NCBI GenBank assembly: GCA_963767375.1
Contig: CAVYDT010000008.1
Location: 2,428,641-2,460,640 of the forward strand
DNA length: 32,000 nucleotides
Source of the DNA: an uncultured Actinomycetota bacterium
GTDB lineage: Bacteria; Actinomycetota; Actinomycetes; Mycobacteriales; Mycobacteriaceae
Reading direction: 5' to 3'
Position numbers and translations under genes: made by a program
In this document: piece by piece, positions 1 to 32,000 of the stretch
How positions within the stretch are numbered: position 1 is the first letter of the stretch
Layout of the letters: the number at the start of each line of letters is the position of its first letter
Notes under the pieces: generated by a model
Databases searched by the model: none
Told to the model about the DNA's origin: nothing
Seen by the model: only the letters and a program-made list of their open reading frames with translations

Positions 1-104
1 GTGTGTTGACGAGCGACGAGCAGCGGCTGCTGCACGACTTGTTGGGCCGTGTCGTCGAAAAGGGCACCGGCCACACCTTGTTCACGGAGCACACCGAGCC
101 CTAG
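1..104 (+). CDS. 3' end of an upstream gene (partial, frame 3, stop TAG 102-104); possibly a MarR-type regulator
   Basis: Open frame from the window edge: ...LTSDEQRLLHDLLGRVVEKGTGHTLFTEHTEP*. The LTxxEqxxLxxLL tail resembles MarR-family C-termini, and the gene sits just upstream of a tandem palindromic operator. Only 33 codons are visible, so the family call is weak. Confidence 0.3.
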   Translation, partial: VLTSDEQRLLHDLLGRVVEKGTGHTLFTEHTEP

Positions 105-113
105 CCAGCGGTA

Positions 114-149
114 TGTCAAGTACTTGATATTTGTGACAAGTACTTGATA
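114..149. promoter_or_regulatory. Tandem palindromic operator: two copies of TG(T/A)CAAGTACTTGATA spaced 20 bp apart
   Basis: The perfect palindrome TCAAGTACTTGA lies at 116-127 and CAAGTACTTG at 137-146. The 16-nt direct repeat (114-129 and 134-149) has one mismatch. The sites lie between the upstream regulator-like gene and the ferredoxin ATG at 161. A TACTCT hexamer (148-153) sits 7 nt before that ATG. Confidence 0.55.
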
Positions 150-160
150 CTCTCGCCTCG

Positions 161-505
161 ATGGGACAGACGAGCGCACGTGGGGACGTCGACACGGCCT
201 TAGAAATTGGTGGGGGCACTGGGGGCCCGACGACGGAGCAGGTGACGATTCAACTGGACCGCCGGACCACCACCGTGGGATACCGAGCTGGCGACACCTT
301 GCTGCAGACGGCGCGCCTGGCGGGCCTGAACGCGCCGTCGTCGTGCGAAACCGGTTCGTGCGGAACATGTATGGCGCGGCTGACCGTCGGCAGCGCGTGG
401 ATGATCAACAACGACGCGCTCACCGAGGAGGAGGTCGCCGAGGGTTGGGTCTTGACCTGCCAGTCGTTGCCTACTAGTGATTCAGTAACGGTGGTCTACG
501 AATGA
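161..505 (+). CDS. Plant-type [2Fe-2S] ferredoxin
   Basis: Cys ligand pattern C-x4-C-x2-C...C (SSCETGSCGTCMARL ... LTCQS). There is no RBS before the ATG at 161, so the transcript may be leaderless. An alternative in-frame GTG at 242 follows a GGAG. Confidence 0.8.
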   Translation: MGQTSARGDVDTALEIGGGTGGPTTEQVTIQLDRRTTTVGYRAGDTLLQTARLAGLNAPSSCETGSCGTCMARLTVGSAWMINNDALTEEEVAEGWVLTCQSLPTSDSVTVVYE

Positions 506-555
506 GGGAAGCATGAGGCGAGCGTGACGGGACACCCAGCAAGGAGGCGCAGCCG

Positions 556-1299
556 ATGACACGGGTAGCGGTGGTGACCGGCGGCGCGTCGGGCATGGGA
601 GAGGCGACCTGTCACGAGCTGGGCCGGCGCGGACACAAGGTTGCCGTGCTGGACGTCAACGAGGAAGCGGCGCAACGCGTTTCGGAGGACCTTCGTAACG
701 AAGGGGTCGAGGCGCTGGGTGTGGCGGCCGACGTCACCGACCGGCCCGCGGTGGAGGAGGCCTTCGCCAAGGTGCGCAGTGAGTTGGGGCCGGTGAGCAT
801 TCTGGTGACGAGCGCCGGGATGGTCGGCTTCGGACCGTTTACCGAGATCACGCCCGAAGACTGGTCGCGCATTATCGACGTCAACCTCAACGGTACGTTC
901 CACTGCTGTCAGGTGGCGCTGCCGGACATGATCGCGGCCAACTGGGGCCGCATCGTGATGATCTCGTCGTCGAGCGCACAACGAGGCTCGCCGCGGATGG
1001 CGCACTACGCGGCGTCCAAGGGCGCGGTGATCACGCTGACCAAATCGCTTGCCAACGAATACGCCTCGATGGGAATCACCATCAACAACATCCCCCCGTC
1101 GGGCATCGAGACGCCGATGCAGCATCAGTCGCAGGCGCAAGGGCACCTGGGGTCCAATGAGGAAATGGCGAGCAGGATTCCCATGGGCCACCTCGGCAGC
1201 GGCGATGACATCGCGGCGGCGGTCGGATTCTTGTGTTCGGAAGAGGCCGGCTTCATCACCGGTCAGGTGCTCGGCGTGAACGGCGGGGCCGTGATGTGA
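556..1299 (+). CDS. Short-chain dehydrogenase/reductase (FabG-like SDR)
   Basis: TGGASGMGEA (TGxxxGxG) cofactor motif and the S...YAASK (YxxxK) catalytic motif. AAGGAGG RBS upstream. 247 aa. Confidence 0.9.
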   Translation: MTRVAVVTGGASGMGEATCHELGRRGHKVAVLDVNEEAAQRVSEDLRNEGVEALGVAADVTDRPAVEEAFAKVRSELGPVSILVTSAGMVGFGPFTEITPEDWSRIIDVNLNGTFHCCQVALPDMIAANWGRIVMISSSSAQRGSPRMAHYAASKGAVITLTKSLANEYASMGITINNIPPSGIETPMQHQSQAQGHLGSNEEMASRIPMGHLGSGDDIAAAVGFLCSEEAGFITGQVLGVNGGAVM

Positions 1300-1347
1300 G
1301 CGGCGCGGCAGGGACCGGCAGGGATAAGCAACGAAAGGCAGGTTCTG

Positions 1348-2610
1348 ATGGCTCGATGGCCTAAGCCGACGGAGGGCAGCTGGACAGAGCACTACCCACA
1401 ACTGGGCACCGGTCCGATCTCCTTCGGCGACTCGACATCGCCGGAGTTCTACGAACTCGAACGTGAGGCGGTCTTCAAACGTGCCTGGCTCAACGTCGGC
1501 CGCGTCGAGGAGCTGCCGCGGGTGGGTAGTTATTTCACCAAAGAGATCGAGGCCGCCCGCACGTCGGTGATCGTGGTCAAGGGCAAAGACGAGGTGATTC
1601 GGGCCTTCTACAATGTCTGCCGCCACCGCGGTAACAAGCTGGTGTGGAACGACTTTCCGCATGAGGAAACCAACGGGACGTGCCGGCAGTTCACCTGCAA
1701 ATACCACGGCTGGCGCTACAGCCTCGATGGCGCGTTGACTTTCGTGCAGCAGGAGCCGGAGTTCTTTGACCTCGACACGGCCGACTACGGCCTGCGCGCG
1801 GTGCACTGCGATGTGTGGAATGGGTTCATCTTCATCAATCTCGATGATCAGCCGCGACAGAACTTGCGCGAGTTCCTCGGCCCGATGATCACCGGGCTCG
1901 ACGACTACCCGTTCGGCAAGCTCACCGAACGCTACGACTTCGTGGCCCACAACAACAGCAACTGGAAGATCTTCGCCGACGCGTTCCAAGAGTACTACCA
2001 CGTCCCGTCGCTGCATCCGCAGCAGGTGCCTTCCGCGGTACGCGACCCCAACGCCGGCTTCGAGTGCGCACACTTCCAGATCGACGGACCGCACCGAGTG
2101 GTGTCGACGGCAGGGACCCGCCGCTGGCTGATGGCGCCGGAATGCATGTACCCGATCGAACGCGCAACGCGCAGTGGGCTTGTCGGGCCGTGGCGTACTC
2201 CGGACATCGGTGAGCTGCCCGCCGGGCTCAACCCTGGTGGCATCGAGCCCTGGGGCATCAGCAATTTCCAGATCTTCCCCAACCTGGAGATCCTCATCTA
2301 CGGCGGCTGGTATCTGCTGTACCGGTATTGGCCGACGTCGCACAACACGCACAAATTCGAGGCCTACACTGCGTTTCACCCGGCCCGCACTGTGCGGGAA
2401 CGCATCGAACACGAAGTGGCTGCGGTGGTGCTCAAGGAGTTCGCCCTGCAGGATGCCGGCATGCTCGGGGGCACTCAGGCGGCCTTGGAAACCGGCATCG
2501 TCGACGAGTTCCCACTCAGCGACCAGGAGATCCTGGTGCGCCACCTCCACAAAGAGGTCGTGGATTGGGTGGGGGCATACCAGCGCGAAACCCAACCGGT
2601 GGGGGTGTGA
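1348..2610 (+). CDS. Rieske non-heme iron oxygenase, alpha (catalytic) subunit
   Basis: Rieske ligands CRHRG...CKYHGW (CxH-x17-CxxH). Mononuclear iron block NWKIFADAFQEYYHVPSLH. 420 aa. GAAAGG RBS. Confidence 0.9.
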   Translation: MARWPKPTEGSWTEHYPQLGTGPISFGDSTSPEFYELEREAVFKRAWLNVGRVEELPRVGSYFTKEIEAARTSVIVVKGKDEVIRAFYNVCRHRGNKLVWNDFPHEETNGTCRQFTCKYHGWRYSLDGALTFVQQEPEFFDLDTADYGLRAVHCDVWNGFIFINLDDQPRQNLREFLGPMITGLDDYPFGKLTERYDFVAHNNSNWKIFADAFQEYYHVPSLHPQQVPSAVRDPNAGFECAHFQIDGPHRVVSTAGTRRWLMAPECMYPIERATRSGLVGPWRTPDIGELPAGLNPGGIEPWGISNFQIFPNLEILIYGGWYLLYRYWPTSHNTHKFEAYTAFHPARTVRERIEHEVAAVVLKEFALQDAGMLGGTQAALETGIVDEFPLSDQEILVRHLHKEVVDWVGAYQRETQPVGV

Positions 2611-2613
2611 GCA

Positions 2614-2949
2614 ATGGCTGAGGCCCTGTTGCCGAGTGCGTTCGCGGAGCTGGAGGGGTTCGCGCAAACCTGGTGTCTGCCAACCGAAGCCGAGCGGTGG
2701 AACCAGCGGCTGGCCAGCAGCATGGTGGAGATGCGGGAGTTCTACCACGCCTTCTTCCCGCGCTTGGAAGAGGCCATCGAGTACTGCGACAAGTTCTCCC
2801 TGGATGACCTGCCCGAGGACGCGCTGAACCTGCTGCACCTCATCTACTCGCTGGTCATGGTCGCGATGGCGGTCGAAATCTTCGGCCAGCCCAAGCCCAC
2901 CGACTCCGCCGACGCCATCCTCGACCGCGTCGGCGAACCAGTGCCATGA
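2614..2949 (+). CDS. Hypothetical small protein coupled to the Rieske oxygenase
   Basis: The ATG lies 3 nt after the oxygenase stop, on the same strand. Codon usage looks coding. I recognise no motif. Confidence 0.55.
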   Translation: MAEALLPSAFAELEGFAQTWCLPTEAERWNQRLASSMVEMREFYHAFFPRLEEAIEYCDKFSLDDLPEDALNLLHLIYSLVMVAMAVEIFGQPKPTDSADAILDRVGEPVP

Positions 2950-2983
2950 CCGGCCGCCATATCAGACACAGAAGGGACAGAGC

Positions 2984-3829
2984 ATGAGTCTGCTCACCAT
3001 CAACAAGCTCACCTCGTCGGTCGGCGCCGAGATCCTCGGCGCCGACGCGGACCGGCTGACCTCCGATGACCTGCTCGGCGAGGCAGTGATGGAGGCACTG
3101 GAAGACAACGGTGTATTAGTCTTTCGCAGACTGGGATTGGATCCCCAAGCGCAAGTGCAGTTCTGCCGTCGGCTCGGTGAGGTCGACTACTCCTCAGACG
3201 GCCACCACCCAGTAGCGGGTATCTACCCGATCACGCTGGACACGTCGAAGAACTCCTCGGCCGCCTATCTGCGGGCCACGTTCGACTGGCACATCGACGG
3301 ATGTACCCCCCTCAGCGAGGAGTGCCCGCAGAAAGCCACCCTGCTGTCGGCGGTTGCGGTCGCCGAACGCGGCGGTGAGACGGAGTTCGCGAATTCATAT
3401 GCGGCTTATGACGACTTGACCGACGAGGAGAAGCGACGATTCGGCTCATTGCGCGTGGTGCATTCCCTGGAAGCCTCACAGCGCCGCATTAACCCCGACC
3501 CCACACCCGAGCAGGTTCAGCGCTGGCGGCAACGGCGCACTCATGAACATCCGCTGGTATGGACGCACCGCAGCGGCCGCAAATCGCTTGTCCTGGGCGC
3601 CTCGGCGGACTACGTCGTCGGCATGGATCTAGACGAGGGACGCGCGTTGTTGGCCGAATTGCTGGACCGCGCAACAGGTCCCGACAAGGTTTACCGGCAC
3701 AGCTGGTCGGTCGGCGACACCGTCATCTGGGACAACCAGGGCGTGCTGCACCGCGCCGCCCCCTATGACCCGGACTCGCCGCGGGAGATGCTGCGGACCA
3801 CCGTGCTCGGCAACGAACCGATCGAGTGA
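2984..3829 (+). CDS. TauD/TfdA-family Fe(II)/2-oxoglutarate-dependent dioxygenase
   Basis: HxD facial-triad motif FDWHIDGC and the distal His in VIWDNQGVLHRA. 281 aa, typical for the family. Confidence 0.85.
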   Translation: MSLLTINKLTSSVGAEILGADADRLTSDDLLGEAVMEALEDNGVLVFRRLGLDPQAQVQFCRRLGEVDYSSDGHHPVAGIYPITLDTSKNSSAAYLRATFDWHIDGCTPLSEECPQKATLLSAVAVAERGGETEFANSYAAYDDLTDEEKRRFGSLRVVHSLEASQRRINPDPTPEQVQRWRQRRTHEHPLVWTHRSGRKSLVLGASADYVVGMDLDEGRALLAELLDRATGPDKVYRHSWSVGDTVIWDNQGVLHRAAPYDPDSPREMLRTTVLGNEPIE

Positions 3830-3853
3830 TCCCGTAAACCCGAGGAGCGCGAG

Positions 3854-4414
3854 ATGCCAAAGTCGGTTGCACAACACCCGTTGCGGTTGGCGCCATTGCC
3901 GGACGAGGAATGGGACGATCGGGCACGCGCCGCGGTAACCGCCCTGCTGCCGCCCGAGCGCGCCAACGCGCGCGACGCCGGCAATGTCTTGGCGACCATG
4001 GTGCGCCACCCGGACTTGACCCGCGCCTATCTGAAATTCAACGCATACCTGCTCATCGACTCCACCTTGTCCGCGCGGGTTCGGGAGATCGCGCTGTTGC
4101 GGATCGTGCACCGGCGCGAGTGCCCTTACCTGTGGTCGCACCACGTCCCCATCGCGCAGCGGGCGGGGCTGACCGCGTCTGAAATCGACGCGATTCGCGA
4201 CGACACGATCACCGACGACCAGGACCGCCTGGTAGTGCATGCGGTCGACGAATTGGACGAATACAGCACCATTTCCGACACGACGTGGGCCGAGCTCGGC
4301 AGGCACTTCGATGACCGGCAGCGCATGGATCTAGTGTTCACCGTAGGCTGCTACTGCTCACTGGCCATGGCAGTGAACACTTTCGGAATCGAGGACGAAC
4401 ACCCAGATGGCTGA
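3854..4414 (+). CDS. Carboxymuconolactone decarboxylase (CMD/AhpD-like) family protein
   Basis: RECPYLWSHHVPIA block typical of CMD-domain proteins. GAGGAG RBS. The stop overlaps the next start (ATGGCTGA). Confidence 0.7.
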   Translation: MPKSVAQHPLRLAPLPDEEWDDRARAAVTALLPPERANARDAGNVLATMVRHPDLTRAYLKFNAYLLIDSTLSARVREIALLRIVHRRECPYLWSHHVPIAQRAGLTASEIDAIRDDTITDDQDRLVVHAVDELDEYSTISDTTWAELGRHFDDRQRMDLVFTVGCYCSLAMAVNTFGIEDEHPDG

Positions 4415-5558
4415 TGCCACTGATGCCACCAGGCCCGAGACGGCGTTGTTCGTCTCCACCGCGCGCGCCTTTCTGGACAAGCATGCATCGCTCGACCAGG
4501 TGCGCGCGTTGCATGGCCAGGACGTTTCGTTTGACACCGGGTGGTGGGCCCACGCGGCCGAACTCGGCTGGACCAGCCTGCTGGTGCCCGAGGAACTGGG
4601 CGGCGGCAGCGTCTCCGGCGACGGCGTCAGGGACCTGGCGTTGATCGCTGAAAACCTCGGACACACCGTCGCTCCCGGACCATTACACCCGGTCAGCATC
4701 GTGTTGGCCGGGCTGGCCGACGCTGACAACCGCGATCAGCACGCCGCGGCGATCGAATCCCTGATGGCGGGTGCGACAGTGGCCGCCTGGGCGGTCGATG
4801 AACCCGACCGGCCTTTCGCTCCGCAGCAGCCGACCGTCACCGCCACGCCGACCGGCTCCGGCTACCGCATCGACGGTGTCAAGCACCGGGTGGAAGCGGG
4901 CGCCGAGTCCGCGCTGTTGCTGGTGGTGGCGCGCAGCGACGAGGGGCCCCGCCAGTTCCTGGTGCCCACCGACGCGCCTGGGGTCAGCGTAACGCCGCAG
5001 CGGTCTTTGGACTTTGTAAAGCGTTACGCTCGAGTGACTTTCGATGGCGTGTGCGTCGACACGGACACGGAGGTCGGGTCGATAACGCAGGCGCGCGCAC
5101 TGATCGATCGCCAGGCGCAGATCGCGGTGGTGTTGCAGTGCGCCGAACTCGTGGGGATTCTCGACACCGTCTTGGGTATGACCGTCCGATGGGCGCTGGA
5201 CCGGCACAGCTTTGGCCGCCCCCTGGGGTCCTACCAGGCGCTCAAACACCGCCTCGCGGACATGAAAATGTGGCTGGAAGCCAGCCGGGCGATCACCGAC
5301 GGTGCGGTCGAAGACGTTGGCGCCCGTAGCCCCGACGCGGCGCTCACCGTCAGCGCCGCCAAGTCTTACCTCGGCGAGCATGCCGGCATGATCGCTCAGG
5401 ACTGCGTCCAACTTCACGGCGGGATCGGTGTCACCTGGGAACACGACCTGCACCTGTTCGTGCGGCGGATCACGTTGTACCGCTCCATGTTCGGCACACC
5501 TGCGGAACATCATCGGGCGATCTACGCGCGACTGCGCAACGGGGAGTCGGCGGCATGA
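4407..5558 (+). CDS. Acyl-CoA dehydrogenase family protein (FadE-like; possibly the non-catalytic partner)
   Basis: ACAD C-terminal block QLHGGIGVTWEHDLHLFVRR. 383 aa. ATGA overlap with the next ACAD gene. Confidence 0.85.
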   Translation: MADATDATRPETALFVSTARAFLDKHASLDQVRALHGQDVSFDTGWWAHAAELGWTSLLVPEELGGGSVSGDGVRDLALIAENLGHTVAPGPLHPVSIVLAGLADADNRDQHAAAIESLMAGATVAAWAVDEPDRPFAPQQPTVTATPTGSGYRIDGVKHRVEAGAESALLLVVARSDEGPRQFLVPTDAPGVSVTPQRSLDFVKRYARVTFDGVCVDTDTEVGSITQARALIDRQAQIAVVLQCAELVGILDTVLGMTVRWALDRHSFGRPLGSYQALKHRLADMKMWLEASRAITDGAVEDVGARSPDAALTVSAAKSYLGEHAGMIAQDCVQLHGGIGVTWEHDLHLFVRRITLYRSMFGTPAEHHRAIYARLRNGESAA

Positions 5559-6793
5559 CCGAGTCTGTGGAGGCCTTCGCTACGCGAGCCCGGACGTGGC
5601 TTGCCGAGAACATGCCGCGGCTCGATCCCGCCAACCCGCCACTCGCCGCGCGCGACGATGACGCCGCTTGGCAGCGCGTCCGTGAACTGCAAAAGCGGCT
5701 CTACTCAGGCGGATTCGCCGGGATCTGCTTCCCTCGCGAATACGGTGGGCTCGGCTTGGGCGTCGCCTACCAAAAGGCGTTCGACGCCGAGACCGTTGGC
5801 TACGAGATGCCGTTGATCCTCAACGTGCCCACCTTCACCATCTGCTGCGCGAGCCTGCTCGATACCGGCAGCGAAGAGCAGAAGCGCCAACATATTCCGG
5901 CGGCGCTGCGCGGCGAAGAGGTGCTGGTCCAGCTGCTCTCCGAACCCAGCGGCGGCTCCGACCTCGCCGGGCTCATCACCCGCGCCGACCGCGACGGCGA
6001 CACCTGGGTCGTCAACGGCGCCAAGACCTGGAGCACCAGTGCGTTTGCGGCCGACTACGGCCTGCTGCTGGCCCGCACCGACTGGACGGTACCCAAGCAT
6101 GACGGCCTGACGATGTTTCTGGTTCCGATCCGCGCGCCCGGCGTCACGCTGCGCCGCATCCAACAGGTTGACGGGTCGACGGAGTTCTGCGAGGAATTCT
6201 TCGACGGCCTGCGACTGGGTGACGACGCCGTCGTCGGCGAGGTCAATAAGGGCTGGGAAGTCGCGTCGCGGTTGCTGTATCACGAGCGGCGCGCGGTCGG
6301 ACACGGATCGGAATTCGCCAGTGGCCGCGGCCACGAAGCCTCCCAAACTGTGCTGACCGACTTCTTCGCGATTGCCGAGGCCGCCGGCCAGGCCGACAAC
6401 GAGGCGACCCAGGACAAGGTGGGAAGGGTGTTGGCGCGCCGGATGGTGCGCGACCGACTGGTCGACCACGTCTCGCGCGCTGTCCGCGACGGGTCATTAC
6501 CTCCGGCGGCCGGGTCCATCATTCGGCTGTTTCACTCGGATGTCACCTTCCTGGAAGTGGACACGGCCATGGACATCACGGGCGGTAGCGGCGTGGTGGA
6601 CGACGATCACGACCTGTTCAAGGTGGGGGAGCGCTATCTTTCTCGCCAGACCGTCGCGCTGGGGGGCGGCAGCAACGAGATGGCACGCAACGTCATCGGT
6701 GAACGGGTGCTGGGTCTCCCACGTGAATACGCGGCAGATCGCGGCGTGCCCTTCAACCAAGTTAGGCACAACGAGCGCACTCGACGCGGCTAG
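5555..6793 (+). CDS. Acyl-CoA dehydrogenase family protein (FadE-like)
   Basis: ACAD blocks LLSEPSGGSDLAGL, WVVNGAKTWST and GGGSNEMARNVIGERVLG. 412 aa. Confidence 0.9.
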   Translation: MTESVEAFATRARTWLAENMPRLDPANPPLAARDDDAAWQRVRELQKRLYSGGFAGICFPREYGGLGLGVAYQKAFDAETVGYEMPLILNVPTFTICCASLLDTGSEEQKRQHIPAALRGEEVLVQLLSEPSGGSDLAGLITRADRDGDTWVVNGAKTWSTSAFAADYGLLLARTDWTVPKHDGLTMFLVPIRAPGVTLRRIQQVDGSTEFCEEFFDGLRLGDDAVVGEVNKGWEVASRLLYHERRAVGHGSEFASGRGHEASQTVLTDFFAIAEAAGQADNEATQDKVGRVLARRMVRDRLVDHVSRAVRDGSLPPAAGSIIRLFHSDVTFLEVDTAMDITGGSGVVDDDHDLFKVGERYLSRQTVALGGGSNEMARNVIGERVLGLPREYAADRGVPFNQVRHNERTRRG

Positions 6794-6810
6794 TTCTGCG
6801 CGCTGCGGAA

Positions 6811-8196
6811 TCAACGCGACGAAGCGATCAGTGCTTCGAGCTTGTCATTGGCTTTGTGCAGCGACGATTTGACCATCCCGAGCAGCCGTTCTCGCGCGCG
6901 TTGCCGTTCAAGCATCGGGGCGTACAGGCCACGCATCACGTTGAGCCGCGAGGTCGCCAGCCAGTCCATCAATTCGGGTCGCTCGGTCCAGCTGATTTCG
7001 TTGCGGTTCTCGGCGAGCGTCATGTCGAGCCAGTGCAGGTCGGTGTTCGGATGGGGCACCGGCACGCACAGCGAATTCTTGGTCGAATCGTCGTCGTAGC
7101 CGACCTCCACGTGAGCGATGAGCCCGGCGCTGAACACCTGCTGGCAACCGCGCACACTCTGCAACGTAACGCGGCCGTCGTCGAATACCGGTACGCCGGA
7201 GCGTCTTTCAAGGCCATCCGCACTGCAGTCGATGTAGAGGGCCGGCCCGTCGACGTCGAAAGTGCCGCCCGAAAGCGTCATCGTGCCGGGTTCGATGCGC
7301 TGCACGTGGCCCATCCGGACGATCCGTTCGATGCGGCGCAATTGATCCAACTCCAGACGCGACACGATGGCGCAGCGATACATCGTGGGTCGGACATTCG
7401 GATCAATTCTCAACAGCACACCGCTGGCCTCCAGCCGGTCGAACAGATCGTCGACCGAGGTGGCCGCGCCGATGGAGTCCAGCCGCGCCGCAGAGTGGGC
7501 TTTTAAGCGGTCCAGGAACTCCACTTCCGGCTGCACATTGGCACGATCGAGAAGCCATGCGTCGCGGGGCATGACCCAGGTGAGGCGGTCGGCCTCAATT
7601 CCGTTGCGCAACAGCCAAAGACAGACGTCCATGCCGGTCTTGCCCGCCCCGACGATGACGAAGCGCTGCTGGCCGGGCGCGGCCTGGGGCAGCGCGTTGG
7701 GCGCTACGCACTCGACGCCGTCGGCAACGTGGTACGGCGGCGGACGCATCGACGGAACCATTGTCTGCAAATACGTCGCATCGACAACGCGTTGCCGTAC
7801 GTCGACGGAGAACTTGGTCCCGGCGAGATTACATATCCGGCCGTCGCCCAGGTACTCACTCATCGGGAAGTACGACACCCGCCCGGTCGGCAGGAGTTCC
7901 TGCTGCATGACGTGGTCGAAGTACGCACAAACATCGCCGCCGGTTGCCAACTCGTGCAGTCCTTCGTTCCACCCCACCCGGTCGATGGAGCCGGTTTCGA
8001 GCTTGCGTGAGTTGACGCCGTAGTACGCCGACGGCTGGTGCAACCGCACGAACGGGTAGGCGCGCGTCCAGTGCCCACCGGGCTGGTGACCCCGGTCGAC
8101 GATCACCAGGTGGGCGTCGCTTTCGGACACCATGGTGTCGGCGAAGGCCATACCCATGGCGCCCGCGCCGACGATCAAGTAGTCCGTTTTGATCAT
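6811..8196 (-). CDS. FAD/NAD(P)-binding oxidoreductase (flavin monooxygenase-like)
   Basis: I chose the start at ATG 8196 so that the dinucleotide fold MIKTDYLIVGAGAMGMAFAD (GxGxxG) is N-terminal. A second nucleotide-binding motif is FVIVGAGKTGMD. The ORF track's 8334 start adds 46 implausible residues. Confidence 0.8.
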   Translation of the reverse strand: MIKTDYLIVGAGAMGMAFADTMVSESDAHLVIVDRGHQPGGHWTRAYPFVRLHQPSAYYGVNSRKLETGSIDRVGWNEGLHELATGGDVCAYFDHVMQQELLPTGRVSYFPMSEYLGDGRICNLAGTKFSVDVRQRVVDATYLQTMVPSMRPPPYHVADGVECVAPNALPQAAPGQQRFVIVGAGKTGMDVCLWLLRNGIEADRLTWVMPRDAWLLDRANVQPEVEFLDRLKAHSAARLDSIGAATSVDDLFDRLEASGVLLRIDPNVRPTMYRCAIVSRLELDQLRRIERIVRMGHVQRIEPGTMTLSGGTFDVDGPALYIDCSADGLERRSGVPVFDDGRVTLQSVRGCQQVFSAGLIAHVEVGYDDDSTKNSLCVPVPHPNTDLHWLDMTLAENRNEISWTERPELMDWLATSRLNVMRGLYAPMLERQRARERLLGMVKSSLHKANDKLEALIASSR

Positions 8197-8292
8197 TCGA
8201 ACGGAACGATATCGAATACTCGACCACTCAGCGCCGGCCGCTACCATACGTACGCCTGCCGACCGGCAGGATGCGGACCAGGGGAGGCGCCG

Positions 8293-9066
8293 GTGCCAGG
8301 AAAAAGGCCGGGAAGCCCGGTTGACGTGCGTCAACCGCTGAGCGATCTACCCGACAGCGGCTATGTGTTCCGCACCGGCTGGAAGCTGGCCACCAGCGAC
8401 ATCGATCATCAGCTCCTCGCCCGTCTCGACGGGGTCGCGCGCTATATCCAAGAGGTCGGTGCCGAGCACCTGATCGACGCCGGCTATGCCGAAATTCATC
8501 CGCATTGGATCGTTCAGCGCACGGTCATCGATGTGATCGAGCCGCTCGACTGGCCGAGCGATATCACGTTTCGGCGCTGGTGCTCGGGAATCTCGTTGCG
8601 ATGGTGCAGCATGCGCGTGCGACTCGACGGTTCCAATGGCGGCCGGATCGAGACCGAGGGGTTCTGGATCAACATGAACAAGGACACGTTGACGCCCTCG
8701 CTCATAGCCGACGGCTTCTTCAACCGCTTGGGGACCACGACGGAAAACCATCGCCTCAAGTGGCGTCCTTGGCTTCCGGGTCCGGTTGAGCACGCGGCCA
8801 CGGCGACCCCGTTTGCGTTGCGCTACACCGATGGAGATCTTTTCGAACACGTCAACAACACCATCTACTGGCACGGGGTGCACGAAGTGCTCGCGCACGC
8901 GCCCGATCTTTGCGAGCCTCCCTACCGTGCGGTCGTGGAATACCGCAAGCCGATCGAACTCGACGAATCGGTAACCATTCGTTCCGTGCGCCGAGACGAC
9001 GTCCTGCACGTCTGGTTTTGCGTCGGCGGGGACGTGCGCGCCGGTGCCTTAGTCTGCAAGCTCTAA
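8293..9066 (+). CDS. Acyl-ACP thioesterase-like (double hotdog) protein
   Basis: Blocks colinear with FatA/FatB-type thioesterases: FRTGWKLATSDIDHQLLARLDGVARYIQEVGAEH, then RYTDGDLFEHVNNTIYW (D.D...HVNN..Y). The start is set at GTG 8293, five nt after GGGGAGG. The longer ORF start (8038) overlaps the divergent gene. Confidence 0.7.
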   Translation: MPGKRPGSPVDVRQPLSDLPDSGYVFRTGWKLATSDIDHQLLARLDGVARYIQEVGAEHLIDAGYAEIHPHWIVQRTVIDVIEPLDWPSDITFRRWCSGISLRWCSMRVRLDGSNGGRIETEGFWINMNKDTLTPSLIADGFFNRLGTTTENHRLKWRPWLPGPVEHAATATPFALRYTDGDLFEHVNNTIYWHGVHEVLAHAPDLCEPPYRAVVEYRKPIELDESVTIRSVRRDDVLHVWFCVGGDVRAGALVCKL

Positions 9067-9088
9067 CGAATGGAGATAGGAAACTCCC

Positions 9089-9736
9089 ATGACCAGAGGA
9101 GGGTTGCGTGGGCTGGCGCTGTTTTGGGCCACGGTGCTGGCCTCGGGGTTCTTTGCGAGCGCGGCGCGGGCGGACGAGGCCGTGATGCCGGGCATCCGGG
9201 TTGAGGATGAAAACACGAAGTGCACAGCGGGTTTCGCGGCGCAGGGCAACGACGGCAGTTACTACCTGATGACCAGTGGACATTGCGACAGGCACGACGG
9301 CGCGCCATGGACCTACGGAGACGGCGTCCCGCTTGGCAAGATCGCGGCCAGCGAGCTAGAAGGCGCCAAGCGCGACGCCGCGATCATCCTCCTTGACCCC
9401 AGCGTCGGTGCGCCACTGGGGCATATCGGTGGACAGTATTCGATCCGGGATGTGTTGAGTCTTTCCCAGGTTGAGGTCGGCATGCCGTTCTGCAAGATTG
9501 GTGCGGTCACCGGTGAGACCTGTGGCGAGGTCGAAAGCACAGTGGGCGGCGTGGTCAAAACCAGCGTGTTCAGCCTGACGGGGGACAGCGGCAGTCCCGG
9601 ATTCGTCAAGAACCCGGACGGCACCGTGAGTGCGGTCGGGCTGTTGACGTCTTCGCCGGACGGCGACGACAACACGACGTACTTTATGCCTGTGGATCCA
9701 CTGCTCGGCAAATGGGGCCTGCGCGTTCTCGAGTGA
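9089..9736 (+). CDS. Secreted trypsin/alpha-lytic-type (S1) serine protease
   Basis: N-terminal signal peptide (LALFWATVLASGFFASAARA). Catalytic triad context MTSGHCD, RDAAIILL and GDSGSP. Confidence 0.85.
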   Translation: MTRGGLRGLALFWATVLASGFFASAARADEAVMPGIRVEDENTKCTAGFAAQGNDGSYYLMTSGHCDRHDGAPWTYGDGVPLGKIAASELEGAKRDAAIILLDPSVGAPLGHIGGQYSIRDVLSLSQVEVGMPFCKIGAVTGETCGEVESTVGGVVKTSVFSLTGDSGSPGFVKNPDGTVSAVGLLTSSPDGDDNTTYFMPVDPLLGKWGLRVLE

Positions 9737-9891
9737 AGTGCGCCAAGGGCTTTCCATCGGCAAGCGTGAACGACGCAACCCGTCAACTGGTTTCGTGAGC
9801 AAGGCGCAACCCGGCGCAAGCGCCGGTCTCCTCGAGTTGCGCCCGGTCGTTGTTTATTTCAGACTGGGGCATCAGCTTCCCAGGAGAGCAA

Positions 9892-10143
9892 ATGGCCGAC
9901 CCGATCGCGCGACGGCTCGGGATAGGCTCTCGTCTGATTCGTCCGGCGATGATTGTCGGAATGCTGGCCGCTCTGATGACAGCTGGCATACCCACCGTGG
10001 TACCGCTCGGGTGCGGGATAACGTGGACGCGGACCGGAGGGGTATGGATCTACATGCCCGACTGTTCACAACAGGCGCCGCCGTCAGAGCCTCCGCCGGC
10101 TTCTCCCGGTGCACCAGAACCCGCTGCGCCGCCCACTCCGTAG
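9892..10143 (+). CDS. Possible small membrane protein with a Pro-rich tail
   Basis: MADPIARRL..., one hydrophobic span (IVGMLAALMTAGIPTVV) and the tail PPSEPPPASPGAPEPAAPPTP. No recognisable family, so weak support. Confidence 0.3.
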   Translation: MADPIARRLGIGSRLIRPAMIVGMLAALMTAGIPTVVPLGCGITWTRTGGVWIYMPDCSQQAPPSEPPPASPGAPEPAAPPTP

Positions 10144-10214
10144 GCTGCCGCCGGCGTCGGCGCAGGGATTGCCAGGACTTGTAACAACGCCGCGACACCC
10201 GCAGACTGATTGAT

Positions 10215-11000
10215 ATGCGCGATCGCGAGACGATCGACTCAGAATTGCGGCGCATCGCTCAACGCCGCCAATCGATCCGTGAGCAGGGCGGTCAGCCGTT
10301 GTTGCGACAGCTCGACGAACTGCTCGACGAGCGCTTGGGCCACCTCGCGGGGGCATCCGAAACCGGGGCGGTTGCGGCGGGTGAGGCTCAGTTGGTCGCC
10401 GCTACCTGGCCGCACCGCGACAAAATTGGCGACAGCAGGCCGCATCGACGTAAGAGTGCGCTGCGCCGCTTCGGGCCTCTCGCGGCGTTGCCGTTGTCTG
10501 TGCTGGCCGTCGCCACTGCGTTAGTGGCGATGTTCGGGGCGCACAAACCACCCCCGGCGGAGCCGGCGGCAGCCCCCCCGCCGTCGAGCGCGCAACCCCA
10601 GCCGGCTGCGCCGCCAGCACACGCTCCGCCGGTTGACATCGTCGACGGCGCGTTCATCGACGTGTTGAAGCAGGATGGCGTGCCAGTTCCCAGCCGCGAA
10701 TACGTCACGGCCCATGGGCACGCGGTCTGCGATTTCTTAGCGCAGCAACCCAACTTCGCCGAAGCCGTCCGCTATGTGCAGAGTTCGTCAATATGGGACG
10801 CCGATCAAAGCGCCAACTTCACGACTGGTGCCGTCGTCTCGTACTGCCCTCAGTACGAGCCAGCAAGCCCCGCACAGATACAGCCGGGCATGCAGAATGC
10901 TCTCTCGGATCTGCAGCGCATCCAAGGCGACCTGCAGCGCATCCAGGGCGATCTGCAAGGGATCCGAGGTGGTCTACCGGATATCCCGGGCCACCAGTAA
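10215..11000 (+). CDS. Membrane-anchored DUF732-domain protein with a Pro-rich linker and a C-terminal heptad repeat
   Basis: TM segment LAALPLSVLAVATALVAMFGA and linker PPPAEPAAAPPPSSAQPQPAAPPAHAPP. DUF732-like core FIDVLKQDGV...HAVCDFL...AVVSYCPQY with the conserved Cys pair. The tail is (DLQRIQG)x3. Confidence 0.75.
   Translation: MRDRETIDSELRRIAQRRQSIREQGGQPLLRQLDELLDERLGHLAGASETGAVAAGEAQLVAATWPHRDKIGDSRPHRRKSALRRFGPLAALPLSVLAVATALVAMFGAHKPPPAEPAAAPPPSSAQPQPAAPPAHAPPVDIVDGAFIDVLKQDGVPVPSREYVTAHGHAVCDFLAQQPNFAEAVRYVQSSSIWDADQSANFTTGAVVSYCPQYEPASPAQIQPGMQNALSDLQRIQGDLQRIQGDLQGIRGGLPDIPGHQ
10908..10970 (+). repeat. 21-bp tandem repeat x3 inside the coding sequence (encodes DLQRIQG/DLQRIQG/DLQGIRG)
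   Basis: gatctgcagcgcatccaaggc / gacctgcagcgcatccagggc / gatctgcaagggatccgaggt, read directly from the sequence. Confidence 0.9.
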
Positions 11001-11006
11001 TCGGGG

Positions 11007-11243
11007 TCACCGGTCGGGTGGTGGCGGCGGCGGAGTCCATCGTTTGCCATCGGTCGTCCATCCGCACGGCAGGTAGTTCAACTGTGGCGGCTGACCGTCG
11101 AATGTCAGGCACTTCGGTGTACCCGGCGGCGGGTAGGGAGCCGGCGATTGCGTATCAGCGTGAGCGACTGTGCCGCTGAGCATCACAGCCGCAACTGCAA
11201 TTGATATCGCTGCTGATTTCCGCGTTCGTAGTTCGGCAATCAT
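11007..11243 (-). CDS. Small secreted Pro-rich protein
   Basis: Signal peptide with an AHA-D cleavage context (AAISIAVAAVMLSGTVAHADT). The mature part is Pro-rich with 2 Cys. Convergent with the previous gene, 6-bp gap. Confidence 0.55.
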   Translation of the reverse strand: MIAELRTRKSAAISIAVAAVMLSGTVAHADTQSPAPYPPPGTPKCLTFDGQPPQLNYLPCGWTTDGKRWTPPPPPPDR

Positions 11244-11425
11244 TACGACCCACCAACTCGGATGCTAGTCGCCTGCGCCTGCGCGAGACCTTGAGAGTTC
11301 CTGCCAATTCGGACGCGTCGCCTGCGGCAAATCCTTGCTTTTTCGAATTTCTCGATACGCCCATCTTTTGCGACGCTGCGTTGCATGATGGCTAGCTGTT
11401 AGGCGATGAGACCGGAGGTACGCCG

Positions 11426-13153
11426 ATGTCATTTTTGCTCGTGGCGCCGGAAACCTTGGAGTCGGCCGCGGCCGATATCACGCAGATCGGTTCGACAGTG
11501 GGTGCCGGCAATCTGGCCGCAGCCATTCCGACGACTCAGTTGACCGCAGCGGCAGCCGACGAGGTGTCCGCGGCCATCGCGGCGGTGTTCGGCGCGCACG
11601 CCAAGGAGTACCAGGCGGCGGCGCTGGCGGCGACCTATCACGAGCAGTTTGCGCGCGGACTCAGTTCGGCAGCGGCGTCGTATGTGAGTGCAGAGGTCAG
11701 CATCGACACGACGCTGCAGGGCGTGGTGACTGCGGTGAATACGGCCGCTTCCAACGGTTTTCAGACGTTGGTCTACGGCCCGACACACACGGCCGGCGAA
11801 GCCTGGATCAACAGCTCGATCGGGCACGCACTCGACCCGATCATCAATGCGCCGACCGACGCGCTGTCGGGGCGCGATCTGATCGGCAACGGGGCGCCCG
11901 GAACGGCGACGGCCCCCAACGGCGGGCCCGGCGCTCTCCTGTTCGGTGATGGCGGGGCCGGCTACACCCAGACCAGCGGTCCATCTGCGACCGGTGGTAA
12001 CGGCGGCAATGCCGGACTGATCGGTAACGGCGGCGCCGGTGGTGGCGGGTTTGGCGGCGGGGCGGGCGGCGTCGGCGGCAACGGCGGGTTGATGGGCAAC
12101 GGCGGCGTGGGCGGTGCGGGCTCTGCAGGGGCTAACGGCGGCAACGGTGGCCAGGCGTTGTTAGTCGGCAACGGTGCCGCAGGCGGGGCCGCGGGTGCCG
12201 GCGGTGTCGCTGGAACTACCGGTTATCGCGGGCTGTTCATCGGCACCGGTGCCACAGCCTTGACCGGGACCGGCGGAGAGCATCAGTCGATCCAAATTGA
12301 CTTCGTGCGGCACGGGCAGACCAACAGCAACGCTTCGGACATCATCGACACGGCGATACCCGGTGCTCCACTCAATGCACTGGGCCTGCAACAGGCGAAC
12401 ACCATTGCGACTGTGCTGAATTCGCAGGGGCCCTTCGCCGCGATCTTCGACTCGCAGTTGATCAGGACGCAGCAGACCGCCCTGCCGTTGGAAACCCTCA
12501 CGGGGTTGACCGCGCAACCGTTGGCAGGGCTCAACGAGATCAATGCCGGCATTCTCGAGGGCATGCCGCAAATTCCCGCGGGGCTGCTCTACATCGTGGG
12601 CCCCATCGCGTGGACTCACGGATTGCCCCTCGTGGCGATGCTGGCCCCGGGCTCCACCAATCCCAACGGGGTGGTTTTCGACCAGGGCTTCGACAATGCG
12701 CTTGAAACGATGTACGACGCCGCGCTGGCGAACCCGGTCGTGGCGGCGAACGGCCAGATCACCGACGTGGCGTACTCGAGCGAACTTGCCATCGAGGTCG
12801 GGACGTTGATGTCCGTCAACAACCCCCAGCCCTTGCTGATGCTCACCCACCCGCTGCCCAACACCGGCGTTGTGGTGGTGGACGGCAGTCCACAGGGTGG
12901 CTGGACGATGGAAAGTTGGGATGGGACATCAATCCCGCAGGCGTCCTTGGGCACCTCGCTATTCGTCGATGTGCGTAACCTCATCACGGCGCCACAATTT
13001 GCGTCCTATGACATTTTGCAAGCCTTCCTCACCGGCAATCCAGCGACGATCGTGAACGCGGTCCGGTACGGCGTTGTGCAAGTAGGTATGGCCGCAATCG
13101 AATTCCCGTTCGCGGTCGCCCAGAGCCTGATCGATGCTGTGACTGGCTCCTGA
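11426..13153 (+). CDS. PE_PGRS family protein with a C-terminal histidine-phosphatase (phosphoglycerate-mutase-like) domain
   Basis: PE domain MSFLLVAPE...AAADEVSAAIAAVFGAHAKEYQ. Linker motif GRDLIGNGAPG. Gly-rich GGAGG/GGNGG repeats. These are followed by IDFVRHGQTNSN...DSQLIRTQQTA...NEINAGILEG (RHG catalytic His, branch-1 histidine phosphatase). The architecture matches that reported for M. tuberculosis PE_PGRS11. Confidence 0.9.
   Translation: MSFLLVAPETLESAAADITQIGSTVGAGNLAAAIPTTQLTAAAADEVSAAIAAVFGAHAKEYQAAALAATYHEQFARGLSSAAASYVSAEVSIDTTLQGVVTAVNTAASNGFQTLVYGPTHTAGEAWINSSIGHALDPIINAPTDALSGRDLIGNGAPGTATAPNGGPGALLFGDGGAGYTQTSGPSATGGNGGNAGLIGNGGAGGGGFGGGAGGVGGNGGLMGNGGVGGAGSAGANGGNGGQALLVGNGAAGGAAGAGGVAGTTGYRGLFIGTGATALTGTGGEHQSIQIDFVRHGQTNSNASDIIDTAIPGAPLNALGLQQANTIATVLNSQGPFAAIFDSQLIRTQQTALPLETLTGLTAQPLAGLNEINAGILEGMPQIPAGLLYIVGPIAWTHGLPLVAMLAPGSTNPNGVVFDQGFDNALETMYDAALANPVVAANGQITDVAYSSELAIEVGTLMSVNNPQPLLMLTHPLPNTGVVVVDGSPQGGWTMESWDGTSIPQASLGTSLFVDVRNLITAPQFASYDILQAFLTGNPATIVNAVRYGVVQVGMAAIEFPFAVAQSLIDAVTGS
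11885..12280 (+). repeat. PGRS low-complexity GGC/GGT-rich coding repeats
   Basis: Residues ~154-285 of the PE_PGRS protein are Gly-Gly-Ala/Asn repeats. The nucleotide sequence is iterated ggcggc(a/g)acggcgg-type units. Confidence 0.8.
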
Positions 13154-13220
13154 TGCGTTGGCCGTCATCCGCACACGATTGGCGGCCTTGCTAACACCAA
13201 CAAGAAAGGAAGGGAATCAA

Positions 13221-13577
13221 ATGCATTCACCTCACTGGTTGGCCGGACTTGCCATCCCGATGGTGGTTGGCGCTGCCCTGGTTAGTAGCACTGCGATTGC
13301 GACTGCCAATACTCCCGCTGATGACGCATACCTCGCAAAACTGCGCGCCGTCGGCCTCACTTGGCCGCCCAACTCGGAAGAGGCACTCATCGGGGAGGCG
13401 CACCTCATCTGCTACGACCTCACTTGGGGTTGGCAGCCACAACAGATTGCCGACGACATTCACGACCACATGAACAAGAGGGGCGTCACGTTGTTAGACG
13501 TCGGAACCATGGTCGACGCTGCTCACTCGATCTATTGCCCCGGTAATGTGTGCGACGCCCCTACCCTTTGCACGTGA
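13221..13577 (+). CDS. Secreted DUF732-domain protein
   Basis: ATG 13221 follows AAGGAAGGG. Signal peptide (LAIPMVVGAALVSSTAIATA). DUF732-like DDAYLAKLRAVGL...AHLICYDL...AHSIYCP with the conserved Cys pair. Confidence 0.8.
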   Translation: MHSPHWLAGLAIPMVVGAALVSSTAIATANTPADDAYLAKLRAVGLTWPPNSEEALIGEAHLICYDLTWGWQPQQIADDIHDHMNKRGVTLLDVGTMVDAAHSIYCPGNVCDAPTLCT

Positions 13578-13977
13578 CACGCGCATAGGTGCGCTACCAC
13601 AGACTTCAATCGTGCTCGATCCAACGAGGACGGCGTTCGGATCTCGCTTTCGGCTAAACGTGCAATATCCGTGCGTTAGCCTCGGTTTGTGCTCACGTGT
13701 GCCCAAAATGTGCCTAGTCAGTTCTGTGATTGACAGCGTGTCATGCCATCGGGCCGCAACCGCATCCAGCAGCGATATCAGCTCTAGCGCAACAATATTG
13801 GCTCAGCAAGACGCTCAATCAATCGACGGATAGCGAAGGTCGATGCGAGGGCTTGGGATGACCCCAACTCGTACTGAGCAACGGGGTCGGTCTGGCCGGT
13901 TCCGGTCTCGAATCGTGATGCTGGCGTCTGATGGCAACATAATGTTTGTCAGTATTGACTCGACGGAAAGACACGCA

Positions 13978-14436
13978 ATGACCCGCCAAGAAACGACCGA
14001 CGCGACGCCGTCACCCCGCAACCAAGCTGAAGCTATAAAGGCGGTTGTGCGTCGCAACACAGAGCAAGTCCAGGGCCAAGGCGATTTTGCTCTGTTCGAG
14101 GAATTGTTCGACGACGATTTCGTCGACCACACTCCCCAGCCCGGCACGACACCCGACAAAGCCGGCGTTCGCGTCCTCTACAAACGGCTGCGCGAAGCGT
14201 TTCCCGACTTCCGGCCCGAGATCCATTGGCAGACAGTCGACGGCGACATCGTGACCACATTCAAGACGTATCACGGCACCCAGCGAGGTGACTTCCTCGG
14301 CATCGCCCCTAGTGGCAAGATCATCCAGTTCGAAACGGTCGACGCGATGCGAGTTCGCGACGGAAAGATCACCGACCACTGGGGGGTTGCCAATCTGTAC
14401 TCCGTCCTGCAACAACTAGGACAACTACCCAGCTGA
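13978..14436 (+). CDS. SnoaL-like ester cyclase / NTF2-fold protein
   Basis: FVDHTPQPG...LREAFPDFRPEIHWQTVDGDIVTTF..GTQRGDFLGIAPSGK...VDAMRVRDGKITDHWGV is the typical ester-cyclase pattern. The start is set at ATG 13978 after GGAAAG. Confidence 0.75.
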   Translation: MTRQETTDATPSPRNQAEAIKAVVRRNTEQVQGQGDFALFEELFDDDFVDHTPQPGTTPDKAGVRVLYKRLREAFPDFRPEIHWQTVDGDIVTTFKTYHGTQRGDFLGIAPSGKIIQFETVDAMRVRDGKITDHWGVANLYSVLQQLGQLPS

Positions 14437-14706
14437 CCCGAAAGCGGCGGGTCGTCGAAAGCGAACGCTAGGCGGGCGCGAACTGAGCCGCGCGAGTTAT
14501 GCGTTGATGTCACGCGAGCACCACTTCCCCAGCTTCTTGGAGTACGGCGAATACCCGTACGTGACCGCTGATGAGGTCAAGAAGGCGCTAACGCTTAAGG
14601 CAGCCTTCTCGACCATGCTCGACCAGATGCAGTAGCAAGCATCCAGGCGACCAGAAAGGTTCAGAGACAGCGGATTAGGCGAAAGCGTCCCCGTAATTAC
14701 AACGGC

Positions 14707-15840
14707 TCACCCATGGCCGGGGGCACACCGTTCGCTATCCGAGGCCAACTGCACGTGCGGACGGCCATGGGGCTGACCGTTCATCCACGTGGACCAGATC
14801 CCCACTGAGTACGGACCCTGCTGGCCGTTCTTCTCGTAGAAACCCTGGGGGTCGTAGACCTTGGCGTCCGGATATGGCCAGGGGCACGCCACCGAGGTGG
14901 CGGTCTTTGACCACTTGATGGCGGTGAACGCAGCCCCGTACACCAAGTAGGCGACGTTGACGATCACGAGCATCATCAGGAACGAGCCGAGGGCCGGTCG
15001 AGTCGGGAACAGGCGAACGCGCTGCGCTAACTTCTCGGCCACCGTGCGCCCGGTGTCGTCGCGGTAGACCAACACGCCCGCCGGGATCATCACGAGGGTG
15101 ACCAAACTGGATTCCCACAGCAGCGGGAATTGGTGTGGCGTGCCGGCGAAGATCGAGCCGAACGGAATCACGTGGGAGTAGATGTACATCCCGGTGCGTA
15201 CCAGCGTGACTTCCAGGATCATGTCGATGATGAACCCGACGATAAAGATCAGCACGCCAAGACTGATCAGGGGGTGCCGCCACGCGAACGAGTCGGTGGG
15301 CTGGCGCGCCTGAATGCGGCGCAGGATCCAAACCGCCGGGAAGTAGGGCCCGAATTGGAACATCACGTAGCCGATCACGACGAACGGCTCAATCGTGGGT
15401 GAGAGTGAGACCAGCGGCCACGATTCGGGAAAGTGCCAGAGCCGTGGGTTGTACACGGCGTATGGCGCCCAGTTCATGATCGGGTCCTGCCAGACGATGA
15501 TCGTGGTCACTAATCCCATCAGCAGCACGGGGTGGGCGCCATAACGACGCCAACCCCAGACGAAAGCCACGATGAGGCCGACGACGGCGACGATCGTAAA
15601 CAGCTGAAGGAGGCCGAGCCAATGTGCGTAGCCGAATAGTGGCGCCACCGGTCGCGGCGCCCCGGTCACTTCCGGATTACCCACCCGCGCATCGGGATAA
15701 TTGCGGGCGTTCCACGCGATCGCGACGACCGCGCTCACGCCGAGGATGGCGAAAAGCCACGCCCACGCGGACCCGGCTGTCGAACTTCTCGGCGCCGTTT
15801 CCGGCGTTGCGGATGGCGCTTTGGTTCTCTCGGTAGTCAT
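14707..15840 (-). CDS. Polytopic integral membrane protein (possibly AveC-like spirocyclase family; family call tentative)
   Basis: At least 7 hydrophobic spans. The start lies 3 nt after the upstream MpaB-like stop, which suggests an operon. The WQDPIMNW block resembles AveC-family annotations I recall, but I cannot verify this. Confidence 0.75.
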   Translation of the reverse strand: MTTERTKAPSATPETAPRSSTAGSAWAWLFAILGVSAVVAIAWNARNYPDARVGNPEVTGAPRPVAPLFGYAHWLGLLQLFTIVAVVGLIVAFVWGWRRYGAHPVLLMGLVTTIIVWQDPIMNWAPYAVYNPRLWHFPESWPLVSLSPTIEPFVVIGYVMFQFGPYFPAVWILRRIQARQPTDSFAWRHPLISLGVLIFIVGFIIDMILEVTLVRTGMYIYSHVIPFGSIFAGTPHQFPLLWESSLVTLVMIPAGVLVYRDDTGRTVAEKLAQRVRLFPTRPALGSFLMMLVIVNVAYLVYGAAFTAIKWSKTATSVACPWPYPDAKVYDPQGFYEKNGQQGPYSVGIWSTWMNGQPHGRPHVQLASDSERCAPGHG

Positions 15841-15843
15841 CTG

Positions 15844-16833
15844 CTATTCCTCACCTAATCGACCGCAAGTTTGAGTTACACCAGGTACGAACGACGCCAG
15901 TCCAATTCCTTTGTAGCGCGCGATGATTCGCTCGTACTCTCGTCTATTGCGTGCCAACGGTGTGTCCGTGAATCGACTGGGCAGCCACCGGTAGGCGAGC
16001 CGCAGCACTCTGGTAAACACTGTGAACTCGAGGTCGTGGCGGCGGGTCCAGGCCATCGGAACAATCTCGCGCACGCGCGGGTGCATGATGCCGAACCCCA
16101 GCACCGCCACAATATGTCCCGCCACTGGTCCGAGCAGCGTCCATAGCGGCGCTGTGATAGCCGGGATGGATGCAGGCGGTCGTGGCCGCAGGGTGGCGTC
16201 CATGACAATGTCGAGACTGGCTGTGTGCTTTAACTTTTCGGCGACCACCCGATCGTAGTACGCGCAGAGTTCGTCGTAGCTCTCCGCAAGCTGTCGTGCG
16301 CGGCCAGGCATCTGCAGGTCCTCGCACAGCGCCCGGAAACGGTCCCAGATCGCTTGGTTCTCCGAGGCGCCGAGCCGTTCACCCGCGATCGCGACGAAGG
16401 CTCCTCGGTGCATGAAGAAGATGCTGATCAGATTCCAGTTCCACGGTTCAGGGCTTAGGGCGCTGTAGCGCACCCCGTCGGGGGCAACGCCTTTCACGTC
16501 GCGGTGCAGTTCCACCAGCCGCTGCATTTCGCCGCGACGGTCAGCGCAATTGGCTAGAAACGCGAGTTGATCCGAGGCAGCGGTGCGGCGCGCCCGCCCG
16601 AGCGGGTCGTCGCGGATTCGGGCAGTGTCTACGAGTGCCGCCGAGACCGCCGGCAACATCATCTCATCGAACAGGGCAGGCGAGAAAAGGGCGAGGAACC
16701 GTGAACCAACCACGCGCTCGAATCGATCCGCCACAGATTCGACAGCGGTGTCCACAGATTCGGTTGACACATCTATTTGCTCCGCCGATGCGTCTAGCGA
16801 TTCGATGGACACGTGCAGCGATTCGGCCGACAT
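15844..16833 (-). CDS. MpaB/DUF2236-family oxygenase
   Basis: LHRDVKGVAPDGVRYSALSPEPWNWNLISIF is the characteristic DUF2236 block. The start is set at ATG 16833 after GGAGGAGG. The ORF-track start at 16935 lacks an RBS. Confidence 0.75.
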   Translation of the reverse strand: MSAESLHVSIESLDASAEQIDVSTESVDTAVESVADRFERVVGSRFLALFSPALFDEMMLPAVSAALVDTARIRDDPLGRARRTAASDQLAFLANCADRRGEMQRLVELHRDVKGVAPDGVRYSALSPEPWNWNLISIFFMHRGAFVAIAGERLGASENQAIWDRFRALCEDLQMPGRARQLAESYDELCAYYDRVVAEKLKHTASLDIVMDATLRPRPPASIPAITAPLWTLLGPVAGHIVAVLGFGIMHPRVREIVPMAWTRRHDLEFTVFTRVLRLAYRWLPSRFTDTPLARNRREYERIIARYKGIGLASFVPGVTQTCGRLGEE

Positions 16834-16853
16834 GGTGCCTCCTCCGCTCATAA

Positions 16854-16905
16854 TTCTGGTGCATATCGGCACCAAAAGGTATTGTGGTGTCAGACTGCAC
16901 CAGAA
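16854..16905. promoter_or_regulatory. Nested inverted repeats built on the TGGTGC half-site (probable TetR operator pair)
   Basis: TTCTGGTGCA (16854-63) and TGCACCAGAA (16896-905) are perfect 10-bp inverted arms. Inside the span are TGGTGCatatcgGCACCA (16857-74) and TGGTGtcagactgCACCA (16885-902). The site lies between the divergent TetR and MpaB-like genes. Confidence 0.5.
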
Positions 16906-16936
16906 ATATCGATTGGTCAAGGGGTTCTGAGGCACA

Positions 16937-17599
16937 ATGCACTCAATGGCAACCGCGACCCGCGGCTACGGTGGCGTGACCGCTGAGCAACGACGCGCCA
17001 TCCGTCGCGCAGCACTGATTGAAGCAGCGCTCGATCTGTTCGCCGAAGACGGTGCACGGGCAGTGTCGAAACGTGCGGTGTGCGCACGTGCACGGCTCAA
17101 CGACCGTTACTTTTACGAGCATTTCGCTCACTCGGACGCGTTGCTCGAAGCGATTGCGCGCGACCTCACCGCCGAGGGACTCGAGGCGGTGAACGCCGCC
17201 ACGCGTAGCGTCGCATCCGATATCCGCGTGCAAGTCCACGCCATTGCTGACGCGGCTCTCGCTTTCCTGACCGCCGACCCGCGCCGCGGCCAGCTACTTC
17301 TGCGCTCTCATACCTCCGAAGTGCTGCAGCGCGCCCGCCTGGACAGCACCCGCGCAATTTCGACTGCGATGTCCGCGATGCTCAGGCAGCCGCTCGGCGC
17401 TTCCGCAGCCAGCCAACTCGACACCGATATGGCATCGTTTGCGCTCGTCAGCGGTGCCATGGAAGTGATCGCTGGTTGGCTACGCAGCGACTTCGACACC
17501 ACCCGCGAGCACGTCGCCGCTATTGTCGCCCGGTTGCTCTTGGCCGCCGCCGATGTCTCTAGCGCACTGCCTGGCTCAACGGGCAACGCCGTTCAATAG
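16937..17599 (+). CDS. TetR/AcrR-family transcriptional regulator
   Basis: N-terminal HTH: AALDLFAEDGARAVSKRAVCARARLNDRYFYEHFAHSDALLEA. Divergent from the MpaB-like operon. Confidence 0.85.
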   Translation: MHSMATATRGYGGVTAEQRRAIRRAALIEAALDLFAEDGARAVSKRAVCARARLNDRYFYEHFAHSDALLEAIARDLTAEGLEAVNAATRSVASDIRVQVHAIADAALAFLTADPRRGQLLLRSHTSEVLQRARLDSTRAISTAMSAMLRQPLGASAASQLDTDMASFALVSGAMEVIAGWLRSDFDTTREHVAAIVARLLLAAADVSSALPGSTGNAVQ

Positions 17600-17676
17600 C
17601 GGCGATGGCCCGTGCGTGATCGCGCCAGGTCACCCACCATCGATGACGAAGGTTCCCAGGAGGCACCCTTGCGGCG

Positions 17677-18309
17677 CTAGCTCGTCTGCAGACCGTCGAG
17701 AAGTGCGTTCAGCGCCTGGACCCCTTCGTCACGTGCCATGACCTGATCCGGCGAGTTCGCGATAAACAAAGCCGTCTCATCTGCGGCGGCCAGCAAGACA
17801 TGGGCGAGTGCGTTGACGGGTTGGCCCGATGCGAGGTCGCCTTCCTGCACGGCGCGCTCAAGCATTAAGCGGATGGCTCCAAGTCCGTAGAGGCTTTCAA
17901 GTTCGCGCCATTTGACCCAGCCCAGCACGGCAGGTCCGTCGATGAGAAGTATCCGCTGGACATGGGGCGTGAGGGAAGCGTCGAGGAACCCGATTAGACC
18001 CTGCCGCAATTGATTCAATGCCCCGTCTGCTGGATCCGCCAGGTTCTTCGCGGCCTCCATGACTAAGTCCTGCTCGACGGCGATGAACACCGCTTCGAAC
18101 AGTGCCTGCTTGTCGGCGAAGTGGTGATACAGCGCGCCTCTTGTGCCGACTCCGGCCTCTGCGACGACTTCTTCGGTGCCGGTGTGGTGATAGCCCTTCT
18201 CGACAAACAGCCGCCGGGCGGCATCGACAAGTGCGGCACGAGTGGCCTCGGCTTGCGCGGCACGTCGCGCCTTCGGGTCGAGCCTTTCCTGACCCCGTGG
18301 CATGACCAC
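17677..18309 (-). CDS. TetR/AcrR-family transcriptional regulator
   Basis: HTH: AARRLFVEKGYHHTGTEEVVAEAGVGTRGALYHHFADKQALFEAV. The start may be the ATG at 18303 rather than the GTG at 18309. Confidence 0.9.
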   Translation of the reverse strand: MVMPRGQERLDPKARRAAQAEATRAALVDAARRLFVEKGYHHTGTEEVVAEAGVGTRGALYHHFADKQALFEAVFIAVEQDLVMEAAKNLADPADGALNQLRQGLIGFLDASLTPHVQRILLIDGPAVLGWVKWRELESLYGLGAIRLMLERAVQEGDLASGQPVNALAHVLLAAADETALFIANSPDQVMARDEGVQALNALLDGLQTS

Positions 18310-18318
18310 AGCCTATTG

Positions 18319-18373
18319 CATACAGACTGTATGTCACATACAGTTCGCATGTCACATACAGCCCGTATGTGAC
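18319..18373. promoter_or_regulatory. Operator array of CATACAG/CTGTATG half-sites
   Basis: CATACAGaCTGTATG is a perfect 7-1-7 palindrome (18319-33). ATGTCACATACAG repeats directly at 18331-43 and 18349-61 (18-bp period). GTCACATACagcccGTATGTGAC is a 9-bp-arm palindrome (18351-73). The array lies between the TetR at 17677-18309 and the LEH-like gene. Confidence 0.6.
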
Positions 18374-18413
18374 GGCGCCAACTTTCGCTGCTCGCTGTAC
18401 GTGGAGGTTCGTT

Positions 18414-18833
18414 ATGTCTAATCCTGTCGACGTTGTCCGGAAGTTCTGCGCGCTGATGGAGCAGCGCAACCCGGAGGCTCTGAGGCCTCTGCTCGCCGAC
18501 GACGCGGTGTACCAGAACGTAGGGATGCCTGCGTGTACCGGAGTAGAGGCCATTGTCGAAAACATGGGAGCGCAGTTCTCGATGTTCCCCGACGCTTACG
18601 CATTCGAGATCGTGAACATCGCCAGCGATGGCCCAGTCGTTCTCACCGAACGACTTGACTACATCCAGGCACCCGACGGAACCAAACCCGCTGTACCTGT
18701 CATGGGCACATTCGTCGTTGACGGCGACGGCAAGATCGTCCGCTGGACGGACTATTTCGACGTGTCGTTGACGGTCAAGCTGTTGCAAGGCGAAGACATC
18801 AGCGCACTGGTCCCTGCCGCATCTGCAGGCTAG
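18414..18833 (+). CDS. Limonene-1,2-epoxide-hydrolase-like (LEH/SnoaL NTF2-fold) protein
   Basis: ATG 18414 follows GGAGG. VVRKFCALMEQRNPEALRPLLADDAVYQNVGMP...VLTERLDY...GTFVVDGDGKIVRWTDYFD matches the LEH-family pattern. Confidence 0.7.
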   Translation: MSNPVDVVRKFCALMEQRNPEALRPLLADDAVYQNVGMPACTGVEAIVENMGAQFSMFPDAYAFEIVNIASDGPVVLTERLDYIQAPDGTKPAVPVMGTFVVDGDGKIVRWTDYFDVSLTVKLLQGEDISALVPAASAG

Positions 18834-18879
18834 ATAGGCGATTCGCCCGCGGACTCCCATCCGAACGGACATCACACGA

Positions 18880-19045
18880 ATGGACGAGAGTTGGTACATC
18901 AGGCCCAATCTCGGAATTACGGCGCTCGCCGTCGCCGCGCAACGTGCTGGCGGAAACGGCACAAGAGGAACCGTCGGTTCGCGACGAGTTCGCCGCTGTG
19001 CTGGTGGCGGCGGTAAACGGGCCGGGATGGCAGACGATGGCGCAG
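18880..19045 (+). pseudogene. N-terminal fragment (~55 codons, one frameshift) of a mycobacterial putative SAM-dependent O-methyltransferase (LCM-like family)
   Basis: Frame 1 reads DESWYIRPNLGITALAVAAQRA. After a +1 shift near 18940, frame 2 reads LAETAQEEPSVRDEFAAVLVAAVNGPGWQTMAQ. Together these match the family N-terminus (D.WD....VG.TA..VAAARA.E......L..DP.A..LV). The remaining ~250 codons of such genes are absent. Confidence 0.55.
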
Positions 19046-19096
19046 AGGCCGGACAGGGCCTTGAAAGTGACGGGTGACGGCTCACCCGGCGGCGGT

Positions 19097-19200
19097 GGCA
19101 TGCCCAGCGCCGCGATGACGCTCGACGTGTATGCCGACGTGTTCGAGTCCGACCTCGACACGGTCGCGGAGAATGTGGCCAAAATGTGGCCAGTGCAGCC
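19097..19200 (+). pseudogene. C-terminal remnant of a tyrosine recombinase (phage-type integrase)
   Basis: G-MPSAAMTLDVYADVFESDLDTVAENVAKMWP matches the very common actinobacterial integrase tail (LGHxSAAMTLDxYADLFDDDLDAVA). No catalytic domain lies upstream. It is read in the same frame as the methyltransferase fragment. Confidence 0.6.
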
Positions 19201-19755
19201 GAGTTCGGTCCTCCGTTCGAGGCCAAAATGGCCTCCTAACAGCGGATGTTCCGCCGGGGGCGGGTCAAGCCCCTGTCAGGATTGAGCTGTCCTGACGTCG
19301 CAGCTGAGGAGCCCGAAAAGCGCGTCTAGCAGCAGAAATTCATCACCATAGATCGCCGCAGATGACCGTAACTGTGGGCAAATCGTGGGCACAGAGTCGG
19401 TTATCAGATGCCGCGTCGACTGCCTGACGCACCCCGCGACCCCATGGCTCGATCAGCGACTTATGACAAAACCGGGCGTTCTCTAAAGGCTCAGTGCTGC
19501 GGGGTCGTCTCCCCGCCATAGTTCCGAGAGGCGAGGCTACGCACCGTCACCACCAAGGGTCAGGTATGCGCGCCGAGTGCGTCATGCGATAGCCGCGCGC
19601 ACAACCAGGGCAGAACCGTGGCCCCGATCGGGATCCAAGCACATCTCGAGTGATCGGCCCATACTGGAGGGGTGTCGACGTTTCATCGGCCCTAAGTCGC
19701 CCGCACTCGCCGAAAAGTACCGACAGGTCTTGCCGAGGCGGAAGTGGAGGACATA

Positions 19756-20643
19756 ATGATGATCTTTTACGCGCTGGCCGCAGCGTTCGGCCTTGGTGCG
19801 CTCTGGCTGGGCACAAGCGTTCGGGTCGTCAAGCAATTCGAACGAGGCGTCGTCTTTCGTTTCGGACGTGTGCAAACCGGTGTCCGCGGACCGGGGCTCA
19901 CGCTGCTGATTCCAGTCGCCGATCGCCTCGAGAAGGTGAATATGCAGATCATCACGATGCCGGTGCCCGCGCAGGATGGCATCACCCGCGATAACGTGAC
20001 CGTGCGTGTGGATGCAGTCATCTATTTTGATGTTGCGGATCCGGTGCGTGTGGTTGTCGGCGTACAGGACTATGTGTCCGCTATTGGCCAGGTCGCGCAG
20101 ACATCGCTGCGGTCGATCATCGGCAAAAGCGACCTGGACGACCTACTCTGCAACCGCGAGGGTCTCAATCAGGGCCTGGAGTTGATGATCGACAGCCCCG
20201 CGGTGGGCTGGGGTGTTCACATCGACCGTGTGGAAATCAAAGATGTAGTACTGCCGGATTCGATGAAGCGGTCGATCGCGCGCCAAGCCGAGGCGGAGCG
20301 TGAGCGGCGGGCTCGGGTGATCACTGCCGACGGTGAACTGCAGGCGTCTGAAAAATTGGCCCAAGCGGCCCAGACGATGACCGCGCACCCGGCTGCGCTT
20401 CAGTTGCGGCTGTTGCAAACCGTGGTTGAGGTCGCCGCCGAGAAGAACTCCACCCTGGTGCTTCCCTTCCCCGTCGAACTGCTCCGGTTCTTGGAACGAG
20501 CGACACCGGAAGCGTCCGGGAGCTCTGACGACGACGCCGCTACACGCTCCACCTCGGCCGCAGCTTCGAAGAGCGAGATGCCGAAGCTGGACCCGCCGCA
20601 GATCCCCGACGACGCCAGCGCTCTGCGAGTCGACACACGCTGA
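19756..20643 (+). CDS. SPFH/band-7 (stomatin-prohibitin-like) membrane protein
   Basis: N-terminal TM, then VVKQFERGVVFRFGRV...PGL..LIP..D.......Q....PAQD.ITRDNV.V.VDAV.Y, the canonical SPFH core. It continues with an EAERERRA coiled coil. ATG 19756 follows GGAGG. Confidence 0.9.
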   Translation: MMIFYALAAAFGLGALWLGTSVRVVKQFERGVVFRFGRVQTGVRGPGLTLLIPVADRLEKVNMQIITMPVPAQDGITRDNVTVRVDAVIYFDVADPVRVVVGVQDYVSAIGQVAQTSLRSIIGKSDLDDLLCNREGLNQGLELMIDSPAVGWGVHIDRVEIKDVVLPDSMKRSIARQAEAERERRARVITADGELQASEKLAQAAQTMTAHPAALQLRLLQTVVEVAAEKNSTLVLPFPVELLRFLERATPEASGSSDDDAATRSTSAAASKSEMPKLDPPQIPDDASALRVDTR

Positions 20644-20890
20644 ATCTGGTCGAATTACTGGCTGGCCCAACGAATCTCACGGAATCGCTGTCGGGCTATG
20701 TTGCGGCGTGGCCGGACCTGCTGATCTCCGACTATCCATCCAGTCGGTGTCGAGGGCATCTCGTTGCAGACCGCCTAGAGCTGCGAATGACTTTTGAGAG
20801 CCTCGTATCTCGTCTTTTTCGAGACCGCTTTCAGTTCTGTTCGGGCCTGGTCGATTGGTCGCATGCGTGGTCACCGTGGCGGCGGCGGAG

Positions 20891-21358
20891 CTACGCGGGC
20901 AGATCCACCCGCAGCGCCAGGTGCTCATCGAGTATCCGGCGCAGCGCGGCGTCCATCGGATGCGCGGATGCGAGGTCGCGGCCGAGCCGGCTGTCCACTA
21001 CGACTACCGTGCCCTCACGCAGTTCGGCGGTGTCGACCTGGTCGACGAACGGATCGAACAATGCGGGCGGCGTGGCCAGGTAATACAGCGCCCGGCGCGA
21101 CTCGTTCAACCCGGCGGCATACATCAGTCCGTGTTGGGTGATCACGAAGAGTTCCGAGGCGATCCTGGCGTTCGGGGTCTCGGCTTTGCCCCATGCCATT
21201 GCGGCGCACCGGGTCTGTGCCAATCTATCGGGGACGTCGTCAGTCAGCGTGAGTAATTTGTCGACGAGTGCTCCACCCATTCGCGGATATGCGTCGATGG
21301 CGGTTCTGAAGTAGCGCCGGAAGATCTCGCCGAAAAAGTCGTACGGTTGCTCGCTCAT
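20891..21358 (-). CDS. Hypothetical 155-aa protein resembling the central part of the glucose-6-phosphate dehydrogenase N-domain (probable decayed zwf fragment)
   Basis: LYYLATPPALFDPFV...VVVVDSRLGRDLASAHPMDAALRRILDEHLALRVDLPA* is colinear with the G6PD blocks fYLA.PP.lF ... EKPFGhDLaSA..LN ... RIDHYLGKE. The catalytic blocks are degenerate, and the Rossmann start and C-terminal domain are missing. Confidence 0.45.
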   Translation of the reverse strand: MSEQPYDFFGEIFRRYFRTAIDAYPRMGGALVDKLLTLTDDVPDRLAQTRCAAMAWGKAETPNARIASELFVITQHGLMYAAGLNESRRALYYLATPPALFDPFVDQVDTAELREGTVVVVDSRLGRDLASAHPMDAALRRILDEHLALRVDLPA

Positions 21359-21550
21359 CGCAGCTCCCCAGGTTTCAGACGGACACCTCAATTGTGCGCC
21401 CGTACGGTCAGCTGAGCACGTGTTTGGCCAGGACGGCGGGCTAGCAGCATCGCGACCACCATCGATGTCCTCATCAACCTGAAGACAGGCGCCTGGACCG
21501 TCCTCTGGGTCTGGCTATTTTTCGCTGGGGCCAGCGCACCCGCGCCACCG

Positions 21551-21650
21551 AGCACAATGCGCAAAAGCTCAAAATCGCCTGTTGCGTGGGCTATTGCGCA
21601 CAAGCGAGTCACGGCCGCTGCCAATCCCTAGCCTTCGAGCTCAACAGGTT
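21551..21650 (+). repeat. Locus-specific intergenic repeat module, copy A (shortest and most diverged)
   Basis: It shares the invariant CACAATGCGCAAAA block, ACAAGCGAG and TTCGAGCTCAAC with copies B-D. It lies upstream of the alpha/beta hydrolase gene. Confidence 0.65.
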
Positions 21651-21692
21651 GTCGGATTCGTTCCCGACATCGACACCGACAAGGAGTACACA

Positions 21693-22745
21693 ATGTTGAC
21701 TCGGCCATATCCGACTACGGCATCTCCCGCGTATCGTCCGACGACGCCTTTGCCCGCCTCGGGCGGTGGCAGTCTCGACAGTACGGCCGCGCATCTGCAG
21801 CGATTGGACGCGAAGCGCGATGGCTATGCCGAGCGAACGGTTATCACGAGTGACGGCGTGCGGCTGGCGGTCCGCGACTACGGCTCTGCCGGTGCTCGCG
21901 ACCACACGGTCGTCCTGCTGCACGGTCTTTGCCTGACACAGTCGAGCTGGGCACTCCAAGTTCGCCACTTGGTGAGTCGGTGGGGCAACAGCATACGAAT
22001 CATCACCTACGATCACCGCGGCCACGGCAATTCGGGCGGCGCGGAAATGCACACCTACCGGATCGACCGACTCGCTGCTGACCTCGCCGAGGTGCTGACC
22101 GTTCTGAACGTCACGGGCCCGGTCACTCTGGCGGGACACTCGATGGGCGGAATGACAGCGCTGGCATACCTCGGCCGTCCCGCCGACGATCGTCCGGTGG
22201 AACCGCACGGCCTGGTCCTGGTTGCCACCGCGGCTGGCCGTCTCGCGGAGCGAGGCCTCGGCCGGTTGCTGGCCACCCGCGCCACTGGGATGCTGTTCGA
22301 TCTCGTTGACCACATGCCCCGGCGCATGGACCAGGTGATCCAGGGTCTCGTGCGGCCGGTCTGCAAAGGTGTAATCAGATATGCCGGCGCCGCGCGGGGC
22401 GGCGCCGCCGCAGTCACAGCATCCGCCCTCCACACAAACTCTTTGACGACTGCGGCCGGCTTCCTTCCCAGCCTGAAGCGATACGACCAGTATCAGACGC
22501 TTGCCTCCATTACCGCAAAGACAATCGTCATCAGTGGCGGAGCGGACATGACGACCCCAGCCGACCACGCGCGCGACCTAGTCGCCGCCATCCCGGGTGC
22601 TACCCATCTGCACCGCCCCACCGCCGGGCACATGATTCTCCAGGAGGAATCACACCGCGTCAGCAGCGCAATCGACGGCGTGGTGGGCATGCACCGCCGA
22701 TCCGTGCGTAGGGCACCGTCGCAACGTATGTGCTGCGCCGTCTAA
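21693..22745 (+). CDS. Alpha/beta-fold hydrolase
   Basis: VVLLHGLC oxyanion region, GHSMGG nucleophile elbow and C-terminal AGHMILQEE His. ATG 21693 follows AAGGAG. Pro/Thr-rich N-terminus. Confidence 0.85.
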   Translation: MLTRPYPTTASPAYRPTTPLPASGGGSLDSTAAHLQRLDAKRDGYAERTVITSDGVRLAVRDYGSAGARDHTVVLLHGLCLTQSSWALQVRHLVSRWGNSIRIITYDHRGHGNSGGAEMHTYRIDRLAADLAEVLTVLNVTGPVTLAGHSMGGMTALAYLGRPADDRPVEPHGLVLVATAAGRLAERGLGRLLATRATGMLFDLVDHMPRRMDQVIQGLVRPVCKGVIRYAGAARGGAAAVTASALHTNSLTTAAGFLPSLKRYDQYQTLASITAKTIVISGGADMTTPADHARDLVAAIPGATHLHRPTAGHMILQEESHRVSSAIDGVVGMHRRSVRRAPSQRMCCAV

Positions 22746-22920
22746 ATGGCTGCGTGCGTATGAAAGCCGTTCGCGGCGCGCGATTCTGGGCGACCAGACG
22801 GCCGGAGACTCAGGCCAATTCGGACGGTCCGATTGATGTGCAACCCACGCTTTGATGCGGTCGTAGCGTCCGGTCGCTGACCGATCGAGGCAGCCGGTGC
22901 GCGCGTCGGTTCGGTCTGAC

Positions 22921-23070
22921 GTCGCGGGTGAACACAATGCGCAAAACTTCGAAATCGTCGCTTATTCCGACTATCGCCCACAAGAGCGACATCGCTGTAA
23001 GCCCGCCGTAAGTTCTAAATCAACGAATAACTGAACACACCGCACGATCGCAGCGGGAAAAGATTCACCC
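22921..23070 (+). repeat. Locus-specific intergenic repeat module, copy B
   Basis: GTCGCGGGTGAACACAATGCGCAAAACTTCGAAATCGTCGCTTATTCCGACTATCGCCCACAAGAGCGAC..., alignable with copies C and D over ~150 bp. Upstream of the condensation-domain gene. Confidence 0.8.
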
Positions 23071-23158
23071 GATCGCGACGAACCATTCGCGATTAGCCGT
23101 TCCGCCATTCTAACGCCGCGCAATAAACGTCGGCATCACACGGACAAGGATTAAGGAA

Positions 23159-24607
23159 ATGGTCGCACTGGGCAGCATCACCGGATGGCAGCCGGCAGAC
23201 GGTTTGGTTACGACTTGGATGGCCTCACCCGCGACACGCGAAGCGGCTCGGAATGCGCGGCGAAGCGATCTACCACCGAGCTACCAGAGGAGTCAGCACC
23301 TCCAGGCAGCCCACGAATACAAGGCGAGGGGCATGCAGCTACCACGCCTGATGGTCGTGGCGTGGGACATACCCGGCGTGTGTGACATTTCGGCAATGAC
23401 GGCAACGATCAACGCGCACGTGCGTCGTCACGATGCGTATCACGATTGGTTCCAAATCGAAAACGGCGCCTTTGTCCGTGGGACGATCGACAATCCCGAG
23501 GTCATCGAATTTGCCCCCACGAATTTCGGACATATGCACGCTGAACAAATACGCACGCACGCGTTATCGACGACGCCGGAGACACTTGAGTGGGACTGCT
23601 TCACATTTGGCATCGTCCAGCACACTGACTATTTCACGTTCTACGCCAGTGTCGACCATCTCCACATCGACGGTATGTCGGCCGGCCTGATCTTCGTCGA
23701 CATCCACTTGATGTACCAGGATCTGTCAAAGGCCGTGCATCGACCCAGCATGTTTCCGCAGGTCGCGAGCTACCGCAGCTACGCGGCACGGCAGCGCGAC
23801 AAGGTGACGAGCCTGACCCTGTCGTCGCCTGAGATCAGGGACTGGATCGAGTTCGCGCAGGACACCGACGGCGACTGGCCGAAATTCCCGCTACCGGTCG
23901 GTGATACGTGGACCAATAACAAAGGCGACTTCCTGACGGTCGACTTGTTGGACGATGTCGAGACGGAGTCTTTCGACACCGCATGCACCGAGGCCGGTGT
24001 TCGGTTCAGCGGGGGTGTTCTGGCGTGCGCAGCGCTGGCCGACCACGAGTTGACCGGCACCGAGACATACCACGGATTCACACCATCCGACACGCGGATG
24101 CCTGGCATCGACACGATGACTGTGGGTTGGTTCGCCAGCCTGATTCCGATCACGGTGCCGACGGGCATCTGCTCGTTTCCCGCGGCGGCCCGGGCTGCGC
24201 AGAAATCGTTCGATGACGCCAAACACCTTGCCAGCGTGCCGATTAAACGAGTCCTCGAGCTGGCGGCCCAGCACCGACTGAGGATCAATCCGCCATCGCC
24301 TCACGCAATGATGGTGTCCTTCATGGATTTACGTAAAATACCGCTCGCCGCATTATTCGGCGAGACCAATTTCGGTACCTACGGCGACAATTTGTCGCAC
24401 GGTGGGATCAACTTGTGGATCAACCGCCACGCTGACAAGACCACAGCGACGATCTCCTTTCCGGATAACCCCGTCGCGCGTGAGTCGGTGCATCGCTACA
24501 TCGCGGCGTTGACCCAGGCGTTCGCGCGCGTCAACACCACCTCGGACTGGGTGAGTGCGGTTGCAGACCATGCGAACTCGGGGCACGGCATACCTGTTCT
24601 CAGCTAG
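23159..24607 (+). CDS. Condensation-domain (HHxxxDG-type) acyltransferase, PapA/NRPS-C-like
   Basis: Active-site motif SVDHLHIDGMSAG. N-terminal PPSYQRSQHL resembles the C-domain C1 motif. 482 aa. AAGGATTAAGGA RBS. GC is visibly lower than in the neighbouring genes. Confidence 0.8.
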   Translation: MVALGSITGWQPADGLVTTWMASPATREAARNARRSDLPPSYQRSQHLQAAHEYKARGMQLPRLMVVAWDIPGVCDISAMTATINAHVRRHDAYHDWFQIENGAFVRGTIDNPEVIEFAPTNFGHMHAEQIRTHALSTTPETLEWDCFTFGIVQHTDYFTFYASVDHLHIDGMSAGLIFVDIHLMYQDLSKAVHRPSMFPQVASYRSYAARQRDKVTSLTLSSPEIRDWIEFAQDTDGDWPKFPLPVGDTWTNNKGDFLTVDLLDDVETESFDTACTEAGVRFSGGVLACAALADHELTGTETYHGFTPSDTRMPGIDTMTVGWFASLIPITVPTGICSFPAAARAAQKSFDDAKHLASVPIKRVLELAAQHRLRINPPSPHAMMVSFMDLRKIPLAALFGETNFGTYGDNLSHGGINLWINRHADKTTATISFPDNPVARESVHRYIAALTQAFARVNTTSDWVSAVADHANSGHGIPVLS

Positions 24608-24628
24608 CAACGAAGGGGCCTTAGGAAA

Positions 24629-25978
24629 ATGAGCAACATACTTGATCTGGTCGACCAGACCTTCTTTCGCGTCGAGCGGGCGGCCGCAGTCACCAACGTG
24701 ATTCAGTGTGTCTGGGTTTATGACCGCCCGGTCGGCATCGATGGACTGCGCCAGTTCCATCACCATCTGCAGCGGGGGCGGTTATCCCGTCGCATCGAGC
24801 GCTCACCGTTGCCGTTCGGCCGGCATCGCTGGGTCTCGCCTGGTGATCAGTCCGATCTCGAGGTCGCTACGCCTCGGCCGCGTGAAGAATTCGACGCCTG
24901 GCTGAACGAGCAGAGCAACACCTCCATCGATCCCGAGCACGGACCCGGGTGGCACCTCGCAGTGCTGCCCTTCATCGACGGCGGCGCGGGGGTGAGCTTG
25001 GTCGCCGCACATTGCCTGAGCGACGGCGTCGGGTTGTGCGAGGCGGTGGCGGACGCGGCTTGCGGCTCCGACAACGCAATGAGCTGGCCTGCTGCCGGGT
25101 CTCGCCCGCGCTGGCAGGCCCTGCGGGAGGACGCCCGCCAAACCGTGCGGGACATCCCCGAGATCGGCCGCGCCGTCGCCGCCGCAGCACGATTTGTCCG
25201 GCATAACCTCGGCCGTGCGGGATCTGCTACCCCGACACCTGCGCCGACCGCCGGCGCCGACGAGCGCATCACTGTCCCAACGGCAATGATCTTCGTGGAT
25301 GCCGACGAGTGGGACGCCCGTGCACACTCACTCGGAGGGACCAGCAACACCCTTCTCGAGGCATTGGCCGCCCGCCTCGCACAGCGAGTCGGACGGGTCA
25401 CTGCAGACGGCTCAGTCACCTTGACGATGCCCATCAACCAGCGCACCGCCGGCGATACCCGCGCCAACGCCATCACGAACGTCGACATCACGGTCGACCC
25501 CGCACCCGCAACGACGGATCTGCGCGAGATCCGGGCCGCAACCAAGCAAGCACTGATCCGCTCTCAGGAGCAGCCCGACGAACGGTGGACGCTGCTGCCT
25601 CTCGTTCCGCTGGTGCCTGAGGGGCTGGGCCGGCGATGGGTCGGCGCGGCCACCAACAGTGCGATCAGCGTGGGCGCATCCAACGTCGGTGTGGTCAACC
25701 CGGCCGTCAACCGGCCAGACGGTACGGACGCCGACCATTTCGCCATGAAGTCGCTCGGCCTGGGTATGACCACGACGACGATGCACCAGCTCGGCGGGCT
25801 GCTGTCTTTGCTCTCCGGAAGGGCGCACGGACGGGTCTTCGTCTCGGTCGTTGCGTATCAGCCGGACCGCCCCAACTCAAACGACCAACTGCAACAGCGC
25901 CTTTCGAGCGTTCTGAGCGAATTCTCGCTCACCGCCACGATCGGCTGGCCATGCAATGAGCCGGTGGGGGCGCGGTAG
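24629..25978 (+). CDS. WS/DGAT-like CoA-dependent acyltransferase, tandem paralog 1
   Basis: Motif VAAHCLSDGVG (single-His HxxxDG). N-terminal LDLVDQTFF (compare LSPLDAxFL of WS/DGAT). C-terminal ASNVG...VSVVAYQ block (compare the NVPGP region). 449 aa, 21 nt after the previous stop. Confidence 0.75.
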   Translation: MSNILDLVDQTFFRVERAAAVTNVIQCVWVYDRPVGIDGLRQFHHHLQRGRLSRRIERSPLPFGRHRWVSPGDQSDLEVATPRPREEFDAWLNEQSNTSIDPEHGPGWHLAVLPFIDGGAGVSLVAAHCLSDGVGLCEAVADAACGSDNAMSWPAAGSRPRWQALREDARQTVRDIPEIGRAVAAAARFVRHNLGRAGSATPTPAPTAGADERITVPTAMIFVDADEWDARAHSLGGTSNTLLEALAARLAQRVGRVTADGSVTLTMPINQRTAGDTRANAITNVDITVDPAPATTDLREIRAATKQALIRSQEQPDERWTLLPLVPLVPEGLGRRWVGAATNSAISVGASNVGVVNPAVNRPDGTDADHFAMKSLGLGMTTTTMHQLGGLLSLLSGRAHGRVFVSVVAYQPDRPNSNDQLQQRLSSVLSEFSLTATIGWPCNEPVGAR

Positions 25979-26002
25979 GCATCACCCGCTGATGACCCTG
26001 GT

Positions 26003-26156
26003 GTCGCGGGTAAGCACAATGCGCAAAACTACGAAATCGTCGCTTATTCCGACTATCGCTTACAAACGCGACAGAGGGGCAAGCGGCGCGGTAATTTCGA
26101 GTTCAACAAACAACAGAAATACGTCGCAAGATCTACTGCGGGAACAGAATTCACGC
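26003..26156 (+). repeat. Locus-specific intergenic repeat module, copy C
   Basis: GTCGCGgGTAAGC (26003-15) and GCTTACaaaCGCGAC (26058-72) are inverted arms around CACAATGCGCAAAACTACGAAATCGTCGCTTATTCCGACTATC. The copy lies between paralogs 1 and 2. Confidence 0.8.
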
Positions 26157-26267
26157 TAGCGCCAAAAGTCATTCACGAACATCCGTTTTTTGCCATGGAT
26201 GACATTGCCCACCAAGCGAATTCGGATGAGCAGTACCCATAGGCAACTAACAAGAAAGGCGTTGGAA

Positions 26268-27623
26268 ATGAGCAACGTACTTGATCTGATCGACCAGACC
26301 TTCTTTCGCCTCGAGGGGGCGGCCGGAGTCGGGCAGTCTGTCTGGGTATATAACCGCCCGGTCGACATCGACGGACTGCGCCGGTTCCATCACCACCTTC
26401 AGCGGGGGCGGTTATCCCGCCGAATCGAGCGCTCGCCCTTGCCGTTCGGGCGCGATCGCTGGGTGTCGCCCAGCGATCAGTCGGACCTCGAGATCGCGGC
26501 GCCCCGGCCGCGCGAAGAATTCGACGGCTGGCTCAACGAGCAGGCCAACATCCCCCTCGATGCCGAGCACGGACCCGGCTGGCACCTCGCGGTGCTCCCC
26601 TTCACCGACGGCGGCGCGGGGGTGAGCCTAGTCCTCACGCATTGCATCACGGACGGCGGCGGAGGGGCCTTGGCCGTGGTGGAAGCGGCTTTCGGCTACG
26701 ATCACCCACTCAACTGGCCTGCTGCCGGGTCACGCCCGCGGTGGCGAGCGCTGCGCGAGGATGCCCGCCAAACCGTGCGCGACATCCCCGCAATCCGCCG
26801 CGCCGTCGTCGCCGCAGCACGATTCGCCCGGGCTAACCGCGGCGGCACCGTATCAGCCGCTTCGCCCGTTTCAAAGGCACCTGCGCCGAGCGCCGGAGCC
26901 GACGAGATCATCACGCTCCCAACCGCAACGATCTTTCTCGATGCCGAGGAGTGGGACACCCGCGCGCACGCACTCGGAGGGACCAGCAACACCCTGTTCG
27001 CGGGATTGGCGGCCCGCCTCGCCCAGCGACTGGGACGAGTCGCCGCAGACGGCTCGGTCACCTTGGCGGTACCCGTCAACGAGCGCACTGCGGACGATAC
27101 CCGCGCCAACGCGATCACGATTCTCGACATCACGGTCGACCCTGCACCCGTGACGACGGACCTGCGCCAGATCCGGGCCGCAACAAAGCAAGCGCTGATC
27201 CGACACCGGGAGGTGCCCGACGAACGGCAGACACTGCTGCCCCTGGTTCCCCTGCTGCCGCGGCGGCTCGCCAGGCGAATGGTCGCCACGGCCACCGGCG
27301 GCGCGACCAACATCGCTGTCCCATCCAACCTCGGCACGGCCCCCCCGGCCGTCAACCAACCAGACGGCACAGACGCCGACTACGTCGCCGTGCGGTTTCT
27401 CTACCCGGGTATGACCAAGGCGATGGTGCACCAGCTCGGCGGGGTGCTGTCTTTGCACTCGGGAAGGGTGGACCGACAGATCTTCGTCTCGGTCGTTGCG
27501 TACCAGCCGGACCGCCCCAATTCGAATGACGACTTGCAACAGCGCATTTCGACCGTTCTGCGCGAGTTCTCGCTCACCGCTACGACGGGCTGGCCGTGCA
27601 ATGAGCCAATGGCGGCGGCGTAG
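26268..27623 (+). CDS. WS/DGAT-like CoA-dependent acyltransferase, tandem paralog 2
   Basis: Motif LTHCITDGGGG. The start is set at ATG 26268 (MSNVLDLIDQTFF), matching the other paralogs and following an AAAGG RBS. The ORF-track start at 26190 adds 26 non-homologous residues. Confidence 0.75.
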   Translation: MSNVLDLIDQTFFRLEGAAGVGQSVWVYNRPVDIDGLRRFHHHLQRGRLSRRIERSPLPFGRDRWVSPSDQSDLEIAAPRPREEFDGWLNEQANIPLDAEHGPGWHLAVLPFTDGGAGVSLVLTHCITDGGGGALAVVEAAFGYDHPLNWPAAGSRPRWRALREDARQTVRDIPAIRRAVVAAARFARANRGGTVSAASPVSKAPAPSAGADEIITLPTATIFLDAEEWDTRAHALGGTSNTLFAGLAARLAQRLGRVAADGSVTLAVPVNERTADDTRANAITILDITVDPAPVTTDLRQIRAATKQALIRHREVPDERQTLLPLVPLLPRRLARRMVATATGGATNIAVPSNLGTAPPAVNQPDGTDADYVAVRFLYPGMTKAMVHQLGGVLSLHSGRVDRQIFVSVVAYQPDRPNSNDDLQQRISTVLREFSLTATTGWPCNEPMAAA

Positions 27624-27659
27624 TAGGCGTGGGCAAGCAACAAGAAAAGGAGCTTAGAA

Positions 27660-29093
27660 ATGAGCAACGTACTCGATCTGGTCGACCAGACCTTCTTTCT
27701 CGGCGAGCAAGCGACCGGCGTCACCATGGTGCTGCAGTGCGTGTGGGTCTATGACCGCGCGATCGATACCGACGGTCTGCGGCGGTTCCATCACCATCTT
27801 CAGCGGGGCCGGTTATCCCGCCGCATCGAACGCTCGCCCTTGCCGTTCGGCCGCCATCGCTGGGTCTCGCCCAGCGATCAGCCCGACCTCGAGATCGTCG
27901 CGACGCCTCGGCCGCGCGCAGAATTCGACGCCTGGCTCAGCGAGCAGGCCAACACCACCCTGGACGCCGAGCACGGACCCGAATGGCACCTCGCGGTGCT
28001 CCCCTTCACCGACGGCGGCGCGGGAGTGAGCTTGGTCATCTCGCATTGCCTCACCGACGCCGTCGGGTTGTGCGAGGCGTTGACGGACGCGGCTTCCGGC
28101 CGCCACGACCCCATCAGCTGGCCCACTTCCGGCTCGCGCCGGCGGTGGCGAGCACTCCGCGAGGACGCCCGCCAAACCGCGCGCGACCTCCCCGGTATCG
28201 GCGGAGCCGTCGTCGCCGCAGCACGATTGGCCCGACGTAACCGCGGCAGCGCGGGATCAACCGCCCTGCTAAACGCCGGGTCACCTGCACCGCTCGCCGG
28301 AGCGCATGAACGCATCACCCTCCCATCGGCAACGATCTTTGTCGATGCCGATGAGTGGGACGCCCGCGCACATTCACTGGGAGGGACCAGCAACACCCTT
28401 CTCGCGGGATTGGCGGGCCGCCTCGCCCAGCGAGTGGGCCGGGTCACCGCAGACGGCTCAGTCACCTTGGGTATGCCCGTCAACCTGCGCACCGCCGGCG
28501 ATACCCGCGCCAACGCAGTCACCAATGTCGACATCACAGTGGACCCCGAACCCGCGGCGATAGACCTGCGCGGGATGCGGGCCGCAACAAAGCAAGCGCT
28601 GATCCGCTCTCAGGAGGCGCCCGACGAACGGTTGGCGCTGCTACCCGTCGTTCCTCTGTTGCCGCAGTGGCTGGTCAAGCGAATGGTCAACCTGGCCACT
28701 AGCAGTGCGACCAGCGTCGTCTCATCCAACTTCGGTGTGGTCAACCCGGCCGTCTACCGGCCAGACGGAACAGACGCCGACCACTTCGCGATAAAGGGTT
28801 CCAACTTGGGTGTGACCAAGGCGATCATGCACCGCACCGGCGGAATCATGGCGTTGCTCTCGGGAAGATCGGATCGACAGGTCTTCGTTTCGGTCCTTGC
28901 GTATCAGCCGGACCGCACCAACTCGAATGACACTCTGCGGAAAGACCTTTCGAGCGCTCTGAGCGACTTCTCGCTCACCGCCACGATCGGCTGGCCATGC
29001 CCTGGGCCAGTGAGAAAAGCGCGCGTCGCGACCACCAGGGAACAAGTAAATGCGATTGCAGACCAAGTGGATTCGTCAAGCCGTATGGCCTGA
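27660..29093 (+). CDS. WS/DGAT-like CoA-dependent acyltransferase, tandem paralog 3 (C-terminal ~25-aa extension)
   Basis: Motif ISHCLTDAVG (Gly to Ala after the Asp). 477 aa. It starts 36 nt after paralog 2. A unique tail KARVATTREQVNAIADQVDSSSRMA follows the shared WPCPGPV end. Confidence 0.75.
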   Translation: MSNVLDLVDQTFFLGEQATGVTMVLQCVWVYDRAIDTDGLRRFHHHLQRGRLSRRIERSPLPFGRHRWVSPSDQPDLEIVATPRPRAEFDAWLSEQANTTLDAEHGPEWHLAVLPFTDGGAGVSLVISHCLTDAVGLCEALTDAASGRHDPISWPTSGSRRRWRALREDARQTARDLPGIGGAVVAAARLARRNRGSAGSTALLNAGSPAPLAGAHERITLPSATIFVDADEWDARAHSLGGTSNTLLAGLAGRLAQRVGRVTADGSVTLGMPVNLRTAGDTRANAVTNVDITVDPEPAAIDLRGMRAATKQALIRSQEAPDERLALLPVVPLLPQWLVKRMVNLATSSATSVVSSNFGVVNPAVYRPDGTDADHFAIKGSNLGVTKAIMHRTGGIMALLSGRSDRQVFVSVLAYQPDRTNSNDTLRKDLSSALSDFSLTATIGWPCPGPVRKARVATTREQVNAIADQVDSSSRMA

Positions 29094-29130
29094 CAGCCCA
29101 ACCAAGTGACAAGGAAAGGACCTTAAGAAA

Positions 29131-30513
29131 ATGAACAACGTACTCGATCTGATCGACCAAAGCGCGTTTCTCGCCGAGCGAGCGACCGGAGCCACCAACG
29201 TGATTCAGTGTGTCTGGGTGTACAACCGTGCGATCGACATCGACGGTCTGCGCCAGTTCCATCACCATCTTCAGCGGGGGCGGTTGTCCCGCCGCATCGA
29301 ACGCTCACCCTTGCCGTTCGGACGCCATCGCTGGGTCTCGCCCAGCGGTCAGTCCGACCTGGAGATCGTCGCCACGCCTCGGCCGCGTGAAGAATTCGAT
29401 GCTTGGCTCAGCGAGCAGGCCAACACCCCCCTGGATTCCGAGCACGGACCCGGATGGCACCTGGCGGTGCTCCCGTTCACCGACGGCGGCGCGGGGCTGA
29501 GTTTCGTTATCTCACATTCCCTCATCGACGGCGTCGGGCTGTGCGAGGCGTTGGCGGACGCGGCTTCCGGCCGCCACGACCCCATCAGCTGGCCTGCTGC
29601 CGGGTCACGCCGGCGCTGGCAAGCACGGCGGGAGGACGCCCGCCAAACCGCGCGCGACATCCCCGCCATCGGCCGCGCCGTCGTTGCCGTGGCACGATTC
29701 GCAAGGCGTAGCCGCGGTGCTGACGGATCTGGCACCCAGCTGCCTAGCGCGCCGCGTTCGCCGATCGTCGGAGCTCACCAGCTCGTCGCTCTGAATAAGG
29801 CAATGATCTTCGTCGACGCCGACGAGTGGGACGCCCGCGCACACTCACTCGGGGGGACCAGCAACGCGCTGCTCGCGGGATTGGCGGCCCGTCTCGCCCA
29901 GCGAGTAGGACGGGTCGCCGGGGACGGCTTCGCCACCCTGGAGATACCCGTTAACGAGCGCGCCGCCGGCGATACCCGCGCCAATGCGATGACAAGTGTC
30001 GACATCACGGTCGACCCCGAACCCGCGGCGACGGACCTGCGCGAGATCCGGGCCGCAATCAAGCAAGCGCTGATCCGCTATCAGGAGGCCGGCGACGAAC
30101 GGCGGGCAATGCTGCCCCTCGCTCCTCTGCTGCCGCAGTGGGTGGTTAGGCGAATGGTCAGCGTGGCCCTCGGCGGCGCGACGACCAGCGGATCATCCCA
30201 CCTCGGTGCGATCAACCCGGGCGTCAACCGGCCAGACGGCACAGACGCCGACTACTTCGCCGGAAACTCTTTCTTCCTGGGGGCGACCGGGACCGGGGCG
30301 CCCGTGGCGACGATAGCCCGCACCGGCGGGCTGCTGGGGTTGCTCTCGGGAAGAGTGCACGGACGGGTCTTCCTCTCGGTCGTTGCGTATCAGCTGGCCC
30401 GTTCCGACTCGAATGACGACTTGCGGGAGCATATTTCGAGCGTTCTGAGTGACTTCTCGCTCACCGCCACGATCGGCTGGCCATGCCCTGAGCCAGTGGG
30501 CGGGGCGCGGTAG
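29131..30513 (+). CDS. WS/DGAT-like CoA-dependent acyltransferase, tandem paralog 4
   Basis: Motif ISHSLIDGVG. 460 aa. It starts 37 nt after paralog 3, and the RBS and start context are conserved (AAGGAAAGG...AAAATGAACAACGTACTCGATCTG). Confidence 0.75.
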   Translation: MNNVLDLIDQSAFLAERATGATNVIQCVWVYNRAIDIDGLRQFHHHLQRGRLSRRIERSPLPFGRHRWVSPSGQSDLEIVATPRPREEFDAWLSEQANTPLDSEHGPGWHLAVLPFTDGGAGLSFVISHSLIDGVGLCEALADAASGRHDPISWPAAGSRRRWQARREDARQTARDIPAIGRAVVAVARFARRSRGADGSGTQLPSAPRSPIVGAHQLVALNKAMIFVDADEWDARAHSLGGTSNALLAGLAARLAQRVGRVAGDGFATLEIPVNERAAGDTRANAMTSVDITVDPEPAATDLREIRAAIKQALIRYQEAGDERRAMLPLAPLLPQWVVRRMVSVALGGATTSGSSHLGAINPGVNRPDGTDADYFAGNSFFLGATGTGAPVATIARTGGLLGLLSGRVHGRVFLSVVAYQLARSDSNDDLREHISSVLSDFSLTATIGWPCPEPVGGAR

Positions 30514-30524
30514 ACGCCCCCCGC

Positions 30525-30686
30525 CTGGCGGGTGAGCACAATGCGCAAAATCGTGGAATCGGCGCTAACTCCGACTATCGCTTACAAGCGCGACACGGGT
30601 GCAAGCGGCGCCGTAAGTTCGGTCTCGACCAGACAACTCGCTAGGCGTCCGTACGTCGCCCGGTTCGCCAAGGGGCGGGGAATCCT
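30525..30686 (+). repeat. Locus-specific intergenic repeat module, copy D
   Basis: CTGGCGGGTGAGCACAATGCGCAAAATCGTGGAATCGGCGCTAACTCCGACTATCGCTTACAAGCGCGAC..., alignable to copy C over ~160 bp. It lies between paralog 4 and mmpL. Confidence 0.8.
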
Positions 30687-30742
30687 GGCTTTGCTGCCGC
30701 TCCTGCTTACCCAGGCTTGACACACCAATGAAGGGCTTCACC

Positions 30743-32000
30743 ATGTTCAAAAAGTCCGCCGCGCCCAAGACCTCTGCCGCTGCCAAGACGCGCATCGGTG
30801 CGTTTTCGGTGTTGGGTCGCTTCGTCGTGCGTGCGCCCTGGCTCATCATCGCCGCCTGGATCGCTGTGGTCGCCGTGCTGGCCGTGGCCCTCCCCCCACT
30901 GACGAAGGTGGTCGAAAGCCATCCACTACAGCCGCTGCCGCCCAAAGCTATGGCGGCGGCCGAGCAGATGGCCAAGGATTTCGGTGAATCCGCCCAGAAT
31001 GTCCTGATTGTCGTACTCACCGACAATCGGGGTCTGCAACCTGCTGATGAGGACGCCTACCGCAAGCTCGCCGATACGTTACGCAGCAAGACCAACGATG
31101 TGACCGGCGTGCAGGACATCGCTACCACACCCGCACTGCGTCCATTGATGGTCAGCGCGGACAACAAGGCGTTTTACATGGCGGTGGCCCTGAGGGCGCC
31201 TATCGGATCCCCTGAGTCCTCGCAGGCCTACCAACGGATCACAGAAATCGCCAAACGCTCCACCGCGGGCTCCTCGCTGACCGCGGAGGTGACGGGACAG
31301 GCTGCCATGGCCGGCGACCTGTCGATCGTCTCCGCCCGCGACATGCACATCATCGAGATGGTCACCGCATTGTTCGTGCTGATCATCCTGCTGGTGGTCT
31401 ACCGGCGACCTGTGACCGTGTTGCTGCTGTTGATCACCGTCGGAATTTCGGTCGCGTCGGCCCAGGGCGTGGTGTCCGGGCTAGCCCTGCTCGGACTCGG
31501 GGTGTCCACGCTGACGATCGTGTTGATGACGGCGATGATCGTGGGCGCCGGCACCGACTATGCCGTCTTCTTGATCAGCCGCTACCACGAGTACATCCGG
31601 TCCGGCATGGACTCCGACCTGGCCGTACAAAAAGCACTGAGCTCCATCGGCGAGGTCATCGCGGCGTCGGCGGCCACCGTTGCCGTCACCTTTCTCGGCA
31701 TGGTCTTCACCCGCATGCCCGCGTTCACGAGTATTGGTCCGGCGCTCGCGGTTTCGATCGGGGTCGCATTTCTCGCCGCCGTCACGCTGTTGCCCGCCCT
31801 ACTCGTGCTCGCCGGTCGACGCGGATGGGTGACGCCGCGACCGGCGCTCACCGGCCGCCTGTGGCAACGGTCTGCCGTTCAGCTGGTTCGCCGGCCCAAA
31901 GCGCATCTGCTGGTTAGTCTGTCGGTGTTGATCGCGCTGGCCGGCTGCGCGGCCTTCCTCCAGCCCACCTTCAACGACCGCCTGCAATTGTCGCAGTCAG
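30743..32000 (+). CDS. mmpL: MmpL-family RND lipid transporter (5' part; continues beyond the window)
   Basis: The frame stays open to the window end. N-terminal TM, periplasmic domain, then TM bundle with the hallmark MMPL block IVGAGTDYAVFLISRYHEYIRSG. The start is ATG 30743 (after AAGGG) or the in-frame ATG 30728. No mmpS lies upstream. Confidence 0.9.
   Translation, partial: MFKKSAAPKTSAAAKTRIGAFSVLGRFVVRAPWLIIAAWIAVVAVLAVALPPLTKVVESHPLQPLPPKAMAAAEQMAKDFGESAQNVLIVVLTDNRGLQPADEDAYRKLADTLRSKTNDVTGVQDIATTPALRPLMVSADNKAFYMAVALRAPIGSPESSQAYQRITEIAKRSTAGSSLTAEVTGQAAMAGDLSIVSARDMHIIEMVTALFVLIILLVVYRRPVTVLLLLITVGISVASAQGVVSGLALLGLGVSTLTIVLMTAMIVGAGTDYAVFLISRYHEYIRSGMDSDLAVQKALSSIGEVIAASAATVAVTFLGMVFTRMPAFTSIGPALAVSIGVAFLAAVTLLPALLVLAGRRGWVTPRPALTGRLWQRSAVQLVRRPKAHLLVSLSVLIALAGCAAFLQPTFNDRLQLSQS

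Follow-up and report, generated by a model that had tools for sequence, protein, structure and literature searches.

A putative operon for the synthesis and export of a polyacylated envelope glycolipid in an environmental Mycobacterium encodes four tandem acyltransferases between PapA and MmpL

In a 32,000-nucleotide stretch of DNA from an environmental Mycobacterium (hereafter, the window), we identified an operon that encodes an acyltransferase of the PapA type, four tandemly arranged acyltransferases from an unstudied family, and an MmpL exporter (Table 1). Gene content and homology suggest that this locus probably directs the production and export of an envelope glycolipid with several acyl chains, most likely built on trehalose. 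In the proposed pathway, the PapA-family enzyme would add the first acyl chain or chains to the sugar in the cytoplasm, the tandem paralogs (one GGC-type core enzyme and three GLC-type accessory enzymes) would add further chains from acyl-CoA or acyl-ACP, and an MmpL with no MmpS partner gene would move the product across the plasma membrane. MmpL-coupled acyltrehalose lipids (SL-1, DAT/PAT, TPP, and LOS) shape the mycobacterial surface, phage adsorption, and host interaction. To our knowledge, every characterised case obtains its acyl chains from an adjacent polyketide synthase (PKS) and FadD. The locus described here points to a route independent of any PKS, with the extra acylations carried out by a distinct, unstudied acyltransferase family.

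Table 1. Features of the locus and its left boundary, in window coordinates
Feature	Coordinates	Strand	Details
Glucose-6-phosphate dehydrogenase (G6PD) N-terminal-domain remnant	20891..21514	-	Left boundary; flank, outside the system
Alpha/beta hydrolase	21693..22745	+	350 aa from ATG; ORF opens at 21582; nucleophile elbow GHSMGG
Conserved non-coding block 5' of papA	22927..23045	+	Contains AATCGTCGCTT..CTAT..ACAAG.GCGAC; inverted repeat GTCGCT/AGCGAC
Palindrome ATCGCGA-N8-TCGCGAT	23071..23093	+	Between conserved block and papA start; read from sequence
PapA-family (polyketide-associated protein A) acyltransferase	23159..24607	+	482 aa; catalytic DHLHIDG
Paralog 1	24629..25978	+	449 aa; AHCLSDG; orthogroup P1; 'GLC-type' motif AHCLSDGVGLCEA
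Paralog 2	26268..27623	+	451 aa; THCITDG; orthogroup P2; 'GGC-type' motif THCITDGGGGALA
Paralog 3	27660..29093	+	477 aa; SHCLTDA; P3/P4 clade; SHCLTDAVGLCEA
Paralog 4	29131..30513	+	460 aa; SHSLIDG; orthogroup P5; SHSLIDGVGLCEA
MmpL RND transporter, N-terminal 419 aa	30743..32000	+	Gene cut by window end; GAGTDYAVFLISRYHE

A sequence-only reading of the window had described seven consecutive same-strand genes, and all seven plus-strand ORFs were found between 21.6 and 32.0 kb with every motif that it quoted. GC content at third positions was 0.74–0.80 across all seven, the high level typical of real genes in the host genome. The start of paralog 2 was taken from the gene call in L001, a contig 97.8–99.6% identical to the window locus, and the C-terminal tail of paralog 3 is 18 aa longer than that of its L001 counterpart. 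Profile searches of the alpha/beta hydrolase yielded a match to Abhydrolase_1 (E 7e-24) and a weak match to Thioesterase, and comparison of loci confined this gene to the closest relatives (L001, L002, L003, and L017). Thus, the genes of the proposed seven-gene unit are real, but the hydrolase is an accessory gene that lies outside the conserved core.

The protein read as a condensation-domain enzyme does carry that domain (PF00668, E 2e-13) but is, more specifically, a PapA-family protein. Its residues 5–458 aligned with M. tuberculosis PapA2 (PDB 6AEF; E 1e-128, 45% identity over 450 residues), and its DHLHIDG motif aligned with PapA2 H166 and D170, indicating that the enzyme is homologous over its whole length to a characterised PapA and retains both catalytic residues (PapA2 catalytic, zinc-site, and Pro171 residues from PMC6996325). 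PapA2 itself, a trehalose-2-sulfate 2'-acyltransferase (PMC6996325), was rejected as an identity for the enzyme, since Thr, Met, and Phe stand in place of C19, H21, and H124 of the PapA2-restricted zinc site, leaving only H135, and Gly occupies the position of the acceptor-site Pro171 beside the catalytic Asp. Estimates of dN/dS for papA ranged from 0.19 to 0.25.

These substitutions, along with an identity to PapA2 of only 45%, could point to an acceptor other than trehalose (a long-chain diol, another sugar, or a sulfated sugar) and hence to a different lipid class, as could the PapA5-like best structural match of the paralogs, given that PapA5 esterifies a diol. However, those PapA1-4 clade enzymes that have been characterised take trehalose or its sulfate as acceptor, many orthologs of the locus PapA bear an automated PapA3-type name from JGI, and LOS clusters with the same arrangement of papA followed by paralog-family genes make acyltrehalose cores. 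Two close relatives have genes for a GH65 protein and a HAD hydrolase adjoining the locus, which hints weakly at disaccharide metabolism. We consider a different acceptor rather improbable and favour a trehalose-based product.

The four paralogs are mutually 66–74% identical, and their earlier description as WS/DGAT-like holds only loosely. In searches with TIGR02946, three of the four scored 45–55 bits (45 for paralog 1 and 55 for paralog 3) against a cut-off of 310 bits, and nothing was found for paralog 2. The PF03007 (WS_DGAT_cat) profile matched paralog 4 alone (25.0 bits against a threshold of 23.6) and touched only 19 of the 82 members of the paralog family, while a profile search of the paralogs for PF06974 (WS_DGAT_C) found none. 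All four copies retain the catalytic His and Asp in the form A/T/S-H-x-x-x-D-G/A, where the first His of the WS/DGAT HHxxxDG motif is replaced by Ser, Thr, or Ala. Across the alignment of 82 family sequences, Asp133 never varies, and conservation of His129 and Gly134 is 90% or higher.

An AlphaFold2 model of paralog 4 (pLDDT 92, pTM 0.92) has the two CAT-like lobes of the CoA-dependent acyltransferase/condensation superfamily, with the HxxxD motif read from sequence. The best match to this model in a Foldseek search of the PDB was AzeD (8s6l, E 3.5e-18), which is PapA5-like; a WS/DGAT (6chj, 8e-14), PapA5 (1q9j, 2e-13), and NRPS C domains also matched, as did the enacyloxin chain-release C domain (6cgo). 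The HMMER/Pfam and Foldseek check proposed with the sequence-only reading therefore puts paralog 4 inside the expected fold, and the description of an acyltransferase-dense lipid assembly and export locus is borne out, in that all five HxxxD enzymes have or match this fold. The family profile also matched a PapA5-like protein better than WS/DGAT. Collectively, profile and predicted-structure comparisons indicate that the paralogs are a separate small family, without a Pfam model of its own, that is equally close to PapA5-like proteins and NRPS C domains.

With WS/DGAT enzymes (AtfA, Tgs1, and the Marinobacter enzyme 6CHJ), the paralogs share a two-lobed CAT-like fold, an HxxxDG active site, a length of ~450 aa, and weak profile similarity. 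These weak WS_DGAT_cat and TIGR02946 matches, and the name 'diacylglycerol O-acyltransferase' given to some family proteins in databases, would be expected if the paralogs were ordinary wax-ester/triacylglycerol synthases that make storage lipid and lie near papA and mmpL incidentally. Yet the paralogs fall below the curated thresholds and lack WS_DGAT_C, the family profile lies nearer to a PapA5-like protein, the order of papA, paralogs, and mmpL is strictly kept across species, and the family recurs in glycolipid clusters. The setting is thus one of glycolipid and MmpL genes rather than of storage lipid, and we regard a storage role as highly unlikely.

The nearest relatives of the paralogs outside their orthologous group were C-terminal domains that follow the ACP of mycobacterial type I PKSs (44–47% identity). 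Such a position implies thioester donors and ester-forming off-loading for the paralog family. The likeness to PKS C-terminal condensation-like chain-release domains and to PapA5 extends to the fold (6cgo and 1q9j, respectively), but the paralogs of the locus are free-standing, occur as four tandem copies, and have no PKS nearby. Neither pks nor fadD was detected in the 10 kb to the left or right of the locus in the window, in L001, in L019, or in the other loci with flanks checked; the adjacent pks and fadD that supply the acyl donor of PapA enzymes are thus missing here. A MAS-like Pks5, a FadD25-type ligase, and glycosyltransferases were likewise absent from the window and from all related flanks checked. 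This upholds the claim that neither pks nor fadD is visible on the upstream side and extends it downstream through L001, where a regulator and a kinase follow.

Because the neighbourhood encodes no dedicated PKS or FadD, ordinary fatty acyl chains would be the likeliest donors. The same pathway might instead use methyl-branched polyketide acids from a PKS and FadD encoded elsewhere, with the paralogs off-loading the PKS ACP directly; the kinship with post-ACP domains and the MAS-like PKS and FadD genes that adjoin other family members would fit such a source, and a lack of pks and fadD within 10 kb is compatible with it. Nevertheless, that lack extends to every locus examined, and we know of no PKS-dependent acyltrehalose locus that does not keep pks and fadD adjacent. 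Moreover, PapA2 itself takes plain palmitoyl-CoA as donor (PMC6996325). Polyketide donors are therefore judged unlikely, and a route supplied with ordinary fatty acyl chains is preferred.

Comparison of 17 related loci from different Mycobacterium species revealed a core order of papA, one to five paralogs, and mmpL, with the paralogs sorting into positional orthogroups P1–P5. Each intact locus analysed encodes exactly one GGC-type copy and zero to four GLC-type copies (three in the window locus), and the GGC-type, represented by paralog 2, is the sole copy in single-paralog loci. Values of dN/dS for the paralogs were 0.28–0.49 (0.28 for paralog 1 against its orthologs and 0.42–0.49 for paralog 2), which indicates that the paralogs are under purifying selection. 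They might act serially on one molecule or in parallel with different acyl donors, and the sequence accommodates both modes equally. Since copy number varies from one to five across species within fixed orthogroups, these loci form a natural series that could link enzyme number to acylation state. Among the tractable carriers is M. colombiense, which belongs to the M. avium complex, and Mycobacterium sp. HNNTM2301 is a further culturable one.

The non-coding block 5' of papA is near-invariant among loci whose proteins are only 65–70% identical. Its exact pattern was found once 5' of papA in each of 11 loci, but not in any single-paralog or LOS-type locus. Two multi-paralog loci remain, L005 and L010; the former was the one aligned, and it carries a mismatched copy. 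Considered as RNA, the block showed no covariation and matched no Rfam family, and we propose it as a candidate promoter or operator. The palindrome between this block and papA recurs in L017, L013, and L015, and approximately in L004. In L001, a convergent response regulator and sensor kinase follow mmpL, and a CitA/DcuS-like two-component system adjoins all seven multi-paralog loci in which that flank is covered, albeit on the opposite side in L014. The upstream motif and the two-component system co-occur, and together they probably control expression of the operon.

The left flank had been read as holding gene remnants and an integrase fragment compatible with an acquired island. One remnant is real, as the G6PD fragment matched G6PD_N (E 2e-8), although over profile positions 104–173 of 183 only. 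In contrast, a tail of ~30 aa at ~19090–19230, which by eye we take to be an integrase, had no Pfam, PHROG, or phage tblastn match. DNA homology with L001, L002, L003, and L017 begins at ~21495, and the flanks of the locus differ between species. The GC content of the locus is not atypical, however, and a tRNA search found none present, such that the case for an acquired island is weak.

The remnant in the left flank, the missing PKS, FadD, and glycosyltransferases of LOS-type clusters, and the fragmented appearance of some copies (L002, L014, and L017) could together be taken to mean that the locus is a decaying LOS-like fragment that yields no product. The fragmented copies all derive from MAG assemblies, however, and thus may reflect sequencing or assembly error. 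The integrity of the ORFs, retention of HxxxD in every copy from more than 10 species, dN/dS values well below 1, the conserved upstream element, and the regulator pair linked to the locus also argue against decay, which we consider very improbable.

The part of MmpL within the window matched PF03176 (MMPL, E 2e-93), and the full-length protein in L001 comprises 1052 aa with two MMPL domains. Compared with M. tuberculosis proteins of solved structure only, the latter matched MmpL4/5 (E 1e-132) far better than MmpL3 (1e-21), which places it among RND transporters of the MmpL4/5-like rather than the MmpL3 branch. No gene for an MmpS partner was detected at the locus. MmpL8 and MmpL10 are exporters of trehalose lipids that are only partly acylated (see the summary in PMC12507525, where the MmpL10 step is described), and the substrate of the locus MmpL may be of this kind.

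Among known systems, the closest likeness is to LOS clusters (M. smegmatis/M. goodii MSMEG_4727-4737, M. elephantis, and M. haemophilum), in which a PapA-type gene precedes tandem paralog-family members and the product has an acylated trehalose core. The M. goodii order (pks, papA, two paralog-family genes, fadD) matches MSMEG_4727-4731, and the two family genes, of a type annotated as 'hypothetical' in such clusters, correspond to MSMEG_4729/4730 by gene order and published gene sizes, not by sequence. Family members follow papA in L024 and L026 (40–44% identical to those of the locus), PapA proteins of LOS-type clusters are 43–46% identical to the locus PapA, and the M. elephantis MmpL is 48% identical to that of the locus. 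The clusters of M. elephantis, M. goodii, and M. haemophilum combine the family with PapA, MAS-like PKS, FadD, glycosyltransferases, and sometimes MmpL, while the family occurs without an adjacent PapA in M. gallinarum (with glycosyltransferases, FadD, and a PKS) and M. paraense (with glycosyltransferases and MmpS-MmpL).

Consequently, the gene order, which the sequence-only reading did not recognise, is partly known: papA followed by tandem family genes is shared with LOS-type clusters. The locus nevertheless lacks the MAS-like PKS, FadD, glycosyltransferases, methyltransferases, and pyruvyl transferase of LOS clusters, encodes four family copies (up to five in relatives) rather than two or three, and has its own two-component system and upstream motif. 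Given these absences and identities of 40–46%, it is a paralogous variant of the LOS acyl-core module without pks, fadD, and glycosyltransferases, and not a LOS cluster itself. LOS carries three acyl chains. PapA4 is the sole acyltransferase assigned to LOS acylation in the accessible literature (PMC5706390), and the identity of the enzymes that add the remaining chains is a question that characterising the paralog family would address.

The DAT/PAT locus of M. tuberculosis (pks3/4-papA3-mmpL10-chp2-fadD21) and the TPP locus of M. smegmatis resemble the locus in having papA and mmpL on one strand in one unit, and their product is a polyacylated trehalose. The sulfolipid-1 locus (papA2, chp1, sap, mmpL8, papA1, pks2, and fadD23) encodes PapA2, the closest solved structure to the locus PapA (6AEF), but the locus has no chp1, sap, pks2, or fadD23, and no sulfotransferase is present in the window. 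Where assigned, late acylation in characterised cases is carried out by Chp- or PE-type enzymes; for DAT/PAT and TPP, these are the hydrolase-fold transesterases Chp2 or PE, which act after export, and pks and fadD are present. The locus has neither pks nor fadD and encodes no Chp1/Chp2 cutinase-like or PE-domain acyltransferase (its sole hydrolase is the Abhydrolase_1 protein), but carries tandem HxxxD acyltransferases between papA and mmpL. The paralogs would then fill the role of Chp1, Chp2, or PE in SL-1, PAT, and TPP, but would differ from these enzymes in fold and act on the cytoplasmic face of the membrane. Tentatively, and as a possibility about which we remain doubtful, the paralogs may represent a third, unrecognised solution to polyacylation: one ancestral GGC-type enzyme and up to four GLC-type additions, all thioester-dependent, would form a cytoplasmic, regiospecific series that with PapA builds, independently of a PKS, a trehalose-type lipid with four to six acyl chains for export by MmpL, switched on by the CitA-like system through the operator, while MSMEG_4729/4730-like members of the same family would add chains 2 and 3 of LOS.

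The seven consecutive same-strand genes that the sequence-only reading had placed between 21.6 kb and the window end were confirmed, with every motif that it quoted present, and GC at third codon positions in all seven + strand ORFs is as high as genuine genes of this genome usually show. An exact-sequence look-up of paralog 4 returned no match; a 97%-identical database protein (P0001) led to a near-identical metagenomic contig (L001) that shares 99.6% identity with the window over 19061-28997 and 97.8% over 29059-32000. On L001, MmpL is complete (1052 aa, two MMPL domains) and is followed on its 3' side by a convergent response regulator (Response_reg and HTH), a sensor kinase (sCache_3_2, SPOB_a, HATPase), and, beyond the kinase, a large pro-kumamolisin-type protein. 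The absence of pks and fadD reported for the upstream side holds downstream too, as L001 past mmpL encodes no pks, fadD, or carrier-protein gene. MmpL is without an MmpS partner and, in a structure-sequence comparison, resembles MmpL4/5 much more than MmpL3; the references for this placement and for that of PapA were solved structures only, with match lists dominated by close environmental orthologs.

Table. Features of the locus, its surroundings, and related loci (fam, member of the paralogs' acyltransferase family).
Feature	Sequence	Position	Strand	Remarks
Catabolic-looking block	window	556-9066		SDR, Rieske ring-hydroxylating oxygenase alpha subunit, TauD dioxygenase, CMD, two acyl-CoA dehydrogenases, flavin oxidoreductase, acyl-ACP thioesterase
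PE-PGRS protein	window	11426-13153	+	C-terminal His_Phos_1 (histidine phosphatase)
Small gene cluster 5' of locus	window	13843-18833		SnoaL-like cyclase, AveC-like spirocyclase (E 2e-71), MpaB/Lcp-type oxygenase, two TetR regulators, limonene-epoxide-hydrolase-like protein
Alpha/beta hydrolase	window	21693-22745	+	Abhydrolase_1, E 7e-24
Upstream block	window	22927-23045		~120 bp, non-coding
Upstream block with palindrome	window	22927-23093		
PapA	window	23159-24607	+	condensation domain, PF00668, E 2e-13
Paralog 1	window	24629-25978	+	weak WS/DGAT matches only
Paralog 2	window	26268-27623	+	no WS/DGAT match
Paralog 3	window	27660-29093	+	weak WS/DGAT matches only
Paralog 4	window	29131-30513	+	weak WS/DGAT matches only
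MmpL, N-terminal 419 aa	window	30743-32000	+	PF03176, E 2e-93; runs into window end
Upstream block (among other relatives)	L001	3881-3918		
	L003	9837-9874		
	L012	9803-9840		
	L013	9783-9820		
Partial PapA-like fragment	L007	10001-10429		
	L009	10001-10603		
GH65 and HAD genes	L002	4710-7846	-	
	L017	4688-7836	-	
PKS-fused family domain (L020, L021)	P0245	1568-2006		residues
	P0246	1730-2169		residues
	P0247	813-1240		residues
papA with fam, M. elephantis	L024	8632-13698		cluster: pks, PapA, fam, fam, MT, fam, GT, MmpL, ABC
papA with fam, M. goodii	L026	10001-12809		cluster: pks (2096 aa), PapA, fam, fam, FadD, GT2, ..., 635-aa protein, pyruvyl transferase, MTs, GT
papA with fam, M. haemophilum	L027			cluster: pks, FadD, fam, GTs, PapA
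Cluster, M. gallinarum	L022			methyltransferases, sulfotransferase, GT28, FadD, PKS
Cluster, M. paraense	L025			GTs, fam, MmpS-MmpL-MmpL

The earlier label of condensation-domain enzyme is correct at the level of the domain and can be sharpened to the PapA family, since the protein aligns end to end with Mycobacterium tuberculosis PapA2 (PDB 6AEF; E 1e-128, 45% identity), with its DHLHIDG motif on the catalytic H166/D170. PapA2 orthology was rejected: of the zinc ligands described as restricted to PapA2 (C19, H21, H124, and H135; PMC6996325), the locus PapA keeps only H135, and Pro171 is replaced by Gly. Automated naming at JGI assigns many of its orthologs to the PapA3 type. We file the protein at clade level, as a member of PapA1-4.

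The four paralogs are 66-74% identical to one another, and all four retain the His and Asp of HxxxD. Their description as WS/DGAT-like survives as a weak resemblance but not as family membership: PF03007 matched one of the four (25 bits), and TIGR02946 matched three at 45-55 bits against a curated cut-off of 310 bits. A first model of paralog 4 (pLDDT 64), whose shallow alignment was confined to sequences sharing at least 66% identity with that paralog, was superseded by an AlphaFold2 model that drew on a deep alignment with 82 members of the family (pLDDT 92, pTM 0.92). Foldseek comparison of the latter with the PDB recovered the PapA5-like AzeD (8s6l; E 3.5e-18), NRPS C domains (E about 1e-14), Marinobacter WS/DGAT (6chj; E 8e-14), and PapA5 (1q9j; E 2e-13). 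The predicted structure thus places the paralogs inside the two-lobed CoA-dependent acyltransferase/condensation superfamily, the fold on which the sequence-only reading depended. A family profile searched against PDB sequences matched only 8s6l (3e-6) and 6chj (4.5e-4), and PF03007 touched just 19 of the 82 members; by these profile comparisons, the family is distinct from the curated ones. Storage wax or TAG synthesis, the reading to which the WS/DGAT resemblance is relevant, appears very improbable for the paralogs. The family is small: when 1.84 billion representatives were searched exhaustively with HMMER, 809 proteins reached E <= 1e-3 and 292 reached E <= 1e-30. Nearly all members with source names are labelled 'hypothetical protein' and come from Mycobacterium or Mycolicibacterium.

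Outside the orthologous group, the closest relatives (44-47% identity) include domains located after the ACP at the C-termini of mycobacterial type I PKSs, in the architectures AT-DH-ER-KR-ACP-domain, FAAL-ACP-KS-AT-ACP-domain, and AT-KR-ACP-domain. These look like ester-forming chain-release domains, apparently uncharacterised, and their position after an ACP argues that the family accepts acyl thioesters and releases them as esters. Relatives encoded as separate proteins (40-45% identity) occur in glycolipid clusters, among them lipooligosaccharide (LOS)-type clusters with two to three family members directly 3' of papA (M. goodii, M. elephantis, and M. haemophilum). The M. goodii gene order agrees with that reported for the LOS cluster of M. 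smegmatis (MSMEG_4727-4737), where MSMEG_4727 encodes a MAS-like PKS (PMC11139207); MSMEG_4729 is described as 'a hypothetical protein, predicted acyltransferase', and MSMEG_4734 has 617 aa (both bioRxiv 10.64898/2026.03.26.714485). On the basis of synteny rather than sequence, the family thus corresponds to MSMEG_4729/4730. In M. marinum, LOS is lost when papA4 is disrupted; PapA4 is the sole acyltransferase that this study assigns to LOS acylation, whereas LOS bears three acyl chains (PMC5706390). Family members in LOS clusters are candidates for the acylation steps that have no assigned enzyme.

A PapA-based scan of species-representative genomes yielded 17 loci, with carriers comprising Mycobacterium MAGs, two strains of M. 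colombiense, Mycobacterium sp. HNNTM2301, and sp. E3198. The core order is papA, a variable number of paralogs, and mmpL, with one paralog copy in L004, L007, L009, and L016, two in L012, four in the window, L001, and L013, and five in L003, L005, L006, L010, L011, and L015; the alpha/beta hydrolase is limited to the closest relatives (L001, L002, L003, and L017). Neighbour-joining analysis recovered positional orthogroups (P1-P5) common to different species, with the paralogs of single-copy loci branching beside the P2 clade. Residues just past the catalytic motif define two classes, GGC-type (HxxxDGxGGC[L/M]A) and GLC-type (HxxxD[G/A]xGLC[E/Q]A), and each intact locus analysed encodes exactly one GGC-type copy and zero to four GLC-type copies (regex counts, with a mis-hit at the fourth paralog of L003 corrected from the neighbour-joining analysis). 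Values of dN/dS against orthologs (0.28-0.49 for paralogs, 0.19-0.25 for PapA) argue that all copies are maintained by selection, and that the locus is a decaying remnant is hardly credible.

Despite the cross-species orthogroups, dS among the paralogs within the window (24629-30513) is 0.34-0.37, lower than that of papA between the window and M. colombiense (0.78), and identity to L001 falls from 99.6% to 97.8% at the junction of paralogs 3 and 4 (about 29000). Both patterns suggest that the tandem copies have undergone gene conversion or are mosaics. In two single-paralog loci, an extra partial PapA-like fragment (44-46% identity) lies just 5' of the complete papA.

Flanking genes differ among loci (ACAD and NMO; thiolase and MeaB; MIP and TetR; Ser/Thr kinase; GH65 and HAD), and no PKS or FadD was found in the flanks of the related loci examined. 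Larger flanking ORFs considered as FadD or PKS were rejected, being a Ser/Thr kinase with NHL repeats, FAD oxidoreductases, NMO, ACAD, thiolase, MeaB, and others. Acyl chains from a PKS encoded in trans would be compatible with such flanks, although we consider that source unlikely.

A CitA/DcuS-like two-component system directly adjoins the locus in L001, L002, L012, L013, L017, and L019 and lies on its other side in L014. It is present in every multi-paralog locus for which that flank is covered and absent from all three single-paralog loci with flank coverage. The non-coding block 5' of papA is near-invariant even where the proteins of the loci compared share only 65-70% identity; its core pattern is found 5' of papA, as a single copy per locus, in 11 loci and is absent from single-paralog and LOS-type loci. 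An RNA element was rejected (no Rfam match, no compensatory pairs), and the simplest reading is a DNA-level promoter or operator. The block and its palindrome co-occur with the neighbouring two-component system and are probably an operator or promoter for this regulator.

Homology to the closest relatives begins at about 21495 and to distant relatives at about 22916-22928, and the left flank differs between genomes even when their PapA proteins share 94-98% identity. The suggestion of an acquired island is favoured by this variable flank and by a G6PD remnant, which is real, but not by GC content, which is ordinary (0.58-0.68 vs about 0.64), or by tRNA genes, of which none is present. The integrase 'fragment' (a resemblance over ~30 aa) was unsupported, with no match in Pfam, PHROG, or phage tblastn searches and nothing integrase-like in other frames. 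In more distant species, the locus recurs in an NMO/ACAD to two-component-system context. We read it as a variable accessory locus with a left border rearranged in this lineage; recent acquisition is not demonstrated.

Divergent from and 5' of the alpha/beta hydrolase in two close relatives (L002 and L017) are a GH65 glycoside phosphorylase (trehalose/maltose/kojibiose phosphorylase family) and a beta-phosphoglucomutase-like HAD hydrolase; the same side in the window holds the G6PD remnant and a Band_7 gene. In three MAG loci (L002, L014, and L017), paralog, mmpL, and regulator genes appear to be in pieces, either as pseudogenes or through sequencing or assembly indels. Farther left, the PE-PGRS protein marks the genome as that of a PE/PGRS-bearing Mycobacterium, and the catabolic-looking block about 13 kb upstream is not conserved beside the locus in other species.

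The observed gene content, folds, motifs, conservation, copy-number pattern, and family context are, in our judgement, probably those of a cytoplasmic assembly line for an acylated sugar lipid that is then exported by MmpL. PapA would prime a sugar acceptor, probably trehalose; the GGC-type enzyme and GLC-type add-ons would attach further acyl chains from acyl-CoA or acyl-ACP; and the MmpS-less MmpL would export the product. Within this scheme we infer the acceptor, the donors, the serial or parallel action of the paralogs, the exported species, and the regulation. An acceptor other than trehalose seems more doubtful still than a PKS in trans. The finding supplies a specific candidate, open to direct test, for acylation steps of mycobacterial glycolipids that have no assigned enzyme, and the paralog copy numbers across loci form a natural series from one to five.

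A literature search for a papA, wax-synthase, and mmpL cluster found no relevant description. GDND with MmpL8 of M. abscessus was considered as a possible counterpart; reviews describe no gene content for that locus, and it carries no weight as evidence here. The finding is not categorically new: we conclude that this is an MmpL-coupled locus, probably for an acyl-glycolipid, centred on a so far uncharacterised family of acyltransferases, members of which are also found in LOS clusters and fused to PKSs. Synteny with a characterised lipid cluster is partial, in that papA with tandem family members is common to LOS clusters and the window, whereas the window locus is paralogous and without pks, fadD, and sugar-decorating genes. 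MmpL8 and MmpL10 export partly acylated trehalose lipids (PMC12507525), and export of acylated trehalose lipids would be parallel in the proposed scheme. In contrast to the SL-1, PAT, and TPP pathways, in which Chp/PE transesterases carry out late acylation, HxxxD enzymes would here replace the transesterase step.

Follow-up and report, generated by a model that had tools for sequence, protein, structure and literature searches.

Four copies of a candidate regulated promoter in a mycobacterial lipid locus and their probable link to a DcuS/CitA-type two-component system

Why should one module of 100–160 bp occur four times in a single lipid locus, each time ahead of an apparent transcription unit, and which regulator, if any, acts on it? 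The question arises from a window of 32,000 nucleotides, the whole stretch of DNA analysed here, which comes from an uncultured member of the Mycobacteriaceae.

The four copies and the genes behind them

The four copies were recovered by nhmmer, all on the + strand, where the first-pass annotation had placed them (Table 1), and the genes it had named 3′ of them proved to be as described: an alpha/beta hydrolase, a PapA-like condensation-domain protein, the second of the WS/DGAT-like paralogs and MmpL. The copies are single, with spacings of 1380, 3082 and 4522 nt. The sequence CACAATGCGCAAAA, reported as common to all of them, is indeed exact in the four copies (at 21553, 22933, 26015 and 30537), with a chance expectation of 0.18 and none of 100 shuffles reaching four, and a search of the window with up to two mismatches found nothing beyond these. 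Copies B, C and D share CCGACTATCGC without a mismatch, and the TANNNT hexamers that had been pointed out are present in every copy, each 17 or 18 nt after GCGACA (GAGTCA in copy A). Copy A represents an 'ancestral/hydrolase' subtype and is like those that other genomes have at hydrolase and permease genes. As regards arrangement, the statement that the module is unlike MIRU also stands, in that the copies are single and not tandem units of 40–100 bp.

Table 1. Positions of the module copies, their parts and the transcription units in the window
Feature	Position	Strand	Description	Score or basis
Terminator-like hairpin with T-run	21493..21524	+	directly 5′ of copy A	consensus scan, pattern match only
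Copy A	21548..21644	+	5′ of alpha/beta hydrolase	nhmmer 63.8 bits
Copy A, box 1	21550-21566		GAGCACAATGCGCAAAA	
Copy A, −35-like	21606-21611		GAGTCA	
Copy A, −10	21629-21634		TAGCCT	
Unit 1	21693..22745	+	alpha/beta-hydrolase gene	Pfam Abhydrolase_1, E = 6.9e-24
Copy B	22926..23027	+	5′ of PapA-like acyltransferase (ATG 23159)	nhmmer 88.3 bits
Copy B, box 1	22930-22946			
Copy B, central dyad	22954-22960 and 22968-22974		ATCGTCG/CGACTAT	
Copy B, −35-like in box 2	22986-22991		GCGACA	
Copy B, −10	23009-23014		TAAGTT	
Unit 2	23159..25978	+	PapA-like condensation-domain acyltransferase (23159-24607); WS/DGAT-like paralog 1 (24629-25978)	Pfam Condensation (acyltransferase)
Copy C	26008..26109	+	5′ of WS/DGAT-like paralog 2 (ATG 26268)	nhmmer 87.2 bits
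Copy C, box 1	26012-26028			
Copy C, −35-like	26068-26073		GCGACA	
Copy C, −10	26092-26097		TAATTT	
Unit 3	26268..30513	+	WS/DGAT-like paralogs 2 (26268-27623), 3 (27660-29093) and 4 (29131-30513)	direct-repeat families D1-D5 and WS_DGAT matches
Copy D	30530..30631	+	5′ of mmpL (ATG 30743)	nhmmer 94.4 bits
Copy D, box 1	30534-30550			
Copy D, −35-like	30590-30595		GCGACA	
Copy D, −10	30614-30619		TAAGTT	
Unit 4	30743..32000, cut by window end	+	mmpL	Pfam MMPL, E = 1.9e-93

For the hydrolase the start is most likely the ATG at 21693, not the TTG at 21582 of the mechanical ORF list, and for paralog 2 the ATG in Table 1 is likewise the most likely start. The NCBIfam acyl_WS_DGAT matches in unit 2 fall below the curated cutoff, and JGI names homologues PapA3-type trehalose acyltransferases. 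Together, the four units plausibly make and export an acylated envelope lipid of the trehalose type. The terminator-like hairpin upstream of copy A probably insulates unit 1 from upstream transcription; the same consensus scan found no terminators between the upstream genes and copies B, C and D.

Anatomy and conservation of the module

The conserved block is about 62 nt long and consists of box 1 (GAGCACAATGCGCAAAA), a central dyad and box 2 (CACAAGCGCGACA). Box 1 is centred near −84, the dyad, which is imperfect (ATCGTCG-N7-CGACTAT), lies near −60, and box 2 is a degenerate direct repeat of box 1 in the −35 position. A TANNNT hexamer follows the ACAA of box 2 by 29–31 nt in all 131 scorable unique copies, and only its T, A and final T are invariant throughout this set, with positions 3 and 4 varying freely. 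The spacer of 17–18 nt before the hexamer is variable in sequence, and its length varies by 1 nt. GCGACA (GAGTCA in copy A), at the upstream end of this spacer, matches TTGACA at four of six positions; since it is part of the conserved box 2, it may be a regulator site instead of a −35 element. An E. coli-type consensus scan misses all of these promoters, since TAAGTT and TATAAT agree at no more than three of six positions. The −10 rule in mycobacteria is TANNNT, and a −35 element is optional there; it is on this rule that our promoter call rests. Some relatives have an ATG 6–7 nt past the hexamer, which indicates leaderless mRNAs, and others have leaders of 24–36 nt with a ribosome-binding site; starts of downstream ORFs at less than 5 nt came from automatic calls and were excluded as evidence. 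Transcription would be expected to start about 7 nt past the hexamer.

The first-pass annotation had also considered a structured leader RNA, and it had described inverted arms that bracket the core of copies B and C. These arms, of 13 nt, are present in both copies and could form the stem of a cis-regulatory RNA (a leader, an attenuator or a processing site) made from an upstream promoter or by read-through; with no terminators 5′ of copies B, C and D, a read-through RNA would contain the element. The inner dyad, furthermore, is pairable in 91% and shows one T-A to C-G swap between subtypes. The arms are, however, not kept in other species: over 79 copies, 43.5% of cells are pairable for the outer helix against 72.6% for the inner arm, and the covariation does not exceed that of slid controls. 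No conservation extends 5′ of box 1, where many loci have kinase coding sequence on the other strand, and an invariant T-A-N-N-N-T with a free middle is the signature of DNA recognition, not of RNA. A search of positions 20000–32000 against Rfam at E ≤ 10 gave chance matches only, none of them on the repeats. We rejected the leader RNA because there is no Rfam match, no covariation, and a conserved block that lies upstream of the −10 element, and we regard an RNA element of any of these kinds as very improbable. The weaker similarity noted for about 60 nt further downstream is real and is mainly a property of PapA-type leaders, without a consensus RNA structure. The PapA leader was itself tried as a structured RNA and set aside: RNAalifold gave no consensus and 0 pairs, and the 62-nt leader of M. 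conspicuum lacks most of it.

A genome scan yielded at least 148 full-length copies (at least 136 of them unique) in at least 66 assemblies. The module keeps its position in other mycobacteria and a Nocardia with PapA proteins of only about 70% identity. Seven loci with PapA proteins 68–77% identical have it at orthologous positions; the 25 copies there all lie on the gene strand, the rest of the 21-kb loci being free of it, and every copy checked faces a downstream gene. Orthologous copies precede PapA in at least 27 other loci and mmpL in at least 17, and copies equivalent to C precede internal paralogs in six. Hydrolase homologues that are not linked to the lipid locus retain the module too, as in three cases: one lies 240 kb from that locus in a complete genome (CP169059), and two are on other contigs. 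No paper came up in a literature search for the box sequence in both orientations.

These data bear directly on the suggestion that the module is a MITE-like, mobile or selfish repeat that landed between genes, or else a passive relic of tandem gene duplication. Several copies in one locus would fit such an origin, as would the position of copies C and D after paralogous gene ends (direct-repeat family D3). First of all, however, orthologous sites are kept across species at about 30% protein divergence, and the copies are always co-oriented with the downstream gene. Second, the terminal inverted repeats are not conserved, as the pairing of the outer arms shows. Third, the hundreds of random copies that the first-pass annotation had named as the mark of a generic repeat were not found: the matches listed give 1–5 copies per assembly, and a complete 5.8-Mb genome has three strict-pattern matches, all 5′ of regulon genes. 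The repeat reading was rejected on these grounds, unconserved termini and no dispersal among the matches listed. A relic of gene duplication was rejected separately: the gene between copies A and B is not one of the paralogs, and neither paralog 3 nor paralog 4 has a copy, so that copies do not simply track duplications. We give a mobile or relic origin next to no credence.

The reading of each copy as a sigma-A promoter with a long upstream operator, which had been put forward together with a four-unit regulon, is on the other hand supported by the comparative data, namely the orthologous positions, the invariant TANNNT, the free spacer, the facing gene and the unlinked hydrolase carriers.

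The neighbouring two-component system

Genes for a DcuS/CitA-type kinase and a DcuR/CitB-type regulator adjoin mmpL in every locus with a visible flank, and in eight loci they follow mmpL on the opposite strand. For the genome of the window their presence is deduced from relatives (for example, one with an MmpL 93% identical), because the region in question lies beyond the window end. In the related loci, the kinase has the Pfam domains sCache_3_2, SPOB_a and HATPase_c, and the regulator has Response_reg with HTH_IclR/HTH_11. The best NCBIfam matches are the DcuS/MalK family for the kinase and DcuR/DpiA for the regulator, both far below the equivalog cutoffs, and JGI names the kinase homologues 'CitB family sensor kinase'; both proteins are assigned to a family by these matches, and orthology is not claimed. 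Nothing relevant came from a literature search for mycobacterial CitA/DcuS systems with a link to mmpL.

The reverse complement of box 1, TTTTGCGCATTGTGCTCA, lies 9–10 nt upstream of a TANNNT hexamer in 20 of 22 kinase upstream regions and is absent from the other two. This hexamer sits 6–7 nt before the kinase ATG, a leaderless geometry, and box 1 thereby occupies the −35 position of the kinase's own promoter, in lipid-type and transporter-type genomes alike. The transporter-type loci, seven in number and from other actinobacteria, have a full module that drives a gene for an amino-acid permease or an MFS symporter, located divergently to the kinase gene. In loci that have the module next to the kinase gene, only some 20 nt separate box 1 from the kinase start codon upstream of it, and the promoter of the divergent gene must therefore be inside the module.

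It is conceivable, and in our judgement unlikely, that the module is a regulated promoter whose block is bound by some other regulator, whether a global lipid or carbon regulator or a second factor that recognises the central dyad, in which case the kinase-proximal box would reflect that other factor. The block of about 60 bp does contain two kinds of sub-motif, CACAA-GCGC direct repeats and the central dyad, and there are the two kinase promoters without the box; the actinobacterial CitB motif, moreover, is undefined (PMC3353115), so that no motif match can be claimed. Against this, no other regulator gene is conserved beside the loci, whose upstream neighbours differ between species; the kinase–regulator pair is constant; and the distance of box 1 from the kinase start is fixed in 20 of the 22 loci, of both types. 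For a single regulator, 60 bp is a long site; a second factor could act at the central dyad.

A proposed circuit and its relation to known systems

We thus favour the reading in which each copy is a complete regulated promoter, most probably controlled by the DcuR/CitB-family regulator of the DcuS/CitA-family system; this likely regulator, encoded past the window end, is what the present analysis adds to the first-pass annotation. The phosphorylated regulator would bind the boxes, the block of about 62 bp acting as operator, and would bring RNA polymerase to a promoter whose −35 element is poor. The hydrolase, PapA with paralog 1, paralogs 2–4, and mmpL would in this way be co-induced as four units, and the same box, inverted in the −35 region of the kinase promoter, would provide autoregulation. 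Both the binding by a regulator of this type and activation rather than repression are what we infer from the sequence comparisons. The lipid regulon appears to have descended from an older circuit in which a transporter gene, next to the kinase gene and divergent from it, has the module as its promoter. Tentatively, and with slightly less than even confidence, we propose that a metabolite-sensing DcuS/CitA-type system, which first controlled a divergent amino-acid permease or carboxylate-type MFS symporter, was rewired in a clade of nontuberculous mycobacteria by the spread of the module of about 60 bp, to switch on the synthesis and export of a PapA/WS-DGAT/MmpL envelope glycolipid.

What is proposed is a new regulon of a kind already known. 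It provides a compact candidate regulon for an uncharacterised envelope-lipid cluster of many nontuberculous mycobacteria (M. colombiense, M. paraense, M. conspicuum, M. asiaticum, M. gordonae, M. szulgai and relatives among them) and names the probable sensor and regulator of that cluster. It also offers a precise candidate DNA motif for a response-regulator family without an identified actinobacterial site as of a 2012 review (PMC3353115). If the proposed rewiring is true, a small extracellular metabolite would directly remodel the mycobacterial surface, and the module would be the first DNA target to be defined for a CitB-family regulator from actinobacteria. The kinase sensor domain and the module together give a route to the lipid-inducing signal, and the locus exemplifies the spread of a promoter module during the expansion of a lipid locus through gene duplication.

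By family, the kinase and regulator are matched best by E. coli DcuSR and DpiBA (CitAB) and B. subtilis CitST, MalKR, DctSR and GlnKL. Systems of the DcuSR/DpiBA/CitST type are activators that bind upstream of transport and catabolism promoters; the homology to the system proposed here is distant, and the targets are others. DcuR sites are AT-rich repeats, which the GC-containing CACAATGCGCAAAA box does not obviously resemble. A parallel in architecture only is the Pho box, where the site of the response regulator PhoB replaces the −35 element: the −35 position beside a good −10 element is taken by box 2 at the targets and by box 1 at the kinase gene, which suggests that RNA polymerase would be recruited by the bound regulator. 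PhoB, however, is an OmpR/PhoB winged-helix protein, whereas the output domain here is of the CitB type. In M. tuberculosis, PhoPR controls the acyltrehalose lipid loci pks2/papA1/mmpL8 and pks3/papA3/mmpL10, which makes it a two-component system over PapA/MmpL-type envelope-lipid clusters, as predicted here. PhoP, on the other hand, is of the OmpR family and is encoded outside the lipid locus, and the present locus differs from the acyltrehalose loci in having no pks or fadD nearby and 2–5 WS/DGAT-like paralogs. There is also a likeness to CitAB of C. glutamicum, an actinobacterial CitA/DcuS-type kinase with a CitB-type regulator, whose genes are divergent from the transporter gene citH that CitB activates (PMC3353115), as in the transporter-type loci. 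CitB of C. glutamicum was reported in the same review not to be autoregulated, whereas here the box stands in the kinase promoter, and the regulon proposed here includes a PapA/WS-DGAT/MmpL lipid cluster in place of citrate carriers.

Module copies and their anatomy

The four copies of the module share one orientation and a common exact block, as the first-pass annotation had described, and imply leaders of about 52, 138, 164 and 117 nt (copies A, B, C and D). All four carry the 14-mer CACAATGCGCAAAA without a mismatch, against 0.18 matches expected by chance, and a search of the window with up to two mismatches found nothing beyond them. The second block reported for copies B, C and D, CCGACTATCGC, is likewise exact in all three, and the TANNNT and GCGACA/GAGTCA hexamers lie where that annotation had placed them. 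Directly upstream of copy A, at 21493-21524, a terminator-like hairpin is followed by CTATTTTTCG; no comparable site was seen upstream of copies B, C and D, so that transcripts of upstream units may extend into these copies.

Features of the window and unlinked module-bearing genes
Feature	Position	Strand or setting	Neighbourhood
Copy A, ~100-nt module	21548-21644	same strand as B-D	upstream of alpha/beta hydrolase
Copy B, ~100-nt module	22926-23027	same strand as A, C, D	upstream of PapA-like acyltransferase
Copy C, ~100-nt module	26008-26109	same strand as A, B, D	upstream of paralog 2
Copy D, ~100-nt module	30530-30631	same strand as A-C	upstream of mmpL
Alpha/beta hydrolase gene	start probably ATG 21693		downstream of copy A
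Condensation-domain PapA-like acyltransferase gene	23159-24607		downstream of copy B; WS/DGAT-like paralog 1 directly after
WS/DGAT-like paralogs 2-4	paralog 2 start probably ATG 26268		downstream of copy C
mmpL	from 30743, truncated at window end		downstream of copy D
MPAB/Lcp-type oxygenase gene	15844-16935	-	divergent from TetR gene
TetR gene	16937-17599	+	divergent from oxygenase gene
Unlinked hydrolase with module	L025 vs L014	complete HNNTM2301 genome	240 kb apart
Unlinked hydrolase with module	L041	M. paraense	another contig
Unlinked hydrolase with module	L120	MAG	450 kb away

In alignments, the conserved block of about 62 nt reads TGAGCACAATGCGCAAAAC-N5-AATCGTCGCTTAT-CCGACTATCGC-N-CACAAGCGCGACA and is followed by 17-18 nt of spacer, variable in both sequence and length, by the hexamer and, as the last part of the module, by a short conserved TTCGG. 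The hexamer is invariant only at T, A and the last T (TAAGTT, TAGCTT, TAACTT, TAATTT, TAGGTT, TACGTT), and all 131 scorable copies have a TANNNT, 29-31 nt past the ACAA of box 2. Box 2 (CACAA-GCGC-GACA), which covers the -35 position, is a degenerate direct repeat of box 1 (CACAA-T-GCGC-AAAA), 47 bp downstream of it, and an imperfect dyad, ATCGTCG-N7-CGACTAT, lies at the block centre. Mycobacterial sigma-A -10 elements follow the TANNNT rule, and the anatomy, judged from sequence, is the pattern expected of such an element with a putative operator ahead. A scan for E. coli-type consensus promoters did not call the module sites. In relatives, some downstream genes have their ATG 6-7 nt past the hexamer, a leaderless geometry, and others have leaders of 24-36 nt bearing a ribosome-binding site.

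Elsewhere in the window, a 28-nt inverted repeat (ATAATTCTGGTGCATATCGGCACCAAAA / TTGTGGTGTCAGACTGCACCAGAAATAT, 16850-16909), which we place in the gap between the oxygenase and TetR genes, is probably a TetR operator, and a PE-PGRS protein with a histidine-phosphatase (His_Phos_1) domain is encoded at 11426-13153.

Distribution and structure tests

The window belongs to an uncultured Mycobacterium; the closest match to its PapA, at 98% identity, comes from an ENA metagenome, with named species at about 70%. Seven orthologous loci were compared (M. conspicuum, M. paraense, M. colombiense, Mycobacterium sp. HNNTM2301, Nocardia and two metagenomic contigs), and together with the window they hold 25 full-length copies by a profile built from the copies. 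All 25 are on the gene strand and precede the hydrolase gene, PapA, some paralogs or mmpL; the profile found no copy elsewhere in these 21-kb loci; that the repeats are a MITE is poorly supported. The tandem WS/DGAT-like paralogs, four in the window (24629-30513) at 62-87% nucleotide identity (repeat families D1-D5), number from 1 to 5 in different species, and the module precedes only some of them; the modules are also poorly explained as relics of duplication.

Scanning one genome per species with a strict pattern gave at least 118 stretches; among the matches listed, the majority belonged to Mycobacterium and uncultured Actinomycetota, with Nocardia jejuensis also present and a minority from unrelated phyla. 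Those of the latter that recurred in the profile search did so at weak E-values, matching only the part of the profile under the search pattern, and the hits from unrelated phyla were thus treated as chance matches. Applied to all loci, the profile recovered full-length copies in at least 66 assemblies, 1-5 per assembly as a lower bound; the total is at least 148, of which 136 are unique. In one Nocardia sp. locus (L004, 9750-9868), box 1 of the PapA-upstream module is tandemly duplicated (GAGCACAATGCGCAAAACCGTGAAACTGCATAAAACC), and at L033 (1481-1732), two full modules stand divergent and back to back, one driving a PEP-mutase/ICL-like gene.

The inverted arms that had been proposed to bracket the core do not hold as a conserved feature: in the 79 copies compared, pairing is seen in 43.5% of cells for the outer helix and in 72.6% for the inner arm, and covariation between the arms (score 0.075) does not exceed that obtained when the partners are slid by 1-3 columns. 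Pairability is 91% for the central dyad, and one T-A to C-G swap in it, probably a single event, distinguishes the lipid subtype from the hydrolase/ancestral subtype; this is compatible with a protein-binding dyad and gives no evidence for RNA structure. The weaker similarity noted past the -10 holds up for PapA-type copies; M. conspicuum lacks most of it. RNAalifold found no consensus fold in that part of the PapA-type leaders, an Rfam search matched no family to the repeats, and the reading of the module as a structured leader RNA is poorly supported. A palindrome, CGCGA(A)-N5-8-(T)TCGCG, lies about 70 nt past the -10 (window 23081-23098) and is kept in most PapA-type leaders (loci L001, L003, L055, L056 and others), M. 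conspicuum being without that part of the leader; it is a candidate small hairpin or second operator.

A candidate two-component regulator

In relatives, a histidine kinase (sCache_3_2, SPOB_a and HATPase_c) and a response regulator (receiver and HTH) lie beyond mmpL on the opposite strand in every visible flank (loci L001-L004, L007, L103, L126 and L127), a region outside the window. The kinase is nearest the DcuS/MalK family and the regulator nearest DcuR/DpiA (NCBIfam, below equivalog cutoffs), and homologues appear at JGI under the name 'CitB family sensor kinase'. Of 22 kinase upstream regions, 20 carry the reverse complement of box 1 (TTTTGCGCATTGTGCTCA), with a TANNNT (TAGGGT or TACGCT) 9-10 nt downstream of it and the kinase ATG 6-7 nt beyond that hexamer, a spacing that predicts a leaderless kinase promoter with box 1 at its -35 region. 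In M. conspicuum (L127, 1-30), this box is immediately preceded by the apparent 3' end of a tRNA gene (GGTTCGAGTCCCCT...CCACC), which possibly marks where the locus integrated.

In other actinobacterial genomes, a full module begins about 20 nt away from the start codon of the kinase gene and drives a divergent gene for an amino-acid permease (8 loci) or an MFS metabolite/H+ symporter. One MAG (L074) joins both arrangements, in the order mmpL, paralogs, PapA, module, MFS, module, kinase and regulator. Hydrolase homologues unlinked from the lipid locus still carry the module (see table), which is also found at small PE genes adjoining PapA or mmpL; lower-scoring copies precede ATP-grasp, PrpF and ICL/PEP-mutase-like genes and an unknown 333-aa family, some of these assignments being uncertain. 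In one transporter-type genome (L107, 7414-7998), a homologue of the window hydrolase (55% identity) is convergent to the regulator gene, which suggests that the hydrolase is an old member of the kinase/regulator circuit.

We consider it likely that the module is a response-regulator-dependent sigma-A promoter defining a regulon, with the neighbouring DcuS/CitA-type system as its probable, and probably autoregulated, regulator. This system would act on the module promoters and probably on its own. The evidence is stronger for the promoter-plus-operator part than for which regulator acts on it; on the latter point the main competing reading is another regulator, either in place of this system or in addition to it.

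In the literature library searched, we found no paper containing the box sequence and none connecting mycobacterial mmpL or PapA loci with a CitA/DcuS-type system; the regulon, its motif and its tie to an envelope-lipid cluster appear not to have been described before. Regulons of two-component systems with a common promoter-operator are of a well-known kind, and the transporter-type loci, in which the kinase is divergent from a module-driven transporter, resemble the known divergent layout of C. glutamicum citAB-citH (PMC3353115).

Follow-up and report, generated by a model that had tools for sequence, protein, structure and literature searches.

Divergent WS/DGAT-like acyltransferase genes in positionally conserved arrays beside PapA2-like and MmpL genes of Mycobacterium

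Loci that pair a PapA acyltransferase with an MmpL transporter make surface lipids such as SL-1, DAT/PAT and PDIM, which shape the mycobacterial envelope and its interaction with the host. The roles of PapA2, PapA1, Chp1 and MmpL8 in the assembly of SL-1 have been described (PMC3318749). PAT carries five acyl groups (PMC2676004, PMC4183827), and its extra acyl groups are added through transesterification by Chp2 at the periplasmic face (PMC4183827). The locus analysed here appears to rely on other enzymes, namely a series of divergent WS/DGAT-like acyltransferases whose array positions are conserved, and a literature search found no description of it. We consider it rather probable that this is an old, positionally conserved array within a conserved locus (a PapA2-like gene, one to five array copies and an MmpL gene), the subfunctionalised enzymes of which would build an exported polyacylated lipid.

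The locus and its recurrent neighbours

The window, that is, the whole stretch of 32,000 nucleotides that was analysed, carries the following features.

21550-21617, forward strand: weak fourth copy of an intergenic element; the hydrolase start follows after about 76 nt (nhmmer score 27)
21693-22745, forward strand: alpha/beta-fold hydrolase; 350 aa when the start called in L074, a sister strain, is used (Pfam Abhydrolase_1, 6.9e-24)
22916-23073, forward strand: element copy a, one member of a three-copy direct repeat; the PapA-like gene starts 86 nt further on (nhmmer score 162)
23159-24607, forward strand: PapA2-like acyltransferase of the condensation-domain family, with an HxxxDG motif (DHLHIDG; Pfam Condensation, 2.2e-13)
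24629-25978, forward strand: P1, WS/DGAT-like acyltransferase of positional class 1, 449 aa, motif AHCLSDG (from the open reading frame)
25997-26158, forward strand: element copy b, within the spacer of 289 nt between P1 and P2; P2 starts 110 nt further on (nhmmer score 166)
26268-27623, forward strand: P2, WS/DGAT-like acyltransferase of class 2 with 3 aa deleted near residue 23; 451 aa, motif THCITDGGGG (from the open reading frame and alignment)
27660-29093, forward strand: P3, WS/DGAT-like acyltransferase assigned to a lineage of its own, termed P3*; 477 aa, motif SHCLTDA, strain-variable tail
29131-30513, forward strand: P4, WS/DGAT-like acyltransferase of class 5, 460 aa, motif SHSLIDG, final array position
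30521-30645, forward strand: element copy c; the MmpL gene starts 98 nt further on (nhmmer score 127)
30743-32000, forward strand: 5' portion of a gene for an MmpL (RND) lipid transporter; the gene extends beyond the window

The product of the gene directly ahead of P1 aligned with PapA2 of M. tuberculosis (PDB 6AEF) at 433 bits (E = 1.3e-128; residues 5-458 against 5-456), and this full-length homology, together with the HxxxDG motif, identifies it as a predicted Pap protein. The 419 codons of the transporter gene that lie in the window were 99.8% identical by tblastn to residues 1-419 of the 1052-aa MmpL of L074, which gave two PF03176 matches and a TIGR00833 score of 853.5 bits, just below the cut-off of 874.7 bits; by this homology the gene is predicted to belong to the MmpL (RND) transporter family. 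Both neighbours recur in a comparison set of 73 related loci, drawn from Mycobacterium plus one Nocardia, with a PapA homologue directly upstream of the array in 57 and an MmpL gene following the last array copy in 43. Some loci alternate PapA and array copies, and PapA-copy pairs have been duplicated as units in several genomes. The association of the hydrolase is variable, since it lies near the array in only some loci. As genes for PKS, FadD and sulfotransferase are absent from the conserved core of the locus, the acyl donors and the head group of any product are guesses. Slow-growing and environmental Mycobacterium widely carry the locus, among them the M. colombiense/MAC group and many soil MAGs, and it also occurs in one Nocardia.

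An nhmmer profile made from the three strong copies of the intergenic element detected nothing else in the window apart from the weak copy upstream of the hydrolase, which was matched at the same place in L074. The element is about 110-160 nt long and lies at the same relative positions in 48 loci; in other genomes it occupies the long spacers after array copy 1 and/or copy 2. It had no Rfam match and no consensus RNA structure, and a consensus scan did not call it; its promoter role is our own reading. Standing ahead of PapA-P1, P2-P3-P4, MmpL and, weakly, the hydrolase gene, the element probably co-regulates these transcription units.

Affinity of the array proteins to WS/DGAT enzymes

P4 matched the Pfam model WS_DGAT_cat (PF03007) at 25.0 bits (E = 1.9e-5), against a cut-off of 23.6 bits, and P1, P2 and P3 had no match to it at E≤0.01 in the same search. 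TIGR02946 scored 45.4 bits with P1, 55.5 with P3 and 49.8 with P4 (E from 5e-12, for P1, to 4e-15), none of which reached its cut-off of 309.95 bits, and it did not match P2 at all. WS_DGAT_C (PF06974) was found neither in the four proteins nor among the precomputed Pfam matches of 120 relatives. The matches to PF03007 and TIGR02946, weak but specific, suggest kinship with WS/DGAT enzymes. The catalytic His (H128) and Asp (D132) were invariant across 48 aligned family members, the first His of the canonical HHxxxDG is replaced by Ala, Thr or Ser in the array copies, and the motif Gly is changed to Ala in P3 and in most class 1 copies.

An AF2 model of P1 (pLDDT 57, pTM 0.61) returned 88 Foldseek matches in the PDB at E≤1e-3, the best 50 of which were all of the condensation fold: C, Cy and E domains of NRPS, the WS/DGAT structures 6CHJ and 7NXG, PapA2 (6AEF) and TRI3. 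Since the confidence of the model is low, only the fold class is drawn from this result, and P1 is thus predicted to adopt a two-lobed, condensation/CAT-like fold with HxxxD at the lobe interface. For genome annotation, the "hypothetical proteins" of about 450 aa beside PapA and MmpL form a distinct family that is badly captured by current WS/DGAT models.

The copies might instead be ordinary storage-lipid enzymes, Tgs-like triacylglycerol or wax-ester synthases that only happen to lie beside unrelated PapA and MmpL genes and are multiplied for dosage or as condition-specific isoenzymes. WS/DGAT families are the sole named families matched, some databases label relatives as 'diacylglycerol O-acyltransferase / wax synthase', and mycobacteria carry many Tgs paralogs. 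We nevertheless regard this as unlikely, since TIGR02946 scores of 45-55 bits fall far below a cut-off of 310, WS_DGAT_C is lacking and P2 goes unmatched, while synteny with PapA and MmpL is kept across species and in Nocardia, PapA-copy pairs were duplicated together and one and the same intergenic element stands ahead of PapA, of units inside the array and of MmpL.

Positional classes and the apparent mosaic

The original prediction, made from the letters of this DNA and its open reading frames, described four tandem paralogs in which conserved blocks group in conflicting ways. Much of that description was borne out. The four genes align end to end, with amino acid identities of 70-74% to P1 and 66-74% over all pairs (79-82% between nucleotide sequences), and share the start context ..AAGGA..ATGA(G/A)CAAC(G/A)TACT(T/C)GATCTG; the spacers from P2 to P3 and from P3 to P4 are 36 and 37 nt, and that from P1 to P2, at 289 nt, is not short and contains the conserved, regulatory-looking element. 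The start of P2 homologous to the others is the ATG at 26268, its longest open reading frame beginning at a TTG at 26190. The alignment contained all of the blocks SRPRW/QTVRD against SRRRW/QTARD, DPAP.TTD against DPEPAA, CNEP against CP.P, LLPQW, and HGRVF against DRQxF. IQCVWVY and GVGLCEA, said to be common to P1, P3 and P4, are so only approximately, as P3 reads LQCVWVY and AVGLCEA; P2 has GGGGALA in place of GVGLCEA. The absence of decay was likewise confirmed, none of the four genes having an internal stop and His128 and Asp132 being invariant.

When the 73 loci were compared, array copies grouped by position and not by genome, forming six lineages, each monophyletic with 99-100% bootstrap; positional orthologs were 73-95% identical, against 66-74% for the paralogs of the window. 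P1 clusters with the first-position copies of other genomes (78-88% identity; class 1, bootstrap 100%), P2 falls in class 2 (100%) and P4 clusters with last-position copies (78-85% identity; class 5, 99%). P3 falls together with L007_3, L001_2 and L002_4 (bootstrap 100%) and lies equally far from class 3 and class 4 of the five-copy arrays. The segment following the motif of P2, THCITDGGGGALAVVEAAFGYDHPLNWP, is present as described, but is not peculiar to this genome: the class 2 signature DG.GG..LA.VEAA.GYD is kept, with the accompanying deletion, in the second-position copies of all genomes examined. P3 likewise shows both the change of D-G to D-A and the longer C-terminal tail ascribed to it, but D-A is no peculiarity of this genome either: in most genomes class 1 normally carries it, which indicates that it has long been tolerated. 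The tail differs between strains, L074 (99.6% identical) being 18 residues shorter there, with an in-frame indel of about 57 nt. Copy number varies as anticipated, from one to five array copies between species among the related loci surveyed, and truly degraded copies occur in other genomes (L003, L009 and L033). The four genes are thus real, old, specialised copies and not a recently reshuffled mosaic.

The scheme first offered for the array was stepwise tandem duplication, conversion and subfunctionalisation. Duplication and functional divergence are supported, and more strongly than the sequence alone could show, by ancient positional classes that persist in many species, but conversion does not hold up. 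In that scheme, recurrent gene conversion or unequal exchange within the genome would maintain the mosaic and explain the differently grouped blocks, and several results lean towards it. Of the informative nucleotide sites, 37, 21 and 17 back the three respective quartet topologies, and the sites cluster along the gene (PHI-like p 0.008-0.03; runs p 0.007); the 13|24 site pattern is enriched at nt 716-1107 (maximum-chi-square p = 0.002); a GENECONV-like test picks out a stretch of 34 nt over which P3 and P4 agree at polymorphic sites (best p = 0.007, uncorrected); and class relationships vary by segment, classes 1 and 2 grouping at 82% in residues 110-220 and class 1 with P3* at 50% in residues 220-330. 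Against this, the longest exact matches between paralogs are 24-41 nt, with no identical tract above 41 nt, the GENECONV-like signal is marginal once corrected for six pairs, and the conflicting amino acid sites (18, 6 and 8) are interspersed and unclustered (runs p = 0.76). Within-genome pairs were no closer than cross-genome pairs in the candidate tracts, P3 and P4 of the window being 89.8% identical against 87-89% across genomes, and P3 and P1 83.3% against 85.8% for L002_4 and P1. Four-point sums of dS with the closest five-copy array (L012) were 0.739 and 0.738, giving no sign of within-genome homogenisation. Moreover, the incongruent blocks are largely class-level signatures common to orthologs in other genomes, and a recent divergent tract between two strains matches no paralog as donor.

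Tract lengths, the corrected GENECONV-like test, the scatter of the amino acid sites, the dS sums and the comparison of within-genome with cross-genome similarity thus all speak against a mosaic produced by gene conversion; for recent events it is largely refuted, and as a general account of the array we hold it very unlikely. Sliding-window identity peaks at 93% over 120 nt, in a region conserved across the family, and where segments suggest other groupings of the classes, bootstrap support is no higher than 50-66%. The clustering of nucleotide sites (p≈0.01) is weak and not specific to the lineage of the window, and together with those bootstraps leaves room only for old, limited exchange, mainly in the P3 lineage. 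Collapse of the array in short-read assemblies, which had also been foreseen, is unlikely given about 80% identity and exact matches of at most 41 nt. The pattern is one of birth-and-death evolution with subfunctionalisation, and provides a clean case of an apparent paralog mosaic that dissolves once orthologous arrays are added.

Estimates of dN/dS by segment, as had been suggested, gave 0.99-1.36 between paralogs in codons 301-390 and 0.60-0.67 in codons 91-180, with orthologs at 0.32-0.68 in the two segments; overall values were 0.27-0.49 for orthologs and 0.43-0.61 for paralogs. Divergence between the paralogs is concentrated behind the catalytic motif and in codons 301-390, and these two hypervariable segments point to the likely site of acyltransferase specificity. 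It is unlikely that one or more copies (P2, in which the post-motif helix is altered, and P3, which has D-A, being the chief candidates) are catalytically dead and persist as scaffolds or regulators: the missing first His of HHxxxDG, GGGGALA in P2, Ala for the motif Gly in P3, the failure of P2 to match any WS/DGAT model and the fairly high paralog dN/dS could be read in that way, but the catalytic His and Asp are kept in 48/48 aligned members, the P2 block recurs in other genomes and is held by purifying selection, D-A is common in class 1, and frameshifts and stops are absent here, unlike in the degraded copies mentioned above.

A proposed acylation pathway and known systems compared

In the history favoured here, the copy lineages predate the split of many Mycobacterium species, each having since been held under purifying selection, and the array evolves through gain, loss and replacement of copies rather than ongoing gene conversion. 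The PapA-like enzyme may acylate a polar head group first; from the homology of this enzyme to PapA2, trehalose or one of its derivatives is the most plausible head group. Further acyl groups, taken from acyl-CoA, would then be attached by the paralogs, each specialised for position or donor through the variable helix behind the catalytic loop and a variable stretch of the C-lobe (codons ~301-390), and the product would be exported by MmpL. If the paralogs are indeed position-specific acylases, the array would be a natural experiment in the evolution of acyltransferase regiospecificity. More tentatively, we suggest as a possibility that environmental and nontuberculous mycobacteria possess an undescribed pathway to a polyacylated, possibly trehalose-based lipid, in which up to five specialised WS/DGAT-like enzymes, each fixed at its own position across tens of species, attach acyl groups one after another following a PapA2-like first step and replace the Chp-type transesterification of SL-1 and PAT, the locus being driven by a repeated promoter/operator element that is perhaps read by an adjacent DcuS/DcuR-like two-component system.

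With tandem arrays homogenised by gene conversion the locus shares head-to-tail paralogs, about 80% nucleotide identity and conserved start contexts; in contrast to such concerted evolution, however, its copies group by position across species and lack long identical tracts or an excess of within-genome similarity. The array proteins resemble the WS/DGAT family (Acinetobacter AtfA/WSD1, 7NXG; Marinobacter, 6CHJ; mycobacterial Tgs1-4) in the predicted two-lobed, condensation-type fold and in a catalytic His-x3-Asp at a strand end followed by a helix, but they score far below its thresholds, lack WS_DGAT_C, have the first motif His replaced and stand in an export-lipid rather than a storage-lipid context.

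The DAT/PAT locus of M. tuberculosis (PapA3, MmpL10, Chp2, Pks3/4 and FadD21) offers the same pairing of PapA with MmpL and a polyacylated product such as is proposed here, its five acyl groups being comparable in number to PapA plus four or five paralogs, while the present locus has a tandem set of HxxxD acyltransferases instead and no dedicated PKS linked to it. The sulfolipid-1 locus of M. tuberculosis (PapA2, PapA1, MmpL8, Chp1 and Sap) likewise combines a PapA2-similar acyltransferase with an MmpL exporter, and its logic of stepwise head-group acylation followed by export is the one envisaged here. In contrast to it, the conserved core described here holds no homologues of Pks2, FadD23, Stf0, Chp1 or Sap, and the later acylations would fall not to a Chp-type transesterase but to one to five cytosolic WS/DGAT-like paralogs.

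The four array paralogs

The array consists of four tandem acyltransferase genes (P1-P4) lying between a gene whose product is a close, full-length homologue of M. tuberculosis PapA2 (E=1.3e-128) and the gene of an MmpL transporter which, over the part inside the window, shares 99.8% identity with a 1052-aa MmpL from a sister strain (L074).

Genes of the array locus, with the spacer preceding each array copy
23159-24607, PapA2-like acyltransferase gene (PapA), directly upstream of the array
24629-25978, + strand, P1, intact ORF, 449 aa, 21 nt after PapA
26268-27623, + strand, P2, intact ORF, 451 aa from the homologous ATG, 289 nt after P1
27660-29093, + strand, P3, intact ORF, 477 aa, 36 nt after P2
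29131-30513, + strand, P4, intact ORF, 460 aa, 37 nt after P3
30743 to beyond the window end, MmpL transporter gene, directly downstream of the array

The four genes align end to end in pairwise comparison (66-74% amino-acid and 79-82% nucleotide identity), and a repeat finder called four in-register copies. Together with the intact reading frames and the presence in the alignment of all the sequence blocks originally quoted, this confirmed the observation of four paralogs. The exact sharing of those blocks did not hold for P3, which reads LQCVWVY and AVGLCEA where IQCVWVY and GVGLCEA had been attributed to it. The ribosome-binding and start context is the same for all four copies, and the long P1-P2 spacer corrects the layout first described. 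A collapse of the array in short-read assemblies, which had been anticipated, is unlikely because of the divergence among the copies (~80% nucleotide identity), and four copies are found in the sister assembly too, the copy number being stable between the two strains.

In the HxxxD motif, His128 and Asp132 do not vary among P1-P4 and 44 relatives. Pfam searches of P1-P4 detected the WS_DGAT_cat domain in P4 alone, just over threshold, and no WS_DGAT_C domain in any of them, while TIGR02946 scored 45-55 bits with P1, P3 and P4, against a cut-off of 310 bits, and did not match P2. When PDB sequences were searched with a paralog profile, the matches were confined to the motif region. An AlphaFold model of P1 was of low confidence (pLDDT 57, pTM 0.61); its Foldseek matches were all condensation-fold enzymes, among them NRPS C domains, the WS/DGAT structures 6CHJ and 7NXG, PapA2 (6AEF) and TRI3. 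We conclude that P1-P4 are predicted HxxxD acyltransferases of the condensation/CAT superfamily, and that they are remote relatives of the WS/DGAT enzymes, of which by curated criteria they are not members.

Positional lineages, gene conversion and selection

The original prediction had read discordant sequence blocks as a mosaic generated by gene conversion. In a neighbour-joining tree of 166 array copies, the copies grouped by position across genomes and not by genome, P1, P2 and P4 belonging to classes 1, 2 and 5 of these positional lineages, respectively, of which class 5 holds the last position. P3 and three relatives formed a lineage of their own (P3*), as far from class 3 as from class 4 of the five-copy arrays (0.344 and 0.347, versus 0.18-0.20 within class), and each of the six lineages was monophyletic in 99-100% of bootstraps. 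The discordant blocks proved to be largely class signatures carried by the copies of other genomes, and HGRVF versus (D/H)(R/Q)QxF likewise tracks class. The segment following the catalytic motif, thought to be rewritten in P2, is present with its 3-aa deletion in every second-position copy, and the DG to DA change singled out in P3 is typical of class 1 in most genomes and is shared by all P3* copies. In the P1 model, His128 ends a strand (123-130) and a helix (135-144) then follows; because of this placement, the class-specific block of P2 is predicted to sit on the helix adjoining the catalytic loop. A strict screen for class-diagnostic residues yielded 15 columns only and was uninformative.

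Within P1-P4, informative nucleotide sites were divided 37, 21 and 17 across the three topologies and their patterns were modestly clustered (PHI-like p≈0.01; runs p=0.007), the 13|24 pattern being enriched at nt 716-1107 (p=0.002, P1-P4 alone). Amino-acid sites of the same four copies were divided 18, 6 and 8 and displayed no clustering (runs p=0.76). A GENECONV-like test gave no long tracts, the best one, shared by P3 and P4, spanning 34 nt (p=0.007, uncorrected for six pairs), and the longest exact matches between paralogs were 24-41 nt. Two candidate tracts displayed no within-genome excess of similarity relative to cross-genome pairs, and in segment trees the class relationships changed with the segment, at a support of just 50-66%.

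Two further explanations were considered and rejected. Many relatives have five copies, and P3 could be envisaged as a class-3/class-4 hybrid left by an unequal-crossover deletion; P3* is equidistant from both classes, and its weak segment preferences lie in the wrong order, with a class-4-like 5' end and a class-3-like 3' end. Homogenisation at silent sites was the other, as orthologs in distant species gave higher dS (0.40-0.67) than the paralogs of the window (0.34-0.37), a difference that at first resembled concerted evolution. It was rejected as evidence: the distance matrix was near additive with lineage-specific rates, GC3 varied between genomes (0.76-0.84), and the closest five-copy genome carried no genome signal, four-point dS sums against that array revealing no within-genome homogenisation. 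Thus, the clustering of orthologs and the conversion tests together largely exclude recent or ongoing gene conversion in the array, and conversion as the source of the mosaic is not supported. An old and limited exchange, chiefly involving P3*, is possible. As an evolutionary phenomenon the array is ordinary.

The metagenome contig of the sister strain is 99.6% identical to the window over 9.9 kb and shares its four copies and 289-nt spacer. A divergent tract (window 28770-30740; L074 9700-11600), comprising the 3' end of P3, the whole of P4 and the element in the P4-MmpL spacer, carries 13-31 substitutions per kb versus 0.7-7 elsewhere, roughly ten times higher, and the P3 tail differs by a 57-nt indel. 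A paralog donor for this tract was rejected, as one allele matches all three paralogs at most of the differing sites and no single-donor run was seen. From the aligned sequences, the tract looks like an allelic import by homologous recombination and not a paralog conversion.

Whole-gene dN/dS was 0.27-0.49 between orthologs and 0.43-0.61 between paralogs, and varied along the gene.

dN/dS along the array genes
First ~120 codons (windows 1-60, 31-90, 61-120): paralogs 0.14-0.29, orthologs 0.21-0.26
Codons 91-180 (catalytic loop and following helix): paralogs 0.60-0.67, orthologs 0.32-0.33
Codons 301-390 (windows 301-360, 331-390): paralogs 0.99-1.36, orthologs 0.40-0.68

Classes that diverged from one another and were then conserved internally are what would be expected of subfunctionalised enzymes. 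The duplication and divergence originally proposed are therefore supported, and are dated further back by the classes kept across genomes.

Locus neighbourhood and a repeated intergenic element

A scan using one genome per species gave 73 related loci, nearly all from Mycobacterium and one from Nocardia. A PapA homologue lies ahead of the array in 57 of these and an MmpL gene after the last copy in 43, the array itself ranging from 1 to 5 copies (five in 14 loci, four in 7). Cultured carriers of a five-copy array include M. colombiense, Mycobacterium sp. OTB74 and HNNTM2301. No PKS or FadD gene was found in the conserved core of the locus; an alpha/beta hydrolase is located farther upstream of the array. 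Several genomes display a PapA-copy-PapA-copy alternation (L023, L037, L043, L045, L048, L052, L061, L070), suggesting that the basic functional unit is a pair of PapA and a WS/DGAT-like copy. At L002 (3503-6864), class 1 is replaced by a recent duplicate pair from another deep lineage, and frame-disrupted, apparently decaying copies occur in L003, L009 and L033. The differences in array composition between species fit birth-and-death evolution. The Nocardia locus (L013, Nocardia sp. NPDC046763, 7178-12943) contains the hydrolase, PapA, one copy, MmpL and the same intergenic element, and the module therefore reaches beyond Mycobacterium, by transfer or by old ancestry.

This element, of about 110-160 nt, has three strong copies and one weak copy in the window, and its conserved blocks are AGCACAATGCGCAAAAC, AATCGTCGCT, CGACTATCGC, ACAAGCGCGACA and CGTAAGTTCG.

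Copies of the intergenic element
21550-21617, weak copy, before the hydrolase
22916-23073, gene orientation, copy a, before PapA
25997-26158, gene orientation, copy b, within the P1-P2 spacer
30521-30645, gene orientation, copy c, before MmpL

A profile from the three strong copies gave 117 matches in 48 of 75 sequences, nearly all in gene orientation and in the same relative places, and found no further copies elsewhere in the window. The element was rejected as a structured RNA: it has no Rfam match, and RNAalifold gave -0.5 kcal/mol over 76 copies with no consensus structure. In an apparent inverted repeat (ATCGTCG N7 CGACTAT), one arm varies without compensation. Instead, the element looks like a shared putative promoter/operator that would delimit the units [PapA-P1], [P2-P3-P4] and [MmpL]. 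A scan for the sigma-70 consensus called no promoter in it, and a -35 GCGACA / -10 TAAGTT pairing is possible. In the three genomes examined, a convergent two-component system lies immediately after MmpL (L074 14788-17144, L075 14336-16686, L076 14542-18700); it comprises a DcuS/DcuR-like sCache kinase and response regulator in the sister strain and M. colombiense, and is of a different, NarL type in Mycobacterium sp. OTB74. This two-component system is a candidate for regulating the element.

The GC-rich composition of the window (~64%) and its PE-PGRS gene place the source among Mycobacterium of the slow-growing type. At 11426-13153, a PE-PGRS protein carries a fused histidine-phosphatase (His_Phos_1) domain. 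A SnoaL-like cyclase, an AveC-like spirocyclase-family protein and an MpaB/Lcp-type oxygenase are encoded beside TetR regulators at 13843-16935, a small secondary-metabolism-like group unrelated to the acyltransferase array.

A candidate lipid pathway and its known parallels

The order of PapA2-like gene, array and MmpL is conserved, with the shared element ahead of each unit, and the paralog classes are ancient and selectively maintained, with intact catalytic residues and two divergence hotspots. In the proposed mechanism, the PapA-like enzyme would start the acylation of a head group, of the trehalose type by homology; the paralogs, specific for a position or a donor, would then attach more acyl groups from acyl-CoA, and MmpL would export the product. 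The array marks a candidate lipid pathway that is uncharacterised and widely conserved. The literature searched gave no account of the locus or family, and the locus is a variant, itself undescribed there, within the PapA-MmpL lipid loci. The proposed scheme of PapA, paralogs and MmpL is parallel to the SL-1 pathway, with PapA2, PapA1, Chp1 and MmpL8 (PMC3318749), and to the DAT/PAT pathway, with PapA3, Chp2 and MmpL10 (PMC2676004, PMC4183827). In contrast to the Chp transesterases of both these pathways, however, the locus described here would instead employ cytosolic HxxxD acyltransferases, without a linked PKS.
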